The notes under the pieces are model-generated. The model made no database searches. It saw only the letters and a program-made list of their open reading frames with translations, and was not told where the DNA came from. Below are positions 1 through 64,000 of a stretch of 64,000 nt of DNA, in pieces. How positions within the stretch are numbered: the first letter of the stretch is position 1; the number at the start of each line of letters is the position of its first letter. A program made the translations under genes and the position numbers. Origin of the DNA: an uncultured Actinomycetes bacterium (GTDB taxonomy: Bacteria > Actinomycetota > Acidimicrobiia > Spongiisociales > ZC4RG35). The stretch spans positions 265,987-329,986 of the forward strand of contig CAVSQY010000008.1 in assembly GCA_963730285.1 (NCBI GenBank). The letters run 5' to 3'.

Positions 1-1
1 G

Positions 2-1777
2 CTCGAGGGGGGCGATCCGACCATCGTCGCCAACGCCGAGGGCGGTCGCACCACCCCATCGGTCGTCTCGTTCAAAGACGGCGAGGTCCTGGTCGGAGAG
101 GTCGCCAAGCGCCAAGCCATCACCAACCCCGATCAGACGGTCCGCTCGGTGAAGCGCCACATGGGCACGGACTGGACCATCGAGATCGATGGCAAGAAGC
201 TGACCGCCCAGGAGATCTCGGCGCGGATCTTGATGAAGCTGAAGCGGGACGCGGAGTCCTACCTCGGTGACAAGGTCGTCGACGCGGTCATCACCGTCCC
301 CGCCTACTTCAACGACGCCCAACGCCAGGCGACCAAGGAGGCCGGTGCGATTGCCGGTCTCAACGTGCTCAGAATAATCAATGAGCCCACCGCAGCGTCT
401 CTTGCATACGGTCTCGACAAGGAGACCGACCGGACGATCCTGGTTTTCGACCTCGGTGGCGGTACCTTCGATGTGTCCGTCCTGGAGATCGGCGACGGGG
501 TCTTCGAAGTCAAGTCGACCTCTGGTGACACCCACCTGGGTGGCGACGATTGGGACCAGAAGGTCATCGACTGGCTGGTGGAGGGTTTCAAGAACGACCA
601 CGGGGTCGACCTCTCCCAGGACAAGATGGCCCTCCAGCGTCTCAAGGAGGCCGCGGAGAAGGCGAAGATCGAATTGTCCACCGTGGCGGAGACCGAGGTC
701 AACCTCCCGTTCATCACCGCAACCTCTTCAGGCCCACTCCACCTGCAGCGCAAGCTGACTCGATCGGAGTTCCAGAAGCTCACCGAGGATCTGCTGGAGC
801 GGACACGCCGTCCCTTCGAGCAGGCACTCAAGGACTCGGGCATCCCGGTCAGTGACATCGACCACATAGTGCTCGTAGGCGGATCGACCCGCATGCCGGC
901 GGTGCAGGACCTGGTCAAGGAACTGACCAAGAAGGATCCCCACCGGGGAGTGAATCCCGACGAGGTCGTCGCCGCAGGCGCCGCCATTCAGGCGGGAGTG
1001 CTCAAAGGTGATGTCAAGGACATCCTCCTGCTCGACGTGACTCCTCTCACCCTCGGCATCGAGACCAAGGGTGGCGTCATGACGCGGATGATCGAGCGCA
1101 ACACGACCATCCCGACCAAGCGGTCCGAGACGTTCACCACTGCCGAGAACAATCAGCCCGAGGTCGAGATCCACGTCCTCCAGGGTGAGCGGGCGATGGC
1201 GAATGACAACAAGAGCCTCGGAAAGTTCCGTCTCACCGGGATCCCGCCGGCGCCGATGGGTGTGCCGCAGATCGAAGTCGCATTCGACATCGATGCCAAC
1301 GGGATCGTGAACGTCAACGCCAAAGACCTGGCCACGAGCAAGGAGCAGGCGATGACTATCACCGGAGGCTCCGCCCTGGCACAGGATGACATCGATCGGA
1401 TGGTCAAGGACGCCGAGGCGTACGCCGAGGAGGATGCCCGGAAGAAGGAAGCCGTGGAGACCCGGAATCAGGCCGACCAGCTCGCCCATCAAACCGACAA
1501 GCTGCTTCAGGAGCAGGCGGACAACATGACCGACGAGGAGAAGTCCTCGGTCGAGTCCGAGCTCGCCTCGCTCAATGAGACTTTGGCCGATGAGTCGGCG
1601 GAGACCCAGGAGATCCGGACCCGGATGGACAGCCTGGTACAGGCCAGTCAAGCCATGGCCACCCGTCTCTATGAGCAGGCTTCCCAGCAAGCGGCTCAGG
1701 CGAGTGGAGATTCCGAGTCGGACGACGACGACGACGTGGTCGAAGCCGAGATCGTGGAGGATGAGGACGAGGAATGA
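2..1777 (+). CDS. dnaK: Molecular chaperone DnaK (Hsp70), 5'-truncated by window edge
   Basis: Frame starting at nt 2 reads [24 protein letters not shown]...; full Hsp70 ATPase and substrate-binding domains; acidic C-terminal tail [18 protein letters not shown]; followed by grpE, dnaJ and hspR. Confidence 0.97.
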
Positions 1778-1817
1778 ACCTCGACCTCATCACCCCCACA
1801 CGGAGAGCGACTCGAAG

Positions 1818-2381
1818 ATGACCGACCAGAAGCCTGAGACCGTAGACGCGGAGATAGTCGCCACCGGGATCGACAGTCACGGTGCGAGATTGGAGCTGCC
1901 CGAGGACAAGGACGAGGCGATAAGGCTCTTGCGCTCGGAGTTGGACACGGCCCAGTCCGAGGCGGTCAGCTATCTCGACGACCTTCGCCGCGTCGCTGCC
2001 GATTTCGACAACTACCGGAAGCGCACAACGCGCGAGCAGGCAACCATCACCGATCGCGCCGCCGAGCGGGTCGTGCGTGAGTTGATGCCAGTGCTCGATT
2101 CCTTCGATGCCGCGCTGAACGCCACACCCGCTACAGACGCTGAGCGATCGCTCCTCAGCGGGATGATCAACACCAGGGAGCAACTTCTGAAGGCTCTGGA
2201 GAGCGAGGGCCTGCAGGTGGTCCCGTCGATCGGCGAGTCGTTCGACCCCGAGATCCACGAGCCGGTCGGGGCACCGGCCGGCAAGACCGACCTGGTGGTT
2301 TCCGAGGAGCTTCGACGGGGCTACAAGCTTCGTGATCGGGTGATTCGGCCCGCCATGGTGATGTTGGAAGAGAGACAGTGA
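1818..2381 (+). CDS. grpE: Nucleotide exchange factor GrpE
   Basis: Translation MTDQKPETVDAEIV...; GrpE-like C-terminal region (ELMPVLDSFDAAL, GYKLRDRVIRPAMV); ATG at 1818 with upstream GGAG; the track ORF starts earlier only because the frame is open. Confidence 0.9.
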   Translation: MTDQKPETVDAEIVATGIDSHGARLELPEDKDEAIRLLRSELDTAQSEAVSYLDDLRRVAADFDNYRKRTTREQATITDRAAERVVRELMPVLDSFDAALNATPATDAERSLLSGMINTREQLLKALESEGLQVVPSIGESFDPEIHEPVGAPAGKTDLVVSEELRRGYKLRDRVIRPAMVMLEERQ

Positions 2382-3505
2382 ATCGAGACTGGCTGGACAA
2401 GGACTTCTACAAGATCCTCGGTGTCGGCTCCGACGCCACTCCCGAGGAGATCAAGAAGGCATACCGAAAGCTGGCGCAAATCCATCATCCCGATGCCAAC
2501 CAGGGTGACAAGGCTGCGGAGGAGAAATTCAAGGAGATCTCCGAGGCCTATGCCACCTTGAGCAACGTCGAGCAGCGGAAGGAATACGACCAGGTGCGTC
2601 GCCTGGCCGGATCCGGTGGCTTCGCCGGTCAGGGAGCGCCGGGCGGTGGATTTGGAGGATTCCGAGGCCAGCAAGTGAGGGTCGAGGACCTGTCCGACCT
2701 GCTTGGAGGTCTGGGTGGGATCGGTGACCTGTTCGGATTCGGCTCCGGTGGGCGCACCCAGGCAGCAGCCCGGGGTGCCGACACCCAGGCAGAATTGACC
2801 ATCGGCTTCGACGACTCGGTCAAAGGCCTGACAACCGCGGTGACGGTGCGTGGTGCGACCACATGTAGCCACTGTCACGGGAGTGGAGCGGAGCCGGGCA
2901 CATCCGTCACCACCTGCCCCACCTGCGACGGGCGGGGGATGGTGGCATCCAACCAGGGGTTCTTCTCGTTCTCCCAACCTTGCCCGCAATGTGGAGGCTC
3001 CGGGCGGTTGATCGAGACCCCCTGCAAAGTCTGCCGCGGTAGTGGCTACGAGACCCGCGATCGCCAGATCAAAGTGAGGATCCCTGCAGGTGTTCAGGAC
3101 GGCAATACCCTACGGATAAGAGGCAAGGGAGCCCCGGGCCGCAACAGCGGTCCCCCCGGAGACCTGCTGGTGAAGGTCCGTGTGGCCCCGAGCCGCACTT
3201 TCGGCCGGAAGGGGACCGACCTGACGCTCACCGTGCCTATCACCTACAGCGAGGCGGTCTTGGGCACCAAGCTCGAGGTTCCGACCCTCAATGGGGGCGT
3301 CAAGCTGAAGGTGCCCGCCGGGACCCCGTCCGGGAAGACCTTCCGGGTGCGCGGGAAGGGTGTCACGCCGGATCGCGGCCGTACCGGCGACCTCTTGGTC
3401 ACCGTCCAGGTAGCGGTCCCCTCCAAGGTCTCCAAGGAGGAGCAGCAGCTCCTGGAAAACCTGGCTGAGCTCGAGACCGAGGATGTGAGGTCTCATCTGA
3501 GATGA
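2378..3505 (+). CDS. dnaJ: Co-chaperone DnaJ
   Basis: J-domain with HPD motif ([11 protein letters not shown]), Gly-rich linker, four CxxCxGxG zinc-finger repeats; GTG start overlaps the grpE stop (GTGA). Confidence 0.95.
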
Positions 3506-3515
3506 TGGTGATGTC

Positions 3516-3911
3516 ATGAGCGATACGAGCCGGGCCGTCTTTGTGATCTCGGTGGCCGCCGAGCTGGCCGGGATGCACCCTCAGACTCTGCGGATATACG
3601 AGCGAAAAGGGTTGTTGGAGCCATTCCGGACCCCAGGTGGCACGCGTCGCTACTCGCAGGAGGACATCGAGCGCCTCCAACTGATACAAGAGTTGACCAG
3701 CCAGGGCCTCAACCTGGAAGGGGTCAGGCGAGTCCTGGCATTACAGGAGGAGAATCGAACGCTGAAGCGGAAGCTGGACAGGCTCCGGGACCGGATGGAA
3801 GACCTCGAGGACCAGATGGAGCAGAGACTTGCCGAGGTGCATCGGTCATATCGACATGAGATCGTGCTCAGATCACAGGTAAACAAGATCTACATGGGGG
3901 ACCCGGACTGA
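3516..3911 (+). CDS. hspR: Heat-shock transcriptional repressor HspR (MerR family)
   Basis: MerR-type HTH ([25 protein letters not shown]...[16 protein letters not shown]), coiled-coil C-terminus; canonical position after dnaJ. Confidence 0.88.
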
Positions 3912-4183
3912 TGGCAGATTCATGGCAAGGCCCGGTGAGGATCCTCGGCGGTGACGGGATCCTGCTGACCACCGGGTCGGCGACCTTGCTGACGGACCCC
4001 GAGATGGGCACCTGGCGAGGAAGCCTCGAGACCTTGCGAGGAACCGCGGTCGCCGGTAAGGCATTGGTCGTCGAGATCGAGATCCCGGGAAATGGAAAGG
4101 GACGCGCCCAGCTCACGCCACACGAGGTCAACGGTGAGAAAGCGGTCGCCCGCCTGGTCGGGCTCGGCCCTCAGCCCTTCTGA
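3911..4183 (+). CDS. Hypothetical 90-aa protein translationally coupled to hspR
   Basis: Start overlaps the hspR stop (TGATG); no recognisable domain ([27 protein letters not shown]...); stop is 1 nt from the stop of the convergent CapA gene. Confidence 0.5.
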   Translation: MADSWQGPVRILGGDGILLTTGSATLLTDPEMGTWRGSLETLRGTAVAGKALVVEIEIPGNGKGRAQLTPHEVNGEKAVARLVGLGPQPF

Positions 4184-4184
4184 C

Positions 4185-5282
4185 TCAGATCAGGCGACCA
4201 CTCTCATAGAGAGTCGAGGGCTGCCGATACTCGGGAACAGGCTCGCCCATTGCGCCGAGAGCACTCATCGTCCGGTGATATGAGTCGGAGCCCGGCTCGG
4301 CCCTTCGCACCTTGAAGGTGCCTCGTTCCACATAGGTGGGCACCGCCTCCACCCCGGTGAACACCCATCGACCGCGCTCAGGCCTGGCGGTGGCGAACAC
4401 GATGACCCCGTCGGAGAGATACGGAGTCTGGCGCTGGCCGGAGAGGAAGTTGCCCAAGCCATAGAGGATGTACTCGGACCCGACCTTCTCGACGGGCCCA
4501 ACCACATGGGAATGATGCCCCACCACCAAGTCGACGTATGGCGAGTCGATCAATTGGTGGGCCATCTCCTCTTGAGCGGGTGTTGGTGTCGAGCGATACT
4601 CGACGCAGCAGTGCATCGATACCACCACGAGGTCCGCTCCGTTCGCCCTTGCGGCAGCGGCAACCCCCAGCACCTCATCGACATCGAGGCTCTGGACCAG
4701 CCAGGGTGAGGCGTCGGGCAGCTGGAGGCCATTGAGCCAATAGGTCGCGGCGATGTGGGCCACCCGAAGCCGCCCCAAGTCGTACACGGTGGCCTTCCAT
4801 CCCGTCGTCGATCCAACGGCGGTGCCGGCATGACCGAGATCGGCGTCTGTCAGGACCTCGATGGTGCCGAGCACACCGTTTTGACCGGCGTCGTAAGCAT
4901 GGTTGGAGGCTGTGGAGCATCCATCGAATCCGGCATATGCCAGGGCGTCGGCAACCTGGCGTGGGGCATTGAATCGCGGATAGCTGGAGAGATGGCTGTC
5001 GTCCGGCGACAGCGGCACCTCGAGATGGCAGATGGCGAGGTCCGCACTGGAGATCAGAGCGCTCATCGGCTGGAGCATCGGTCGAAAGTCGTATGGCTGC
5101 CCGTAGCCGGCCGCCACCCGGCTGAGACCCCCATGGATCAACACGTCTCCGGTGAAGGCCAAGGTCACGCCCGGCTCATCGTCTGCACTCTGTTCACTCG
5201 CACTGTGTTGAGTAACGCTCGGGGCGGCTATTGGGGCGAACGTCAGTGCCGTGATGATGAGGGTCAGGGTGGGGGTCATCAT
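4185..5282 (-). CDS. CapA family protein (PGA_cap metallophosphatase-like, poly-gamma-glutamate capsule synthesis family), secreted or membrane-anchored
   Basis: N-terminal signal or anchor (MMTPTLTLIITALTFAPIAAPS); metallophosphatase-type motifs (VLIHGGL..., VVSMHCCVEY, VVGHHSHVVG, GLGNF); paralog at 17740-18837. Confidence 0.75.
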   Translation of the reverse strand: MMTPTLTLIITALTFAPIAAPSVTQHSASEQSADDEPGVTLAFTGDVLIHGGLSRVAAGYGQPYDFRPMLQPMSALISSADLAICHLEVPLSPDDSHLSSYPRFNAPRQVADALAYAGFDGCSTASNHAYDAGQNGVLGTIEVLTDADLGHAGTAVGSTTGWKATVYDLGRLRVAHIAATYWLNGLQLPDASPWLVQSLDVDEVLGVAAAARANGADLVVVSMHCCVEYRSTPTPAQEEMAHQLIDSPYVDLVVGHHSHVVGPVEKVGSEYILYGLGNFLSGQRQTPYLSDGVIVFATARPERGRWVFTGVEAVPTYVERGTFKVRRAEPGSDSYHRTMSALGAMGEPVPEYRQPSTLYESGRLI

Positions 5283-5400
5283 GCTGTTCTCATTCGCTGA
5301 TGATGCCGGGAGACCGAATCCCGAATTCGGCTTCTCTCAATCATCGGCTTCGGGCCTTTGGTTCTAGAGTCACGCGTCGACGAGCCGATCGGGAGTGCGG

Positions 5401-5754
5401 ATGATCAAGGAATTCAGAGACTTCATCAACCGGGGGAGCCTGATCGACATCGCGGTCGGCTTCGTCATGGGCGTGGCGTTCGCCGCGGTGGTCACCAGCC
5501 TCACCGACGACATCATCAGCCCGATAATCGCCAAGATATTCTCGATTCAGGACCTCAACGCCTGGGTGGTCTCCGACATCCGCATCGGAGCCTTCTTGGC
5601 GGCCCTCATCAACTTCGTGATCGTCGCATTCGTCATGTTCCTGGTGGTCAAGGCGTACAACCGCATGCAAGAGCCGGCCGAGGAGCCCGCACCCGAAAGC
5701 CCCTCAGAGGAGATCATCCTGCTTCGGGACATCAGGGACTCCCTGAGTCGCTGA
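5401..5754 (+). CDS. mscL: Large-conductance mechanosensitive channel MscL
   Basis: MIKEFRDFINRGSLIDIAVGFVMGVAFAAVV...; two TM helices and an acidic C-terminal helix; ATG at 5401 preferred over the upstream GTG. Confidence 0.92.
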   Translation: MIKEFRDFINRGSLIDIAVGFVMGVAFAAVVTSLTDDIISPIIAKIFSIQDLNAWVVSDIRIGAFLAALINFVIVAFVMFLVVKAYNRMQEPAEEPAPESPSEEIILLRDIRDSLSR

Positions 5755-5839
5755 GTCGATCGCGAAAGCCCACACCGGCAAGCCACCAGGGCTCACTTGT
5801 CTCGTTGACTTCCCTGCGCTGCCTGGTAGCCTGTATCAC

Positions 5840-6193
5840 ATGGTACCTAGGAGTACCGGGCAGGATCGAGCGACACAGCTCCTGCACGGTGTTCTCGACA
5901 TGTGTCTCTTGTCGATCATCGATGAGGAGCCGTCGTACGGTTATGAGATGGTCAACAAGCTGAGAGGGCGGGGGCTTCACCTCGCCAGCGAGGGATCGAT
6001 ATATCCCCTCCTCTCCCGGCTTCAGAAGCAGGTCATGATCGAGAGCTATCTGGTGCAGAGCAGTGAGGGCCCGGCCCGGAAGTACTACCGGATGTCGGAA
6101 CGGGGCCGTTCCGCCCTCGAGCAATGGCGGCACGACTGGGTGTCGTTCCGAGATTCGGTGGACGAAGTCCTAAAGGGAGATGACCGTGACTGA
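5840..6193 (+). CDS. PadR family transcriptional regulator
   Basis: Winged-HTH PadR signature (LDMCLLSIIDEEPSYGYEMVNKL...GSIYPLLSRLQKQ...YYRMSERG). Confidence 0.9.
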   Translation: MVPRSTGQDRATQLLHGVLDMCLLSIIDEEPSYGYEMVNKLRGRGLHLASEGSIYPLLSRLQKQVMIESYLVQSSEGPARKYYRMSERGRSALEQWRHDWVSFRDSVDEVLKGDDRD

Positions 6194-6974
6194 CAATCGG
6201 GATGTCGTCGAGCACATCGAGCGCTACTGGCGCGAGACCGGGGTGCCTCGATCGGCGATCGCGGAGATGCGAGCTGAGCTCGATCAACACTTGATCGAGG
6301 CCCAGGGCGACGGTCGCGTTGTCTCAGACGTGGTTGGTGAAGATCCGGCCCAGTTCGCCGAGAGTTGGGCCGCGTCGTTCAGGAATCGTCGTCCCGGCAC
6401 CGCAAGCTGGCAGGAAGTGCAGGCAGGAACGGCAACGGTCAATCGACAAACCAGACGAGAGATGGTCTATTACGGAATCGGGATTGCCGCAGTGATCGCT
6501 GCTGTGGCCGTCGGCGGACAAGGAGGTAGCGACGTGGACAACGAGATTTGGCGCTGGATGTGGACGATCTTCGCCGTGGTGATGGCCATCGGCGAGATAT
6601 TCACCGCGGGCTTCTTCTTGCTCCCATTTGCAATCGGGGCCGGTGCGGCAGCAGTGCTCGCCTGGGCCGGCGCCGGTGTGCTGGCACAGTGGCTGGTGTT
6701 CTTCGGGGTGTCGGTGGTGTCCCTCGCCTATCTGCGTCGCTTCATCACGCGACAGGATGAGGCAGCCCAGCCCAAGGTCGGCGCTAATCGCTGGGTTGGC
6801 GAGATCGGCCAGGTGCTCCAGACGATCGATCCGCACACCGACGGCGGGATGGTCCGCATTCTCCAGGAGGAGTGGAGGGCCATGGCTTCCCAGAAGATCG
6901 AGCAGGGGACCCGTGTCGTGGTTACCGAAGTGCGAGGAACGAGGCTCGTGGTCGAGCCGCTCGAGCAAGTTTGA
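6180..6974 (+). CDS. Fusion protein: HAAS/DUF1700-like helical N-domain, polytopic membrane segment, NfeD-type C-terminal OB-fold domain
   Basis: Overlaps the padR stop by 14 nt. N-terminus (HIERYWRETGVPRSAIAEMRAELDQHLIEAQGDGRVVSDVVGEDPAQFAESW) fits the PadR-associated DUF1700/DUF1048 pattern; aa ~95-195 hydrophobic TM helices; C-terminus (VGEIGQVLQTIDPHTDGGMVRILQEEWRAMASQKIEQGTRVVVTEVRGTRLVVEPL) is an NfeD-short beta-barrel; followed by an SPFH gene. Confidence 0.7.
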   Translation: MTVTDNRDVVEHIERYWRETGVPRSAIAEMRAELDQHLIEAQGDGRVVSDVVGEDPAQFAESWAASFRNRRPGTASWQEVQAGTATVNRQTRREMVYYGIGIAAVIAAVAVGGQGGSDVDNEIWRWMWTIFAVVMAIGEIFTAGFFLLPFAIGAGAAAVLAWAGAGVLAQWLVFFGVSVVSLAYLRRFITRQDEAAQPKVGANRWVGEIGQVLQTIDPHTDGGMVRILQEEWRAMASQKIEQGTRVVVTEVRGTRLVVEPLEQV

Positions 6975-7011
6975 GCAGAGGTAGGAAACAGGAGTAGAGA
7001 AAGGAAAGAAC

Positions 7012-7935
<924 letters not shown>

Positions 7936-7957
7936 CGCTCTCTCCATTCGCGGCTCA

Positions 7958-7986
7958 AGAGGACCGGTCCAATGGGCCGGTCCTCT
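7958..7986. terminator. Bidirectional hairpin terminator between convergent SPFH and DAHP-synthase genes
   Basis: AGAGGACCGG-tccaatggg-CCGGTCCTCT, perfect 10-bp GC-rich stem; overlaps the aroG stop by 1 nt; no clear U-tract. Confidence 0.5.
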
Positions 7987-9008
7987 CACATGGTCAGCAA
8001 CGACCGACCCAGGGCATCGGCTATCCGACCGACCGTCTCCATCGTGGACGTGAACCCTTCGAGGGTGAGGCTCTGAGGGCCGTCGCTCAGCGCCTCGTCC
8101 GGTCTGTGGTGCACCTCTATCAGCAAGCCGTCCGCGCCCGCCGCCACGCCGGCCGCCGCCAGACTGGGCACAAGCGACCGCTTCCCGGCGGCGTGGCTCG
8201 GGTCGACGATCACCGGCAGATGTGATCTCTCCTTGAGCACCGGGACTGCACTGATGTCGAGGGTGCCACGGGTGGCCGTCTCGAAGGAGCGAATCCCGCG
8301 CTCACACAGAACGACTCTCGGGTTGCCCGCCGCGACTATGTACTCGGCCGCCAGGAGCATCTCTTCGATGGTCGACATCAGGCCTCGCTTCAAGAGGACC
8401 GGTTGTGGTTGCTCCCCTACTGCGGAAAGGAGGCGGAAATTCTGCATGTTCCTGCTTCCCACCTGGAGCATGTCCACGTGTTTGTTCATCAAGGGTATGT
8501 CCTCGGGGGCAACGACCTCGGAGACCACTCCCAACCCGGTCTCTTCCCGAGCCATGGCCAGGAGCTCGAGACCCTCCTCGCCCAATCCCTGGAAGCTGTA
8601 GGGAGAGGTCCGTGGCTTGAAGGCTCCGCCTCGCAGCAAGACGGCTCCCTCCTTGCTGACGTGGCGAGCGATCGTGAGAAGCTGATCCTCTGACTCGACG
8701 GAGCAGGGACCGGCGATCACCGCCACGCCTGTACCACCGATGGTGACAGAGCCGACCCTCACCGTGCTGGGATGGGTCCGAGCCTCTCGGGCCACGAACG
8801 GGTAGCGCGGCGCATCGAGACTGACCGACTCGACACCCGGCAAAGCACGAATCACCTCGGCGATCCCGGGCTCAGGATCACCGATGATGCTCACCAGGGT
8901 GGTCGCACCCGCTTCACCGACATGGGCCCGGAGGCCGTGGGCCTCAATGAATCTGAGAATGGCCGCTTTCTCGGCCAGGGTGCACTGACCCGAGAGCGTG
9001 GCGATCAC
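7986..9008 (-). CDS. aroG: 3-deoxy-7-phosphoheptulonate (DAHP) synthase, type Ibeta, with N-terminal ferredoxin-like/ACT regulatory domain
   Basis: C-terminal (beta/alpha)8 KDO8PS-like core (GPCSVES, LRGGAFKPRTSPYSFQGLG, KRG, VDPSHA) after a ~75-aa regulatory domain; GTG start overlaps the trpA stop (GTGA). Confidence 0.85.
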   Translation of the reverse strand: MIATLSGQCTLAEKAAILRFIEAHGLRAHVGEAGATTLVSIIGDPEPGIAEVIRALPGVESVSLDAPRYPFVAREARTHPSTVRVGSVTIGGTGVAVIAGPCSVESEDQLLTIARHVSKEGAVLLRGGAFKPRTSPYSFQGLGEEGLELLAMAREETGLGVVSEVVAPEDIPLMNKHVDMLQVGSRNMQNFRLLSAVGEQPQPVLLKRGLMSTIEEMLLAAEYIVAAGNPRVVLCERGIRSFETATRGTLDISAVPVLKERSHLPVIVDPSHAAGKRSLVPSLAAAGVAAGADGLLIEVHHRPDEALSDGPQSLTLEGFTSTMETVGRIADALGRSLLTM

Positions 9009-9775
9009 GTTTTCAACTCTTCAACGAAACGCACGGGGTCGTCTCCAGCGGCAAGCACCTCGACGAGGGCGCTTCCCACGATGACACCGTCGCAGTGGGG
9101 TGCCAGGGATCGAACCTGCTCGCGGGTTCTCACACCGAACCCGGCCAGCACCGGGGCCCGGGACTCGGCGCGCACGTTCTCCAGGTAGGCAGCCACCGTA
9201 TCACCGGTCCCCACGCTACCGCCGGTGGTGCCGGTCATGGTCACCGCGTAAGTAAATCCCCGGGAAGCCTTTCCGAGGTTGCGCAAACGTTGCGGATCGG
9301 TGACCGGGCTCACCAATTGAACCAGTCCGATGCCCACCTCGGCGGCAGCGGAGGACAACTCATCGGACTCTTCGAGGGGTAGGTCGGGAACCACCAGGGC
9401 GGCGACCCCGGCCGCGGCCAGTCTGGGAAGGAGCCTCGAATAGCCGTAGGCGAGCAAAGGGTTGAGGTAACTCATGATCACCAACTCGGCAGCCAACGGT
9501 CCGGCGGATTCGATCTCGGCCAGGATCGAGTCCAGCGACGCACCCTGCTCCAGGGCGACTCGGCTCGACTCTTGGATAGTGGCACCGTCCGCCATCGGGT
9601 CAGAGAACGGGATGCCCACCTCGATCGCCGCAGAATCATGGGCAAGGGCCCCAAGGGCCTCCCCGAATCGGCCCATGGTCGGGAAGCCGCCGGTGAGATA
9701 GGGCACCACCATCCCCGACCCGTCCCGCAAACGCTCTTCCAAGGCGTCGGCCCGAGAGAAAGCGAGTGAGCTCAT
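9005..9775 (-). CDS. trpA: Tryptophan synthase alpha subunit
   Basis: MSSLAFSRADALEERLRDGSGMVVPYLTGGFP... TrpA fold; start ATG overlaps the trpB stop (ATGA); the longer track ORF is read-through in the trpB region. Confidence 0.9.
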   Translation of the reverse strand: MSSLAFSRADALEERLRDGSGMVVPYLTGGFPTMGRFGEALGALAHDSAAIEVGIPFSDPMADGATIQESSRVALEQGASLDSILAEIESAGPLAAELVIMSYLNPLLAYGYSRLLPRLAAAGVAALVVPDLPLEESDELSSAAAEVGIGLVQLVSPVTDPQRLRNLGKASRGFTYAVTMTGTTGGSVGTGDTVAAYLENVRAESRAPVLAGFGVRTREQVRSLAPHCDGVIVGSALVEVLAAGDDPVRFVEELKT

Positions 9776-10950
9776 CTGGCCAGGTCCCGCAGGATATCGA
9801 TGTCTTTGTCGCCACGACCCGACAGACCCACCAACACCGTCGACCCGGGGTTCTTCTCCAACCAACGGCGCGCTCCGACCAAAGCATGACTCGACTCGAG
9901 AGCGGGCAAGATCCCCTCGAGACGGCCCAGGTCGTACAGGGCGGAGAGTGCCTCGTCGTCAGTAGCGCTCTCATACACCGCTCTACCCGACTCGGCCAGC
10001 CAAGAGTGCTCCGGTCCGACTCCGGGATAGTCCAAACCGGCCGAGACCGAATGTGTCTCCTGGACCTGACCGTCCAAGTCCTGGAGGAGATATGAGTAGC
10101 TCCCGTGGAGCACCCCAGGGCTGCCCCGTCCGATGGTCGCCGCGTTCTCCCCCAACTTCATCGACTTCCCACCGGCCTCGATCCCCACGAGAGCGACCGG
10201 GTCGTCGAGCAGGGGGTGGAAGAGACCTATGGCGTTCGACCCGCCACCGACACAGGCGATGGCCACATCAGGCAGTCGCCCCGCCGCCTCGATGATCTGA
10301 GAGCGCGCTTCTCTCCCGATGACCGACTGGAGCTGGCGCACCAGCCACGGGTAGGGGTGAGGCCCGACGGCGGACCCGAGCAGGTAGTAGGTGGTCTCGG
10401 GCCTGGCCACCCAGTCGCGCATCGCCTCGTTGATGGCGGCGCGGAGAGTGGCGTCCCCGGTCGAGACGGGCTCGACCTTTGCGCCTAGAAGCCGCATCCG
10501 CTCGACATTCGGCGCTTGGCGCTCGATGTCCACCGTCCCCATGTAGACGGTGCAATCCAGGCCGACTCGTGCGCAGGCCGCCGCGGAAGCCACACCGTGT
10601 TGGCCGGCACCGGTCTCGGCAATGACACGCTCTGCTCCCATCTCGTTGGCCAACATGGCCTGACCGACTGCGTTGTTGATCTTGTGAGCCCCCGTGTGGG
10701 CCAGGTCCTCGCGTTTCAGCCAGATGTCGCCTCCCCATTCCCGGCTCAGGCGAACGGCATGGGTGAGGGCGGTGGGCCGGCCCACCCAAGTGGCGAGCTC
10801 GGCCTCGAACCGCTCGATGAATCCCGGATCGGCCATGAGTCTCGTCGCCGCCTCATCGAGCCTCTCCAGTGCGGGCACGAGAATCTCGGGGGCGTAACGG
10901 CCCCCGAACTCCCCGTATCGGCCCCTCGAGTCGGGGAGGGTCGTAGTCAT
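9772..10950 (-). CDS. trpB: Tryptophan synthase beta subunit
   Basis: PLP-dependent TrpB motifs (GRPTAL, LKREDLAHTGAHKINN, GGGSNAIG); ATGA overlaps on both sides. Confidence 0.95.
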   Translation of the reverse strand: MTTTLPDSRGRYGEFGGRYAPEILVPALERLDEAATRLMADPGFIERFEAELATWVGRPTALTHAVRLSREWGGDIWLKREDLAHTGAHKINNAVGQAMLANEMGAERVIAETGAGQHGVASAAACARVGLDCTVYMGTVDIERQAPNVERMRLLGAKVEPVSTGDATLRAAINEAMRDWVARPETTYYLLGSAVGPHPYPWLVRQLQSVIGREARSQIIEAAGRLPDVAIACVGGGSNAIGLFHPLLDDPVALVGIEAGGKSMKLGENAATIGRGSPGVLHGSYSYLLQDLDGQVQETHSVSAGLDYPGVGPEHSWLAESGRAVYESATDDEALSALYDLGRLEGILPALESSHALVGARRWLEKNPGSTVLVGLSGRGDKDIDILRDLAR

Positions 10951-11615
10951 CGCGGGTTCCTTTCGAGTAGGGAAGACGCTTCGCCGGCCGGGCCTCTTTC
11001 ACCGGCCAGGTGGCCGACAGACCGAGCCGCATCGACAAATGTGCGCATCAACGCAGGGTCCTTCTCACCAGGGGCTCGCTCAATGCCGCTGCTGACATCG
11101 ACGCCGTAGGGACCGATCAGTCGCACCGCCTGAGCCACGTTGCCAGAATCGAGCCCGCCGGCCACGATCATCCGATCTCGCCCGGGGAGCGCGGCCAGCT
11201 GCCCCCAGTCCGAGCGCTCGCCGGTGCCGCCGCGCGCCGCCCTGTCGACCAAGGCCAGATGTCTGCCCGACCCAGCCAGCGACGCGCCGAATTCGTCGGC
11301 TAGTCCGGGGCCGGCCACGGCCACGGGGAGACGCGAGGCGACCGGCACGCCCTCGAGATAGGACAACTCTGCCTGCAGCAAATCAGGGACAACGGTGTCC
11401 ATGGTCTCGAAGAGCAGACGCCGACCTGGTTTGTGGAAGACCGCCACCCCCAGCACCTCATCAGGCAGCATGCGGATCAGGCGACTCGCGGTCGCGATAG
11501 ACACCTGCCGTGGAGAGTCGGTCATCACAAACCCCACCGCATCGGCACCGGCATCGATGGCGGCCACGACGTCCTCTTCCGAACGCAGACCGCACAACTT
11601 GACGAAAAGACTCAT
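10947..11615 (-). CDS. trpF: Phosphoribosylanthranilate isomerase
   Basis: MSLFVKLCGLRSEEDVVAAIDAGADAVGFV... TIM-barrel TrpF; internal ATG chosen because it overlaps the trpC stop (ATGA); the upstream part of the track ORF is an Arg/Gly-rich artefact frame. Confidence 0.85.
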   Translation of the reverse strand: MSLFVKLCGLRSEEDVVAAIDAGADAVGFVMTDSPRQVSIATASRLIRMLPDEVLGVAVFHKPGRRLLFETMDTVVPDLLQAELSYLEGVPVASRLPVAVAGPGLADEFGASLAGSGRHLALVDRAARGGTGERSDWGQLAALPGRDRMIVAGGLDSGNVAQAVRLIGPYGVDVSSGIERAPGEKDPALMRTFVDAARSVGHLAGERGPAGEASSLLERNPR

Positions 11616-12424
11616 GGGAACCTCACACCGGCTGCTGATCTCGCCTGACGAAGCATGTCGGAAACCATCCGGGCTGGATCGACGCTCCTCATCAGGGTGG
11701 TCCCGACCAGGGCCGCCCGATATCCCAATTCGGCAGCCCAGGCCGCATCCTCCGGGCCACCGATCGAAGACTCCGCCACGCCCGCCATTCCCTCGGGAAC
11801 CAGGGCGGCGAGCTCGCCCAATCGCTCGCGGGCGACGTCGAGTGTCTCCAAATCGCGGCAATTGACGCCGACCAGGACATTGGCATGATCGACGGCGACC
11901 TTGCCGATCACATCCAGGTCGGTGGCGTCAAATGCCTCGAGCAGGGTGAACATCTCGGTCTCGGCGGCCGCAGCCAGCATCTCGTCCAGGCCGGGTGCGC
12001 CCAGCATCCTGGCGATGAGGAGGACTCCGTCGGCCCCGGCAACTCTCGCCTGATAGACCTGATAGGGGTCTACCAGGAAGTCCTTGGCCAGGAGAGGGAT
12101 GTCGACCAGGGCTCGAGCCTCGGTGAGACTCGCCAAAGACCCGGCGAACTCGGTTGGCTCCGTGAGGATGGAGATCATCCCCGCTCCACCGGTCTGATAC
12201 GCGGTGACCACTTCTGCCAGGTCACGGGACGGAAGAACACCGACGGCGGGCGAGCGGGGCTTCAATTCGGCGATCAGGTCGAATACCTCCCCAAATCGCC
12301 CGATCGAGCGAGGTGGAGGAGCCGAGGCCGACTGCTCGCGAACCTGTGGGAGGGGGACCTCTCTCCTCGCCTCGTCGGCCCGCTGCCGGGACGACCGACC
12401 CATCTCGGTCAAAAAACCTCTCAT
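11612..12424 (-). CDS. trpC: Indole-3-glycerol phosphate synthase
   Basis: IGPS motifs (ELKPRSP, ISILTEPTEF, LLAKDF, GVNCRDL); ATGA overlap with trpD. Confidence 0.92.
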   Translation of the reverse strand: MRGFLTEMGRSSRQRADEARREVPLPQVREQSASAPPPRSIGRFGEVFDLIAELKPRSPAVGVLPSRDLAEVVTAYQTGGAGMISILTEPTEFAGSLASLTEARALVDIPLLAKDFLVDPYQVYQARVAGADGVLLIARMLGAPGLDEMLAAAAETEMFTLLEAFDATDLDVIGKVAVDHANVLVGVNCRDLETLDVARERLGELAALVPEGMAGVAESSIGGPEDAAWAAELGYRAALVGTTLMRSVDPARMVSDMLRQARSAAGVRFP

Positions 12425-13440
12425 CGGGGCCTCTCACCGGCGCCAAAGTCGGAAAGGCGACCTACGAGGTCATGCGCCTTGCCGGAGTCGATGGCATCGA
12501 TTGCCATCTCTACACCCGACGCGGCGTCCTCGGCTCGACCGGTGACCTCCAGCGCCAGAGAGGCGCCGAGGACCAGTGAATCACGGTGTGGGCCTTGCTC
12601 TCCCTCGAACACCTCGCGAAGCCGGCGGGCATTGTGTGCAGGGTCGGCCCCTTCAAGGTCCCCCGGCTCGCAACGTGGCATGCCCAGGTCCTGCGGTTCC
12701 CGGATGGTTCGCTCCACATTCCCGGAGGTGACGTCAAAGAGCAAGAACTCACCGATCGGTGTGGGCTCGTCCCATCCAGCCGAGCCATGGAGGACAAAGG
12801 CGCGCTCGATGTCTAGCCCGGCGAGTGCTCCCGCCATCAGCTCGGCCGCCGACGGGTCGAACGCCCCGATCACCAAGTAGCGCGGTCCGGCGGGGTTGGT
12901 GAGAGGCCCCAAGATGTTGAAGATCGTCCGGACACCAAGCGCCCTGCGGACTGGGCCTACGGCTGCCATAGCCGGGTGATAGTGGGGCGCGAACAGGAAG
13001 GTGAAGCCGGTCGCTCGGAAGAGGCGACGGGCCTGATCCTCGTCGAGCGGCATGGGAAGCCCGAGCTGCTCGAGAACGTCGGCACTTCCACTGTGACTCG
13101 TCATGGAGCGGTTGCCGTGCTTGACCACCGGGATGCCTGCGGCCGCGGCGAGCAGGGCAGAGCCTGTCGACAGGTTGAGGCTGCCCGAGCCGTCGCCGCC
13201 GGTGCCGACCACATCCACCGCACCGGTGACGTCCAACTCGGGATCCGTCGAGAGACCGCCCATCACCCGGGCGAACCCCTGCACCTCGTCCGGAGTCTCC
13301 CCTTTTGCCCGCAGGGCGGCCAGCAGGGCTCCCGCGTTGATCGGGTCGACCTCACCACCGGTGAGCTGGCGCAACAGATCCTCGGCCTCGGCCACGGTGA
13401 GATCGCCCCCGTTCAGCAGACGGTCGAGGACCTCCCTCAT
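12421..13440 (-). CDS. trpD: Anthranilate phosphoribosyltransferase
   Basis: GTGGDGSGSLN, KHGNRSMTSHSGSADVLE motifs; ATGA overlaps. Confidence 0.93.
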   Translation of the reverse strand: MREVLDRLLNGGDLTVAEAEDLLRQLTGGEVDPINAGALLAALRAKGETPDEVQGFARVMGGLSTDPELDVTGAVDVVGTGGDGSGSLNLSTGSALLAAAAGIPVVKHGNRSMTSHSGSADVLEQLGLPMPLDEDQARRLFRATGFTFLFAPHYHPAMAAVGPVRRALGVRTIFNILGPLTNPAGPRYLVIGAFDPSAAELMAGALAGLDIERAFVLHGSAGWDEPTPIGEFLLFDVTSGNVERTIREPQDLGMPRCEPGDLEGADPAHNARRLREVFEGEQGPHRDSLVLGASLALEVTGRAEDAASGVEMAIDAIDSGKAHDLVGRLSDFGAGERPR

Positions 13441-14018
13441 CGTGGCACTCCGAGATCGAGGAAATTGCGAAGCAAGAGGTCGCCGTGTGGTGTCAGGACG
13501 CTCTCGGGATGGAACTGGACCCCTTCGACGGGGAGCTCCCGATGCCTGACCCCCATGATGACACCGTCGGATGTGAATGCGGTCACCACCAACTCGGAGG
13601 GAAGGTCCTCTTCCTGGACGGCGAGGGAATGATATCTCCCCGCTTCGAAGGGGCTGGGAAGACCGGCGTAGATCGTGGCCGAGTCGTGATATACGGGTGA
13701 GGACTTCCCATGCCTCAGCTCCTCGGCATGATCGACCTTCCCGCCCAGGGCGGCCGCTATCGCCTGATGCCCGAGACAGACGCCCAGGATGGGAAGCTGC
13801 TCGAGCATGCCGGTGATCAGCTTGATCGATTCCCCGGCCGCCTCGGGGCGCCCCGGACCTGGGGAGATCACCAGGTGGGTGGGCTCCATATCTTGGGCCT
13901 CATCGAGACTGATGTGATCGTTGGTGCGAACGATGACCTCGGCACCCAGGATGCGGAGGGCCTGGACGACGTTGTAGGTGAAAGAGTCGTAATTGTCCAC
14001 GAGAAGGACCCGGCTCAT
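13437..14018 (-). CDS. trpG: Anthranilate synthase component II (glutamine amidotransferase)
   Basis: MSRVLLVDNYDSFTYNVVQ..., catalytic GVCLGHQ and HPES motifs; internal ATG overlaps the trpE stop (ATGA). Confidence 0.9.
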   Translation of the reverse strand: MSRVLLVDNYDSFTYNVVQALRILGAEVIVRTNDHISLDEAQDMEPTHLVISPGPGRPEAAGESIKLITGMLEQLPILGVCLGHQAIAAALGGKVDHAEELRHGKSSPVYHDSATIYAGLPSPFEAGRYHSLAVQEEDLPSELVVTAFTSDGVIMGVRHRELPVEGVQFHPESVLTPHGDLLLRNFLDLGVPR

Positions 14019-15391
14019 AGCCCGGCCGCCGCGGTGCTCAGGGCGCCACGCATGGCACCGGACTTGGAAAGCACTTCTTCCCACTCTGAGATAGGCACGC
14101 TGTCGGCCACTATGCCCGCTCCCGCCTGGAAGGAGTAGCGGCCCTCGGAGACGACGATGGTCCTGATGGCGATCGCCTGATCCATGGTGCCACCGTGACC
14201 GAAGTACCCGACCGTCCCCGCGTAGAGGCCGCGATCGACCGGCTCGAGCTCCTTCAATATCTCCAAAGCCCGGATCTTGGGTGCGCCCACGACGGTGCCG
14301 GCCGGGAAGGCGGCCGCAAACAGGTCGAAAGCATCAGCACCCGCTTCGAGGATTCCGCCGACACCACTCACCAGGTGGATGACATGGCTGTAGCGCTCGA
14401 TGGCTCGATAAGGATCGACCTTGATCGACCCGGGCACGGCCACCCTCCCCAAGTCGTTACGGGCCAGATCCACGAGCATCACGTGTTCCGCGGCTTCCTT
14501 GGCGTCGCCGAGCAGCTCGGCCTCCGCCCTCCTGTCACGATCTTCCTCGTTGGCCCTGGGCCTCGTCCCTGCGATGGGCCGAAGCTCGGCAGCGGTTCCG
14601 CGAAGCCTCACCAGTGCTTCCGGCGAGGAGCCGATCACCTTTCTGGACCCGAGATCACAGAAGTACATGTAGGGAGAGGGGTTGAGCAGCCGAAGGCCCC
14701 GGTAGACCGTGAACGGGTCGAGATCGGTCTCGCCGGTGAAGCGGACAGAGGGGACTATCTGGTACACGTCGCCTTCTCCGATGTGATACTTGGCCTTCTC
14801 CACCGCGGCCACGTATTCCCCTTTGGACAAGGAGGCGACCGGGTCACTGAAGCTCCCGGAGGACATGCCTCCGGACCGGCCGCTTGACAGAAGAGCCATC
14901 ACCTGCCGGCGGAGCTCGGAATGCTCGGAGTCTGTCCCGTCGTGGAGCAGCGCCGCCCTTCGACTCAGGTGATCGAACACGATCACACTCGAAGGCCCGT
15001 ACAACTCGATCTCCGGCGTGGGGCTCGCGGCGGCCGTCCGACCTGCCAGCCGGGCCGCGACCCCAAATCCGATCGCCCCCACCAAGCCCCCGTGGAATGG
15101 GATCACACTCGCCGCCGGGCCCGGCCTCGGCGCCAGAGCGAGAGTCTTGCGCAGTCCATCCATCAACCCGTCGATGGTTCCGTCCGTCTCGATCGTTGTG
15201 TTTCCGGCCGAGATCGACACGCCATCGCTGGCCACCTCGAGCCCATCGCCAAAGCCAATGAAGGAATACCGGCCGACCTGGTCGCCGTGCTCGACACTCT
15301 CGAGGAGGAAACGAGGGCCGAGAGGGCCGAGTTTGAGGTACACCGATGTCGGCGTGTCCAGGTCGGCCGGAATGTCGAATATGTCGTTCAT
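14015..15391 (-). CDS. trpE: Anthranilate synthase component I
   Basis: 458-aa chorismate-binding enzyme (LLESVEHGDQVGRYSFIGF..., GAGIVADSVP, GYFGHGG); first gene after the leader region. Confidence 0.93.
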   Translation of the reverse strand: MNDIFDIPADLDTPTSVYLKLGPLGPRFLLESVEHGDQVGRYSFIGFGDGLEVASDGVSISAGNTTIETDGTIDGLMDGLRKTLALAPRPGPAASVIPFHGGLVGAIGFGVAARLAGRTAAASPTPEIELYGPSSVIVFDHLSRRAALLHDGTDSEHSELRRQVMALLSSGRSGGMSSGSFSDPVASLSKGEYVAAVEKAKYHIGEGDVYQIVPSVRFTGETDLDPFTVYRGLRLLNPSPYMYFCDLGSRKVIGSSPEALVRLRGTAAELRPIAGTRPRANEEDRDRRAEAELLGDAKEAAEHVMLVDLARNDLGRVAVPGSIKVDPYRAIERYSHVIHLVSGVGGILEAGADAFDLFAAAFPAGTVVGAPKIRALEILKELEPVDRGLYAGTVGYFGHGGTMDQAIAIRTIVVSEGRYSFQAGAGIVADSVPISEWEEVLSKSGAMRGALSTAAAGL

Positions 15392-15427
15392 GGTCTTCCT
15401 CTATGACTCCGGAGACTGGATGGCATG

Positions 15428-15460
15428 AAAAAACCCATCTGCCGTCTCCGGAGATGGGTC
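15428..15460 (-). terminator. trp attenuator terminator hairpin with U6 tract
   Basis: mRNA 5'-ACCCAUCU-ccggagacggc-AGAUGGGU-UUUUUU-3' (8-bp stem then six U), 36 nt upstream of the trpE ATG. Confidence 0.75.
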
Positions 15461-15483
15461 TGTGTGGATCAGAGAGTTGAGAG

Positions 15484-15564
15484 CTATCCGACCGACGCCA
15501 CCTCCGGCGCGCGCCAGGCCCACAACCAGGTGTGGACGGTCGGCATCGTGGTCGGTCGGCTCAT
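15484..15564 (-). CDS. trpL: trp leader peptide (26 aa MSRPTTMPTVHTWLWAWRAPEVASVG, or 20 aa from the second ATG at 15546)
   Basis: Short ORF with three Trp codons in a 5-codon run (TGG TTG TGG GCC TGG) between promoter and terminator; the first ATG lies at the predicted transcription start (leaderless). Confidence 0.7.
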   Translation of the reverse strand: MSRPTTMPTVHTWLWAWRAPEVASVG

Positions 15565-15573
15565 GGAGCGGGA

Positions 15574-15602
15574 ACGGTAAGCAACATCGCCTCGGGAGTC
15601 AA
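15574..15602 (-). promoter_or_regulatory. Candidate sigma-A-type promoter of the trp leader (TTGACT-17nt-TACCGT)
   Basis: -35 TTGACT at 15602-15597 and -10 TACCGT (TAnnnT) at 15579-15574 with a 17-nt spacer; predicted TSS about 2-3 nt before the leader-peptide ATG. Confidence 0.45.
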
Positions 15603-15613
15603 GACCACAACTC

Positions 15614-16156
15614 TCAGCCCCCGACACGATTCATTCCGAGAAGGACTACCTCGACCTCCTTCGGGGCGATGGGCGGATAGAAGACCATCGTGTAGAGGTC
15701 GCACCGCTCACCAGGGGCCTCGTACCAACCCGCGACCCAGGTCCCGTCGGCGTGAGGGCCCACGGCCGCCCTGGTCCCATCGATGAGTATCTCCCCCTTC
15801 TCCCCGGGCCAATCAACGGGCGGGAGGGTGCCCCGGACCAAAGCTATCGCCACGGTGCCGTCGTTCCGCCCGAAGAGGACGGCGCTCGTCCCAGGGACCG
15901 ACGTCCAGACATCCGGCTCGACCTGATCGGGGTCCAGAGCCGTCTCTCCCACTCCGGTTGGGACCACATCTAGCTGATAGGGGGCAGTGGGGCATTCCAC
16001 CGGCGGCTCTGTGGTGGTGGTGGTTCCCAACGTCGGGCCGGTGGTGGTGGCAGACACAGTGGGCTCAGGGCCATCGGCTCCGCTGCCGCATGCCGCGATC
16101 AACAGCAGAAGGGCCGCCAGTGCCCACACCGCGGGATGGGTATGACGCGGACTCAT
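15614..16156 (-). CDS. Hypothetical lipoprotein
   Basis: Signal peptide with lipobox (AVWALAALLLLIAACGSG) then a Thr-rich linker; start ATG overlaps the stop of the upstream PQQ-repeat gene (ATGA); stop abuts the trp promoter. Confidence 0.65.
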   Translation of the reverse strand: MSPRHTHPAVWALAALLLLIAACGSGADGPEPTVSATTTGPTLGTTTTTEPPVECPTAPYQLDVVPTGVGETALDPDQVEPDVWTSVPGTSAVLFGRNDGTVAIALVRGTLPPVDWPGEKGEILIDGTRAAVGPHADGTWVAGWYEAPGERCDLYTMVFYPPIAPKEVEVVLLGMNRVGG

Positions 16157-17727
16157 CGCAGTGCCCGGATGTACCCGTCGCGAGAGCCGATGTAGATGCT
16201 GCCCTTCCAGATCGCAGGTGTCGATTCGAGACAGGCACCACCGAGGTTCAACGACCACAACTCGACTGGGTTTCGAGGATTGTCGAGCGAATAGGCCCTG
16301 ACGTCTCCACTACAAGTGGCGGTGACCAGTGTGCCGTCCACTATGGAGGGTGACGACCAGGAGTGGAATCCAACGTCGTCGCTCCAGAGCACGGCGCCGG
16401 TGTCGGCGTCGACGGCGATGAGCTGTCCTTGTTGGATATTGACATAGACGACACCCTCATAGAGGGCGGGTGTCGACCAGGATCCCGAGTCCGCGCTTCC
16501 CGAGGTGAGGTCCACGCCCCAGACACGCGGATCGTCTTCGGCATAGGGATTGAGCTTGATGAGCTGGCCGACCTCCAGATTGCGAGCTCGCTCCACCGAT
16601 CCCATCTGAGATGGCTCGTGTTCGATGGCGACATAGAGCATCCCACCCTCATCGACGGTCATCGTCGCGTCGATATCACCACCCGCGTAGTAGTCGAACA
16701 CGATCGGGGCCTCGCCATTGAGGACATTCGACACATCGAGGCCAACCACCCTCCCCCCCGAGTTGGTGAAGTAGACCCTCTGATCGAAGACGAGAACCGA
16801 GCTCTCGATTGACACGTTTCGACCCGACTTTGATATCAGCTCGTCGTTGTAGCCGGGCATCTCGACCAACGGGACCGGGTCGACGATCACCTTGCCATCG
16901 CTGTCGTATCCCCGGTTGAGCTTGATGGCGAAGAACCAACTGTTCTCTCCACCCTCGTACATGACATCGTCGACGATCGCGGGGTTGGAGTCCCAGTCGT
17001 TGTTCCAGATCCCGTTCACCTCACTGGCATCCATCGACCAGAGGACCGAGGGAGTTTCCCGGTCGAGGGCGAGTATTCGCAGCTTGTTGTCCCGCGACCC
17101 GGTGTACAGGAGCGGAAAACCATCCGGGTCGATCGTCACCGAGCCCTTGATGATGTCCCCGGTTTGGAACTTCGGCCTCAGATCGGCGCCGGTGTCGGCA
17201 TCCACGAAGTGCAGCGCCGCGTCATATGCCCCAAAGATCAGCTCGGTGACACCATCCGGGCGCTCCCACACCGCCGGCTGACCGGTCCACCCCATGCCGC
17301 ACCAGATACGCGATTCACCACCTTCGGACGATGAATGGCACATCTGGGAGTCGGGATATCGCCAGGCCACCGTGGGCGAATCGGGAACAGGCCCCATCCC
17401 GTAATAACTCCGGGTCGGATTGCCGCGAAACATGGTGAGCCCGACGGTCGTGCCCCACGGTTGGCCGATCGTGAAGGCGGGAACCGTGCCGGGAGCCCTC
17501 ACTTCGGGAGCGCTGGTGGATGTCGTGCCCGGCACCGTCGTGGTCGAGGTAGTGGACGACTCCGGCCCTTTTCCCTTGTTGTCGGCAGGCTTGGTGGTGG
17601 TCGGGCTCACTGGTGTGGTTATGTCGATGTTTCCCTTAGGTCCGCCTCCGGCGATGAAGAAAGCAGACACCCCGAGGACACATCCCCCGGCAACCACGGC
17701 AAGGATCTGGCCGGTCCGCTCCTTCAT
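16153..17727 (-). CDS. PQQ-like beta-propeller repeat protein, N-terminally membrane-anchored with Thr/Ser/Pro-rich linker
   Basis: N-terminal TM (ILAVVAGGCVLGVSAFFIAGG), low-complexity TTKPADNKGKGPESSTTSTTTVPGTTSTS linker, then repeated beta-propeller blades with recurring W/G motifs (VLWS..., GVVYV, GSIYIGSRDGYIRAL). Confidence 0.7.
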   Translation of the reverse strand: MKERTGQILAVVAGGCVLGVSAFFIAGGGPKGNIDITTPVSPTTTKPADNKGKGPESSTTSTTTVPGTTSTSAPEVRAPGTVPAFTIGQPWGTTVGLTMFRGNPTRSYYGMGPVPDSPTVAWRYPDSQMCHSSSEGGESRIWCGMGWTGQPAVWERPDGVTELIFGAYDAALHFVDADTGADLRPKFQTGDIIKGSVTIDPDGFPLLYTGSRDNKLRILALDRETPSVLWSMDASEVNGIWNNDWDSNPAIVDDVMYEGGENSWFFAIKLNRGYDSDGKVIVDPVPLVEMPGYNDELISKSGRNVSIESSVLVFDQRVYFTNSGGRVVGLDVSNVLNGEAPIVFDYYAGGDIDATMTVDEGGMLYVAIEHEPSQMGSVERARNLEVGQLIKLNPYAEDDPRVWGVDLTSGSADSGSWSTPALYEGVVYVNIQQGQLIAVDADTGAVLWSDDVGFHSWSSPSIVDGTLVTATCSGDVRAYSLDNPRNPVELWSLNLGGACLESTPAIWKGSIYIGSRDGYIRALR

Positions 17728-17739
17728 CGCCGACGCAAA

Positions 17740-18837
17740 TCAGGAAGGGGGCCCACAGGGGGGCTCGGCAGTGAGCACCGGATGTCCATGACTCTCGATG
17801 TAAGCCGGGATGAGACACGCATCGATGGATCCGTCCGGCGACACCACGACCCTGGCTACAGCGGTGGTCGCGCTGGGCTCGGACAGATGTGGCCAGACGA
17901 AGTTCGCCAGAGACCAGAACACCGGTGCCCCGTCGATAAAGTCGAGTGGTTGGAGACGATGAGAATGACCGCCGAAGATGATGTCGGCGCCGGCATCGAC
18001 CATCGCCTGGGCGCGCTCGACGTCATCGGCATCCGGGGTCGTGGCCAACTCATGACCCCAATGGACCACGACTACCACGAGATCCGCTACTTCGTCGGCC
18101 GCCTTGACCGCCTCGACCATGGACCCGGTGTCGTTGCCACTACGCATGCCGGGCGTGTCCTCGGTGGCATACCAGGACGGGTCGGGGGCGACACCGCCGA
18201 ATCCGACCACGGCAATCTTCCACCCGTTGACTTCGAACAAGGCAGGCTGGCCGGCCTCGTCAACATTTCGACCCGCCCCGACCGGGGCGACACCCGCTGC
18301 GATCAGACTGTCACGCCCGTCGACCAGGGCCTCCTTGCCAAAGTCACCCGAGTGGTTGTTGCCCATGTTGGCAACGTCTACTCCGTTGGCCGCCAGGGAG
18401 GGCAACGCTTCGGCAGGGCACCTGAAGACAAACGCCTTGTCCAACGGCTCGCCGATGTCGGATGGGGTGCATTCGAGGTTGATGATGGTCAGGTCGTCGT
18501 CGAGGAAGAAGCCATCGAGCCCCGACCAGGCATGATCCCATCCGTTCGTCGCCAGGGCGGGGATGTAATCGGGGTCGACCGCCACGTCACCGGTTCCCTG
18601 GATCACCAAGTAGCCCTTGGGTGGGATGGTTGTCGTGGTGGTGGTCGAAGTCGTCGTGGTCGAGGTCGAGGTGGTGGTCGAAGTACTCGTGGTCGCGGCA
18701 CCCCCGATGACCAATGACGTCGGGAAGGCGTCGGCGGTGCCATCGTTCAAACCCGACATGAGAAACAAGGTTGTGCCGAGCGCGGCACCACCGACCAACG
18801 TCAACAGGATCCGGAGGATTCGGGGCATGGGCTGCAA
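17740..18837 (-). CDS. CapA family protein (PGA_cap metallophosphatase-like), paralog of 4185-5282
   Basis: N-terminal TM, poly-Thr/Ser linker (TTSTSTTTSTSTTTTSTTTTTT), CapA-type motifs (DLTIINLE, VVVVVHWGHE, FGGHSHRLQP, SLANF); 12 nt upstream of the PQQ-repeat gene. Confidence 0.75.
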   Translation of the reverse strand: MQPMPRILRILLTLVGGAALGTTLFLMSGLNDGTADAFPTSLVIGGAATTSTSTTTSTSTTTTSTTTTTTIPPKGYLVIQGTGDVAVDPDYIPALATNGWDHAWSGLDGFFLDDDLTIINLECTPSDIGEPLDKAFVFRCPAEALPSLAANGVDVANMGNNHSGDFGKEALVDGRDSLIAAGVAPVGAGRNVDEAGQPALFEVNGWKIAVVGFGGVAPDPSWYATEDTPGMRSGNDTGSMVEAVKAADEVADLVVVVVHWGHELATTPDADDVERAQAMVDAGADIIFGGHSHRLQPLDFIDGAPVFWSLANFVWPHLSEPSATTAVARVVVSPDGSIDACLIPAYIESHGHPVLTAEPPCGPPS

Positions 18838-18912
18838 ATCAGGTTATCGGCCTCCACCCGATTATCGGCTGTGCTCATCCAGACATGGCGTAATCTCACG
18901 AGCTCGAGACCA

Positions 18913-20148
18913 ATGAAAGGGCCGGTCACCTTGAATCGTGGCGTCACGTGGACCGTCTGGGTATTTGCCTCGCTGATCCTCGTCGGAACCGTGGTCGGCA
19001 TCGCCCAAGGGTTGGCCGACGGCCAGTTCGTCGGGACGACTTTGGACCAGGCAGGAGCATTGGCCTGGAACCTCCTACCACTCTCGTTCGCTGCGACTGC
19101 GGCGGTGATCGTTTCCAGACAACCCCGCAACCTGGTCGGATGGCTACTGATGGTTCCCGCCCTTGCCGCACCGGGAGACACCATCTTCGCCCCGGTGCTG
19201 GATGCCCTGACGAGACGGCCCGACGTTCTGTCGGGGTGGCAGGTGGCGGCCTTGTTCTGGAGCAATTGGTCGTGGATCCTTCTGATCTTTCCCGTGTTTC
19301 ATCTGCTGTGGGTCTTCCCAACCGGCAGGCTGCTGTCGAGACGATGGCGCCTGGTCGTGGCATTGGAGGTCACCATGGCCACCGTGCTTCTGGCGGCTTC
19401 ACTCTTCGGATCGAGCATCGGGCCTGTGGACAGTTGGCAGATGGCCAATCCGATCGGGTTCATCCCGATCGGAGCGTTCGACTTCATCTATGGCAACGAC
19501 AACTTCGTCTGGACAATCGGTCTTCTGGTGCTCACAGTGGCGGGTGTCGCCGCGATAGCCCTGCGCTACCGCAATTCCGGGACGGTCGAGCGAGGGCAGA
19601 TCAAATGGTTGCTATACGCGGTCGCAGTGTTTGGCTTGGTCTACGCGGCGGCAGCCTCGTTCACGAGCTTCGCCGATGGCGGGATCTTCGATCTCTTGCT
19701 CGCCACAACGCTGATGTCCATCCCCGTCAGCATCGGGATCGCCGTCCTCAGATATCGACTCTTCGACATCGATCTGATCATCCGAAGGACCCTCGTATAC
19801 ACGGTGTTGACCGGGACATTGATCGGCATCTACGTCGGGTCCGTGGTGATCCTCCAAAACTTGATCGGAGGCGCCATAGGAGAACAGTCACCACTCACCG
19901 TGGCAGCCTCCACCCTCCTGATCGCCTCACTGTTCAACCCGGTGCGTCATCGCCTCCAGCGAGTGGTCGATCGCAACCTGTTCCGATCCAAATACAACAC
20001 TCAAAAGGTGGTGGAGGCGTTCGTCGCCACTACTCGCGACCAGGCAGATGTCGATCAGCTCGCCGCCGACCTCCTACAACTGGTCGAGAACACCCTCCAG
20101 CCCAGCGTCCAAGGCGTCTGGGTCAAAGGCGCTGCTCAGAGGATCTGA
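18913..20148 (+). CDS. Polytopic membrane protein resembling the N-terminal sensor module of actinobacterial histidine kinases (no kinase domain)
   Basis: About 8 TM helices, then motifs [45 protein letters not shown] and [12 protein letters not shown] that normally precede HisKA in sensor kinases; ends without a catalytic domain; start at 18871 or the internal ATG 18913; disrupted paralog at 51619-52772. Confidence 0.6.
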
Positions 20149-20915
20149 CTGAGGAAGAGCTTGGTCCGGTCTTCCTGAGGATCGGTGAAGAAGTGCTCCG
20201 GCGTCCCCACTTCGACTATCTCGCCGTCGGCCATGAACACCACCCGGTTGGCCACGGCGCGGGCAAACCCCATCTCGTGCGTGACGACGATCATGGTCAT
20301 GCCCCCCTCGGCTAGCTCGACCATGACATCGAGCACCTCCTTGATCATCTCGGGATCGAGGGCGGATGTCGGCTCGTCGAACAACATCACCTTGGGTTGC
20401 ATTGCCAAGGCCCGGGCGATGGCCACCCGTTGTTGCTGACCACCTGAGAGCTGACCCGGGTACTTGCGCGCCTGCTCGGGGATCTGCACTCGCTCCAGCA
20501 TCTCGAGACCGAGCTCCTCGGCTTCCTTCTTGGGGAGCCGGCGAACCTGGCGCGGGGCCAACGTGATGTTGTCCATGATCGAGAGGTGAGGGAACAGGTT
20601 GAATTGCTGGAAGACCATCCCGGTCTCACGTCTGATCTCTTGGATGTTCCTCAGATCATCAGACAGCTCGGTCCCATCGACCACGATTCGGCCGGCATCG
20701 TGCTTCTCCAACCGGTTGATGCATCGGATCATGGTGGACTTGCCCGAGCCGGAGGGTCCGATCACGACCACCACCTCCTGACGGCCAACCTTGAGGTTGA
20801 TGTCCTTGAGGGCCTGGAACGTCCCAAAGAACTTGTCGACGTGCTCCAACTCGATGGCAGCATCCCCCATCGCCTGCGTGGCGTCGGCGAATACTGACGG
20901 TCTGGCATCGGTCAT
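20136..20915 (-). CDS. Polar amino acid ABC transporter ATP-binding protein (system 1)
   Basis: Walker [10 protein letters not shown], signature [14 protein letters not shown], Walker [13 protein letters not shown]-loop VTHEMGFA; 3' end overlaps the convergent gene by 13 nt. Confidence 0.93.
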
Positions 20916-22165
20916 CTCGTGCCCACTCCTAGCTTTCTCTCCAAACGTTGGCTTTCCCGCGACATGGTGAACGATCCCACCCAGAACAGGAAGGCGACAA
21001 AGGCGAGGGTCTCGATTATCAATCCCTGCCCGCGGAACACGTCCTGTTGGGTGATCACCCTCGCTCCCCGCAACAGATCGAGGACACCGAGGGCGAGACC
21101 GGCAAGGGTGGTGTCCTTGAACAACGAGATGAATTGGCCGATCTGGGCCGGTATCACATTCCGCAGGGCCTGGGGGAGGATTATGCGTGTCGTTTGGGTG
21201 AACGGGCTCAGACCCAGGGCCTTTGCCGCCTCTTCCTGACCTCTCGGCACCGATTGGAGCCCACCGCGGACAATCTCGGCCAGATAGGCCGCGGTGAACA
21301 ATGTGAACGTGACCACGGCCCGCACCGTCTTGCTGGGGGCGATCGAGGCCGGGACGAAGAACTCCAGGGACACGTTGGCCAACAACAACAACACATAGAG
21401 GGGAGCTCCGCGCACGAACTCGATATAGGCGATCGACAGCGAGCGGAGCAGGGGAAGCTTCGACCTACGACCGAGAGCGAGGAGGACCCCCAGTGGGAAG
21501 GAGAGGATGATCCCGGCGGCGGCCGAGGTGAGGTTGAACATGAAGCCCTCCCATTCGGCAAATGGGACGGCATCGACGAGATAGAAGAAGACGACGAACG
21601 GTGTCGCAGCCATGATCAGGATACCGAGCCGACCGAGCAGCGACGGGACGGCCATTGCCCCGAGACGGGACCCGATCTGCCACCCCAAGAGGACTCCGAC
21701 CAGAAGGCCGAGTCCGGCCAGCCACGGTCCACCGCTGCTGGTGAGCAGCAGGAGGAGCAAGACCGTGGCGATGATCAGGCCGAAGCGCCGGGTCAGGTCG
21801 GCGGCCCTCGTCCAACCGCTGAGCAGCTCGCCCTCGTCGGCAAGTCGGAGCTGACGGGCCCGAATCAACCCGGCGATGACGCCTCCCCACAGGCCCATCA
21901 CACCCAATGCCACTGCGATCCGTGGCAGATGCTCCGGGGGCCAGCGTCCGACCAACAGCAACTTGAGGTTGACCCGAATGATCTCCCAGCGAGCGGTGAC
22001 GAAGACAAAGTTGAGGAATTGGAACACCAGATAGATCCCCAAAGCCCCGAACACCATTGTGAGCAGACCATCCCACTTGGACCGAAACAGGTTGTGACGC
22101 ATCCAGGCGACTACCGGAGAAGGAGGAGACGACGAAGTCGGCCTCGTGGGGGCAAGATCGGTCAT
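20912..22165 (-). CDS. Amino acid ABC transporter permease (system 1, second permease)
   Basis: Start [12 protein letters not shown]... chosen at the ATG overlapping the upstream permease stop (ATGA) with GGAGAG RBS; the longer track ORF N-terminus is Arg-rich artefact; EAA-loop region ([26 protein letters not shown]). Confidence 0.85.
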
Positions 22166-23325
22166 CTCTCCACCAAGGCGAATCGGCGATTGGCCACATT
22201 GACGAAGGACGAGGTGACAAGAGACATCATCACGTAGAAGACCAGTGCGATGGTGAAGGCCGGGACCGCAGGCGAGCCATTGCCCACAGTGATCTGAGTG
22301 ACGTTGGTCAACTCGAAATAGGCGAACCCGGCTCCCAGAGACGAGTTCTTGAGCAGGTTCAGGTATTGATTGCCCAGGGGTGGGATCGCGATCCGCATCG
22401 CCTGGGGCAACACCACGTTCCACATTCGCTGAAATGGGCTCAGAGCGAGGGCGCTGGCCGCTTCGCCCTGGCCCCGGGGAACGGCCTGGATCGATCCGCG
22501 TACGATCTCGGCGATGTGACTGGCGGTGTAGATGACCAGGGCGATGAGCACCGCGAAATAGGAGGGGTCGATCTTGATCCCACCCACGATCTGAAGGCCA
22601 ACCCGGGCGGGAAGGGTCAGGTTGAAGCCAAATGCCAACCAGCCCGACACCAGGACGAGCAACAGGAAGACCGAGCCAATGAGCCCGGAGCGGGCGGGTG
22701 CTCCGGTGGCCTCTGACACAGAGCGTCTCCATCTCGCGATGAGCCACCAGCCTGCGATGCCGACGACCAGCAAGAGAAAGATGATCCCGCCGGAGTTCCC
22801 CTCATACCAGGGGACACCGATCCCCCGATTGGAGATCACCAACCACCCGAGCGGCAGCCAGGCCTCCTGAATCCTCGGTAGAGCTTGCAGAACCACACCG
22901 AGGAAGGTGAAGACCATTATCACCAGAAGCGGGAGATTCCTGATCACCTCGACGTAGATGGTCGAGAGCTTGTTGACCACCCAGTTGGTGGAGAGACGCC
23001 CGATTCCGATGAGGATCCCGAGGATCGTGGCCATGATGATGCCCACCACCGCCACCCTGATGGTGTTGAGGATCCCGATGACGAAGGCCGACCGGACTGC
23101 CTGGGTCTGGGCAAAGTCACTCCCGGTGATCTCGAAGTTCGCCGGGTTGGAGAGAAAGTCGAAGTTGGTGGGAATGCCGCTCGAGGCAGTGTTGGCGGTG
23201 TAGTTGCCCAACAGCCAATACACGATGGCGGCGACCACGGCGAAGACCACCAGCTGGAACACCCAAGACAGGACGCGGACATTCCGCCACAACGGCGGTC
23301 TAGGCGCCTTTTCAATGGTCGTCAT
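22162..23325 (-). CDS. Amino acid ABC transporter permease (system 1, first permease; AapQ/BztB-like)
   Basis: Multiple TM helices; conserved permease motif ASALALSPFQRMWNVVLPQAMRIAIPPLGNQ. Confidence 0.88.
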   Translation of the reverse strand: MTTIEKAPRPPLWRNVRVLSWVFQLVVFAVVAAIVYWLLGNYTANTASSGIPTNFDFLSNPANFEITGSDFAQTQAVRSAFVIGILNTIRVAVVGIIMATILGILIGIGRLSTNWVVNKLSTIYVEVIRNLPLLVIMVFTFLGVVLQALPRIQEAWLPLGWLVISNRGIGVPWYEGNSGGIIFLLLVVGIAGWWLIARWRRSVSEATGAPARSGLIGSVFLLLVLVSGWLAFGFNLTLPARVGLQIVGGIKIDPSYFAVLIALVIYTASHIAEIVRGSIQAVPRGQGEAASALALSPFQRMWNVVLPQAMRIAIPPLGNQYLNLLKNSSLGAGFAYFELTNVTQITVGNGSPAVPAFTIALVFYVMMSLVTSSFVNVANRRFALVER

Positions 23326-23377
23326 GATCGAGAGGGTGTGGGTCGGCGAATTCGCCGACCCACACCCTCATTGAGCT

Positions 23378-24520
23378 CTACCGATAAGGCGGTGGATAGA
23401 GCAGGCCACCATCGGTCCAGAGTGCATTGACCCCACGCTCGAGACCCAACGGCGTCAGGTTCCGCTCGAAGATCTCGCCGTAGTTGCCGACCTGCTTCAC
23501 CACCTGATAGGCGAAGTCGGTGGGGAGCCCGAGACCGGGGTCGAGGACCGTCATGGCCCCATCGGTCTCGAATTCGGCACCGAGGAATCGCTTGATGTTC
23601 AAGTCCTCGCTGGAGGCCAACATGTCGTCGACGTTCTCCGATGTGATCCCGAACTCCTCAGCCTGGATCGTGGCGTAGATCGCCCAGTTGACGACCTGTG
23701 CCCAGGCGGTGTCACCGTCGGCCACGGCAGGAGCCAAAGGCTCCTTGGAGAAGACCTCGGGCAGGATGGTCAGAGCTTCGGGCCCGTCGGGGTAAACCGA
23801 GCGCAATCCGGTCAGCTGGCTGACATCCGAGCTCCAACCGTCACACTGACCAGCGAGGAAGGCCTCCTGGATCAGGTCGGGGTCGTCGAAGGGGCGCACC
23901 TCCCAGTCCAGACCCAGACGGTCCGCCTCGGTGACCGCGTTACCCTCGGTAGTGGTCCCCTTGGCCACACAGACCACAACGCCATCGAGATCGGACACAC
24001 TGGTATAGCCACTGTCCGTCGCCACCATCATCCCCTGCCCGTCATAGAAGTTGGGCTGGAGGAATGTCGCTCCCTCATTCCCGTCACGGGTGGCCGTAAA
24101 GGTGGTGTTTCTCACCAGGACATCGATCTGCCCCGACTGCAGAGCAGTGAAGCGATCAGCTGTTTCCAGATCCACGTGATTCACCTTCGTGGCGTCACCA
24201 AGGACGGCCGCGGCGATCACCCGGCAGAAGTCGGAGTCGAAACCTACGTGCTCTCCCGAGTCATCGAGTACGGCGAAGCCGGGGAGGGCATCACGGGTCC
24301 CACAATTGAGCTCATCTCGGGCGATGACCTCGTCGAGTAGTGAACCGCTGTCCCCGCCATCGCCGGGAGCCGCGGCAGTTGTGGTGGTGTCCCCCCCGCT
24401 GTTGTCGCCAGAGTCGACGGCAGCACTGGTGGTGGTCTCGTCGCCGCCACTGTCCGAGGTGCAGGCCGCCAGCACCAGCATCAGGGCGGTGAGAACCGCC
24501 AATAGTTTGCTTACTTTCAT
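23378..24520 (-). CDS. Amino acid ABC transporter substrate-binding lipoprotein (system 1; general L-amino acid type)
   Basis: MKVSKLLAVLTALMLVLAAC lipobox after GGAGG RBS; type-II periplasmic binding fold; Thr/Asp/Gly-rich linker. Confidence 0.85.
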   Translation of the reverse strand: MKVSKLLAVLTALMLVLAACTSDSGGDETTTSAAVDSGDNSGGDTTTTAAAPGDGGDSGSLLDEVIARDELNCGTRDALPGFAVLDDSGEHVGFDSDFCRVIAAAVLGDATKVNHVDLETADRFTALQSGQIDVLVRNTTFTATRDGNEGATFLQPNFYDGQGMMVATDSGYTSVSDLDGVVVCVAKGTTTEGNAVTEADRLGLDWEVRPFDDPDLIQEAFLAGQCDGWSSDVSQLTGLRSVYPDGPEALTILPEVFSKEPLAPAVADGDTAWAQVVNWAIYATIQAEEFGITSENVDDMLASSEDLNIKRFLGAEFETDGAMTVLDPGLGLPTDFAYQVVKQVGNYGEIFERNLTPLGLERGVNALWTDGGLLYPPPYR

Positions 24521-24623
24521 TTTGCCTCCATAGGGTCGCGTCACACGCACCAAGACAAATTGGTGTGCGAGTTGCAGGTGGCGACCCTAGCCATTCACCC
24601 TCCGGCTGTGCCCGGGTGTTTGG

Positions 24624-25364
24624 TCAGGCTTCGGTCATGAGGCTCAGGAAGCGTCGTGCCCGATCGGTGCTCGGATCCACCAAGACCCGAGCAGGCGGCC
24701 CCTCTTCGATGACCTTCCCCTCATCCATGAAGACCACCCGATGGGCGACATCTCGTGCGAATCCGAGCTCGTGGGAGACGACGATCATGGTCATCCCCTC
24801 CAGAGCAAGGGTCTTGATCACCGACAGGACCTCCCCAACCAGCTCGGGGTCGAGAGCGCTGGTCGGCTCGTCGAAGAGCATCAATGCCGGGCTCATAGCC
24901 AGCGCTCGAATGATGGCCACCCGCTGTTGCTGCCCGCCCGACAGCCGGTCCGGGTACTCGTCGCGCTTGGCTCCCAGATCGAAGCGCTCCAGGAGGCGAA
25001 TTGCCTCGGCCTCGGCCTCTTCGGGTGCGGTCTTGAGCACCTTTTTTGGTGCGAGCGTGATGTTATCCATCACCGACAGGTGCGGGAAAAGGTTGAAAGC
25101 CTGAAAGACGATCCCGATCTTGCGGCGGACCGAGTCGGCGTTGAACTCGGGGTCTGCGATGTCAACACCTTCGAGCAGGACCTTCCCGTCATCGATGGGC
25201 TCGAGCAGGTTGATGCAGCGGAGAAGCGTGGACTTTCCCGAGCCGGAGGGCCCGACAACCGCCACCACCTCGTGTTTGGACAATTGCAGGCTGACATCGG
25301 AGAGCACCACCAGGTCGCCGAACTCCTTCCAAACGTGCTCGACTGCGAGTAGGGGAGAGCTCAC
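24624..25364 (-). CDS. Polar amino acid ABC transporter ATP-binding protein (system 2)
   Basis: [46 protein letters not shown]; GTG start overlaps the upstream permease stop (GTGA); the longer track ORF N-terminus is artefact. Confidence 0.9.
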   Translation of the reverse strand: MSSPLLAVEHVWKEFGDLVVLSDVSLQLSKHEVVAVVGPSGSGKSTLLRCINLLEPIDDGKVLLEGVDIADPEFNADSVRRKIGIVFQAFNLFPHLSVMDNITLAPKKVLKTAPEEAEAEAIRLLERFDLGAKRDEYPDRLSGGQQQRVAIIRALAMSPALMLFDEPTSALDPELVGEVLSVIKTLALEGMTMIVVSHELGFARDVAHRVVFMDEGKVIEEGPPARVLVDPSTDRARRFLSLMTEA

Positions 25365-26230
25365 ATCACACCACCGGTGACCCGTTTTCTCTGCTTTGCG
25401 ATGAGGTAGTCGGTGAATCTGGCGAGTGGGATGGTGAGAATCAAGAACAAGAGGGCCGCAGCCAGATAGGCGGTGAAATTGAAAGTGCGTGCGTTGTAGA
25501 TCTGGGCACGGCGAAACGCCTCCTGGACCCCGAGCAGGGCGACCAGGGCGGAGTCCTTCTGCAGGGCAACGAAATCGTTGAGCAGCGGTGGGATGACGCG
25601 CCGGACCGCCTGGGGCAGCACCACCCAGCGCATCGACTGGCCTGAGGTGAGGCCGAGTGACCGGGCCGCCGCCCGCTGGCTCTCGTGCACCGACTCGATG
25701 CCGGCCCGATATATCTCGGCCACGTAGGCCGAGTACGAGATGACCAAGGTTGCAATCGCCCAGAACTCCTGACTGTTGGGTACGCCACGAAGCGAGAGTG
25801 CGGGGACTCCGAAGCCGAGGAGATAGAGAAGGATGATGGTGGGGATGCCCCGGATCAGGTCGACATAGCCGGTTGCGGCGAGCCTCAGTGGGGTCAGGAC
25901 CGGTGATCGGCTGTTGCGGATCACGGCCAGGGTCAGGGCCACGATCAGGATCAAGACCTCGGCGATCATGAAGATCCGGACATTTCGCTTGAACCCTTCG
26001 AGGATCTGTGGAAAGGAGGCCTTGAAGTCCTCCCAGCTGAAGAAGGACTCGCGGACGGCGGCCCAACCCGGTGAGCTCACCACGAGGTAGGCGATGGTCC
26101 CGAACACCACGACGCTGCTGATGGCCCCGATGATCAGGGAGCGGCGTCTCTGGGCCTTCTGAAAGGCGAGACGCCGTGCCCGACCCGGTGACATGCCCGG
26201 ATCTCGACGCGGCGCCTCGGCCTCAGTCAT
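25361..26230 (-). CDS. Polar amino acid ABC transporter permease (system 2)
   Basis: His/Gln-type permease with EAA-like loop (AARSLGLTSGQSMRWVVLPQAVRRVIPPLLNDF). Confidence 0.88.
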   Translation of the reverse strand: MTEAEAPRRDPGMSPGRARRLAFQKAQRRRSLIIGAISSVVVFGTIAYLVVSSPGWAAVRESFFSWEDFKASFPQILEGFKRNVRIFMIAEVLILIVALTLAVIRNSRSPVLTPLRLAATGYVDLIRGIPTIILLYLLGFGVPALSLRGVPNSQEFWAIATLVISYSAYVAEIYRAGIESVHESQRAAARSLGLTSGQSMRWVVLPQAVRRVIPPLLNDFVALQKDSALVALLGVQEAFRRAQIYNARTFNFTAYLAAALLFLILTIPLARFTDYLIAKQRKRVTGGVM

Positions 26231-26246
26231 CTAGTGGTCTGTGAGG

Positions 26247-27083
26247 TCAGGTCGTCGGGATGACCGGTGCATCGACAACGTCCGACAGCCACTCCTTCTG
26301 AATCGCGTCCAGATCGATATTGCCAAGGGCCTCGTTGACACAGTCACGCAGAGGGTTGCCCTCCTCGAAAAGCATCCCGAACTGCTCGGGGTTGTCACCG
26401 CTGGATGGGAACTGGGCTATCACGGCCGAGCCCTCGATCTCGACCGCCGACACGTAGAAGGCGGTGGGAAGGTCGAGGATCAACCCATCCAACTGCCCCG
26501 CGTCAAAAGCCGCCTTGGCGTCGGCGTTGCTGTCGTAAACCAGCGGCTCCGTGTCGGGTTGGATCACCTCGTTGATGAAATCGAGGCTGGTGGTGCCCAC
26601 CTGTGCGCCCAATCGATAACCCTTGAGGTCATCGATGGTGGTCGCCGAGGCAATGTCCGAGTCGGAGAACCCGAGCAGGGCCTGGTTGACGTTGTAGTAG
26701 CCGTCGGAGAAGTCGACCACCTGGTCGCGCTCATCGGTGATCGAGATCTGGTTGATGTCGAAGTCGAAGTTCTTCTCGCCCGGCGCATACGAGTTGTTGA
26801 ACGGCACAGTGACCCACTCGACCTCGTCTTTGGAGAACCCAAGCTGGTCCGCCACTGCATAGGCCACGGCGCTCTCGAAACCGGTTCCGGTGGATGGGCC
26901 GCCGTCGAAGTCGAACCAGGGCGGGAAGGCGGGATCGTCCGTCCCGATGGTCAACACGCCGTCCTGGACGAGATTGAGGTCCTCCTTGGCACATGACTGG
27001 CCAGAGGTTCCCCCGGTCTCGTCGGTGCCGCAGCCGGCCAGCACGAGAGCGAGCACAGCTACCAGGGCGATGTACTTCTTCAT
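26247..27083 (-). CDS. Amino acid ABC transporter substrate-binding lipoprotein (system 2)
   Basis: MKKYIALVAVLALVLAGCG lipobox; SBP_bac_3-type fold; paralog of the system-3 binding protein. Confidence 0.85.
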   Translation of the reverse strand: MKKYIALVAVLALVLAGCGTDETGGTSGQSCAKEDLNLVQDGVLTIGTDDPAFPPWFDFDGGPSTGTGFESAVAYAVADQLGFSKDEVEWVTVPFNNSYAPGEKNFDFDINQISITDERDQVVDFSDGYYNVNQALLGFSDSDIASATTIDDLKGYRLGAQVGTTSLDFINEVIQPDTEPLVYDSNADAKAAFDAGQLDGLILDLPTAFYVSAVEIEGSAVIAQFPSSGDNPEQFGMLFEEGNPLRDCVNEALGNIDLDAIQKEWLSDVVDAPVIPTT

Positions 27084-27134
27084 GAGTGAACTCCTCCAGA
27101 GGCGGATTCAAAGGGTGATGGGAGCGTAGTGCTG

Positions 27135-27875
27135 CTATTTCTCGAGCACCATGCGGAGGAAGCGGCGAGCGCGTTCGGTCTTGGGGTCGACCAGGACCTC
27201 TCCCGGAGGGCCTTCCTCGACGACGACGCCACCGTCCATGAAGACGACACGGTCGGCGACCTCCTGGGCAAATCCCATCTCATGGGTGACGACCATCATG
27301 GTCATCCCTTCGTTGGCCAGCTTGCGCATCACATCCAAGACCTCACCGATCAGCTCCGGGTCGAGGGCGGACGTTGGCTCGTCGAAAAGCATCATGTCGG
27401 GGTTCATCGACAGGGCACGGGCGATGGCCACCCGCTGCTGCTGGCCACCGGAGAGATGCATGGGGAAGGCATCGACCTTGTCGGAGAGCCCTACTCGTTC
27501 CAGAACGTCCCGCGCCACCAGCTCCGCTTCTGCCTTGCTCCTTTTCAGCACCTTGACCTGGGCAATGGTCAGATTCCCCAGCACGGTCAGATGAGGGAAC
27601 AGGTTGAACTGCTGGAAGACCATGCCGATCCGGGTGCGGAGGCGATCAACGTCTGCGTCGGGGTGGGTTATGTCCTCCCCCTCGATGAGGATGGTCCCTG
27701 AAGTGGTCTCCTCCAGACGGTTGACACAACGGAGCAATGTCGACTTGCCCGAGCCTGATGGCCCCAAGACGCAAACCACCTCCCCCGGATCCACCCGAAA
27801 GTCGATGCCTTGGAGGACCTCGAGCTCGCCGAAGTACTTGTGCAGATCCTTGATCTCTATCGCGGGCTGGGTCAT
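27135..27875 (-). CDS. Polar amino acid ABC transporter ATP-binding protein (system 3)
   Basis: [47 protein letters not shown]; close paralog of the system-2 ATPase. Confidence 0.92.
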
Positions 27876-28708
27876 CGCGCTTTCGCCGTCCTTTTCTCGA
27901 GACGTCGGACCAGATAGGTGAGGGGCAGGGTGATGATCAGGTAGACGATGGCCACCACGGTCAATGGCGTCGCGTTCTGCGTGGTGCTCATGAAATCCCT
28001 GGCGAATTTGGTCAGCTCCTTGGTGACCGGGGTGGTCCCCAGCACGAAGAGAAGCGAGGTGTCCTTGATCAACAGGACGAACTCATTGGTGAGTGGCGGG
28101 ATGATGATCCGAAAGGCCTGAGGGAGCACGATCGAGCCCATGGCCCGGGCCGGGCTCATGCCCAACGATCGGGCGGCTTCCGCCTGGCCCTTGGGCACCG
28201 CCAAGATGCCGGCCCTGATCGTCTCCGCCATGTAGGCGGCGGCGACCACGCCAAGTGCGACCGAGCCGGTGACCAGGGTGCCGCCGGGAAGGTGAAATTG
28301 AAATGCAAGGGGAAGGCCATATCCGAAGAGGATGATGGTGATCAGAGCGGGAAGCCCTCGAAACAGCTCGATGTAGCCGGTGGCAAACCAGCGATAGGGC
28401 TTGATGGTGGAGAGCTTCATCAGGGCCAGGATCAGGGCGAGGATCAGCCCGAACGCGAAAGCCCCCGCGGTGTAGACCAAGGTGTTGCGGGCCGCGATCA
28501 GCAGAACTTCCGGGAGCATCTCCCTGAGGACGTCTGTCTGGAAGAAGGAAAAACGGATCTTCTCCCAGTTGGCCACCAGGGCAAACAGGACGACGGCGAC
28601 GACGAAGACGGCGTACATCGCCCAGCGGCCCACCCGCCGTCGTTGTCTTCGAGTGAGTGTCATGAGACCGTCGGACGACCCCCCGTCACGGGGGGTCGTC
28701 CATGCCAT
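27872..28708 (-). CDS. Polar amino acid ABC transporter permease (system 3)
   Basis: EAA loop ([33 protein letters not shown]); ATGA overlap with the ATPase; alternative internal start at 28663. Confidence 0.85.
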
Positions 28709-28723
28709 TTCAGATCAAGTGGC

Positions 28724-29506
28724 CTACTTGAACCAATCGGCGTAGATGTCGTCGTAGGTTCCGTCGTCCTTCAACTTGGCCAGTTCGGTGTTGACCGCGT
28801 CGAGCACGTCTTCGGCGCCTTCCTCCTTGACCGCAAAGCCGTACTCCTCGTTGGTGGGATAGGTCTCAACGATGCTGGCGTCGTGATCCAATGCGTATTC
28901 GGCGTTGGGCACGATGTCCTGGAGCACCCCCACGACGTTCCCTGCCTCCAAGGCGAGGAACATATCACCCGGGTTCTCGTATGAGATCAACTCTGTGTCG
29001 TCCGGAGCGTTGTCGTTGGCATAGTCCTCACCGGTGGTCCCTGTCTGAACGGCGATCGACATCCCACCCGAGCTGGCCAGGTCGGTCAACCCTGAGCCAT
29101 CGGCGCCCAAGAGCGACTGATCTGCTGTGAAGTACGGGTCGGAGAAGTCGATGTTCTGCTCACGCTCCTCAGTGATGGTGATCGAAGCCGCAGCCACATC
29201 ACAGCTGCCGCCCTCCATGGCCAGACCCGAGGTGATCGGGTCGAACCCGGTGTTGTTCACCTCCAGGGTGAGACCTAGATCATCGGCCATCGCCCTCATC
29301 AACTCGATGTCGAACCCGGTGTACCCGCCCTCGGCGCTGGAGTCCTCGAACTCCATCGGCTTGTAGGGGGCATCGGTGCAAACGGTCAGAGTGCCGTCCT
29401 TCACCAGATTCAAGTCACTGCCGCTGGACCCCGAGTCGCCGCCGCAGGCAGCGAGCACCAGGGCAAGGGCGGCCGCGGTGGCCACCAGCCTTGTCATATT
29501 CTTCAT
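28724..29506 (-). CDS. Amino acid ABC transporter substrate-binding lipoprotein (system 3)
   Basis: MKNMTRLVATAAALALVLAACGG lipobox preceded by GGAGGA RBS; start chosen at 29506 rather than the track start. Confidence 0.82.
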   Translation of the reverse strand: MKNMTRLVATAAALALVLAACGGDSGSSGSDLNLVKDGTLTVCTDAPYKPMEFEDSSAEGGYTGFDIELMRAMADDLGLTLEVNNTGFDPITSGLAMEGGSCDVAAASITITEEREQNIDFSDPYFTADQSLLGADGSGLTDLASSGGMSIAVQTGTTGEDYANDNAPDDTELISYENPGDMFLALEAGNVVGVLQDIVPNAEYALDHDASIVETYPTNEEYGFAVKEEGAEDVLDAVNTELAKLKDDGTYDDIYADWFK

Positions 29507-29533
29507 TTCTTCCTCCATGAGCGTTTCCGGGAC

Positions 29534-30790
29534 TTGGTCCCGGGAGATGGAGGGTATACCCGGGCCGATGACGGGCACAATGGGGAAGTGACCACACGAG
29601 TCAAAGCCGCCCGCGACTACTGGCTCCTGTGGACAGGTTCGGGGCTGTCCAACCTCGGCGATGGGATCAGGCTCACTGCTCTTCCCCTACTCGCCGCCAC
29701 CCTCACTCGAGACCCTCTGGCCGTAAGCGGGGTGTTTGCCGCAACCACCGCCCCCTGGATTGTCTTCGGTCCAATCGGTGGCTCGCTGGTCGACCGGGGC
29801 AACCGACAACTTCTGATGGTCTGGGGCCAGTTCGCCAGAGGCCTCACCGTGGCCGGGCTCGCCGTGCTGGTCGCCAACGGCCAGGTTGCCATGTGGCATC
29901 TCTACCTTGCGGGAGTCGTGATCGGTGTCGGTGAGGTCCTGGTCGACAGCTCTTCCCAGGCGGCGATTCCGCTGCTGGCGGGCAACCTCGACCTGGAACA
30001 GGCGAACTCGAGGCTCATGGCCGCCGAGTTCGCCCTCAATGACCTGGTGGGGGGGCCGGTCGGCGCTTTCCTCTTCGCCCTGGCCGCGGCAATCCCATTT
30101 GGGGTGGACGCCGCAACCTTCTTGATCGGCGCCCTTCTCATATCTCTCATCCGAGCTCCGATGCAACAAGTGAGGGACAGCCAACACCAGACCATGCGCG
30201 CCGACATCGTCGAGGGGCTGGCCTTCGTCTGGCGACACGACCTCTTGCGGGGACTGGCCCTGGCCGTGGCGGTTGCCAACTTCAGCATGGGGGCAGGCGG
30301 GTCGGTGCTGGTCCTCCTGGCCATCGAGGAGCTCGGGCTCACCAATCCTCAGTACGGGCTGTTGGTTGGCCTGGGATCGGTCGGCGGGTTGATCGGCGCC
30401 ATGACTGCATCGCGTATCTCGTCCCGCATCGGCAGGAGGTGGACGATGACATCGGGGGCGGCACTTCTCTCGGTCGGCCAGCTGGCCATCGGCCTTTCGC
30501 CTGGAGGTGTCATGGCGGCCGTTGGCCTGACAATCGGTCTCTTCGGCGCCACCATCTTCTCGGTGGTGGGTCGCTCACTGAGACAAACCGCAAGCCCGGA
30601 CCGGCTGCTCGGCCGGGTCGTCGCATCGTTCCGCCTCATCGCCGTCGGGGCCTTGCCACTCGGTGCCCTCTTTGGTGGCTGGGTGGCCCGTCAGACCGGT
30701 CTGCGCGCGCCCTACCTGATCGGAGCCGGGCTGATCGTGGTGGCCTCGGCGGTCATCTACCGGGTCTCGACCCCCGACCGTGTCAAATGA
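29534..30790 (+). CDS. MFS transporter (12 TM, EntS/Bcr-like)
   Basis: Hydropathy typical of MFS; start codon uncertain (no in-frame ATG near the 5' end; TTG at 29534 or GTG near 29587); 3' end overlaps the convergent dxs by 8 nt. Confidence 0.7.
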   Translation: MVPGDGGYTRADDGHNGEVTTRVKAARDYWLLWTGSGLSNLGDGIRLTALPLLAATLTRDPLAVSGVFAATTAPWIVFGPIGGSLVDRGNRQLLMVWGQFARGLTVAGLAVLVANGQVAMWHLYLAGVVIGVGEVLVDSSSQAAIPLLAGNLDLEQANSRLMAAEFALNDLVGGPVGAFLFALAAAIPFGVDAATFLIGALLISLIRAPMQQVRDSQHQTMRADIVEGLAFVWRHDLLRGLALAVAVANFSMGAGGSVLVLLAIEELGLTNPQYGLLVGLGSVGGLIGAMTASRISSRIGRRWTMTSGAALLSVGQLAIGLSPGGVMAAVGLTIGLFGATIFSVVGRSLRQTASPDRLLGRVVASFRLIAVGALPLGALFGGWVARQTGLRAPYLIGAGLIVVASAVIYRVSTPDRVK

Positions 30791-32634
30791 TCTCCAAAAT
30801 CCGCTCTACGACCGAGTCGGAATCCATGCCCATGGCCTCGGCGATGTCAGTTGGCGAGCCGAAGGGAAGGAAGACGTCGGGAACCCCGATGCAGGTCACG
30901 TGCTTTACCAGACCAGCGGCGGCAAACGCTTCCATCACAGCAGCCCCAAAACCCCCTGAGACCACGTTGTCCTCGAGAGTGACCACATGGGATGCCGGGG
31001 CGGCCCACTCCAGGATCCTGGGATCGAGCGGCTTCACCCAACGGGCGTTGACCACACCGACCGACAAGCCGTTGGAGCGGAGGTCCACTGCGGCCTTCTC
31101 GGCGATCTCCACCATCCGTCCGGCGGCCAGCATCATCACATCCGATCCTTCCGAGAGGATCTCGGCCTCCCCGATCGGGATGGGCCGGGCCGGGATCGAA
31201 GGCACCGAGACCGCCGCACCCTTCGGGTAGCGGATGGCGACCGGCCCGTCGTGATCGACCGCGGTCTCGATCATGGCGCACAACTCGGATGCATCAGCTG
31301 GCACCGCGACGGCCAGGTTCGGAATCATCCTCAGATACGAAAGGTCGAACACGCCGTGATGAGATGGGCCATCGGGGCCGGTGATCCCGGCGCGATCGAT
31401 GAGGAAGGTGATCGGAAGTTGATGGAGCGCCACGTCCTCCACGATCTGGTCGAAAGCGCGTTGAAGGAAGGCCGAGTACATGGCGACCACGGGATGCTTC
31501 CCCGCCAACGCCATTCCGGCTGCCAGCGTCACCGCATGTTGCTCGGCGATCCCGGTGTCGTACACCCTGTCGGGATATCGCTGCCACATCTGCTTGAGAC
31601 CGGCTGTGGTCACCATGGCCGCCGAGACCCCAACCAGGTCGGGTCGTGTCGAGGCGGCATGCACCAGGGCTCGGCCGGCAACATCGGTCAGCTTCAGCTC
31701 GTTCTTCAGGGCGCTGTCCGGTGGCGACGTCGAAAGACCCGACACCGTGGAGCTTCTCGAGCTCGTCCTCGATGGCCGGCTGGTACCCATTCCCTTTCTC
31801 GGTGACCACATGGATGACCACCGGCTGGTCATAGCGCTTCGCCGTCTGGAAGGTCTCCTCGAGTAGTTCGATGTCGTGGCCATCGATTCGACCGGTGTAC
31901 TTGAGATCCAGTGCATCGAAGACCGTGGATGGCTCCAGGATCTGTTTGACGGCGTCTTTGAGCCTCCCGGCGAGCTCGTCTGCGGTCTCTCCGACGAGCG
32001 GCAGGCCGCGGAGCATCTTCCCGAGCGTCCTCTTGGTCTTCTCGTACCGGGGATCGAAGCGGTAGTGAGCCAGTGTGGCCAGCGCCGCCAGGCCGCCAAC
32101 GGTGGGTGCGTAGGACCGACCGTTGTCATTGACCACGATGATCAGGCGCTTCGGCTTGGTCACTGCGATGTGATTGAGGGCCTCGTAGGCCATGCCACCG
32201 GTCAGGGCGCCATCCCCGATGATCGCCACCGTGTGACCCGGATACCCGGCCAGGGCATGGCCGAGGGCGTAGGAAAGGGACGTGGAGGCGTGGCTGTTCT
32301 CGACGAAATCGTGCTCTGACTCGTCGCGGCTCGGGTAGCCCGACATGCCGCCGGTGTGACGCAGCGTGTCGAACCCACTCATCCGCCCCGTGAGGATCTT
32401 GTGCACGTATGCCTGGTGGCCCACGTCCCAGATGAAGCGGTCTTGCGGCGAGTCGAATGACCGATGGAGGGCGATGGTCAGCTCGACCACGCCAAGGTTC
32501 GGTGAGAGATGGCCTCCGGTCTTCGATACCTTGTCGAGGATGAAGGCGCGGATCTCGTCAGCCAGTTGCCTCAGCTGTTCGGACGACAGATCGCGCAGGT
32601 CTTCGGGACCGGAGATCGATTCGAGGAGTGACAT
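30783..32634 (-). pseudogene. dxs: 1-deoxy-D-xylulose-5-phosphate synthase, interrupted by a -1/+1 frameshift near 31709-31711 (pseudogene or sequence error)
   Basis: N-terminal two-thirds (MSLLESISGPEDLRDL...TPP-binding GDGALTGGMAYEALNH...FDVATGQRPE) lie in frame 31294-32634; C-terminal third (LKNELKLTDVAGRALV...DTGIAEQHAV...VGVPDVFLPFGS) continues in the frame of 30783-32129; the switch falls in a GGG/CCC run. Confidence 0.8.
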
Positions 32635-32647
32635 ATCGGTAGCGGGA

Positions 32648-34417
32648 TCAGGCTAGTGCGTCGTCTTCGCTGTCTTCGATGAGCAAAGGCAGCCGAATGG
32701 TGAAAGTCGAGCCGACACCAAGCTCACTTTCGACCTGCACAGTTCCCAGATGGCTCTCCACAACGTGTTTGACGATGGACAAGCCGAGCCCGGTGCCACC
32801 GGTGGCCCGGGCCCTTGCACTGTCGACCCGGTAGAATCTCTCAAAGATCCGATCGAGGTCGCGGGTCGGAATCCCCTCGCCCGTGTCGTTGATCCTGAGG
32901 ACTGCCTCACGGTCCTCGGCGGCCAGGCGAACGGCGATCGTGCCGTCGGCTCCGGTATACCGCACGGAGTTGTCGAGGAGATTGCGCACTGCGATCGATA
33001 TGTCGCGACCCGATCCCGCCACCCGGGTGGGGGCGAGCTCCACTTCCCAAAGGATGCCTTGGGCCTCGGCGGTGCCCCGCGCCCTCTCGACCTCATCTTT
33101 GACGAGGAGGTCGAGGAACTGGAGCTCCATTTCGGGCTCATCGCGCTCGAGGCGGGAGAGGTCGAGGAGATCGTTGACCAGCCGGTCGAGCTGACGGGCC
33201 GACCCTTCGATCCGCTGGGCGAACTGGGCCGCAGACGGGTCTCCCCTCTCCATGGCCATCTGCAGCGTGTCGGCGGCGGCGATGATGGCAGACACCGGGG
33301 TCTTCAGCTCATGAGACGCATTGGCGACAAAGTCCCGCCTCACCGAGGCCGTCCGTGTTCGCTCGGTCACGTCGTCGACGACCAGGAGTATCCGCTCGTC
33401 GTCATCGAGCGGGCTGGCCACACCCTGCAACTTTCTCACGGGCTTGCCGTGGTCCACCAGGATGGCCACGGGTGTGCGATCGATGCGGGACTCTCTCACC
33501 GCAGTCTGCAGGGGGAATGGCGCCAACCCGGAGAGGGTGGCCGGTACCGCTCCGAGGAGCTGGCCGGCCGAGGGGTTGGCATATATGACTTGATCGTTGG
33601 CCCCGATCAGCAGGGTGGCCTGGGACAAGGCGCCGAGCACGGCTTGGAGGGTGGCAGTGGCGTCCCTTGCATCGATCAGACGGTCGCGGCTCTGTCGGTC
33701 GAGCTCTTCGATGGCGCGGCCCAGCTGATCCAACTCCAGGACTGGCGATTGTCGCAGCCCCTCGAGATCCGAGCCGGCCGCCAGCGAAAGGGTCTGTTCG
33801 GTCAGCCTTGAGATCGGGGCTGCCAAGCGACGAGCGAGCAGGCCAACGATGGCAATCCCGAACAGCCCGACGAATGAAGCGATCAGGAGAACGGAACGGC
33901 GCAGAGGCTGGGTGTTCTGGGCCAACTCCTCCGAAGACCAGGAAAGCCGCAACACGAGGCCATCACCGGCAGGGACAGCCACGTAATGTTGTTCGTACCC
34001 GGTGCTGATGCTGAGCCTGGTCGCACGTCCGACTCCGCCCGCCTGCGCTGCCTGCACCTCGGGCCGGTCGGAGTGGTTCTCCATCACCGCCGGATCCTGA
34101 TGCGAGTCGGCCAGGACCACGCCGTCTGGATCGATGATGGTCAGGCGATAGCCACTCACGTCCGACATCTGGTCGACCCAAGTCTGGAACTGCGCCGGTT
34201 CATCGGGCATCCCGGCCCTCGCCAGGAAGACATCGGTCTGGAGACGGTTTACCAGGGTCTTGGTGAAGGTGCTCTCGGCCGACTGGAGGATGAACCACCC
34301 CATGGCACCGATCAGGACTACGTAGGCAAATGCGTAATAGACCAGGAATCTGGATGCGAGCGGTGTGCTTCCCCGCTCGCTAATTCGGTTCATCCATGAA
34401 TTTGTAGCCGAGTCCAC
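32648..34417 (-). CDS. Sensor histidine kinase, PhoR/SenX3-like (TM, PAS-like, HisKA, HATPase_c)
   Basis: H-box ANASHELKTPVSAI, N/G boxes (LLDNSVRYT, NDTGEGIP, GGTGLGLSIV); overlaps the response-regulator gene; adjacent to phoU-pst. Confidence 0.88.
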   Translation of the reverse strand: MDSATNSWMNRISERGSTPLASRFLVYYAFAYVVLIGAMGWFILQSAESTFTKTLVNRLQTDVFLARAGMPDEPAQFQTWVDQMSDVSGYRLTIIDPDGVVLADSHQDPAVMENHSDRPEVQAAQAGGVGRATRLSISTGYEQHYVAVPAGDGLVLRLSWSSEELAQNTQPLRRSVLLIASFVGLFGIAIVGLLARRLAAPISRLTEQTLSLAAGSDLEGLRQSPVLELDQLGRAIEELDRQSRDRLIDARDATATLQAVLGALSQATLLIGANDQVIYANPSAGQLLGAVPATLSGLAPFPLQTAVRESRIDRTPVAILVDHGKPVRKLQGVASPLDDDERILLVVDDVTERTRTASVRRDFVANASHELKTPVSAIIAAADTLQMAMERGDPSAAQFAQRIEGSARQLDRLVNDLLDLSRLERDEPEMELQFLDLLVKDEVERARGTAEAQGILWEVELAPTRVAGSGRDISIAVRNLLDNSVRYTGADGTIAVRLAAEDREAVLRINDTGEGIPTRDLDRIFERFYRVDSARARATGGTGLGLSIVKHVVESHLGTVQVESELGVGSTFTIRLPLLIEDSEDDALA

Positions 34418-35102
34418 GCACGGTGACGATGTGGACCGGCTTGGACGGGTCGGTCTCGAGCTTTTGTCGGAGGCGCTTGATGTGCACGTCCAGCGTCTTG
34501 GTGTCTCCGAAATAGCTCGGTCCCCACACCTCGTCGATCAACGCGTGACGCGCGGCAAGCCGGTTCTTTCGCCTCATCAAAGACTCGAGGAGCTCGAATT
34601 CCTTGGGTCGTAGATCGACTGCCTCGCCATTCACCCTCATCTCATGGGCGTCGATGTCCAGCTCGATCCGGCCACCCCGGAGTATCTCGTTGGACACGGC
34701 CAGCACACCGCTCTTGCCCGCCCGCCGCAGATGCGCCCGAACCCGTGCGGTGAGCTCGCGCATGGAGAACGGTTTGGTGACATAGTCGTCAGCACCCAAT
34801 TCCAGCCCGGCCACCTTGTCGGACTCGGCATCCTTGGCCGTCAACATGATTATCGGGACATCCGAGCCGGCCCGGATCTGCCTGCACACATCCAATCCGG
34901 ACATGCCCGGGAGCATGAGGTCGAGGAGGACCAGGTCGGGTTGATGCGAACGGGCCAACTCCAGCCCGCCCACGCCTGACTCGGCGACCAACACCTCGAA
35001 CCCCTCCGCTCCCAGCGCATATTTGACCGACTCGGCAAGACCGGGCTCGTCCTCGACTATGAGAACACGATGCCTGCGACTCTCAATCGGAGACAGCGTC
35101 AC
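34380..35102 (-). CDS. OmpR/PhoB-family response regulator, PhoP/RegX3-like
   Basis: Receiver (VLIVEDEP...LVLLDLMLPGMSG...TAKD) plus winged-helix Trans_reg_C (LTVRGLGYKF); sits between phoU and the histidine kinase. Confidence 0.9.
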   Translation of the reverse strand: MTLSPIESRRHRVLIVEDEPGLAESVKYALGAEGFEVLVAESGVGGLELARSHQPDLVLLDLMLPGMSGLDVCRQIRAGSDVPIIMLTAKDAESDKVAGLELGADDYVTKPFSMRELTARVRAHLRRAGKSGVLAVSNEILRGGRIELDIDAHEMRVNGEAVDLRPKEFELLESLMRRKNRLAARHALIDEVWGPSYFGDTKTLDVHIKRLRQKLETDPSKPVHIVTVRGLGYKFMDEPN

Positions 35103-35793
35103 CGGCCGACCCGCTGAGCCCCGCCTCGTTGAACTCCGCTCTCTCCCCGGTGATCAGGTACACCGTCTGCTCGGCGAAGTCCACTGCCTGGTCGCCTATA
35201 CGCTCCAGGGCCCTGGCCGCCATCATCATCTTGGTTGCCCACTCGAGCATCTCCCGGTTGGACGCCACTGCCACCGTTTCCTTGTACATGTTGGCATTGA
35301 GCCGGTCCACCGGCTGGTCCATTGCCGGGAGCAACCGAGCCTCGTCGACATCACGTCGCACATATGCCTCGATGGCGGTGCGGATCATGGGACGCACCAG
35401 ATCGCCCATCTCCCTGATCTGGTCGCAGATGCGGGCGACCGGTGGCAGGCCCTCGTTGAACTCGGCGATCTTGGCGATGTTGACGCACTGGTCACCCATG
35501 CGCTCGAAGGTGACGTTGAGGTGGAGGAGGACGCTCATCTTCCTCAGATCGGAGCCCAGCGGCTGAAATCGGGCCATCAGATGTGTCCATTGGTTGTGGA
35601 CGTCGAAATAGGTCCGGTCGATCTCGTCGTCACGCTCCACCACCTCGCGGGCCAGGTCGAGATCGCCGGTTGTGGCCGCCTCGACAGCCATCTCGACCAT
35701 TTGCACCGCCCGGTCGACCACGCTGAGGACCGCCTGCTCCAGGCTCTCCAACCCCTGGTGGAAGTGGAGATTGATGTCTTGAAGGTCGGTCAT
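35083..35793 (-). CDS. phoU: Phosphate signalling complex protein PhoU
   Basis: Two PhoU repeats with conserved E/D..R motifs ([14 protein letters not shown]; [16 protein letters not shown]). Confidence 0.9.
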
Positions 35794-36794
35794 CCGAATC
35801 TCCCGGTTATGTAGTCCTCGGTCTCCTGCTCCTGCGGAGAAGTGAAGAGCTGATCCGTTTCCAAGAACTCAATCAGTCGGCCGGTGCGCATTCCCTCGTC
35901 ACTGAGCTTGATATTGAAGAAGGCCGTCTTGTCCGAGACGCGGGCGGCTTGCTGCATGTTGTGAGTCACGATGATGATCGAGTACTGCTTCTTCAACTCG
36001 AGCATCAGTTCCTCGATCCTCAGGGTAGCTATGGGGTCGAGCGCCGACGCCGGCTCGTCCATCAGGACGACGTCGGGACTGGTCGCGATAGCCCGGGCGA
36101 TGCAGAGTCGCTGCTGCTGGCCACCGGAAAGCGAGTAGCCGCTCTCGCTCAGCTTGTCCTTGACCTCGTCCCAAAGAGCAGCCGACTCGAGCGCATGCTG
36201 GACGAGTTCGTCCATCTCGGCCTTGCCCTTGGCTGCGCCGTTGATCTTGGCGCCCCAAGCCACGTTTTCATAGATGGATTTGGGGAACGGGTTCGGCTTC
36301 TGAAAGACCATCCCGATGCGTCGCCTTATCTCGACCGGGTCGATCTCGGGGTCGTATATGTTCTCGCCGTGGTAGCGGACGGCACCAGTCACCCGTGCGG
36401 CCGGAATGAGGTCGTTCATCCGATTCAAGGACCGCAACACGGTCGATTTGCCACAACCCGAGGGGCCGATGAGGGCCGTGATCTGCTGTGCATGGAAGTC
36501 CATGGTCACCGCGTCGACCACGCGGAACGACCCGTAGTACACCTCCATGCCCTCGGTTGCGATCACTGTCGCTTTCGAGGCAGGAACAGATTCTCGTTGG
36601 TCCTGGCGGGCAGAGCCCCCAGGCTCACCAACCTGGCCGTCATCACCCGGCGCGGCCGTCGGGACTTCGCTCGAGGTGCTCTCGGACTGCGTCTCGTTGG
36701 TCAAGTCGATCTCCTGGGTCGCTGAGTGCTCGTAGCTGCTCTTGGTCGACATCTCTCTGACGGTTTCCCTATTGCTGGACTTCGGATCGGCCAC
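35790..36794 (-). CDS. pstB: Phosphate ABC transporter ATP-binding protein PstB with ~75-aa low-complexity N-terminal extension
   Basis: [48 protein letters not shown]; the N-terminus ([49 protein letters not shown]) is unusual for PstB. Confidence 0.9.
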
Positions 36795-37686
36795 TCAACG
36801 TGCGAGCAGCAATTGTGATGATCAGGACCAGGAGCATCAGCTCCAATGCGCCGGCCCATGCCCTGGCGTGGGCCGCTTCGAACGGCCCGCGGGCCTCATT
36901 GTAAATGATCAGCGGCAGCGCCGACTGGGGCGCGCTGATCAGGTTGGGGACGACAGTGAAGGCACCGAGCGCGGTCAACAAAAGCGGTGCCGTCTCCCCC
37001 GCGGCCCGGCCAATTGCCAGCATCGAACCTGTGACAAGGCCGCTCGAAGCCGTTGGGAGCACGATCTGGGTGACCACCTGCCACCTTCGAGCGCCCAGCC
37101 CGTAGGCGGCGTTGCGAAGGTCGTCGGGCACCAGGCGAAGCACCTCCTCGGCGGTCCTGGCGACGATCGGCATCATCAACAGGCTCAGGGCCAGCCCACC
37201 GGCGAGGGTGGAGAACCCGATCGAGAACCCGATGTTGCCCTGAACCAGAAGGGCGTATATGTATAGGCCGATGAATATCGACGGGACGCCGGTCATGACG
37301 TCGGTGAAGAATTGGATGAAAGGCGCCAGTTTGGCGTCCTTGTACTCGACGACGTAGGTCGCCGCTCCCACACCGAGCGGCACTGCGACCAGGCTGGCGA
37401 TCAGGACCATGTAGAGGGTGCCCACCAGACCGTTGAGGTATCCCCCACCCACGGTCCGTTGTGAGAAGATCTGAGTCGAGGTCAAGAACTCCCAGTTCAT
37501 CGCACCTATGCCCCTCCGGATCACTTCGATGAGGATCAGCACGATCGGGATCAAGGCAAGAACGACGGCGAGCACCAGGATCCCTGTCATCAGCCTGTTT
37601 CTGCGGTTCCGCTTGGCCGCGTTTGGGGTCCGCTCCTTGAGCGAACGAATTCGATCAGGAGGGCGGCTTTCGACTGTCACAGTCAT
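36769..37686 (-). CDS. pstA: Phosphate ABC transporter permease PstA
   Basis: Six-TM permease with EAA loop ([26 protein letters not shown]). Confidence 0.9.
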
Positions 37687-38678
37687 ACGCTGGCGTCTCC
37701 CATCACCCGGCCACCTGTCAGCATCACAATGCCTCGGGCGATCATGTTGACGATCACCGTGATGACGAAGAGGAGCACCCCGACACCGATCAACGCCCTG
37801 ACATTCTCTGGCGCCGCCTCCTGGAAGGTGATGGCGATGATCCCTGCCATCGACTGGCCACCGAGAAAGACACTGTCCGGGATCTGCTTGGCGCCACCGA
37901 TGAGCATGGCCACCGCGATGGTCTCACCCAGTGCCCTGCCGAGCCCCAGCATGGTGGCACCGATGATCCCGGGCCTCGCCCTGGGTAGGACGATGAACTT
38001 CATCATCTCCCACCGGGTCGCTCCGAGCCCGTATGCCGCCTGAATCTCGGAATCCGGTGTCTTCGACATCACCTCACGAGTGACGGCGGTGATGATGGGG
38101 AGGACCATGATCGACAACACCACGCCGGCGGCGAAGTAGTTGTAGGTGACAACGGGGGGTGCGAGAAATGGGATGAACCTCCCCAGGCTGTCGCCAATGA
38201 ATTCCATCGCCGGCCGAAGCACGACAGGTACGAAGAAGAGGAGCCCCCAGAGGCCGTAAACGACGCTGGGGACGGCTGCGAGCAACTCGATGGCATATGA
38301 GAGTGGCTTGCGGATTCGTCGTCCGGCCACATTGGTCAGATAGAGCGCAGTTCCAACGGCCAGTGGCACCGCTATGAGAAGAGCGATCCCTGATGTGACG
38401 AGTGTGCCGACGATGAAGGCCAGGGCTCCGTATTCCCCCGTGATCTCAGTGCGCGAGGTGCCGGGATCCCAAGTGGACCCGGTGACGAAGTTCCAACCCT
38501 CCTTCTGAAACACCGGCCAGGCATCGATCGCGGTGGAGATGAGCATGGTGGCGAGGATGATGAGGACGCTGGCGCCGGCCAGGGCCAGGAGCCGTCGAAA
38601 CCACTTGTCGGCGCCGGACTGCTTTCCGGTCAGGAGCGGACGCCGGGCCGGGGCCTGCTCTTGGTCGGTAGCTGTCAC
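37683..38678 (-). CDS. pstC: Phosphate ABC transporter permease PstC
   Basis: EAA loop (SEIQAAYGLGATRWEMMKFIVLPRARPG); ATGA overlap with pstA. Confidence 0.9.
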   Translation of the reverse strand: MTATDQEQAPARRPLLTGKQSGADKWFRRLLALAGASVLIILATMLISTAIDAWPVFQKEGWNFVTGSTWDPGTSRTEITGEYGALAFIVGTLVTSGIALLIAVPLAVGTALYLTNVAGRRIRKPLSYAIELLAAVPSVVYGLWGLLFFVPVVLRPAMEFIGDSLGRFIPFLAPPVVTYNYFAAGVVLSIMVLPIITAVTREVMSKTPDSEIQAAYGLGATRWEMMKFIVLPRARPGIIGATMLGLGRALGETIAVAMLIGGAKQIPDSVFLGGQSMAGIIAITFQEAAPENVRALIGVGVLLFVITVIVNMIARGIVMLTGGRVMGDASV

Positions 38679-38776
38679 GGTTGGTCAGTCTCCTGGCTGT
38701 CGGTTCGCCGGTCACGGAGGCCCCGAAAATGAGGCCCCCGAAACCTAGTTGCGAGCTGGTGTGCAGGTCTCGCCGA

Positions 38777-39865
38777 TCAGCCCTGTGAGTTGACCAGATC
38801 GAGCTTGGCCAGAGCCTTCTCCTCGAGTGAGGCGGGCAGTGGCGCATAGCCCAGCTCCTCGGCCAGGGAGTCTCCTTGGGTCAGGTCCCAGGTGATCCAG
38901 CCCTTGAGGGCAGCGGCGATGTTGTCCTCGTAACCACAGCTCCAGAGCAACAGCCATGTGGCACCGGCAATCGGATAACCGTCGCCACCGACGCCGAGGA
39001 TGTTGAAGCGGAGGTCGTCGGGGATCTCGATCCCGTCGGCCGCGGCAGCCGTCGACTCCAGGGTCGGGGTAATGGCGTTCCCGTCGGCGTTGATCATGTC
39101 GGCCACGGGGATCCCGGTCTCCAGCGCATAGGACAGCTCGATGTAACCGATTGCACCGGGGTTCTGCTGGATCTGGGCGGCGACACCGTCGTTCTTCTCA
39201 CCACCAACCGAGTTGGGGGCGGGCCACTCGACCTCTTTGCCCGCACCGGGACCGTTGGCCCAGGCATCCGACACATCGCTCAAATAGGTGGTGAAGATGC
39301 TGGTTGTTCCGGAGCCATCGGAGCGGTGGGCCACGATTATCGGCTCATCCGGCAACGAGACACCATCGTTCAGTGCGGCGATGGCAGGATCACTCCAGTT
39401 GTCGATGTTGCCCAGGAAGACATCGGCCAATGTGGGCCCGTCGAGAGTCAGCGAATCGACACCGTCGAGGTTGTAGCCGAGTGACACCGCGCCAAACACG
39501 GTCGGGACGTGGATCGCGTCGCAACCGCGAGCGTCCTGCGCAGCGGCGACCTCGTCGTCCTTGAGAAAAGCGTCCGACGCGCCGAAGTCGGTCTGTTGAC
39601 CGATGAACTGCTCGACACCCCCGCCAGAGCCGATCGACTGGTAGTTGATCGAGATACCGGGCTGCACATTGGCTGTGTACTCCCCGATCCACTCCTGATA
39701 TATCGGGTCCGGGAACGATGCTCCCGCACCGAGGAGATCGGCCGAGAGGTCCGTGCCGCCGGACCCGGCCGTGGTGGTGGTGTCGCCACTGCTGCCGCCA
39801 CAAGCGGCCACAACGAGCGCGAACACGGCCAGCGCTGCGATGAAACGCGCGATTCGGGGACTCAT
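38777..39865 (-). CDS. pstS: Phosphate-binding lipoprotein PstS
   Basis: Lipobox (LAVFALVVAACGG), PBP-like fold (GAGASFPDPIYQEW, AHRSDGSGTT). Confidence 0.9.
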   Translation of the reverse strand: MSPRIARFIAALAVFALVVAACGGSSGDTTTTAGSGGTDLSADLLGAGASFPDPIYQEWIGEYTANVQPGISINYQSIGSGGGVEQFIGQQTDFGASDAFLKDDEVAAAQDARGCDAIHVPTVFGAVSLGYNLDGVDSLTLDGPTLADVFLGNIDNWSDPAIAALNDGVSLPDEPIIVAHRSDGSGTTSIFTTYLSDVSDAWANGPGAGKEVEWPAPNSVGGEKNDGVAAQIQQNPGAIGYIELSYALETGIPVADMINADGNAITPTLESTAAAADGIEIPDDLRFNILGVGGDGYPIAGATWLLLWSCGYEDNIAAALKGWITWDLTQGDSLAEELGYAPLPASLEEKALAKLDLVNSQG

Positions 39866-39966
39866 CCCGTTTAGCTCCTTGATAGGGATCGATTTTCATC
39901 TCGGGCCATGGGAAAGCCCCCAGGCCCACCTGCAACGTAGGTTGTCCCCTTAACCACCCTCTGACC

Positions 39967-39988
39967 CCACGGTGAACGGCAGGTGAAC
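39967..39988 (-). promoter_or_regulatory. PHO box: two 11-nt direct repeat units GTTCACCtgcc / GTTCACCgtgg upstream of pstS
   Basis: Two tandem GTTCACC cores spaced exactly 11 bp apart, about 100 nt upstream of the pstS ATG; matches the actinobacterial PhoP direct-repeat-unit consensus. Confidence 0.6.
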
Positions 39989-40035
39989 GTTTTCTTCGAG
40001 TCTGGGCCGCCTCGAACGGCGGTTCTAAGGGCGTT

Positions 40036-42108
40036 TCAGATGGTGGCGGTCGCCCGAGCCCGGGCCAGCTCTTGGAGGGTGGTGTGGGCATCGATCCCCG
40101 CCCCGCCCACGATCCGCGCCCACGATCCGTCGCCGCGGAGCTCCCACGCCAGGGTGTCATCGGCCATGAGCACATCGAGGATCTGATCGATCCTGAACTG
40201 GAGGTCGGGGTCGGTCACCGGAGCCAATGCCTCCACCCGGCGATCGAGGTTCCTCGGCATCAGGTCCGCCGACCCCATGTAGTAGGTGCGGTCCCTCCCA
40301 CGCGCACCGAAGCGATAGACACGCGAATGCTCGAGATAGCGGCCCACGATCGAGCGCACCTTGATGTTCTCGGACAGACCTTCGATTCCCGGCCGGAGAC
40401 AGCAAATACCACGGACTATGAGGTCGATCCGGACACCGGCCACCGAGGCGTGATACAAGGCGCCGATCATCCGGGCATCGACTAGAGAGTTCATCTTCAA
40501 CGTGATCTGCCCGTCGGGTCGTGACGACTCGCCCTCGATCAGCTCGAGGAGACGGTTCCTGATCCCGTTCGGGGAGACCGCCAACCGGTTGTATGTGGTC
40601 TGCCTCGAGTAGCCGGTGAGGTAGTTGAAGAGCTCGGAGAGGTCTGATCCGACCTCCGGCTCGGCCGTGAAGACCCCGAGGTCCTCATAAGTGCGCGCTG
40701 TCTTCTCGTTGTAGTTGCCGGTCCCGATGTGGGCATAGCGGACCACACCCTCACCCTCCCGACGCACAACCAACGCCAGTTTGGTATGAGTCTTCAGCCC
40801 GACCACCCCGTAGGTGACGTGGACCCCGGCATCCTCGAGACGCTGGGCCCACTCGATGTTCCTCTCTTCGTCGAATCTCGCCTTGAGCTCGATCAGGGCG
40901 GCCACCTGCTTGCCCGATTCCGCAGCCTTGATCAAGGATCCCATGATCGAGCTGTCCGACGAGGTCCGATAGAGGGTCATCTTGATGGCCAGCACCTTGG
41001 GATCGGTGGCGGCGCGCTCTATGAAACCTTCCACGGTCGTGGTGAAGCTGTCGTAGGGATGATGTGCCATCAGATCGCCCTGCCGGATGACCTCGAAGAA
41101 GTCTGCGCTCTCCCCGGCGGGTGCTTGGAGGCGCGGAGGGGTGACACCGGTGAAAGTCTCGAACTTGAGCTCCGGGCGGTCGACTTCGTAGAGACCGATG
41201 AGACCCGCCATGTCCAGGGGCCCCTCCATCCGGTAGACGTCGTCCTCGGTGGCGCCCATCTCCCGGAGCAGCAAATCGAGCACCCCCGCCGGCATGTCAG
41301 GATGGATCTCGAGGCGCACCACACTCCCGAACCGACGCTGGGTCAGCTCCGACTCGATGGCCATGAGCAAATCGCCGCCCTCGTCCTCCTCGACCTCGAA
41401 GTCGGCGTTACGGGTGACACGAAAGACGTCGTTGCCCAGGACCTCCATGCCGGGGAAGAGAGCATCCAGATGTGCGGCGATGACCTGTTCCAGCGGAACG
41501 AAGCGCTCCAGGTCCGGAAGCACCACGAATCGCGGCAGGATCGGGGGCACCTTCACACGGGCGAACTTCTGCAGACCGGTCTCGGGGTTTCGGACCAGGA
41601 CCGCAAGGTTCAGGGAGAGATTCGAGATGTATGGGAAGGGGTGCGAGGGGTCGACGGCGAGCGGAGTGAGCACCGGGAAGACCAGTTCCCGAAACTGTCG
41701 ATCGAGAAACTCCTTGTCATCGATCTCGAGTGTGGAGTAGTCACTGAAGACGATGCCTTCGTTGGACAGCGCCGGGGCAACTTCGGAGAGGAATTGTTTC
41801 GAGATGGCGTCGGTCTGCAACTCGACCTCCTTCCTGATCGCTGCAAGCTGCTGACTCGGTGTCATCCCATCCGGCGGTGTGAACCCCACGCCATGAGCGA
41901 CCTGCTCCTTCAGGCCGGCGACTCGAACCTGGAAGAACTCGTCGAGATTCAAGGCCCAGATGGCGAGGAATTTGACCTTTTCGAGCAACGGGAAGTCCGG
42001 CCGAGCGGACAGGGCGAGCACGCGATGGTTGAAGGCGAGCCACGACAGCTCCCGGTTGATGAACCTGTCCGGGTTGAAAGTCTCGGTCACGTCGCCAGTG
42101 GTTACCAC
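40036..42108 (-). CDS. ppk: Polyphosphate kinase 1
   Basis: 690 aa; N domain, head domain and two PLD-like catalytic domains (MNSLVD, HSRVYRF...); NRELSWLAFNHRVL near the N-terminus. Confidence 0.93.
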   Translation of the reverse strand: MVTTGDVTETFNPDRFINRELSWLAFNHRVLALSARPDFPLLEKVKFLAIWALNLDEFFQVRVAGLKEQVAHGVGFTPPDGMTPSQQLAAIRKEVELQTDAISKQFLSEVAPALSNEGIVFSDYSTLEIDDKEFLDRQFRELVFPVLTPLAVDPSHPFPYISNLSLNLAVLVRNPETGLQKFARVKVPPILPRFVVLPDLERFVPLEQVIAAHLDALFPGMEVLGNDVFRVTRNADFEVEEDEGGDLLMAIESELTQRRFGSVVRLEIHPDMPAGVLDLLLREMGATEDDVYRMEGPLDMAGLIGLYEVDRPELKFETFTGVTPPRLQAPAGESADFFEVIRQGDLMAHHPYDSFTTTVEGFIERAATDPKVLAIKMTLYRTSSDSSIMGSLIKAAESGKQVAALIELKARFDEERNIEWAQRLEDAGVHVTYGVVGLKTHTKLALVVRREGEGVVRYAHIGTGNYNEKTARTYEDLGVFTAEPEVGSDLSELFNYLTGYSRQTTYNRLAVSPNGIRNRLLELIEGESSRPDGQITLKMNSLVDARMIGALYHASVAGVRIDLIVRGICCLRPGIEGLSENIKVRSIVGRYLEHSRVYRFGARGRDRTYYMGSADLMPRNLDRRVEALAPVTDPDLQFRIDQILDVLMADDTLAWELRGDGSWARIVGGAGIDAHTTLQELARARATATI

Positions 42109-42126
42109 TTCTTGCCTACCCTCGCG

Positions 42127-42747
42127 TCAACGGCCCAGCCCGAGACCGCCGAGGAGGAAGAGACGGAGGTGCGTTGCCACCTGGCCGATCTGCCGCTCGG
42201 GATCCGGGCCCGAGATCACCGCTTTGGCTGCCGACATGATCGTGTCCTGGATGAGACGCCCGGCCAGTTCCGGAGGCATAGACCTGAACTCGCCGGTCTC
42301 GACGGCCTCGTAGTACATGGCGATCATGGCATGGGCCAGGTTCGCGTGAGCCTGTCGGATCCGGCTTTGCGCCTCCAAGCCCATCCGGCCGACTTCACGA
42401 TGGAGTATCAGCCCGAGGACGGGATCGTTGACCACGAACTGGACGGTTCTCACCGCCAGATCGGCCAGACGATCTGACGCGGACGCACCACGGTCACCCT
42501 CCACGAGCAATCTGTCCACTACGAGCGGGAGCTCCTCTTCCACCAGTGTGGCGATGAGATCGTCCCGGTCACTGAAGTAGTCATAGAGCGTGGTCCGCCC
42601 CACCCCGGCGGCCAAGGCGATCTCCCCGAGCGGTATTTCAGCCGTCCCCGCTTCGGCGATCAGCCGTTGGGCCGCTTCGAGCAACTCGGCCCTGATCAGG
42701 GTCTTGTGCTCGTCGATAGAGGTGGCACGTATCCGTGGCATGGGCAC
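42127..42747 (-). CDS. TetR/AcrR family transcriptional regulator
   Basis: N-terminal HTH (IALAAGVGRTTLYDYFSDRDDL) plus alpha-helical ligand domain. Confidence 0.85.
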   Translation of the reverse strand: MPMPRIRATSIDEHKTLIRAELLEAAQRLIAEAGTAEIPLGEIALAAGVGRTTLYDYFSDRDDLIATLVEEELPLVVDRLLVEGDRGASASDRLADLAVRTVQFVVNDPVLGLILHREVGRMGLEAQSRIRQAHANLAHAMIAMYYEAVETGEFRSMPPELAGRLIQDTIMSAAKAVISGPDPERQIGQVATHLRLFLLGGLGLGR

Positions 42748-42840
42748 AGGCTATCTCGCCTCCCCGGGTAGAGCCATGGTCATAAACACCGAGAGTGGCG
42801 CTCGATCGCGTAGATTCCTCAATCAAAGGAGGAGACGAAT

Positions 42841-43833
42841 ATGGCTAGCGACCAAGACAACGTCGCCACCACGACAGTCAGGAAGGGCGCCAGACCGTGG
42901 AGCGGCTTCTTCCTCGGGCTGATCCTGGGGCTTGCCCTGGCGGTCGTGTTGCAGCAGGCCGGCGTCTGGCCACTCGACCGGCTCCTCCTCTTTGGCCTAC
43001 CTGGCCTGATGGCACTCATCGGCATGTTGCTGAGCGCCCTGGGCCGAGATCGAGTTGGGGCCCTGGCCAGCATCCTCCCCCTCATCCTGGCCGTCGCCCT
43101 CATAGCGTTCGGGGCCACCGGGTTCGCCGGGATCAACGAGCACGGAGAGCTCAACGGCGGCTGCACGGTGGAGGCGGCGTCCGACCTCGACACGACCGTG
43201 GTCACGGACACCAGTCGGCAGAACCCCTTCGAGGTCGACCCCGACGGCGGCCTCTCCTGGATGGCGACCTCCCCGGGCCCGATCATGAATCACTTCTGGT
43301 CGATCTATGTGGATGTGGGCGGGTTCAACATAGAGGTAGCCGGGAACGATAAGGCCGAGCCAAATACCGATGGGGACATGGACAATGTCGGTGATGTCCC
43401 TGATGTGTCGGGCTATGTGGCCGACATCTCGAACTACGCGGGGGTTGAGCTGCGTGGCGTACTCGAGGTCGGAGGCGGCATCGACGGCGAAGGTGGAGCC
43501 TGTGACGGTTTCGGCTTCGTGCGACTGGTCGCCGATCCACTTTCCACCCTGATCTCGCAAATTGCGGCAGGAATCGGTCTGATCGCCTTGATCGCCCTGC
43601 TCGTCCTCGCTTTCAATCGCACCCGTGCGGCAGAGCCAGTTCAAGACGAGTTGACTGCCGCCGCCGGGGCCGGGGCAATGGCCGCCGGCGAGACTTCGGG
43701 TGATGGCGAAGCAGAGCGGATGTCGGGACGGCATGTCAGCCCGGCCGAGGGCGCTGAAGACACCGGCCTGGAAGGCCAGCCAGGTGACGACGGCGAGGCC
43801 GATGGCGAGGACGATCAGCCGCCCTACTTTTAG
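42841..43833 (+). CDS. Hypothetical membrane protein with acidic C-terminal tail
   Basis: Four predicted TM helices (two N-terminal, one near aa 220-245), central Gly/Asp-rich beta-rich segment, C-terminus GDDGEADGEDDQPPYF; divergent from the TetR gene; no known domain recognised. Confidence 0.55.
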   Translation: MASDQDNVATTTVRKGARPWSGFFLGLILGLALAVVLQQAGVWPLDRLLLFGLPGLMALIGMLLSALGRDRVGALASILPLILAVALIAFGATGFAGINEHGELNGGCTVEAASDLDTTVVTDTSRQNPFEVDPDGGLSWMATSPGPIMNHFWSIYVDVGGFNIEVAGNDKAEPNTDGDMDNVGDVPDVSGYVADISNYAGVELRGVLEVGGGIDGEGGACDGFGFVRLVADPLSTLISQIAAGIGLIALIALLVLAFNRTRAAEPVQDELTAAAGAGAMAAGETSGDGEAERMSGRHVSPAEGAEDTGLEGQPGDDGEADGEDDQPPYF

Positions 43834-43943
43834 AGGTCAGTCGGCCAGATGACGCCGATGACTGGGAGACACGCGCGGCCCGATTAGTCGACGGACCATT
43901 AGGCCATCTTGGAAAACGACGGGGTTGCCGCCAAACTCCGAGG

Positions 43944-44225
43944 GTGACTACAGCCCAGATTCAGCTCGTTGAAGAGCTGGTCGCCGACTGGAGGGCGCAG
44001 GCTGCCTGCTCAGGCTTCTACAATGCGCTCTTCTTCCCCGTCGGTGACACTGAACAGGAAAAAGTTGAACAGGCGAAGGCCATTTGCGCTACCTGCCAGG
44101 TGAGTGACGAGTGTCTCGAGTATGCCTTGGAGACCAATCAGAGAGCCGGCATATGGGGTGGTACGTCCGAGAAGGAGCGCAAGTCACTGAGACGCAAGTG
44201 GCTGGCGGTCAGACGCCGGGGCTGA
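43944..44225 (+). CDS. WhiB-family (Wbl) transcriptional regulator with basic C-terminal tail
   Basis: Four Cys (C...CATCQVSDEC = C-x2-C-x5-C), GIWGG turn, basic tail RRKWLAVRRRG; GTG start. Confidence 0.8.
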   Translation: MTTAQIQLVEELVADWRAQAACSGFYNALFFPVGDTEQEKVEQAKAICATCQVSDECLEYALETNQRAGIWGGTSEKERKSLRRKWLAVRRRG

Positions 44226-44241
44226 CACACCTGGTCTATCG

Positions 44242-45405
44242 GTGACCAACAAGAAGGCTGCTCTCGGGACCGGTGTGCTGTTCTTGGTCAACGGCCTCGT
44301 CCTCGGCAGTTGGCTGCCACGGATCCCCGAGCTCCGCGATCGCCTCGGCATCGACCTGGGGGCTCTCGGGCTGATCCTCGCCGCCGGGTCGTTCGGATCG
44401 CTCCTCGGCTCCGCGGTGTCCGGCCTCGCGGTCAGGAGACTCGGGTCACGCGTTGCCGGCATCGCCGCAGCTTTGACGCTCCTGGGGGTCCTACCCATGC
44501 TTGCCCTCGCCTCTGATGTCCTGGTGCTCGCTGGAGTGCTCGCTTCTATCGGGTTCGTCGACTCCAATGCCGATGTCGCGATGAACGCGATCGGTGTGCG
44601 GGTCGAAGCGAACGTCGGCAAGTCGATAATGACCCGACTTCACGGCATATGGAGCTTGGGAACGCTGATGGGCGCTGCGGCGGGTGCCCTGTCGATCTTG
44701 GCCGGGGTCGATCTCGGGACTCAATTGATCGCCACCTCGCTGGCCGGCGCCACGCTGGTCCTGTTGGCTAGCCCCATGATCCCGGGGGCACCGACCCGAT
44801 CCGGGCTCGGCGCCCGTGCGGGACGTCTGGCTCTGGGGCTCATGGTGGCGGGCGGCGCCGCCGTGATCATCGAGGGGATCCCCGGCGATTGGAGCGCTAT
44901 CTTCCTGGTGGATGTGACAGCATCAACCGCGTCCATTGCCGGCGCAGGAGTGATCGTCTTCACAGCCGGAATGCTGGTCGGGCGGCTCAGTGGCGATCAC
45001 GTGGTCGACCGTTTCGGCTCGACCCCCACGATTGCCTCGGGTCTGGGCCTGGCCGTGGCTTCGATGCTCATGGTGACGATCAGCGGGTCGACGGCGCCTG
45101 CCTTGGTCGGCTTTGGCCTCTGGGGTGTGGGTATGTCCGTCACCCTGCCGATCATGTACAAGCTGGCCGGCTCGCACCCGGCGTTCGGCGAGGGATCGGG
45201 GCTCGCCGCGCTCACTGTGGGCACACGCCTGGGGCTGATGGTGGCACCGGCCGCGGTCGGCCTTGGTGCGTCGCGTTGGGGCTTATCCACTTCGTTGGTC
45301 GTGGTTGTCGTGGCTGCCTCGCTGCTGTCGTTCGTTGCTCTCCGTATGACCCTCAGTCTCGATCGCGACTCTTCTGATTCCATTCCTCCCGCCGTCGCCT
45401 CATAA
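44242..45405 (+). CDS. MFS transporter
   Basis: 12 predicted TM helices, Gly/Ala/Leu-rich; 16 nt after the whiB-like gene. Confidence 0.75.
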   Translation: MTNKKAALGTGVLFLVNGLVLGSWLPRIPELRDRLGIDLGALGLILAAGSFGSLLGSAVSGLAVRRLGSRVAGIAAALTLLGVLPMLALASDVLVLAGVLASIGFVDSNADVAMNAIGVRVEANVGKSIMTRLHGIWSLGTLMGAAAGALSILAGVDLGTQLIATSLAGATLVLLASPMIPGAPTRSGLGARAGRLALGLMVAGGAAVIIEGIPGDWSAIFLVDVTASTASIAGAGVIVFTAGMLVGRLSGDHVVDRFGSTPTIASGLGLAVASMLMVTISGSTAPALVGFGLWGVGMSVTLPIMYKLAGSHPAFGEGSGLAALTVGTRLGLMVAPAAVGLGASRWGLSTSLVVVVVAASLLSFVALRMTLSLDRDSSDSIPPAVAS

Positions 45406-45434
45406 TGTGAGAGCAACAGATCGGGGATGATCAG

Positions 45435-46760
45435 ATGAACAAGCAGGCTGAGTACGTGCTGCGGACCGTCGAGGAGCGCGGGATCCGTTTCATCCGCCTC
45501 TGGTTCACCGACGTCCAGGGTTTCCTCAAGTCGGTGGCTATCAGTCCGGCCGAGTTGGATGTCGCTTTCGACGAGGGGATGACTTTCGACGGCTCCTCCA
45601 TCGACGGCTATGCACGAATCCAGGAAGCCGACATGCTTGCCCGCCCCGACCCATCCACCTTCGCCGTCCTCCCCTGGCGGACCGAGCAGCAGGTGGCCCG
45701 CATGTTTTGTGACATCGCAACGCCGGACGGTGAGCCATTTGCCGGCGACCCGCGAACGGTCCTGAAGCGAAACCTGGCCAAGGCGTCCGACATGGGCTAC
45801 ACCTTCTTTGCCGCACCCGAGCTCGAGTTCTTCTACTTCCGCGACTCGGGGCCTGAGCCCCAGGTGCTGGATCGGGGCGGCTACTTCGACCTGACGCCGC
45901 TCGACGTCGCTCAGGAGTACCGGCGTAAGACGATCAACGCCCTCGAGCTCATGGGCATACCGATCGAGCACTCTCACCACGAAGTGGCACCGAGTCAGCA
46001 CGAGATCATCGCCCGCTACACCGACGCCCTCACCATGGCCGACAACATCATGACCTCTCGGCTGACGGTCAAGGAGGTCGCCCTCCAGCATGACATCTAC
46101 GCCACCTTCATGCCCAAGCCGCTGGAGGACCATGACGGGTCGGGGATGCACCTTCACCTATCGCTCTTCGAGAACGACGTCAACGCATTCCACGAGCCGG
46201 GCACCCCCGGAGGGCTATCCAAGGTCGGCCAGGCTTTCATCGCCGGGCTCCTGAGACATGCCTCCGAGATAACGGCCGTCACCAACCAGTGGGTCAACTC
46301 CTACAAGCGCCTGGTCGCCGGTTTCGACGCTCCCATCTATATCTCCTGGGCCCGGAACAACCAATCGGCCCTGGTCAGGGTGCCCACGGTGAAGAGGAAC
46401 AAACCATCGAGTGTCAGGGTGGAATATCGTGCAGCCGACGCCGCCTGCAACCCCTATCTGACGTTGTCCGTCCTCCTCGCGGCCGGGCTGGCCGGGATCA
46501 GGGAGGGTTATGAGATCCCGCCTGAGATCGCGGCCAATGTCCATCAGATGACCCCCGCCGAGCGCGCCGCCGCCGGTGCCAAGCGGCTCCCAGAGACGCT
46601 GTCCGAGGCCCTGGACATAATGGAGCGGTCAGAGCTGGTGGCCGAAGCCCTCGGAGAGCATGTTTTCGATTGGTTCCTGCGAAACAAGCGCGAGGAGTGG
46701 GTCCGCTTCCAGCACCATGTGTCGCGATTCGAATTGGACACCTACCTGCCGGTGCTGTGA
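45435..46760 (+). CDS. glnA: Glutamine synthetase (type I, GlnA2-like)
   Basis: Beta-grasp and catalytic domains (FDGSSIDGYARIQEADM, HHEVAPSQHEI, NQWVNSYKRLV, RVEYRAADAACNPYL). Confidence 0.92.
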   Translation: MNKQAEYVLRTVEERGIRFIRLWFTDVQGFLKSVAISPAELDVAFDEGMTFDGSSIDGYARIQEADMLARPDPSTFAVLPWRTEQQVARMFCDIATPDGEPFAGDPRTVLKRNLAKASDMGYTFFAAPELEFFYFRDSGPEPQVLDRGGYFDLTPLDVAQEYRRKTINALELMGIPIEHSHHEVAPSQHEIIARYTDALTMADNIMTSRLTVKEVALQHDIYATFMPKPLEDHDGSGMHLHLSLFENDVNAFHEPGTPGGLSKVGQAFIAGLLRHASEITAVTNQWVNSYKRLVAGFDAPIYISWARNNQSALVRVPTVKRNKPSSVRVEYRAADAACNPYLTLSVLLAAGLAGIREGYEIPPEIAANVHQMTPAERAAAGAKRLPETLSEALDIMERSELVAEALGEHVFDWFLRNKREEWVRFQHHVSRFELDTYLPVL

Positions 46761-46798
46761 ACGTCGCCCTGCACCCCGCCCAATGCTCGGAGAGCGTG

Positions 46799-47392
46799 AT
46801 GGATGGCCTGACCCTGGCCGGGGCAAGCCATGTCGAGACTGAGGAGCTGGACCCTGACGACCGGCTCATAGGCGAGGCCGACATCCTCTTGGTCGAGCTC
46901 GGGGATCAGCCGATGCGGCGCTTGCGTGAGATTTCACGGATCGTCGACGACATCGCCCTACCGGTCATCCTCGTGGTCTCGCTCGACCAGCTGGCTCTGA
47001 TCGAGAGCACACCGGGGGTGTCCGACTTCATCACCACCCCGGTCGACCCCCTCGAGCTGCGGTTGCGGCTGCAACGGCTCACCAAAGAGGCAAGCATCAC
47101 CGATTTGATCGGGTTCAAGGACCTGGAGCTAAACACCCTGAACTATCAGGCGACCCTTGCCGCTGTCCCGATCGATCTCACCTTCATGGAGTACGAGCTT
47201 CTCCGCTTCCTGGTCGAGAACCCGGTCCGGGTCTGGTCCCGAGAGCAACTGCTCTCCAAGGTGTGGGGATACGAGTACTACGGGGGCGCCCGCACCGTCG
47301 ACGTCCACATCCGCCGTCTCCGCTCCAAGCTAGGTGAGGAACGCGCCTCCTGGATCACCACGGTCCGCTCCGTCGGCTACCGCTTCGGCTAG
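46799..47392 (+). CDS. Atypical OmpR-family regulator with degenerate receiver domain (GlnR-like)
   Basis: C-terminal winged helix (LTFMEYELLRFLVENPVRVWSREQLLSKVWGYEYYGGARTVDVHIRRLRSKLG, VRSVGYRF); N-terminal pseudo-receiver lacks the acidic pocket; ATG at 46799 has a GGAGAG RBS (alternative GTG at 46758 overlapping the glnA stop). Confidence 0.7.
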   Translation: MDGLTLAGASHVETEELDPDDRLIGEADILLVELGDQPMRRLREISRIVDDIALPVILVVSLDQLALIESTPGVSDFITTPVDPLELRLRLQRLTKEASITDLIGFKDLELNTLNYQATLAAVPIDLTFMEYELLRFLVENPVRVWSREQLLSKVWGYEYYGGARTVDVHIRRLRSKLGEERASWITTVRSVGYRFG

Positions 47393-47580
47393 TCCATCTT
47401 CTTCGCGCAACCAGCCACCGCTTCACCTATCAGATGCTCACCACCGACCTGGCCGGCTGTCTGGCCACCCTCATCGAGACCGGAAGAGCTCGCACCCTCG
47501 TTTCATGACCGCGTGCGACCAGCCACCACCGCGTTGGGCAACTGCACGCGCAAGCCGGGGGAAGCGACCACAATTGGGGG

Positions 47581-48732
47581 ATGGGTTTTCGCACCAAGCA
47601 GATACACGCAGGGGTTACCCCCGACCCGGTGACCGGGGCCATCCTGACCCCCATCTACCAGTCGACCACCTTCGTCCAGGATTCGGTGGACGAGTACATG
47701 GGCAAGGGGTTCTCGTACAGCAGGGCCGGCAATCCAACGGTCCGGGCACTGGAGGACAGGCTGACTGCCCTCGAAGGGGGGCATGACACGACGGCGTACG
47801 GGTCGGGGATGGCGGCGACGGTGGCCGTGTTCCTCGGTCTCCTGAAGGCGGGAGACCACGTGGTCATCGCCGACGTCGTGTACGGCGGGACCTACCGCTT
47901 CGCCGACCAATTCCTCACCAAATTCGGTGTCGATGTCGATTTCGCGGATGCCACCGATCTCGACTCGGTCAAGGGGCTGCTCCGACCCGAGACACGGCTC
48001 GTGTTCACCGAGACACCCGCCAACCCGACGCTCAAGGTGACCGACCTCGCCGCCGTGTCGGAGATCTGCCGAGAGGCCGGCGCCCTCCATGTCACCGACA
48101 ACACATTCCTCACCCCGTACTTCCAGAGACCATTCGACCTCGGCGCCGACGTCGTCATCCACTCCACCACCAAGTTCCTCGACGGCCACAACGCCACCCT
48201 GGGCGGGGCCGTGGTTGTGGCGAGCCCGGAGCTCCAGGAGCCGATCGCCTTCGCCCGCCTCTCCGCCGGCCTGGTGATGTCGCCCATGGTCGCCTGGCTC
48301 ACACTTCAGGGGACCAAGACCCTCAGTGAGCGGATGGACGGTCAGTCGGCCAACGCCCTGGCAGTGGCGAGTTGGCTACAAGACCACCCCAAGATCGAAT
48401 ACGTGAACTATCCGGGCCTACCCACCCATCCCCAGCACGAATTGTCCAGCAGCCAGGCCAGCGGCTACGGGGCCCTCGTGTGCTTCGAGCTGAAAGGTGG
48501 AATCGAGACCGGCAAGAAACTCATGGACGCCGTTGAGCTCTGGAGCCTGGCCGAGAACCTGGGCTCGGTCGAGTCGCTGATCACACACCCGGTGACGATG
48601 ACTCATGCCGCGGTGCCAGCCGAAGAGCGCCTGGCCGCAGGGATCACCGACGGCCTGGTTCGGCTCTCAGTCGGCCTCGAAGACGTCGAAGATCTCATCG
48701 CCGATCTCGATGGCGCGCTCGCCCGGGTGTGA
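47581..48732 (+). CDS. Cys/Met-metabolism PLP-dependent enzyme (cystathionine gamma-synthase/gamma-lyase, MetB/MetC-like)
   Basis: PLP-lysine motif HSTTKFLDGHN, fold-type I signature (DNTFLTPY, SLAENLGSVESLITHP). Confidence 0.88.
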   Translation: MGFRTKQIHAGVTPDPVTGAILTPIYQSTTFVQDSVDEYMGKGFSYSRAGNPTVRALEDRLTALEGGHDTTAYGSGMAATVAVFLGLLKAGDHVVIADVVYGGTYRFADQFLTKFGVDVDFADATDLDSVKGLLRPETRLVFTETPANPTLKVTDLAAVSEICREAGALHVTDNTFLTPYFQRPFDLGADVVIHSTTKFLDGHNATLGGAVVVASPELQEPIAFARLSAGLVMSPMVAWLTLQGTKTLSERMDGQSANALAVASWLQDHPKIEYVNYPGLPTHPQHELSSSQASGYGALVCFELKGGIETGKKLMDAVELWSLAENLGSVESLITHPVTMTHAAVPAEERLAAGITDGLVRLSVGLEDVEDLIADLDGALARV

Positions 48733-48756
48733 TCGGCGGGCACGACGGTTGTCACC

Positions 48757-49122
48757 GTGAGTCGCTCCAAGCTGATCATCGTCGGGATCCTCATCGTCGG
48801 GCTCGTGGTTGTGATGGCTACCACCGGGCCCCGACCCGAGGTGGAGGCGAGCGGCTCGGTCGCCAGGGAAGGCGGCGTGTGCCTCCAACTCGAACAGTGG
48901 GGATTGTTCGGGTGGGTGATCGTCGGCCAGACGTATACGCAGACCGACGTCACCGAGGGCAATTGGCACACTCCCCCCGCCAGCAACCCCGACTGCGAGC
49001 AGGTCGCAAATGCCGACTATGAGATCACCCTGCCCTCCCCCAGCCCCTCAGACGTATATCGGATATGCGGGCTGGACGACAATCAGCCCTGTCTCGACTT
49101 CAACCTGGTCGACGTGCCCTGA
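48757..49122 (+). CDS. Hypothetical secreted or membrane-anchored small protein
   Basis: N-terminal hydrophobic helix (LIIVGILIVGLVVVMA), four Cys; 3' end overlaps the convergent methyltransferase by 23 nt. Confidence 0.5.
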   Translation: MSRSKLIIVGILIVGLVVVMATTGPRPEVEASGSVAREGGVCLQLEQWGLFGWVIVGQTYTQTDVTEGNWHTPPASNPDCEQVANADYEITLPSPSPSDVYRICGLDDNQPCLDFNLVDVP

Positions 49123-49684
49123 CCAGGGTGTCCCGTGCGTACTCGGTGCCATGCTCGGTCTCGACCGGGCGCCGGGCGACGATCGACTCCACGATCACGA
49201 GATCGGGGAGCCACATGATGATCTCGTCGAGATCCCAGAGCACCTCCGGGTATTGGGGGCCACCCCATCCATGCTCGATATTGGTTCGATCATGACCGAC
49301 CATGAACAACTCGCCGCCGGGCTCCAGCCATGTGGCCGAGCGGGCGACCACTTGCTCGAATTCCGGTGGGACCAGGTGCAAGTAAGCGATCAGAATCAAG
49401 TCGAACGAGGCGCCGGGCTCCCATTCGAGAACATCGGCCTCCACCCACTCCACCTCATCGTCCTGCTCCGCCCCCCGGCCCAGAGCAACCCCGGAGAAGT
49501 CGACCGCAGTGGTGTCCCACCCCAGTGAGGCGAGCCAGACGGCGTTGCGTCCCTCACCGGCGGCCAGGTCCAGGCCCCGGCCCGGCGATTTGTCCTTGAG
49601 GCGGTCTTCAACGAAAAGGTTCGGCGTGGCCGACCACAACCGTTCGGACGCCTTGTAACGCTCGTCCCAATGGGATGCATCCAT
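49100..49684 (-). CDS. Class I SAM-dependent methyltransferase
   Basis: Motif I (GLDLAAGEGRNAVWLA), motif II (DLILIAYLHL); TehB/TPMT-like size. Confidence 0.8.
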   Translation of the reverse strand: MDASHWDERYKASERLWSATPNLFVEDRLKDKSPGRGLDLAAGEGRNAVWLASLGWDTTAVDFSGVALGRGAEQDDEVEWVEADVLEWEPGASFDLILIAYLHLVPPEFEQVVARSATWLEPGGELFMVGHDRTNIEHGWGGPQYPEVLWDLDEIIMWLPDLVIVESIVARRPVETEHGTEYARDTLVRARRPG

Positions 49685-49686
49685 GC

Positions 49687-51201
49687 TCAGCCGAATTCGA
49701 TTCCCTGGGCGAGCGGGAGATCGTCTCCCCAGTTGATCGTCGTCGTCTGCCGACGCATATAGGCCTTCCAGGCGTCGGAGCCGGCCTCACGGCCTCCCCC
49801 CGTCTCCTTCTCGCCACCGAATGCGCCGCCGATCTCGGCACCGGACGTGCCGATGTTCACGTTGGCTATGCCACAGTCGGACCCCGTGTCACTCAGGAAC
49901 CGCTCGGCGTTCTTGAGGGACTCGGTGAAGATGGCCGAAGAGAGGCCCTGGGTCACTCCGTTCTGGATGGCGATGGCCTCTTCCAGGCTGTCGAATTCGA
50001 TGACCCAGAGGATCGGCGCAAAAGTCTCCTGTTGGGTGATCGAGGCCTCTTTGGGAACCACGGCGATGGTCGGCTCGACGAAGAAGCCGTCTCGATCGAC
50101 TCGCTGGCCACCGGTCACGATCCTTGCCCCCTGTTCCCGGGCCAAGTCGAGAGCCGCCATCATCTGATCGACCGCTTTCTCTCCTGCCAGCGGCCCCATC
50201 AGTGTCCCGGCCTCGAGCGGATCACCCACCTTGACCTGGCGATATGCCTCGACGAGCCGGCTGATCAACTTGTCGGCTACGGCCTTGTGCACCAACAGGC
50301 GGCGCAAGGAAGTGCAACGCTGGCCGGCGGTGCCTACCGCCGAGAACACCGTGGCCCGAACGGCCAGCTCGAGGTCGGCATCGTCCATCACGATGACGGC
50401 GTTGTTCCCCCCCAACTCGAGGATGGTCCGACCCATTCTCTGGGCGACCGCGGGGCCGACGATCCGGCCCATGTTGCAGGACCCCGTCGCCGAGATGAGA
50501 GGAAGCCTCGTGTCCTGGTTCATTCGGGTGCCAACCGTGGCGCCATCACCGACGACGAGGTTGAAGACCCCCTCGAAACCACTACCGGCCATCACATCGC
50601 TGGCGATCTTGGTGACGGCGATGGCGGTGAGAGGGGTCCGTTCCGAGGGCTTCCACACGACCGTGTCCCCACACACTGCTGCGATCGCCGCGTTCCAGGA
50701 CCAAACCGCCACCGGGAAGTTGAAGGCCGAGATGACTCCAACCGGGCCCAAGGGGTGCCACTGCTCGTACATACGGTGGTTGGGCCGCTCCGAGGCCATC
50801 GTGTTGCCATACAGCTGACGGGACAACCCGACGGCGAAGTCGCAGATGTCGACCATCTCCTGGACCTCACCCACCCCCTCGGGGAGGATCTTCCCCACTT
50901 CGAGGGTCACCAGGGCACCCAGAGGCTCGATCTTGTCCCGAAGGGCGTCACCGAGCTTACGGATGTACTGGCCCCGCTGAGGCGCGGGAAGCGCTCTCCA
51001 TCTTTGGAAGGTCTCGACCGAGTTTGCAGCCACACGGTCGTAGTCGGCTACGGAAGCCATGGTGACCCTGCCCAGGTTGTCGCCGGTGGCCGGGTTCACC
51101 ACTTCGATTTCATCGCCGCCGGCGTCGAGCCACTCACCGGCATAGACCCCCGAGTTGACCCTGGACAGGCCCAACGCCTCAAAGACTTGTTGTTGGTTCA
51201 T
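49687..51201 (-). CDS. Aldehyde dehydrogenase, ALDH7/antiquitin-like (alpha-aminoadipic semialdehyde / piperideine-6-carboxylate dehydrogenase)
   Basis: ALDH catalytic Cys (GQRCTSLRR), Glu (LELGGNNA), NAD motif (FNFPVAVWSWNAAIAAVCGDTVVWKPSERTPL) and C-terminus TINWGDDLPLAQGIEFG characteristic of ALDH7. Confidence 0.85.
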   Translation of the reverse strand: MNQQQVFEALGLSRVNSGVYAGEWLDAGGDEIEVVNPATGDNLGRVTMASVADYDRVAANSVETFQRWRALPAPQRGQYIRKLGDALRDKIEPLGALVTLEVGKILPEGVGEVQEMVDICDFAVGLSRQLYGNTMASERPNHRMYEQWHPLGPVGVISAFNFPVAVWSWNAAIAAVCGDTVVWKPSERTPLTAIAVTKIASDVMAGSGFEGVFNLVVGDGATVGTRMNQDTRLPLISATGSCNMGRIVGPAVAQRMGRTILELGGNNAVIVMDDADLELAVRATVFSAVGTAGQRCTSLRRLLVHKAVADKLISRLVEAYRQVKVGDPLEAGTLMGPLAGEKAVDQMMAALDLAREQGARIVTGGQRVDRDGFFVEPTIAVVPKEASITQQETFAPILWVIEFDSLEEAIAIQNGVTQGLSSAIFTESLKNAERFLSDTGSDCGIANVNIGTSGAEIGGAFGGEKETGGGREAGSDAWKAYMRRQTTTINWGDDLPLAQGIEFG

Positions 51202-51578
51202 CGCGCCGCCACCACCTCTATCTCGACGAGAAACCCACCGGGCAATGCCCCCGCCTGAAAGGCAGAGCGCGCCGGTGGGGCACCCTTGAAGCAGCCGCCA
51301 TAGATCTCGTTGACCTTCGGGTAGTCGGCCATGTCGGAGAGGAAGATCGTCGTCTTCACGATGTCGTCATAGCCCAGGCCGACGTCGTCGAGCGTGGCAC
51401 CGATGTTGTCCATCACCTGACGAGCCTGGACCTCGATGTCGTCCGGGCGCCGGTCCCCCGTGACCGGGTCGATCGCCACCTGCCCGCTCAGGAAGACCAG
51501 GCCAGCGGCCTCGGTGACCAGGGAATATGGGCCTATCGCACTCGGTGCAGACGGCGTCTCGGGTACGGTCTTGGGCAA
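51198..51578 (-). CDS. RidA family protein (YjgF/enamine-imine deaminase)
   Basis: 126 aa, RidA motifs (AIGPYS, VKTTIFL, ARSAFQAGALPGGFLVEIE); ATGA overlap with the ALDH start. Confidence 0.88.
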   Translation of the reverse strand: MPKTVPETPSAPSAIGPYSLVTEAAGLVFLSGQVAIDPVTGDRRPDDIEVQARQVMDNIGATLDDVGLGYDDIVKTTIFLSDMADYPKVNEIYGGCFKGAPPARSAFQAGALPGGFLVEIEVVAAR

Positions 51579-51618
51579 TTCGGGGCTCCTCTCGGCAACA
51601 GGTTGAGAGTACCCGAGA

Positions 51619-52772
51619 TCAGCTCCTGACCCAGATCCCGATGGACGCAGGTCGCATCGTCTCGGTCACAGCTGTGACCCACTCATCGGCGAGACCGTTG
51701 AGGTCAGTCCGATCCTTGAGTGAGGCGACGAAGCCGTCCACCACTCGCTCGGCGTCATAACGCGTTCGGTAGAACTTTCGGTCGACCCAATGCAACAACC
51801 GGCGACGGACCGGGTTGAAGAGGGCTGCGACAGCCAATGTGGAACCGGCCACGAACAGAGGTGACTCGCCGCCGAGCCGCGTGGGCAGCCAGGCCGCCCC
51901 AGCCGCGTAGACCACCACCAGGAGCCCGATCACCAGCACATATCCGACGGTGCGGGAGATGATCCGATCGATCTCGAACAATCGATAGCGAAACACTGCG
52001 ACGGCGATGGCCAGCGGGACCATGAGGGTGGCGGCTCCAAATAAGCGTTGGCGGCGAACCCGACCACCGATAGGGCTCCTGAGGGCGAATCGGGGAGATT
52101 GCCCGAGATCGTGTACCCGACGACGAAGATCGCAACGGTCGACAGGAGCCACTTCAACTGATGACGCTTGATTGTGTCCCCCCTCCGGTAACGCAGGATC
52201 AGCGCCGCCACACCCGAGACGCTGAGGAGGACCAGCGCCGGCGTCCATAGGATTTCGAACCAGGGCCCAAAGACGTCCTCGCCCAGGAATCCGATCGGGT
52301 TTGCGACCGTCCAATTGGCATCGAGCGGGCCAACTCGCTCGGAGAATGCCCCGAAAAAGAGCATGAAGGCCATCATCGCCACCTCCAGGGCGACCAGCAC
52401 TCGCCAACGTCGGCTGAGGAGCCTGCCGTCCGGGAACACCATGAAGAGCAGGAAGAGCGGGTAGATGAAGTAGATCCGAACTCACGGACGACGCGGCGAT
52501 GATCGCCACCTGTGGCCAGAACCCGTGCACCGGAGGCGTCCAACTGGCTAGGGTAAGGGTAACCAGGACCGATCATCGCTGCGAGAGAGAGCGAGGGCGG
52601 TGCCGATGATCAGGAGCAGCCAACCCACGGAGTTTCGCGGATGTCGGTTGAGGATCGCAGCCGCCGTAATCGCGTGATGCCGGAACAGCGACAGGGCGAA
52701 TGAGGGGGTCGGAACCCAGGGCAGTGTCGGTGTTGGCGACAATAAGACACCAGGGGCCAACACGGTCGCCAC
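51619..52772 (-). pseudogene. Disrupted paralog of the 18913-20148 membrane sensor-module gene (at least two frameshifts)
   Basis: Homologous segments lie in three different minus-strand frames: 52548-52772 (N-terminus, SVGWLLLIIGTALA), 51930-52442 (middle, [19 protein letters not shown]...LRYRRGDTIKRHQLKWLL), 51619-~52100 (C-terminus, FRYRLFEIDRIISRTVGYVL...FNPVRRRLLHWVDRKFYRTRYD...IGIWVRS). Confidence 0.7.
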
Positions 52773-52886
52773 CGCGATCGACCATGCGAACCCCAGATAG
52801 CAGTCGGGCCCACTTCATCACATGATGATCAGGGCTCTACCGTTACGAGTCAGTTACGAGGTCGGCCGGACGAGCCGAGGCTATCT

Positions 52887-53249
52887 CTAGGAGAAGGAGT
52901 TCCCACAACCGCAGGTGCGGGTCACGTTGGGATTCTCGATGGCAAAACCGGCGCCCATGAGTCCGTCCTTGTAATCCAAGGTGGAGCCTTTGACCATCTC
53001 GGCACTCTGGGGGTCGACGACCACTCGTATATCCCCGAACTGCTCGACGATGTCGTCGTCGTCGATCTGGCTGTCGAAGTACATCTCGTAGGAGAAACCA
53101 CTGCACCCGCCTGGCCGAACCGCCATGCGCAACGCCAAACCGGGCTCATCCTCGGACGCGATCAACTGACCGATCTTCTCCACGGCGAAGTCAGTGACCT
53201 TGACCGTCTTGTCGGGCCTGTTGGACTTGATGCTTAGGATCTGTGTCAT
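52887..53249 (-). CDS. erpA: A-type iron-sulfur cluster carrier (ErpA/IscA/HesB family)
   Basis: 120 aa with conserved Cys (GGCSGF ... CGCGNSF) at the C-terminus. Confidence 0.88.
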   Translation of the reverse strand: MTQILSIKSNRPDKTVKVTDFAVEKIGQLIASEDEPGLALRMAVRPGGCSGFSYEMYFDSQIDDDDIVEQFGDIRVVVDPQSAEMVKGSTLDYKDGLMGAGFAIENPNVTRTCGCGNSFS

Positions 53250-53333
53250 CTCTCTGACCTTATTGCCTGTTCGGACATTGTAACCGCGATCTAGGGGGCG
53301 ACCATTCCCACTACATCAGTAGTGGAAATTACC

Positions 53334-54485
53334 ATGAGAGCCGAGATGGTCACCCGTGAAGACGTCCTCCACACCCTCGAGGGTGTCCGTGACCCCGAGT
53401 TGGGCGGCAATGTCGTCGAGCTCGGGATGATCAGCGACGTCACCATCGACGGGTCGACCGTTGACATCGGTCTCGCCCTCACCATCGCCGAATGTCCGAT
53501 GCGCAACCAGATCGAGAACGACACGTTGAGGCGGGTCGAATCGATGCCGGGCGTCGACCAGGTGAATGTGCGGACAACCGCGATGACCAAGAAGCAGCGC
53601 GCCGAGCTGATGTCCGTGGCCCGGAGCCGTGCCCGGGAGAACGCCGAGCCGACCCAGGTCTCGCCTACCACCCGGGTGATCGCGGTCAGCTCCGGGAAGG
53701 GCGGGGTCGGAAAGTCGTCGGTCTCGGTCAACCTGGCCGTATGCCTGGCCCAGGAGGGATTTCGGGTCGGGCTGCTCGACGCCGACATTTGGGGCTTCTC
53801 CACCCCGAGGATGCTGGGTGTCGAGGGTCGCCTGGAAGCCAGCGAGGAGACCAAGCTCATCAAACCGGTGGTCGCCCAGGGTGTCAAGCTCGTGTCCACC
53901 GGCCTGATCATCGAGTCTGAGGAGACCGCTCTGATGTGGCGGGGGCTGATGCTGTCCAAGGCAGTCGAGCAGTTCCTCAAACAGGTCGAGTGGGGTGAGC
54001 TGGACTACTTGGTGATCGACATGCCACCTGGCACCGGTGACATCCAGATGGCCCTGACCAGGCTGCTTCCCCAGGCGGAGATGGTGGTGGTGACCACACC
54101 ACAGAGGGCGGCACAGAAGGTTGCGGTGCGCGTCGCCGATATGGCCCGTCGCTCGCACATGCCGATCGTCGGGGTCATCGAGAACATGGCCGGCCTGGCC
54201 TGCGAATGCGGGCGAGTCCACTCGGTGTTCGGCCAGGGCGGAGGTCAGGAGCTGGCCGAAGACCTGGGGGTGCCACTGATTGCATCGATACCGCTCGACA
54301 CACACGTGGTTCCCGGCGGTGACTCGGGACGGCCCGTGGTGACCTCGGCACCTGAATCACCCGCCGCGGTTGCCTTACGCGCCGCCTCGGATCAGATCAT
54401 CAAGCTGGTCCCGCCAGCTGACATGGAGACCTGCACGGGCCGTATCGCCAAGCTCCTGGTGGAACTCGAGGAGATCCCGGCATAG
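53334..54485 (+). CDS. Mrp/ApbC/NBP35 family Fe-S cluster carrier ATPase with N-terminal DUF59 (MIP18-like) domain
   Basis: DUF59 (VLHTLEGVRDPELGGNVVELGMI), deviant Walker A (SGKGGVGKSSVS), CxxC (LACECG); the track start at 53322 is GTG, first ATG at 53334. Confidence 0.9.
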   Translation: MRAEMVTREDVLHTLEGVRDPELGGNVVELGMISDVTIDGSTVDIGLALTIAECPMRNQIENDTLRRVESMPGVDQVNVRTTAMTKKQRAELMSVARSRARENAEPTQVSPTTRVIAVSSGKGGVGKSSVSVNLAVCLAQEGFRVGLLDADIWGFSTPRMLGVEGRLEASEETKLIKPVVAQGVKLVSTGLIIESEETALMWRGLMLSKAVEQFLKQVEWGELDYLVIDMPPGTGDIQMALTRLLPQAEMVVVTTPQRAAQKVAVRVADMARRSHMPIVGVIENMAGLACECGRVHSVFGQGGGQELAEDLGVPLIASIPLDTHVVPGGDSGRPVVTSAPESPAAVALRAASDQIIKLVPPADMETCTGRIAKLLVELEEIPA

Positions 54486-54498
54486 ATTTCGTTGGTGC

Positions 54499-54526
54499 AC
54501 CGGACCGGCCGATAACCCCCGGTCCG
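54499..54526. terminator. Bidirectional hairpin terminator between convergent mrp and RDD genes
   Basis: CCGGACCGG-ccgataaccc-CCGGTCCGG, perfect 9-bp GC stem. Confidence 0.5.
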
Positions 54527-54542
54527 GTTCACTCGAGAGCTA

Positions 54543-55055
54543 TCAGGCGGCTGGCTTGGGTGGCATCCAGAGATCGACTGAGAAAGGCTTCTTCTCGATC
54601 CCCTCGACCACGTAGGTGCCCATCACCTTGTCCGCAATCGTTTGACGCTGCGCATCGACGATTGGCAGTAGCCATCCGAGGCCGCACACGATCCCGTCTA
54701 TCAGGTGGGCCACCTTGCGCGCCATGCCCGACCCCGAGCCAATCAGCTCACCCGTGGCATTGACGACGCGTGTCCCCATCATCGCCTTGCCCGGAGTCTG
54801 CCCGGTGACACCGTCCAGATGACCCAGATAGAGCCAGTAGGCAATGCCGAGCACGCCGAACAGCGACGAGACGACCACGCTTCGAAACAAGAGAGCCTCG
54901 ACTATGAGGACGGGCAGATAATCGATCAGCCATCCGAGGGCGCGGGTTCCCCACGATGCAAGGTTGGCCGGGGTGGATACCGGCTGGTTCTCGGGGAACT
55001 CCGGTGGTGGAGTGGTCAAGGTCTCGTTCCTCCTAGTGTGTTGCTGGTCTCGCAT
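54543..55055 (-). CDS. RDD family membrane protein
   Basis: RDD-like motif (WGTRALGWLIDYL), three TM segments, Pro-rich N-terminus. Confidence 0.75.
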   Translation of the reverse strand: MRDQQHTRRNETLTTPPPEFPENQPVSTPANLASWGTRALGWLIDYLPVLIVEALLFRSVVVSSLFGVLGIAYWLYLGHLDGVTGQTPGKAMMGTRVVNATGELIGSGSGMARKVAHLIDGIVCGLGWLLPIVDAQRQTIADKVMGTYVVEGIEKKPFSVDLWMPPKPAA

Positions 55056-55248
55056 TGAAGCATCGTCGGTTTCGGGATGGCGACCAAACTCCTTCGTTTT
55101 CGGGCCTCATTCTCGAATATGACCCCGACGGCGGGGCACTAGTCACAATGGACTTCTCACTAAGGGTCCTTTAATGACCACTCTCGGTGGTCGAAGATGG
55201 ACAGGAACGTGCCAAAGCGTGGGGGCTTAGGGGAGCGGAGGCCAGACC

Positions 55249-55281
55249 GAAAGAGGACCTGCAAAGGTCCTCTTTCGTTTT
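55249..55281. terminator. Hairpin terminator 6 nt downstream of the M23 peptidase stop (U-tract on the plus-strand side)
   Basis: GAAAGAGGACC-tgcaaa-GGTCCTCTTTC, perfect 11-bp stem, then GTTTTG on the plus strand; preceded by AAAAC on the minus strand. Confidence 0.6.
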
Positions 55282-55282
55282 G

Positions 55283-56473
55283 TCAGCCGCAGATCGACTT
55301 GACCAGGGGATAGGGATCGACCGCCGAGCCACCATGCGGGTGATACTCGAAATGGAGATGCGGTAAGTAGTCCGGAGCATTGCCGGAGCTCCCGACAGAG
55401 CCGATCACCTGCCCGGCAGAGACACTCTGGCCAACTGAGATGTCGGCATAGCTCTCGAGATGGGCATAGAAGAACTGATCGCCATTGTTCGCCTTCAGCC
55501 AGATGGCGAGGCCGCTGAGGCTGCCAGTGGTCAATCGGCGGATCGTCCCGTCGAATATCGCCACCAAAGGGGTGTTGCGGGCAGCGATCATGTCCACACC
55601 CTCGTGCCGGCGCCCACCTGATCTGGGCGCGCCCCAAGTGTCAGTGAACGAAACGGCACCGGCCACCGGGCATGCTCCACCGCTCGAAGGTGGTGGCGTG
55701 GCAGTGGCGGGGACCGTCGTCGTGGTGGCCACCGGCGCAGTTCCTTCGCTCCCCTGGCTCCCAGACGTGGTTGTGACCGGTTTTGTCGTCGTTGTCGTGG
55801 CGTTGCGCGCCGCTTCCTCCGCAGCCTTCCTGGCGGCTTCCTCGGCCGCTTTTCGGGCCGCCTCTTCCTCGGCCTGTCGTTGCACGAGACTGTCGTACAC
55901 GACCTGAGCCTCCACTAGGCGGTCCTGCAGCTGGCCGGCCTTGTGCTCCAGGTCGGCGGTCACCGCCGCCTGCTCGGTCGACGTCTCCGCAAGTCGGGTC
56001 GTTTGACGATCGAGCTCGGTGCGCAGGGACTTCAGCTGGTTGATGACGTCGAGCTGTGACCCGTTGACCTGATCCAGGTACTGCCGGCTCGCCTCGAATC
56101 CCTCACTGCTGGCGTTGAACAAGATCTGAAGGTTGGCGCTGCTGGTAGAGCCCATGTACATCTCAACGGCCACCTCCTCCAATCGATGCTCGGTGTCGAC
56201 GATCTTGACCTCAGCGATGTCGATCGATGAGTTGAGATCGGCGATTTCGGTCTCCAGGGCGAATTGGCGTGACCATGCGGCCTGTACTTCGGCGCCGAGG
56301 GATTCGGAGTCGGCCAGGATCCGGTTGACCTCCGCGCGGGCGCGGGCAACGTCTTCGTCGGTGACTTCGGCCAGAGCAGGCAATGCAGCCAATGCCATGA
56401 CGAGGACGGCAGCGATGGTCCGTGTGAGGCGCTTCACGAGTTCAAGGGAGGGTGGCCGCGAGATCACGGCCAT
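55283..56473 (-). CDS. M23 family metallopeptidase with N-terminal coiled-coil and Ala/Glu-rich repeat (EnvC/RipA-like architecture)
   Basis: Signal or anchor sequence, long coiled-coil, repeats [22 protein letters not shown], Thr/Pro linker, M23 catalytic motifs (HEGVDM, HLHFEYH). Confidence 0.85.
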
Positions 56474-57210
56474 CCCCAGGCTATCCGGCCCTGTTCAGCC
56501 AGCAAACCGGCGTGAGCGGTCACCGAGACCTCGGCGAGCTCGTGGAGAGCAGGGGAAACGTCCGAGTAGACGATCTCGACCACTTCCCGAACGGTGCGGG
56601 CGCCCCCGGATATTGCCTGATAGATCTCCTCGTGACGCTGGCGACGATGCTCCAGGTACCAGTCGATCACCGCATCGGGCTGATCCATCTCTTCCCCGTG
56701 GCCCGGCAAGAGCCGCTCCAGGCCGGTGTGTCTCAACTTCTGCAGCGAGTCCAGGTAGGGGCCCATCCGCTCGACCATTACAGACGAGCCCCCCATGATG
56801 TGATCTCCGGTGAAGACGACATTCGCCACCCGGAAACAGAGATGGTCGTCGGAGTGGCCCGGTGTGTGGAGAATCTGGAGACCCAGCGACCCCACCTCGA
56901 TCGAGTCGCCCTCCCCCACCCTCAGATCGGGATCGAATTCAGGCCCCGGGGCAAACCCGATGGCCGGGACCTCCAAGTGTCGAGCCAGGGGGTTGGCGAG
57001 TGGGGCATGATCCAAGTGGGTGTGGGTGACCAGGACGGCGACAGGTCTTCGCCCCTCGACCAGCCTGAGCAGCCCATCCTTGTGTGAGCTGTCCTTCGGG
57101 CCCGGGTCGATCACGACGACCGCCCCACTCCCATCATCGAGTAGCCAGGTGTTGGTGCCAGGGCCGGTGAAAGGGCCCGGGTTGTTGGCGAGTACGCGTT
57201 CGATCTTCAT
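56464..57210 (-). CDS. MBL-fold metallo-hydrolase
   Basis: HxHxDH motif (VTHTHLDHA), downstream His/Asp ligands ([15 protein letters not shown]). Confidence 0.85.
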
Positions 57211-57926
57211 GGCCCGTCACCGGGGATGTGAACAGGCACGATGGACCCGTCACCCATGACTGTTGGCTTGACCAGGGAACGGCCATCGGCGCCGCGAGCC
57301 GAATTCAAGGCGTCCTGTATCCCTCGTCGTTGGGCAAGCCAGCGCAGATGAGCGACCGTGGGTGTGAACATTTGCAACTCGTCGTCCTCATACATGTCCA
57401 AGGCGGCGGCGGGCGCCAACCACATATGACCGACCAACTCGTCGCGGTCGATGCGCACTTCGGACGACCCGTCGCCATCGGCCAAGTAGAATCTGGTGTC
57501 GTAGCGTTTAGGGGCGAAGTCCGGTGTCACCCAACGCGAGATCATCACCAGAGAGCCACCATCCAGGATCAGGCCCGAATCGGCCAAAGCGGTCATCAAT
57601 GCCTGGCCTTTGGCGTCCGGCGCCGACTTAGGGCCGGAGGTGGTGAGGGCGATGCCGGTCTCCTCGGCCAGCTCGCGGAGCGCCGCAACGCGATAGACGT
57701 GGTCGGGTGTCGAGCCCGACACCACCGACCGAGCAAGCTCCGAGTCGTCCGAGTGGTCGACACCTCCCCCCGGGAAGGCGGTCAGGCTCCCGAAGAAGCC
57801 GCGGTCGGAGCGAGTGACCATCAGCACTTCCAGGCCAACGCGCTCGCGCAACAAGAGAACTGTGGCGGCGGGGCGAGGTTCGACCGGAGTCTGGGGCACC
57901 AACACATGGTATGACCTTCCTGGCAC
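57207..57926 (-). CDS. NUDIX hydrolase
   Basis: Nudix box GGGVDHSDDSELARSVVSGSTPDHVYRVAALRELAEETGI (Gx5Ex7REUxEExGU); ATGA overlap with the MBL gene. Confidence 0.8.
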   Translation of the reverse strand: MPGRSYHVLVPQTPVEPRPAATVLLLRERVGLEVLMVTRSDRGFFGSLTAFPGGGVDHSDDSELARSVVSGSTPDHVYRVAALRELAEETGIALTTSGPKSAPDAKGQALMTALADSGLILDGGSLVMISRWVTPDFAPKRYDTRFYLADGDGSSEVRIDRDELVGHMWLAPAAALDMYEDDELQMFTPTVAHLRWLAQRRGIQDALNSARGADGRSLVKPTVMGDGSIVPVHIPGDGP

Positions 57927-57936
57927 ACTTCATCTT

Positions 57937-59280
57937 GTGACAGATGCGAACCCATATCGCGACCTGCCTCGGGTCGAGCAGCTGGTGGCACGATTGGCAC
58001 AGCACGGATTGCCGCGGCGATTAGCGGTGGACACTGCCCGGACCGCCCTCGATCTGGCGCGCGCCGCCATCGCCGAGGGCGGGGGCCCAGACGTCGGGCA
58101 ACTCGCCGACGACCTGGCCATCTCGCTGAGGCGCACCTCCGTCACACCAGTCATCAACGCCAGCGGGGTGCTGCTCCACACCAATCTGGGTCGGGCAGTG
58201 CTCTGTCCCGAGGCAGTCGAGGCCGCGGCTGCGGCCGCCCGCTCATTCACCAACGTGGAGCTCGATCTCGACACCGGCGATCGGGGGAGCAGGGGCGCCT
58301 ACCTGCGGAGCCTCCTCACATCCTTGACCGGCGCCGAGGACGCGATGGTGGTGAACAACAACGCAGCAGCCATCTTGCTGACTTTGGCTGCACTTGCCCG
58401 GGGGCTCTCGGTTCCGGTGGCGAGGGGCGAGATGATCGAGATCGGCGGCTCCTATCGCCTCCCTTCGGTCATGGAGGCAGGTGGCGCACATCTGGTGGAG
58501 GTGGGCACCACCAACCGCACCAGGGTCGGCGACTTCACGACCGCTCTTCAAATCCATCGCTGCGGGGCCGTGCTGCGTGTCCACCCATCCAACTATCGGG
58601 TGGAAGGATTCGTCGAGGAGGTCCCGCTGGTCGACCTGGTCACCGTGACACACCGCGCCGGTCTGGCATTGATTCACGATGTCGGCTCGGGTCTCCTCGA
58701 TGCCGAAGCTCCTTGGCTTCCCCAACCGCGTTCGGATTGGCTGGCCGATGAGCCTGGAGTGAGGCAATCGATCGAAGCCGGTGCCGACTTGGTGACCTTC
58801 AGCGGCGACAAGCTGCTCGGCGGGCCGCAGGCCGGGATCATCGTCGGCAACCGGGAGGCCGTGAACCGCCTGCGGCGCGATCCCCTGGCCAGGGCGTTGC
58901 GGGTAGACGCTATCACCGACGCGGCCCTCGGCGCGACGTTGGCGGCCTACGCCGACGATCGGGTGACGGACATACCGTTCTGGCGTCACGTCAGCCTCGA
59001 TGGCGAAATCCTTGCCGCACGGGCGCGGGCTGTCGCATCCGCACTCGGGGGCGAGGTGAGAGACGGGACGACGGTGATTGGGGCCGGCAGTGTCCCGGGC
59101 AAGGGCATCGTCACACCCCAAGTGGTCCTGCCGGGCGAGGACCACCTTTTCCAACGTCTGCTCGGGTGGGAGCGCCCGATCTTGACCCGACGATTCGGAA
59201 AGGACCTGTGGATCGACCTTCGGGCCGTGGAGCCCGATGACGACCGCCAGATCGCGAGCGCGGTGGCCAGTTGCCGCTGA
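57937..59280 (+). CDS. selA: L-seryl-tRNA(Sec) selenium transferase (selenocysteine synthase)
   Basis: SelA signatures TNLGRA and PLP-lysine region DLVTFSGDKLLGGPQAGIIVG; GTG start at 57937 proposed because the track ORF upstream overlaps the divergent NUDIX gene. Confidence 0.85.
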   Translation: MTDANPYRDLPRVEQLVARLAQHGLPRRLAVDTARTALDLARAAIAEGGGPDVGQLADDLAISLRRTSVTPVINASGVLLHTNLGRAVLCPEAVEAAAAAARSFTNVELDLDTGDRGSRGAYLRSLLTSLTGAEDAMVVNNNAAAILLTLAALARGLSVPVARGEMIEIGGSYRLPSVMEAGGAHLVEVGTTNRTRVGDFTTALQIHRCGAVLRVHPSNYRVEGFVEEVPLVDLVTVTHRAGLALIHDVGSGLLDAEAPWLPQPRSDWLADEPGVRQSIEAGADLVTFSGDKLLGGPQAGIIVGNREAVNRLRRDPLARALRVDAITDAALGATLAAYADDRVTDIPFWRHVSLDGEILAARARAVASALGGEVRDGTTVIGAGSVPGKGIVTPQVVLPGEDHLFQRLLGWERPILTRRFGKDLWIDLRAVEPDDDRQIASAVASCR

Positions 59281-61025
59281 TTGGCACGGCCGGGCACGTC
59301 GATCATGGCAAGTCGACCCTGATCAAGGCCTTGACCGGGCGGGACCCAGACCGTTGGGACGAGGAAAAGCGCCGGGGACTGACCATCGATCTTGGCTTTG
59401 CCTGGACGACCCTCCCCAGCGGGGTCGAAGTCTCTTTCGTCGACGTGCCGGGGCACGAGCGATATCTGAAGAACATGTTGGCCGGGATCGAGGCCATCGA
59501 CGTGGCCCTCTTCGTGGTGGCGGCCGACGAAGGGTGGATGCCCCAATCCGAAGAGCACCTGGCCGTCCTCGATCTACTCGGCATCGAGCGAGGCGTGGTC
59601 GCTCTCACGAAGATCGATGCCGTCGACGAGGAAACCACCGAGCTGGCCACACTCGAGATCCAGGATCGACTTGCAGGGAGCCGATTGCACGACTCTCCGA
59701 TCGTGGCGGTCAGTGGTCGCACCGGGGAGGGTGTTGACCAGCTCCGAACTGCCCTCGGCGAGCTTGCCGCAGGAGTCGCAAGTGGAGGCGAACGGCCGCG
59801 GCTTTGGGTCGATCGCGCATTCTCGGTGGCCGGCGCCGGCACCGTGGTCACGGGGACCCTCACCGAGGGCCCCCTCGAGGTCGGCCAGGAGATCACGGTG
59901 TTCCCGTCCGAGGCCACCGCCCGAATTCGAGGGATGCAGAGCCACGAGCACGAACTGGACCGAGCCGAGCCTGGTCGGCGCCTGGCCGTGAGCCTCGGAG
60001 GCGCCGACAAGACTGGGACCCCGCGTGGGTCCATGCTCGGGTTGGCCGGTCAATGGAGCCCCACCAGCCGCTTCACGGCGCGTCTGGCTCTCGCCCGTTA
60101 TGTCGAGGTGTTCCCGGACAAGGGTTCGTTTCACCTCCACATCGGTAGCGGCGCGTTGCCGGCAAGAGTCCGAATACTCGAGGACGACCTGGGATTGATC
60201 TCGATCGCGGAAGAGTTGCCGCTGCGATCCGGTGATCGATTCATACTGAGAGAAACCGGCCGAAAGCTGGTCGTCGCGGGCGGGATCCTCGTTGATCCAT
60301 CACCGCCTAGGGGGCGCAGGTCGATCCTGGCGTGCCCTCAGTTCGACCCCCTCGGGTCAGCGGACTCGATTGCCACGGCACTGTTGGCAGGGCGTGGCTT
60401 GGAACAGGTGGATCGTCTCGAGGCTCAATCAGGCGGCGGCCAACCGACAGGCGCCATCAGGGTCGGCTCCACTGTCGTCACTCCTGACCGGTTCGGGGGA
60501 TACGGCATCGAAGCGGTGGAGATGGTGCAAGCACACCACGACAAGCACCCTCTGCGGCCAGGTATCCCCCTTGCGACCCTTGCGACCACGTTGGCGATAT
60601 CCACCGAGCTCACCGATCGACTGGTTCAAGATTCCGACCACCTGACGAGGAACGGGCCGGACGTGGCCGTGATCGGCCATCGACAGGAGATGACCGGTGA
60701 GATGAGAGAGCGATGGGCGCGGGCACGGGATCTGTTGGCACCGTCGCTCAGCGTCCCGAACGTGTCGGAGCTCGGCCTCGATCAAGAGCTACTCCATCTC
60801 CTCGGCCGAACTGGCCAGCTTGTCAGAGTCTCGGCCGATCTCGCCTTTCTCCCCGAGCAGATGGCGGAGATCGAGGACGAGCTGGCAAAGATCGGTTCAC
60901 CCTTCACCGTGGCGCAGTTCCGTGACGCGACTGGGCTGACGCGGAAGTATGCAATCCCGATCCTGGAATGGGCGGACAACCAGGGCATCACCCAGCGGCA
61001 GGGGGACACCCGGATCTTGAGATGA
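59271..61025 (+). CDS. selB: Selenocysteine-specific translation elongation factor
   Basis: GTPase motifs (AGHVDHGKSTL, DVPGHE, TKID), EF-Tu-like domains II/III and C-terminal winged-helix SECIS-binding extension; TTG start overlaps the selA 3' end by 10 nt. Confidence 0.88.
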   Translation: MPLIGTAGHVDHGKSTLIKALTGRDPDRWDEEKRRGLTIDLGFAWTTLPSGVEVSFVDVPGHERYLKNMLAGIEAIDVALFVVAADEGWMPQSEEHLAVLDLLGIERGVVALTKIDAVDEETTELATLEIQDRLAGSRLHDSPIVAVSGRTGEGVDQLRTALGELAAGVASGGERPRLWVDRAFSVAGAGTVVTGTLTEGPLEVGQEITVFPSEATARIRGMQSHEHELDRAEPGRRLAVSLGGADKTGTPRGSMLGLAGQWSPTSRFTARLALARYVEVFPDKGSFHLHIGSGALPARVRILEDDLGLISIAEELPLRSGDRFILRETGRKLVVAGGILVDPSPPRGRRSILACPQFDPLGSADSIATALLAGRGLEQVDRLEAQSGGGQPTGAIRVGSTVVTPDRFGGYGIEAVEMVQAHHDKHPLRPGIPLATLATTLAISTELTDRLVQDSDHLTRNGPDVAVIGHRQEMTGEMRERWARARDLLAPSLSVPNVSELGLDQELLHLLGRTGQLVRVSADLAFLPEQMAEIEDELAKIGSPFTVAQFRDATGLTRKYAIPILEWADNQGITQRQGDTRILR

Positions 61026-61040
61026 GGGAGTCGGCCGGGC

Positions 61041-61280
61041 TCAGCCGACCAGGGTGGCACTCCTCCGCTCGACCTCCGTGAGCCCGCCCCAGATCCCGAA
61101 TGGCTCCCGAATCTCGATGGCGTGCATGGTGCACGGTTCTTTCACCGGACACACTCCGCAAATGGCCTTAGCCTTCGTTTCCCTGCGCTCCCGCTCGTCT
61201 TTGCGCTCGAACGTTGAAGGCGGGAAGAAGAGATAGGCATGGCTACCCCGACACAGCGCGTCGAGCTGCCAATCGTCCAT
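61041..61280 (-). CDS. WhiB-family transcriptional regulator (WhiB1/WhiD-like)
   Basis: MDDWQLDALCRGSHAYLFFPP..., C-x2-C-x5-C (CGVCPVKEPC), GIWGG; GGAGGAG RBS 13 nt upstream; the longer track ORF is read-through. Confidence 0.82.
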   Translation of the reverse strand: MDDWQLDALCRGSHAYLFFPPSTFERKDERERRETKAKAICGVCPVKEPCTMHAIEIREPFGIWGGLTEVERRSATLVG

Positions 61281-61390
61281 GGTGGACAATTCGACTCCTC
61301 CCTGTCTAGCGACAACCGGTCGGAACCTACTCACATGGATTGCCAGCGACCAGGAAGAATTTGGGAACTGCAAATTCAGTTTTCGCGATC

Positions 61391-62617
61391 TCACTCCGGA
61401 CGGTCATCACCGACCGGGTCTACTTCGAGGAACATCCCATCCACACCCAACACGATCACCTGGTGTCCCGCCGCAATTCCGGCTTCTCGATGGGCGGTTG
61501 CCCTCCAGCGAGCACCACGTACCTCGACCAGCCCATCCGGGCCGAAGTCGACCAACGCCACGCCCCCCACCCCGACCAACCAGTCACGCCCGATGGTCTG
61601 GGTGGAGAAGCGCGCCCGTTGCACCGTCGGCATGGCCAGCAGGAAAAAGAAGAGCGCGGCCAGGACCGATGGCAGGACGAGATACCAGCGGGGGTCGATC
61701 TGACCTGACCCGTCGACGAACCAAGACCCACCCAGTTGGAGCATGACCGCACCGAGCAGGGTGAGCACCAGCACCCCGCCCCGCTGATAGGCCGCAGTGA
61801 GCAGCGCCCAGCCAAGGACGGAAAGACCGAGTGCCCATGGGCGGACAGGCAGGTTCACCACTCCCCACGAGGCAAGGAGCAGGGATATCGCACTCACGCC
61901 GGCCGCCACACCGGGACCGATGGCGAAGAACTCGAATGAGGCGATTGCCAGACCGACAACCAGAAAGAAGAAGGCGGCCTCAGGTGTCGCCGCAAGGCGA
62001 AAGAACCTGGTCGCCAAACCCGGCTTCTGAAAAGTCACCGTCTTGAGTGTCACCCCGTTCTCGAACGGCTTGATGGTCTGGACCGTGACCGCGCCATTCG
62101 CCGTCTTGAAGGTGACGCCGTTGAGATCCTGGAGGAACTGTCGAATGGTGGCCTGCAGGCTCAAACCGGTGTCTTCGGCCGCAACCCGGCCCTCGTAACC
62201 GGGCTCGCCCGTCATGTCGGGAGTGTCGTCCCCGGGCACTGTCGGCGATGAGAGACCCATCTCTGCTCCCGGGGCGATGGCCTTGTGGTCCCCGGCCATG
62301 ACCAACGCCACGACACCGCCAAGGGCGCTGGCCGGCGCCGGGCCTACCCAGACAGCAACTGGAAGCGGCGGGCTCTCCACCAATGTGACCAGGTCCTCGA
62401 GGGCGTCGCGGTCGAGGACGGCCGGTGAATCGATCTGTAGCACTGCCAGCTCTTGACCCGACGCTGCAGCTGCATCGATCGAGTCAGCCATGAACCGCAG
62501 GGCCAGCGAATCGAGTGGGCCGCTGACGTCGATGACGTCTATGCCTCCCTCATCAGATTGGGCGAGCACCACGATCGGGATCAGCAGGATCGAGGCAATG
62601 AGGATCAATCGGCGCAA
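61391..62617 (-). CDS. NfeD family protein, long form (ClpP-class serine-protease-like domain, TM segment, C-terminal OB-fold)
   Basis: Signal sequence, ClpP/SppA-like N-domain, multi-TM region, C-terminal beta-barrel (GHQVIVLGVDGMFLEVDPV); no SPFH partner adjacent. Confidence 0.75.
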   Translation of the reverse strand: MRRLILIASILLIPIVVLAQSDEGGIDVIDVSGPLDSLALRFMADSIDAAAASGQELAVLQIDSPAVLDRDALEDLVTLVESPPLPVAVWVGPAPASALGGVVALVMAGDHKAIAPGAEMGLSSPTVPGDDTPDMTGEPGYEGRVAAEDTGLSLQATIRQFLQDLNGVTFKTANGAVTVQTIKPFENGVTLKTVTFQKPGLATRFFRLAATPEAAFFFLVVGLAIASFEFFAIGPGVAAGVSAISLLLASWGVVNLPVRPWALGLSVLGWALLTAAYQRGGVLVLTLLGAVMLQLGGSWFVDGSGQIDPRWYLVLPSVLAALFFFLLAMPTVQRARFSTQTIGRDWLVGVGGVALVDFGPDGLVEVRGARWRATAHREAGIAAGHQVIVLGVDGMFLEVDPVGDDRPE

Positions 62618-62686
62618 GACGCAGGCAGGTTAGGGCTCGTCGCCAGCTAGGGGCCCGCCGAGATCCACGGCTATCGTCCCGGACGC

Positions 62687-63040
62687 ATGACCAAGGTGCT
62701 CGTCGTCTCCGATTCCACATGGGTCATCAACGACGTGTTCGCTTCCCTGGGATCCCCAGAATGGGACATCGAGACCGTCGACGACCCCAAGACCGCAGCC
62801 GCGGTCGCCTACGAGACCGGTGCAGACATAGTGATCGCCGACCTCCAGATTCACGCCATGGGTGGCATGGCGGTGATCCGGGACATCTCTGCCGATTTCG
62901 AGGGAGAGAAGAGGCCCAGGCTGGTGATGCTCCTTGACCGAGAGGCCGACGCGTTTCTGGCCCGACGGGCGGGGGCAGATGCCTTCGTGGTCAAGCCTTT
63001 TCAGGCGCCCGAGTTGCGTGAAGCAATGCGCGCGGGCTGA
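62687..63040 (+). CDS. Stand-alone response-regulator receiver domain with degenerate acidic pocket
   Basis: CheY-like fold (VLVVSDS..., IVIADLQIHAMGG, VVKPF); the usual DD pair is replaced by SDS and the conserved Thr by Leu. Confidence 0.7.
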   Translation: MTKVLVVSDSTWVINDVFASLGSPEWDIETVDDPKTAAAVAYETGADIVIADLQIHAMGGMAVIRDISADFEGEKRPRLVMLLDREADAFLARRAGADAFVVKPFQAPELREAMRAG

Positions 63041-63204
63041 GTGGGCGGGAATGGCCAATAGGCGCGCCCGGGCGATTGGCGAAGCCTTGATTCGCCCATC
63101 GACATCTGACAACACCTGGTGTATACCGAATCCATGGCGTCCCTAGAACTTTCCTTCGGGCCCGAGACCCTGTCGCCGCGGCCTCTGGACATGAGAGTGT
63201 CTGC

Positions 63205-63831
63205 GTGACGACCACCGGAGACCGGCGAGACGCCCTGAGAACAGTCCTCGCGACATTCGAGGGTCGCACCTCAACGGAGAGCGCCGTTGAAGGTCTCATC
63301 GACGGGGGAATCCAGCGCTCCTCGATCGGGGTCATTTGGAGGGACCAGTCGGTGCGCCAACCCGAGGAAGTAACCGTCGTCGAGTTCCAACGACACTTCG
63401 AAGGGCCCGGCCCTGAAGCGGGCAAGGGCGCAGTTGGGGGCCTGGTAGGGGGTGGAGTCGCCGGGGCGGGGACGGTGCTTCTCGCCTCGGCCGGAGTGGC
63501 ACTGATACCCGGGCTTGGGGCCGTTCTGGCTGCAGGCACCGCCGCGGCGGCCTTGGCTGCTGCCGCCGCCGGAGCCATCGGTGGTGGTGTAGCCGGTGGC
63601 CTGATTGGCGCTCTTCTCGGAGCCTCCGATCGAGATGCGACCGAAGTTCGAGTCGACCGCACCTGGTACCAGGATGTCGTCGAAAGTCGCGGCTTCGTCC
63701 TCACGGTCGATGTGAACGATGCCTCAGTGGACCGAACCGTCGAGATCATGAGGAGCCTTGGAGGTCAGAACATCACCGTCTTGGGCAAGAGGGACGAGAT
63801 GCGACAAGCGATCGATCGATCGAAACCCTGA
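63205..63831 (+). CDS. Hypothetical protein with central Gly/Ala-rich glycine-zipper membrane segment
   Basis: GAVGGLVGGGVAGAGTVLLASAGVALIPGLGAVLAAGTAAAALAAAAAGAIGGGVAGGLIGALLGA flanked by soluble domains; general-stress-protein-like. Confidence 0.5.
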   Translation: MTTTGDRRDALRTVLATFEGRTSTESAVEGLIDGGIQRSSIGVIWRDQSVRQPEEVTVVEFQRHFEGPGPEAGKGAVGGLVGGGVAGAGTVLLASAGVALIPGLGAVLAAGTAAAALAAAAAGAIGGGVAGGLIGALLGASDRDATEVRVDRTWYQDVVESRGFVLTVDVNDASVDRTVEIMRSLGGQNITVLGKRDEMRQAIDRSKP

Positions 63832-63909
63832 AATAGCCCCCACTTCCATCTCCGATTCTCCCGGATAGTCTGATGGGGGGACAACTGGGAGACTTGAGAG
63901 GAGCGAAGC

Positions 63910-64000
63910 ATGAGTGCCTATAGGGCGAAGCTTCGGATCAATGATCAGGCAGACGCGCCCGTTGGCGTCGAGATCGACCTCACCGATGAGCGGATGAGGA
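63910..64000 (+). CDS. Hypothetical protein, 3'-truncated by window edge
   Basis: ATG at 63910 after a GAGAGGAG RBS; only 30 codons visible (MSAYRAKLRINDQADAPVGVEIDLTDERMR). Confidence 0.35.
   Translation, partial: MSAYRAKLRINDQADAPVGVEIDLTDERMR

Follow-up and report, generated by a model that had tools for sequence, protein, structure and literature searches.

A predicted leader-peptide attenuator of the trp operon in an uncultured Acidimicrobiia bacterium and its counterparts ahead of trpE in other phyla

The 222 bases that precede trpE in an uncultured Acidimicrobiia bacterium, read on the minus strand, very probably constitute a ribosome-mediated (leader-peptide) transcription attenuator of the trp operon. 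Within a 64,000-nucleotide stretch of DNA, which we refer to as the window, this short region contains a promoter, a Trp-rich leader ORF and a set of mutually exclusive pairings that are thermodynamically plausible and that show conservation and covariation among relatives. Directly downstream lies the operon trpE-trpG-trpD-trpC-trpF-trpB-trpA-DAHP synthase (7986..15391 on the minus strand, by Pfam assignments), whose genes overlap by 4 nt (ATGA or GTGA) at each of the seven junctions; past the final stop codon there is a hairpin, and the genes beyond the operon are convergent. The ORF on the upstream side carries a lipoprotein-type signal (...LLLIAAC) and has its stop codon at 15614. An earlier note, made from the letters of the window, had named these two flanking genes correctly, and its central proposal, a trp attenuator gating the whole eight-gene operon, gains support from conservation in 35/35 relatives and from related elements in other phyla, with the gating of all eight genes as the likely outcome. 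The features to which our argument refers are as follows.

15597..15602, minus strand: TTGACT, the -35 hexamer (TTGAC(T/G) in relatives)
15574..15579, minus strand: TACCGT, a -10 hexamer of the actinobacterial TAnnnT type (TA(C/G)(C/G)GT in relatives)
15484..15564, minus strand: leader ORF (trpL-like) of 26 codons plus TAG, encoding MSRPTTMPTVHTWLWAWRAPEVASVG, with ATG at 15564 and TAG at 15486-15484
15548..15559, minus strand: segment 1, CCGACCGACCAC, codons 2-6, the 5' strand of the anti-antiterminator, which the minimum free energy (MFE) fold of the window pairs with 15501-15488
15526..15534, minus strand: segment 1', an alternative to segment 1, CACACCUGG, containing the first Trp codon and able to pair with CCGGAGGUG
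15514..15528, minus strand: candidate regulatory Trp codons in UGG-UUG-UGG-GCC-UGG (codons 13, 15 and 17; UGG at 15528-26, 15522-20 and 15516-14)
15488..15507, minus strand: segment 2, composed of CCGGAGGUGG (15507-15498, the antiterminator strand) and GCGUCGGUCGG (15498-15488)
15501-15488, minus strand: the stretch of segment 2 that is the partner of segment 1, GUGGCGUCGGUCGG, overlapping CCGGAGGUGG
15467..15476, minus strand: conserved CUCUCUGAUC, invariant in the 28 group-1 sequences
15457-15448, minus strand: segment 3, CCAUCUCCGG, the 5' arm of the terminator
15433..15459, minus strand: terminator, ACCCAUCUCCG/GAGA loop/CGG-C-AGAUGGGU, with an 11-bp stem
15428..15433, minus strand: U6 tract, ending 36 nt before the trpE ATG at 15391
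15395..15401, minus strand: GAGGAAG, the trpE Shine-Dalgarno site, separated by 3 nt from the ATG at 15391

The promoter described in the earlier note, TTGACT-17-TACCGT, is present in the window, and the same geometry with its 17-nt spacer is kept in 34/35 Acidimicrobiia relatives, also at loci where the upstream gene differs; TTGAC occupies the same position at the loci from other phyla. An E. coli-style promoter scan of the window did not flag it because TACCGT matches TATAAT at only 3/6 positions, and the hexamer instead fits TAnnnT, the actinobacterial -10 consensus (PMC8079986). The leader ATG at 15564 lies 9 nt past the -10 hexamer (8-10 nt in relatives, mostly 9), a distance at the upper limit of the 4-9 nt reported between hexamer and TSS in Streptomyces (S. 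lividans; PMC8079986), and no Shine-Dalgarno sequence stands upstream of the leader ORF. Judged from the promoter spacing, a leaderless transcript is plausible, with a predicted 5' end at the AUG or at most about 5 nt upstream of it. A pattern scan returned a single 'terminator-like' match at 15605-15589, which overlaps the -35 hexamer and is at chance level (0.6 expected), and we disregarded it. At the other end of the region, the trpE Shine-Dalgarno site reads GGAGGAG or GAAGGAG at the same position in relatives, and a small G+C-rich palindrome lies directly 5' of it in the window and relatives.

The predicted leader peptide, 26 aa in length or 20 aa from the second ATG, is encoded where the earlier note had placed it, with Trp at codons 13, 15 and 17, and the distance from its ATG to that of trpE is 173 nt. 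Our comparative set comprised 35 relatives, metagenome-assembled genomes mostly titled Acidimicrobiia with TrpE 65-91% identical, giving 36 sequences together with the window. A leader ORF of exactly 26 codons is present in 36/36, with Trp at codon 13 in 35/36, at codon 14 in 33/36 and at codons 15 and 17 in 36/36. The earlier note had held that a lack of conservation in relatives would refute its proposal, and a W-rich leader ORF was found in 35/35 relatives, each of which also keeps the terminator and the antiterminator. The C-terminus of the peptide and several non-coding stretches are unusually conserved across these relatives. Automatic gene callers miss the 26-aa ORF; what they annotate across the leader is a spurious ORF of 51 aa on the other strand.

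Segments 3 and 4 form the 11-bp terminator stem that, with the U6 tract 36 nt before trpE, had been recognized from the window. In the window alone the hairpin folds at -19.2 kcal/mol against -6.2 +/- 2.3 for mononucleotide shuffles, 0/2000 of which were as good. Across the 36 sequences it is 98.2% paired, compared to 37-55% for slid controls, with a compensatory change from U-A to C-G in nine sequences. A simple pattern scan of the window did not pick up this terminator, which we attribute to a bulged stem that leaves an 11-nt loop, above the 8-nt limit of the scan. The U-tracts of relatives read UUUUCU, UUUCUU or UUUUUU, and imperfect tracts such as UUCUCU are common among them; in such relatives, other factors may influence how efficiently transcription terminates.

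The 5' arm of the terminator is also used by the antiterminator, making the two structures mutually exclusive. The strand CCGGAGGUGG of segment 2 pairs with segment 3 over the 10 bp originally claimed, one G-U included, and this pairing is 97.2% conserved across the alignment (slid controls 34-58%). In the window, the segment 3 arm with its best upstream partner scores -19.2 against -11.1 +/- 2.2, with 3/2000 mononucleotide shuffles as good. Covariation in the antiterminator is thin, amounting to two cells that both fall in one sequence, and its support is mostly conservation, which coding constraints could also produce. Nested within the antiterminator helix is an inner hairpin in which UCUGAUC (15473-15467) of CUCUCUGAUC pairs with GGUCGGA (15493-15487); both the consensus fold for the 'stalled' state and the fold of nt 58-117 from the window itself contain it, with no covariation available.

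These features also bear on whether the output of the switch is simple intrinsic termination. The leader ORF might sense Trp-tRNA while acting through a need for NusG/NusA, through Rho access or through control of trpE translation, a reading that would suit the degenerate U-tracts of many relatives (for example GGGUUCUCU or GGGUUUCU), the palindrome adjoining the trpE Shine-Dalgarno site, and the documented actinobacterial leuA and cys leader peptides that lack canonical terminators (PMC1262725; PMC8079986). We consider this quite improbable for the window, however, as its strong stem is followed by a U6 tract and is conserved with compensation, and the mutual exclusion between terminator and conserved antiterminator is the signature of control by an intrinsic terminator.

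The pairing of segment 1 with segment 2 required a broader definition than the one originally drawn. In the window alone 1:2 is no better than chance, with 241/2000 mononucleotide shuffles of this G+C-rich sequence being as good, so the case for this helix is a comparative one. The exact register drawn in the earlier note is 75.7% paired over the alignment; two shifted registers perform similarly and exposed compensatory pairs, and no single register suits all clades. A generalized helix of codons 2-7 with codons 20-25 forms in 34/36 per-sequence folds and shows compensatory changes at pairs 7:72 and 10:69 (16 cells versus 6.2 +/- 1.8), a score reached in 0/500 shuffles. These comparisons support a 1:2 pairing in its generalized form, with a register that shifts between clades. 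The hairpin between CACACCUGG and segment 2 is the RNAalifold consensus and is 98% paired in the 36 sequences with no covariation, and in the Gemmatimonadota loci segment 2 pairs best with a partner of this type. The calculated energy of the duplex that segment 2 forms with nt 1-27 is -25.7 kcal/mol, and that of its duplex with the segment 3 region is -25.0.

Folding calculations define the circumstances under which these structures could act as a switch. For nt 58-117, the RNA past a stalled ribosome up to segment 3, the MFE structure is the antiterminator at -28.0 kcal/mol. When the RNA is extended to the U-tract, the terminator fold reaches -35.9 against -31.6 for the forced antiterminator, and this gap of about 4 kcal/mol fits a kinetic switch. 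Once a ribosome is placed at the stop codon, the terminator is the sole structure formed by the RNA that is left. In an equilibrium fold with a ribosome mask and pairing allowed across the ribosome, 1:2 and the terminator still form and the antiterminator is absent; the antiterminator is the MFE structure only when upstream RNA is excluded and RNA polymerase is just past segment 3. To explain switching, one must therefore invoke steric or kinetic effects or a second ribosome. In the scheme of the earlier note the Trp codons are looped out between the two strands of 1:2 rather than contained in segment 1, so that a stalled ribosome would presumably open 1:2 sterically or by way of a queued second ribosome instead of covering segment 1. 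A point against the model is that a stall at codon 17, the last Trp codon, would bring the leading edge of the ribosome over the 5' half of segment 2. The E. coli-like layout proposed in the earlier note accordingly stands as regards mutually exclusive pairings, but the position of the Trp codons in the 1:2 loop is unlike E. coli.

From transcription start through leader translation and stalling to Trp-dependent termination, the mechanism that we infer for the attenuator would operate as follows. Transcription from TTGACT-17-TACCGT would begin at or within a few nucleotides of the AUG at 15564, and the 26-codon ORF would be translated in a leaderless or near-leaderless fashion. When charged tRNA-Trp is scarce, the ribosome would stall at the UGG codons 13, 15 and 17 and hold apart the 5' partners of segment 2, or a queued second ribosome would cover them, leaving CCGGAGGUGG free. 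Segment 3, on emerging, could then pair with segment 2, stabilized by the nested GGUCGGA/UCUGAUC hairpin; with the antiterminator formed, no terminator would arise, and RNA polymerase would read into trpEGDCFBA and the DAHP synthase gene. When Trp is plentiful, the ribosome would reach the UAG at 15486-15484 and mask segment 2, allowing 3:4 to pair, and the 11-bp hairpin with its U6 tract would terminate transcription to give an RNA of about 137 nt. If the leader were not translated, the 5' part of the ORF would sequester segment 2 in the 1:2 structure, again leading to termination.

Control by a trans-acting protein or a directly bound ligand, such as a TRAP-like protein, a T-box, a Trp riboswitch or a repressor acting at CUCCGGAG palindromes, appears very improbable to us. 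The palindrome CUCCGGAG does occur twice, at 15453-15446 and 15414-15407, and the unusual conservation of the peptide C-terminus and of several non-coding stretches would be compatible with a bound factor, but the sequence of the second palindrome is not conserved in relatives and such control would leave the fixed-position, in-frame Trp codons unexplained. TRAP sites in Bacillus comprise about 9-11 (G/U)AG repeats with 2-3 nt spacers, and our search for such a site was negative, with 8 GAG/UAG triplets in 217 nt and a longest properly spaced run of 2. No Rfam family, including Trp_leader (RF00513), T-box and riboswitch families, matched the region 15200-15800 on either strand at E <= 10, and at Rfam gathering thresholds there was no match across the whole 64-kb window. 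This argues against a T-box in particular and indicates that the element is not in any curated family.

The leader peptide itself might be the effector, with its C-terminal APEVAS(V/S)G serving as a TnaC/SecM-like nascent chain or in a peTrpL-like trans function. Codons 20, 23, 24 and 26 vary synonymously with their amino acids kept in 34-36/36 sequences, and trans functions are documented for the trp leader peptide and attenuator RNA of S. meliloti (PMC7298713, PMC6614838). The variable third positions, however, coincide with the covarying helix columns 69 and 72 or with mismatched or variable helix ends, and in the Steroidobacteraceae-type homologues the GGAGUGGGG motif lies past the stop codon, untranslated, which indicates that the RNA rather than the peptide is the conserved entity. 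We therefore assign a peptide effector only a very slight probability.

Comparisons beyond the Acidimicrobiia strengthen the reading of the region as a trp attenuator. A covariance model (R1) built solely from Acidimicrobiia sequences has one match in the 64-kb window. Elsewhere its matches lie directly in front of trpE, with E values of 1e-6 to 1e-4 in Gemmatimonadota and of about 6e-4 to 2e-3 in Steroidobacteraceae-type Gammaproteobacteria, and with further matches of this kind in Chromatiales and a Cryosericum MAG. The model found none in 15 distant loci lacking a W-rich ORF (mostly Lachnospiraceae and other Clostridia). In Gemmatimonadota, Steroidobacteraceae, Chromatiales, Planctomycetota/Phycisphaerae and the Cryosericum MAG, a related TrpE (55-60% identity) comes with a related attenuator whose terminator arm is nearly identical; our cross-phylum table leaves out two loci, L039 and L049, whose terminators were mis-assigned by the automated finder. 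The sequence TGGNNNTGGNNNTGG occurs 7 times in the window against 0.9 expected, a count that is inflated by coding sequence and that we did not take as evidence. Most close records are titled Actinomycetota. That the hairpin and U6 tract merely terminate the upstream lipoprotein gene, with the W-rich ORF and alternative pairings arising by coincidence in a G+C-rich spacer, is scarcely credible and seems effectively refuted already by the comparative data. In favour of this reading, no other terminator lies between the stop at 15614 and the hairpin, and 1:2 is at chance level in the window alone. Against it, promoter, ORF and hairpin stay with trpE even next to a different upstream gene, the 36 sequences show an invariant ORF length and essentially invariant Trp positions, the element recurs before trpE in other phyla but has no second copy in the window, and the 2:3 complementarity is significant against shuffles.

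A more far-reaching and, taken as a whole, rather unlikely proposal combines two ideas. The element would belong to an uncatalogued, horizontally mobile family of trp attenuators spanning at least five phyla, with a near-invariant arm ACCCAYCUCCG and a leaderless-type promoter geometry, and in the Acidimicrobiia the fixed 26-codon length and the APEVAS(V/S)G sequence would additionally mark an added function, either sensing of disome geometry or a trans role of RNA or peptide like that of rnTrpL/peTrpL.

The predicted attenuator resembles E. coli trpL (RF00513) in its short ORF with clustered Trp codons, its mutually exclusive 3:4, 2:3 and candidate 1:2 pairings, its intrinsic terminator with a U-tract before trpE, and its putative control of a whole-pathway trp operon. 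It differs in that the window's ORF lacks a Shine-Dalgarno sequence and is placed by its promoter in a predicted leaderless or nearly leaderless context. The ORF runs through segment 2 rather than stopping before it, with 26 codons compared to 14 in E. coli trpL. The Trp codons come after the main segment 1 and so fall in the 1:2 loop, an extra hairpin is nested in the antiterminator, and the operon includes a DAHP synthase gene.

Parallels within the Actinomycetota are the classical trp attenuators of Corynebacterium and Streptomyces (PMC1262725), among them the leaderless trpL1 of Streptomyces lividans (MFAHSTRNWWWTAHPAAH), which is followed by an intrinsic terminator upstream of trpE (PMC8079986). 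These share with the window's element a WWW-type peptide, a TAnnnT -10 hexamer and a G+C-rich terminator with a U-rich tail; the leaderless start was mapped in S. lividans and is predicted in the window. The pairing words are GGAGGUGG / CCAUCUCC / GAGAUGGG here and gGCC-rGCy-GGCC there (PMC1262725), the peptide is fixed at 26 aa here versus 18 aa there, and trpE is monocistronic in S. lividans (PMC8079986) whereas an eight-gene operon would be gated here. In Sinorhizobium meliloti, the attenuator RNA of a leaderless trpL begins at the leader AUG upstream of trpE(G) (PMC7298713), a likeness that in the window extends to a predicted leaderless start; the S. meliloti peptide is 14 aa against 26 aa here, the sequences are unrelated, and trans roles of the rnTrpL RNA and peTrpL peptide have been demonstrated there (PMC6614838, PMC7298713). 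The polycysteine uORFs of mycobacteria likewise are leaderless short ORFs rich in codons for the end product that control an operon in an actinobacterium (bioRxiv 10.1101/834739), but the amino acid there is Cys, and the mycobacterial cys operons, according to Seliverstov et al., lack a conserved terminator hairpin on their upstream side (PMC1262725), in contrast to the canonical terminator and antiterminator pair here.

In summary, and by analogy, the mechanism is classic leader-peptide attenuation as already described in Streptomyces, Corynebacterium and Sinorhizobium, and our understanding of attenuation itself is unchanged by this finding. The work supplies a comparatively validated regulatory annotation of the trp operon for a little-studied, uncultured soil lineage without genetics, whose records are mostly titled Acidimicrobiia and which the Streptomyces and Corynebacterium studies did not cover (PMC8079986; PMC1262725), and it extends leaderless-type leader-peptide attenuation beyond those two genera within the Actinomycetota. 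Probably the more useful observation is the cross-phylum element that is absent from Rfam, which would provide the seed for a new RNA family and would exemplify the joint transfer of an operon with its cis-regulator from one phylum to another.

Read on the minus strand, the DNA 5' of trpE carries the elements that the earlier note had assembled into a trp attenuator, and every coordinate and sequence quoted there proved correct. The following features were taken from reading the sequence:

15616-15614, minus strand: TGA stop codon of the upstream ORF
15602-15597, minus strand: -35 hexamer TTGACT, with a 17-nt spacer to the -10 hexamer
15579-15574, minus strand: -10 hexamer TACCGT
15564 (ATG) to 15486-15484 (TAG), minus strand: leader ORF of 26 codons, product MSRPTTMPTVHTWLWAWRAPEVASVG
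15528-26, 15522-20 and 15516-14, minus strand: UGG codons of the leader ORF
15459-15433, minus strand: hairpin ACCCAUCUCCG-GAGA-CGG(C)AGAUGGGU
15433-15428, minus strand: U6
15391, minus strand: ATG of trpE, 36 nt past U6, with a GAGGAAG Shine-Dalgarno within those 36 nt

The upstream ORF has a lipoprotein-type signal (...LLLIAAC) and no Pfam domain match. An E. coli-type promoter and terminator scan detected neither element; TACCGT matches TATAAT at 3/6 positions, and in our reading the terminator was missed because its bulged stem leaves an 11-nt loop, longer than the scan's 8-nt limit. No Shine-Dalgarno-like run was found in the nine nucleotides that separate the -10 hexamer from the leader ATG. 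In S. lividans the distance from the -10 hexamer to the start site is 4-9 nt (mean 6.3), and purines make up 97% of its leaderless starts (PMC8079986). The 9-nt spacing in the window allows a predicted start either at the A of the AUG, as the leaderless claim had it, or at G15569, and a 5' leader of 0-5 nt is the fairer statement of the predicted transcript end.

Conservation of the W-rich leader ORF, which the earlier note had named as a check on its reading, was borne out. A TrpE-based scan limited to one genome per species gave 36 loci with TrpE identities of 65-91%; one (L031) ends at a contig edge without upstream DNA and was left out, leaving 35 relatives for comparison. The ORF is present in 35/35, 167-180 nt 5' of trpE, and is exactly 26 codons long in 36/36 sequences, the window included. 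Trp occupies codon 13 in 35/36, codon 14 in 33/36, and codons 15 and 17 in 36/36. The consensus peptide is MSR..(variable)..(H/G)TWWWAWRAPEVASVG, or MSGYHLSQSTHTWWWGWDAPEVASSG in a deeper branch, with the amino acids of codons 4-11 free to vary, and the AUG lies 133-140 nt from the U-tract in every sequence. A TTGAC(T/G)-17-TA(C/G)(C/G)GT promoter, followed by 8-10 nt to the ATG, occurs in 34/35 relatives; promoter and leader are kept at loci with a different upstream gene, and they therefore belong to the trpE unit rather than to the upstream gene.

Most of the relatives' records are titled Acidimicrobiia or Actinomycetota. Nine loci (L001, L003, L005, L009, L010, L019, L056, L058 and L062) are titled 'uncultured Acidobacteriota bacterium', while L002, L004 and others carry 'Acidimicrobiia bacterium'; these loci have 80-91% identical TrpE and near-identical leaders, and one of the conflicting labels is probably wrong. 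Placing the window in Acidimicrobiia follows what most of the titles say. Public gene calls on two contigs with identical TrpE (L081:812-967, L082:812-967) place a 51-aa opposite-strand ORF over the leader region and lack the 26-aa leader ORF; the window itself holds a mechanical 84-aa plus-strand ORF at 15532-15786 without a Pfam match.

The proposed pairings of leader segments 1 to 4 were tested in alignment A1, which comprises the window and its 35 relatives.

Pairing of candidate helices in the 36-sequence alignment (cells paired; slid controls; covariation)
Terminator, 3:4: 98.2%; 37-55%; nine compensatory U-A to C-G cells
Antiterminator, 2:3, CCGGAGGUGG with CCAUCUCCGG: 97.2%; 34-58%; only two compensatory cells, both in one sequence
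1:2, register of the earlier note: 75.7%; 23-48%; weak
1:2, shifted register (CCGAAG with CUUCGG, CACCUC with GAGGUG): 79.4%; 34-54%; 16 compensatory cells vs 6.2 +/- 1.8 in shuffles (0/500)
Trp-codon-proximal hairpin: 98.2%; 28-69%; none

The claimed terminator and antiterminator both held up, and chance tests in the window alone agreed: the terminator reaches -19.2 kcal/mol vs -6.2 +/- 2.3 in shuffles (0/2000 as good), and the segment 3 arm with its upstream partner -19.2 vs -11.1 +/- 2.2 (3/2000). The 179-nt leader has a folding z-score of -2.7. RNAalifold on A1 returned two features, the terminator and a hairpin of CACCUGGUGG (codons 11-15) with CGCGCC..GGAGGUG. The 1:2 helix found support in altered form. 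Its exact register pairs less completely, and in the G+C-rich RNA of the window alone 1:2 pairing shows no excess over chance (241/2000 shuffles), but the shifted register covaries, with pair 7:72 exchanging C-G and G-C and pair 10:69 appearing as A-U, U-A or C-G, and when each ORF RNA is folded singly, nt 1-30 are the main partner of the GAGGUGG core in 34/36. This comparative evidence supports a generalized form of the long-range 1:2 helix, and segment 2 has two possible 5' partners, the long-range segment 1 and the Trp-codon-proximal strand.

Energetics in the window describe how these pairings may compete. The segment 2 region forms duplexes of -25.7 kcal/mol with nt 1-27 of the leader RNA, -16.5 with the Trp region and -25.0 with the segment 3 region. 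RNA that begins at nt 58 and stops where segment 3 ends adopts the antiterminator fold (-28.0 kcal/mol), and from nt 52 through the U-tract the terminator fold reaches -35.9 vs -31.6 for the forced antiterminator, a small modelled gap that would fit a choice made kinetically. If the ribosome sits at the stop codon, the terminator alone folds; allowing pairing across a ribosome that has stalled at codons 13-17 leaves both 1:2 and the terminator in the equilibrium fold. The loop that separates the main segment 1 from segment 2 would contain the Trp codons, so that a stalled ribosome would have to block 1:2 closure sterically. This loop is about 37 nt and a ribosome footprint, by the textbook value, about 30 nt. 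A second ribosome that starts at the 5' AUG may instead cover segment 1; the constant spacing of 12 codons ahead of the first Trp codon would leave room for it. We infer both steric blocking and the second ribosome; the fixed ORF length, Trp position and U-tract distance point to a geometric constraint, possibly second-ribosome spacing.

A further element, absent from the earlier note, is found past the leader stop codon and ahead of the terminator. The sequence CUCUCUGAUC (15476-15467, minus strand) is invariant in 28 closer relatives, and in the 'stalled' state its UCUGAUC can pair with GGUCGGA (15493-15487) as a hairpin nested in the 2:3 helix, without covariation in the alignment. In the deeper branch (loci L023-L029 and L059) it is replaced by CACACCAC, complementary to the UGGUGGUG Trp codons. 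Given this nesting, the ORF end would change partners between the off and on states, which can explain its strong conservation. That the conserved peptide of codons 20-26, PEVAS(V/S)G, may itself have a role is the rival explanation, favoured by synonymous variation at codons 20, 23, 24 and 26 while the peptide is kept. The variable third positions fall into two classes, the covarying helix columns 69 and 72 and mismatched or variable helix positions; in Steroidobacteraceae-type homologues the equivalent GGAGUGGGG sits past the stop codon, untranslated, and RNA constraints therefore suffice for the conservation of PEVAS(V/S)G.

Downstream, the operon (7986-15391, minus strand) runs through trpE, trpG, trpD, trpC, trpF, trpB and trpA and ends in a DAHP synthase gene, whose product has a ferredoxin-like (FXD) domain at its N terminus. 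All seven junctions are 4-nt ATGA or GTGA overlaps, past the last stop codon lies a stem AGAGGACCGG...CCGGTCCTCT (about 7948-7983), and the next genes (PadR, NfeD, SPFH) are convergent, making '8-gene operon' a fair description. As DAHP synthase lies within it, the Trp attenuator would also gate an entry enzyme of the shikimate pathway. Just 5' of the trpE Shine-Dalgarno, GUCUCCGGAG is a perfect complement of CUCCGGAGAC at the terminator top (15407-15416 and 15444-15453, minus strand), and they form a helix with each other in the MFE structure of the whole 5' region; relatives carry a different small G+C-rich palindrome there, e.g. GCCGGACCGGC. Read-through mRNA structure, control of the trpE ribosome-binding site and a protein site are possible roles.

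W-rich leader ORFs also occur 5' of trpE where TrpE identity is 55-60%, in Steroidobacteraceae and other Gammaproteobacteria (..RRWWWRHS), Gemmatimonadota (..HTWWWYCARPEVGSVK), Chromatiales, Phycisphaerae and Planctomycetota, and a Cryosericum MAG. These other-phylum trp attenuators (loci L032-L065, e.g. L042:2810-2947, L051:2813-2946, L036:2820-2955, L053:1518-1649 and L044:2839-2951) combine a WWW leader ORF with a GGAG(N)(N)GGG strand, share the TTGAC-17-(-10) geometry of the window with the ATG about 9-10 nt further, and have a terminator arm, ACCCAYCUCCG, nearly identical to the Acidimicrobiia-type arm. In about 20/24 such loci analysed a complement of this arm lies shortly 3' of the Trp codons (-13 to -20 kcal/mol), and for Gemmatimonadota the Trp-proximal CGCCCACACCUGG is the best 5' partner of this complement. 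A covariance model (R1) built solely from the 36 Acidimicrobiia-type sequences matches the other-phylum regions (E about 1e-6 to 0.03) and has exactly one match in the 64-kb window; neither an R1 match nor W-rich ORFs were found in the 15 distant loci, which come largely from Lachnospiraceae and other Clostridia. The unusual similarity of TrpE among these genomes suggests that operon and attenuator moved together.

Rfam 15 holds no family matching the element, and at gathering threshold no family was found on either strand of the whole 64-kb window; the element is outside Rfam's enterobacterial Trp_leader family. Classical trp attenuators are known in Corynebacterium and Streptomyces (PMC1262725), whereas their conserved words, gGCC-rGCy-GGCC, differ from those here. 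S. lividans trpL1 (MFAHSTRNWWWTAHPAAH) is transcribed leaderless, with hairpins and a U-rich stretch after it, 5' of trpE (PMC8079986), the S. meliloti trpL RNA begins at its own AUG and has trans functions as RNA and peptide (PMC7298713, PMC6614838), and mycobacteria have leaderless polycysteine uORF attenuators (bioRxiv 10.1101/834739).

In summary, the attenuator elements described earlier are confirmed in the sequence, and the element passed the sequence and structure tests applicable to a ribosome-mediated trp attenuator, the 1:2 anti-antiterminator excepted. Conservation, compensation and mutual exclusivity support that reading, refined at segment 1 and in its leaderless claim. A cross-phylum, uncatalogued attenuator family and an architecture with the regulatory codons between segments 1 and 2 add modest interest.

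Follow-up and report, generated by a model that had tools for sequence, protein, structure and literature searches.

Copy 1, a gene in the 64 kb stretch of DNA analysed here (the window), is an ordinary representative of a very common family of membrane proteins that is as yet unnamed and uncharacterised. On balance we favour the reading that the sister group of this family is the membrane sensor module found in kinases that consist of the module, a GAF-like domain and HisKA_3, and that copy 1 is functional. Judged jointly with it, and held with the same guarded preference, is the view that copy 1 would sense at the membrane and pass its signal to a partner encoded by another gene. The most interesting lead to such a partner comes at the level of the family, namely an operon association with a partner switch, seen only in Chloroflexota.

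Gene structure and predicted topology of copy 1

The positions of the features are given in Table 1. The ATG chosen as the start of copy 1 agrees with the gene calls of JGI and Logan contigs that encode the identical protein (P0001), which is found in 5 independent contigs from these two sources. At its 3' end the gene overlaps the convergent gene of an ABC ATPase (20136-20915, minus strand) by 13 nt, exactly as the preliminary description of this DNA had it. Compared with L001-L005, which come from the same population, copy 1 shows 6-7 synonymous and 0 non-synonymous nucleotide variants. As all of the population variants are synonymous, copy 1 is under purifying selection in the population.

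Table 1. Position of copy 1, copy 2 and their sequence elements in the window
Feature	Position	Strand	Remark
Divergent intergenic region before copy 1, 84 bp	18829..18912	.	TTATCGG at 18844-18850 and 18862-18868, 11 nt apart
Copy 1 ORF	18871-20148	+	Likely start ATG at 18913, giving 411 aa
Copy 1 coding part, intact stand-alone membrane module with ten predicted helices, type A	18913..20148	+	ORF, profile, model
RYRLFDID motif, aa 280-287	19750..19773	+	Cytoplasmic turn, TM8 to TM9
Second motif, aa 341-361	19933..19995	+	Where TM10 ends and the long cytoplasmic helix starts
C-terminal stub, aa 379-406	20047..20130	+	In fused kinases, by alignment, this is helix 1 and strand 1 of the GAF-like domain
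Copy 2, type B paralog	51619..52818	-	tblastn; frame-disrupted in this contig only, 392 aa intact elsewhere
Direct repeat CTCGTAAC-tga-CTCGTAAC (minus-strand reading), upstream of copy 2	52842..52860	-	Sequence

The AlphaFold model of copy 1, made with 64 relatives, has a mean pLDDT of 86. In it are ten helices of a length to span the membrane, a short hairpin loop that faces outward and a 50-residue helix (residues 327-376) that runs from TM10 into the cytoplasm. One further short helix follows the long one, and the pLDDT is low from about residue 390 to the C-terminus. Hydropathy gives nine strong peaks and one short tenth helix, and the basic residues lie on alternate loops, on one face, in a positive-inside pattern that places both termini in the cytoplasm. 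Model and hydropathy agree on a predicted topology of ten TM helices with both termini cytoplasmic, and the count of about eight helices in the preliminary description has to be raised.

A Pfam search of the copy 1 protein gave no match at E<=1, and hence neither HisKA or HisKA_3 nor HATPase_c; a phospho-acceptor domain with a conserved His (HisKA or HisKA_3) is absent from the protein. Judged by its domains, copy 1 is not a two-component sensor histidine kinase. The search for HisKA_7TM (PF16927) that had been suggested as a check gave no match to copy 1; the copy 2 fragment scored 22.9 bits (E 8.6e-5) where the gathering threshold is 28.6, and 6 of the 64 relatives matched weakly in the TM4-TM6 region (best E 2e-6), all below threshold. 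Against the NCBIfam model PrsK (TIGR02916), which has a cut-off of 300 bits, copy 1 scored 24.8 bits and copy 2 scored 11.7 bits, and both fail. Among solved structures there was no sequence match to the module of copy 1, and the fold search with the model returned GPCR-like or generic helical bundles with best TM-scores of 0.2-0.3 and no transporter. Within the 64 kb window, the C-terminal parts of the L025, L039 and L048 kinases, used as tblastn queries, revealed no kinase remnant, tblastn and HMM searches revealed no PP2C, STAS or GAF-like fragment, Rfam gave no match, a scan for sigma-70-like promoters found none, and terminator-like sites occurred at chance level.

A large family that exists mainly without a kinase

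The family of copy 1 is very large, ancient and so far unnamed, and it exists mainly without a kinase. A word-indexed search with copy 1 gave 2047 matches, the best 120 of which are almost all "hypothetical proteins" of 390-440 aa from Acidimicrobiia and Chloroflexota, and when 1.84 billion representatives were searched with the profile, 39,700 clusters matched at E<=1e-3, of which 10,103 reached E<=1e-30. Copy 1 itself matches the family profile (alignment A1) over the full length, with 529 bits at profile positions 3-399, and it is 38-52% identical to 63 relatives. No Pfam model reaches its threshold on the family. We found no paper on stand-alone forms of the module or on the Chloroflexota cassette described below, and HisKA_7TM is mentioned in the literature only in surveys.

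The family alignment contains 22 invariant columns, which fall in the motifs SRQPRNxxGW, WxxxNPIGF, RYRxxxxERxQxKW, RYRLFDID, FNPxRxR, DRRFYRxxY and QPxxxGxW and in one motif of 11 residues. Most of the invariant residues are Arg, Trp, Pro, Gly or Asn, and none of them is Asp, Glu, His, Ser or Cys. Mean identity within the family is 37% in the N-terminal half as against 53% in the TM9-TM10 core.

Among 79 loci from genomes of GTDB species, those relatives whose alignment reaches the end of copy 1 stop 0-25 aa later, and more distant relatives (about 30% identity) extend 270-450 aa further. The same end point is found in almost all of more than 130 close relatives in two phyla. P0109 (587 aa), which was considered as a longer variant, was rejected as the read-through of two tandem copies.

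Relation to kinase-fused members

The long relatives are kinases in which the module is followed by a GAF-like domain, HisKA_3 and HATPase_c. P0209, P0210, L025, L039 and L048 carry HisKA_3 and HATPase_c after the module, and three of the five gave a GAF match as well; across the whole module the five align with copy 1 at 29-38% identity. Fused kinases such as P0209, P0210 and the protein encoded at 4636-6744 of L048 (Ktedonobacter robiniae) have three motifs in common with copy 1, RYRxxxxERxQxKW, RYRLFDID and FxPLRxRxQ, and also the first two elements of the GAF-like domain, helix 1 and strand 1. Unlike these kinases, copy 1 is devoid of the rest of the GAF-like domain, of HisKA_3 and of the ATPase: in the direct alignment it ends after the first helix and the first strand of their short GAF-like domain, the protein stopping 8 aa past W403, about 8 residues past strand 1 of the stub. 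The initial identification of copy 1 as the sensor module of a histidine kinase without the kinase is thus upheld by homology over the whole length of the fused module and by the Pfam search, and the stand-alone sensor is the best supported reading.

The relatives had also to be inspected for a fused kinase domain, and here the two forms separate cleanly. When the C-terminal core common to both forms was placed in a neighbour-joining tree (162 sequences, about 200 columns, midpoint-rooted), 24 of 24 fused members fall in one pure clade and 132 stand-alone members, copy 1 with them, lie outside it.

The same separation is seen in the tail. L283 is invariant, and D285, I286 and D287 are conserved to 89-96% in stand-alone and fused members alike; F341, P343 and R345 are likewise common to both. 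From D353 onward the column statistics of the two tails differ. R358 is present in 100% of stand-alone members and is G in fused members, Y361, F370, P397 and W403 are conserved to 96-98% in stand-alone members (P397 and W403 to 96%), and fused members carry NRLVYGxRDEPY and are without QP...W. Copy 1 has all five of the stand-alone residues (R358, Y361, F370, P397 and W403). The stand-alone tail thus has a conserved signature of its own. Of the three motifs that had been placed between the sensor and HisKA of sensor kinases (RYRLFDID, FNPVR... and LQP...W), all are present and conserved, and fused kinases have the first two as well, but the third, LQPSVQGVW at aa 395-403 of copy 1, turned out to be specific to the stand-alone form.

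Module operons in Chloroflexota, Ktedonobacteria and Acidimicrobiia

In Chloroflexota the module genes occur in tandem arrays, with 52 extra copies beside 44 targets and at least 7 modules in a row in L061. At 19 Chloroflexota species loci the array is accompanied by an effector gene on the same strand, whose product of about 540 aa consists of a GAF-like region, SpoIIE/PP2C and HATPase_c_2 (RsbW-like). The effector lies downstream of the array except in L019 and L026, where it precedes the array. One or two STAS genes, which were scored where the flank was covered, lie beyond the effector on the side far from the array at 17 of the 19 loci.

The effector is 60-70% identical across Chloroflexota, and all of its best 120 homologs come from Chloroflexota and measure about 540 aa; none is fused to a module and none is from Acidimicrobiia. 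Its most conserved part is the GAF-like region, which hhalign aligns to the GAF-like domain of the fused kinases with a probability of 96% (E 3.5e-9), and the HMM of this region matches fused kinases down to E 2.5e-8. As the GAF-like domain of the effector is related to the domain that follows the module in fused kinases, module and effector are connected by a fusion-versus-split (Rosetta-stone) link. In the AlphaFold model of the effector alone the PP2C and ATPase domains are confident, and the GAF-like region is without a sheet and has pLDDT <50 at residues 85-104. The conserved stub of the module is likewise of low confidence in its own model.

A strict split-GAF model, in which the effector would lack exactly the stub that the module carries, is what the Pfam match of the PP2C protein to GAF_3 positions 44-127 would suggest, but it was rejected. 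Since direct alignment shows the GAF-like domain of the fused kinases to be shortened, Pfam coordinates are unsafe as a register; and since hhalign pairs the first conserved segment of the effector with strand 1 of that domain in the fused kinases, the alignments do not show the domain to be cleanly divided between the two proteins.

The Ktedonobacteria locus L048 has an operon in the order full-length kinase, NarL-type regulator, stand-alone module. Full-length paralogous kinases adjoin stand-alone modules in L039, L048 and L050, and most module arrays contain no fused kinase.

In Acidimicrobiia, three orthologs with 46-49% identity to copy 1 lie in the order PQQ-propeller, PGA_cap, ABC operon 1, module (plus strand) and ABC operon 2 (convergent), and the order in the window is PQQ-propeller, PGA_cap, module, ABC operon 1 and ABC operon 2. 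In four lineages of Acidimicrobiia the module is thus convergent to the gene of an amino-acid ABC ATPase despite local rearrangement. As the neighbour proteins of the module are 46-86% identical across these loci, inherited gene order is enough to explain the shared convergence. No PP2C, STAS, kinase or GAF-like partner was found near either copy in the window, and no partner gene near the Acidimicrobiia orthologs, which lie among amino-acid ABC transporter operons; the Chloroflexota cassette, same-strand PP2C effector with STAS, is absent from the window and from the Acidimicrobiia loci.

Copy 2 and its frame breaks

Copy 2 is 40-44% identical to copy 1, and over the last 140 aa it shares 79% identity with P0053 and P0064. 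In the window it runs through all three frames with at least 6 frame switches, and the preliminary description had accordingly called it a frameshifted paralog. A second copy of the same architecture, broken in the window, is indeed there, but its frameshifts are not reproducible. In independent assemblies the paralog reads through in one frame: the gene is open in at least 9 other records (Logan, JGI contigs of the same population and NCBI MAGs) and disrupted in none that we found. It is full-length, with 392 aa, in L085, L088, L096 and P0267-P0269 and open to the end of the contig in L086, L089 and L090; L096 (P0271), intact at copy 2 as well, is a relative with 82% DNA identity.

Between the window and L085 there are 22 gap openings from 52888 to 52043 (about 850 bp), compared with 0 in 10.4 kb around copy 1 in the same samples, and L096 agrees with L085 at every indel state. 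Divergence of the window is about 12% in the 5' 400 bp of copy 2, as against about 0.5% in the flanks (window versus L085) and 0.2% around copy 1. Given the difference between local and flanking divergence, slow neutral decay cannot explain copy 2. Window-specific 9-mers match the 407-aa-type allele of L091 at homologous positions 17 times, versus a control mean of 1.5 and a maximum of 9, and the matches include GGTTCGCATGG, CCGACCCCCT, ACCCTTACCC and a TAG-AGATAGC patch. A gene of the 407-aa type occupies the copy 2 locus in L091, and L096 has both gene types in tandem, from which it follows that the locus is polymorphic.

Copy 2 of the window is a mosaic of two alleles. Since a sibling long-contig assembly (L094) contains a comparable error-dense stretch, the collapse of haplotypes in the long-contig consensus is the more likely cause, and short gene-conversion tracts are the less likely one. 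That copy 2 is instead a genuine pseudogene of this strain, its frameshifts being real, we hold possible, though the smaller part of our confidence goes to it. The number of frame switches is in its favour, and so is the patch with the TAG stop and AGATAGC, a real allele that L091 has too. An exact look-up of the ORF fragments of the window likewise returned only a C-terminal fragment of 134 aa (P0265), all that the gene caller of the source record had found, in a single NCBI/ENA contig of 345,879 bp. Neither the frameshift allele nor a control pattern common to both alleles occurred in a collection of metagenome contigs, which does not include this organism. Yet the gap openings are unique to this contig, the gene is open everywhere else, L096 shares all indel states of L085, the window-specific 9-mers match another allele, and the disruptions did not recur in independent sequence from the population.

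Upstream repeats

Direct repeats of 8 bp had been reported upstream of each copy. The pair before copy 1 exists, but as a 7-mer and not at 18846-18870, where it had been placed; a pair of the TTATCGG kind occurs in 12% of random 84-bp stretches of this sequence and is absent upstream of the orthologs, and the repeat stands at chance level. The pair before copy 2 fared better: the 8-mer GTTACGAG is present, at 52842-52849 and 52853-52860 rather than at 52828-52846, and a pair of this kind occurs in 2% of random stretches. Its CGTAAC core pair is kept in L085, L091 and L096 (down to 82% DNA identity), the flanks having diverged. Downstream of the repeat comes a GATAAT-like -10 box, itself placed 9 nt ahead of the ATG, and the repeat may belong to a leaderless promoter or operator.

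Discussion

We propose that the helix bundle of the module, which carries a conserved outward-facing W-x3-NPIGF loop, would detect a membrane or extracytoplasmic cue, and that the signal would pass through the conserved cytoplasmic face, including RYRxxxxERxQxKW and RYRLFDID, and through the long TM10 helix, as in fused kinases. The module itself would not phosphorylate; we infer that its tail (DRxFYRxxY ... F ... QPxxxGxW) contacts a separate cytoplasmic signalling protein. In Chloroflexota the partner would most likely be the array-adjacent protein of GAF-like region, PP2C phosphatase and RsbW-like kinase, which together with STAS would give a partner-switching output. In Ktedonobacteria the partner may be the paralogous full-length kinase of the same operon, and in this Acidimicrobiia genome it would lie outside the 64 kb.

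A more specific proposal for the same operons is that the arrays are kinase-less receptors whose stubs complete the incomplete GAF-like input of one shared PP2C/RsbW-like effector in trans, the two Acidimicrobiia copies doing likewise with an unlinked effector. With fast-evolving sensing halves and conserved docking halves, many membrane inputs would then drive one partner switch. We put this forward as a speculation and expect it to be wrong rather than right.

The module might instead have a housekeeping role in the membrane that is not signalling at all, in transport, in lipid or envelope functions or as an accessory of amino-acid uptake, and might have been co-opted by kinases as an input domain. 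Such a role would suit a protein of ten helices with conserved polar motifs, whose gene stays convergent to that of a polar amino-acid ABC transporter ATPase in four Acidimicrobiia lineages despite rearrangement. However, this synteny is among moderately related genomes and may be inherited order, the lack of an invariant Asp, Glu, His, Ser or Cys leaves no catalytic or transport-type pattern, the fold search matched no transporter, and the Chloroflexota operons tie the family to signalling proteins. We therefore regard a housekeeping role as unlikely.

Less probable again is a decoy or co-sensor, in which the membrane bundle and the long helix would join the module to a full-length paralogous kinase as a heterodimer, the module then modulating the kinase negatively or serving as its second input. 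The three loci at which stand-alone modules adjoin such kinases (L039, L048 and L050), the NarL-type regulator in the same operon of L048, and membrane-core motifs that are common to fused and stand-alone forms are consistent with it, the support being local and coming from operons of Ktedonobacteria. Against it, there is no full-length paralog in the window or near the Acidimicrobiia orthologs, most arrays are without a fused kinase, and a tail specific to the stand-alone form favours a distinct contact over mimicry.

That copy 1 is a degenerate remnant, a kinase that has lost GAF, HisKA and ATPase and is drifting or was recently domesticated, as the preliminary description had allowed, is highly improbable. 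Copy 1 does end inside the GAF-like domain of its fused relatives, and it is a close relative of the kinase modules. Yet members of its very large family are as a rule stand-alone proteins, the close ones ending at one point in two phyla, the fused members are one separate clade, the tail has near-invariant residues of its own, the population variants are all synonymous, and nothing kinase-like lies downstream or in any other part of the window.

Returning to the stand-alone sensor, the known systems that it resembles are of two kinds, related modules and related circuits. HisKA_7TM, described as a kinase sensor domain (PMC5847659), shows weak similarity in TM4-TM6, but copy 1 has ten helices compared with seven, and the Pfam model covers only the form that is attached to a kinase. 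PrsK, the kinase of the XrtA/PEP-CTERM system, aligns in its residues 133-349 to TM6-TM10 and the tail of copy 1 (E 7.4e-6); unlike PrsK, copy 1 is without kinase domains and without a PEP-CTERM context.

Among circuits, the RsbR paralogs of the stressosome are sensors with a variable sensing half and a conserved docking half that feed one PP2C partner switch. Their logic is similar to that of the module arrays, but RsbR proteins are soluble STAS-domain proteins and have no sequence or fold relationship with the module. The effector of Chloroflexota has the same core of PP2C and kinase/anti-sigma domains as HsbR/HsbA and CrsR/CrsA, with adjacent STAS partners, and a further likeness is that several membrane sensors converge on one effector. 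The HsbR/HsbA and CrsR/CrsA partner switches have a receiver-domain input, with hybrid kinases acting through HptB (PMC6482189). Unlike in HsbR and CrsR, the input domain of the Chloroflexota effector is GAF-like and not a receiver, and its presumed inputs are kinase-less modules; the window contains no such system.

As copy 2 illustrates, what looks like a pseudogene on a long contig from a metagenome can be a mosaic of two co-existing alleles and not a decaying gene. Polytopic sensor modules of kinases are among the least understood input domains of bacterial signalling. The module studied here seems to be an autonomous signalling unit with the capacity to couple non-covalently to varied outputs, to HisKA_3 when fused and probably to PP2C/STAS when separate. 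The operon of module and effector offers a defined system for the transfer of a signal from a membrane bundle to an enzyme, and the family has a cultured host in Ktedonobacter robiniae (NZ_BNJG01000002.1), whose stand-alone gene lies at about 2281784-2283073.

Polymorphism of the copy 2 locus

The locus at which copy 2, the type B paralog of the stand-alone module, lies between IscA-like and RidA-like genes is polymorphic. The window and the same-population contig L085 carry the 392-aa type B module only, L091 carries only the alternative 407-aa type, placed immediately after the IscA-like gene and running into the contig end, and L096, a relative at 82% DNA identity, carries both types in tandem between the two flanking genes. 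The C-terminal 140 aa of the two types are near-identical, whereas their N-terminal sensing halves share only ~38% identity. The IscA-like gene ends in TAG in the window and L091 and in TGA in L085 and L096. Upstream of copy 2, a CGTAAC repeat lies around the -35 position; this repeat and the box preceding the ATG suggest that the transcript is leaderless.

Coordinates of the features discussed
Feature	Source	Position	Strand	Remarks
PQQ-like beta-propeller and PGA_cap/CapA-like gene pair	window	16153-18828	-	524 aa and 362 aa
Three successive polar amino-acid ABC transporter operons	window	20136-29578	-	ATPase, permease(s), SBP_bac_3 binding protein
Listed permease ORF	window	20912-22747		611 aa
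GATCAT box	window	within 52800-52886	-	9 nt ahead of copy 2 ATG; GATAAT in L085
CGTAAC repeat	window	within 52800-52886	-	
IscA-like/RidA-like locus	window	51198-53249		
IscA-like/RidA-like locus	L091	409-1710		
IscA-like/RidA-like locus	L096	2575-5938		
Fragmented ABC operon 1	L094	1503-4448		
Regulator, kinase and module	L011	9163-11180	-	
Kinase/regulator/module operon	L048	4636-8726		Ktedonobacter robiniae NZ_BNJG01000002.1
Effector N-terminal peptide	L008	12766-12870		

Neighbourhood of copy 1

Each of the four Acidimicrobiia lineages examined conserves the PQQ-like/PGA_cap pair beside its ABC/module cluster; farther upstream of the pair, the annotation of the same-population contigs L001 and L002 places a tryptophan biosynthesis operon. 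The module gene precedes ABC operon 1 in the window and sits between operons 1 and 2 in the relatives L092 and L095, a difference in position that reflects a local rearrangement. The listed permease ORF is too long, the true permease being ~415 aa. In L094, from a sibling long-contig ENA assembly, operon 1 is fragmented into ORFs of 81-160 aa, a locally error-dense stretch resembling that of copy 2 in the window; the intact counterparts in L092 and L095 are 257, 415 and 378-390 aa long.

Association with kinases, regulators and the Chloroflexota effector

At the N-terminus of the ~540-aa GAF-like/PP2C/RsbW-like kinase effector found beside module arrays in Chloroflexota is a basic, amphipathic peptide of conserved sequence, M-x-T-x-hR-x-FW-x4-G-x-K (L008, with equivalents in L012, L021, L030, L043 and L057), and after it comes a proline/alanine/glutamate-rich linker. 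AlphaFold renders the peptide as an isolated helix at residues 4-17 with low confidence, and it may serve as a docking peptide for the membrane or the module. In the Acidimicrobiia MAG locus L011, a NarL-type regulator and a kinase are convergent with a stand-alone module. This kinase is unrelated to the module family, and its N-terminus appears PspC-like on a by-eye reading of the translation, the Pfam check having covered regulator domains only. In cultured Ktedonobacteria (L048 and L050) a full-length module kinase is followed by a NarL-type regulator and then by a stand-alone module, an operon that offers a tractable test system for the module family.
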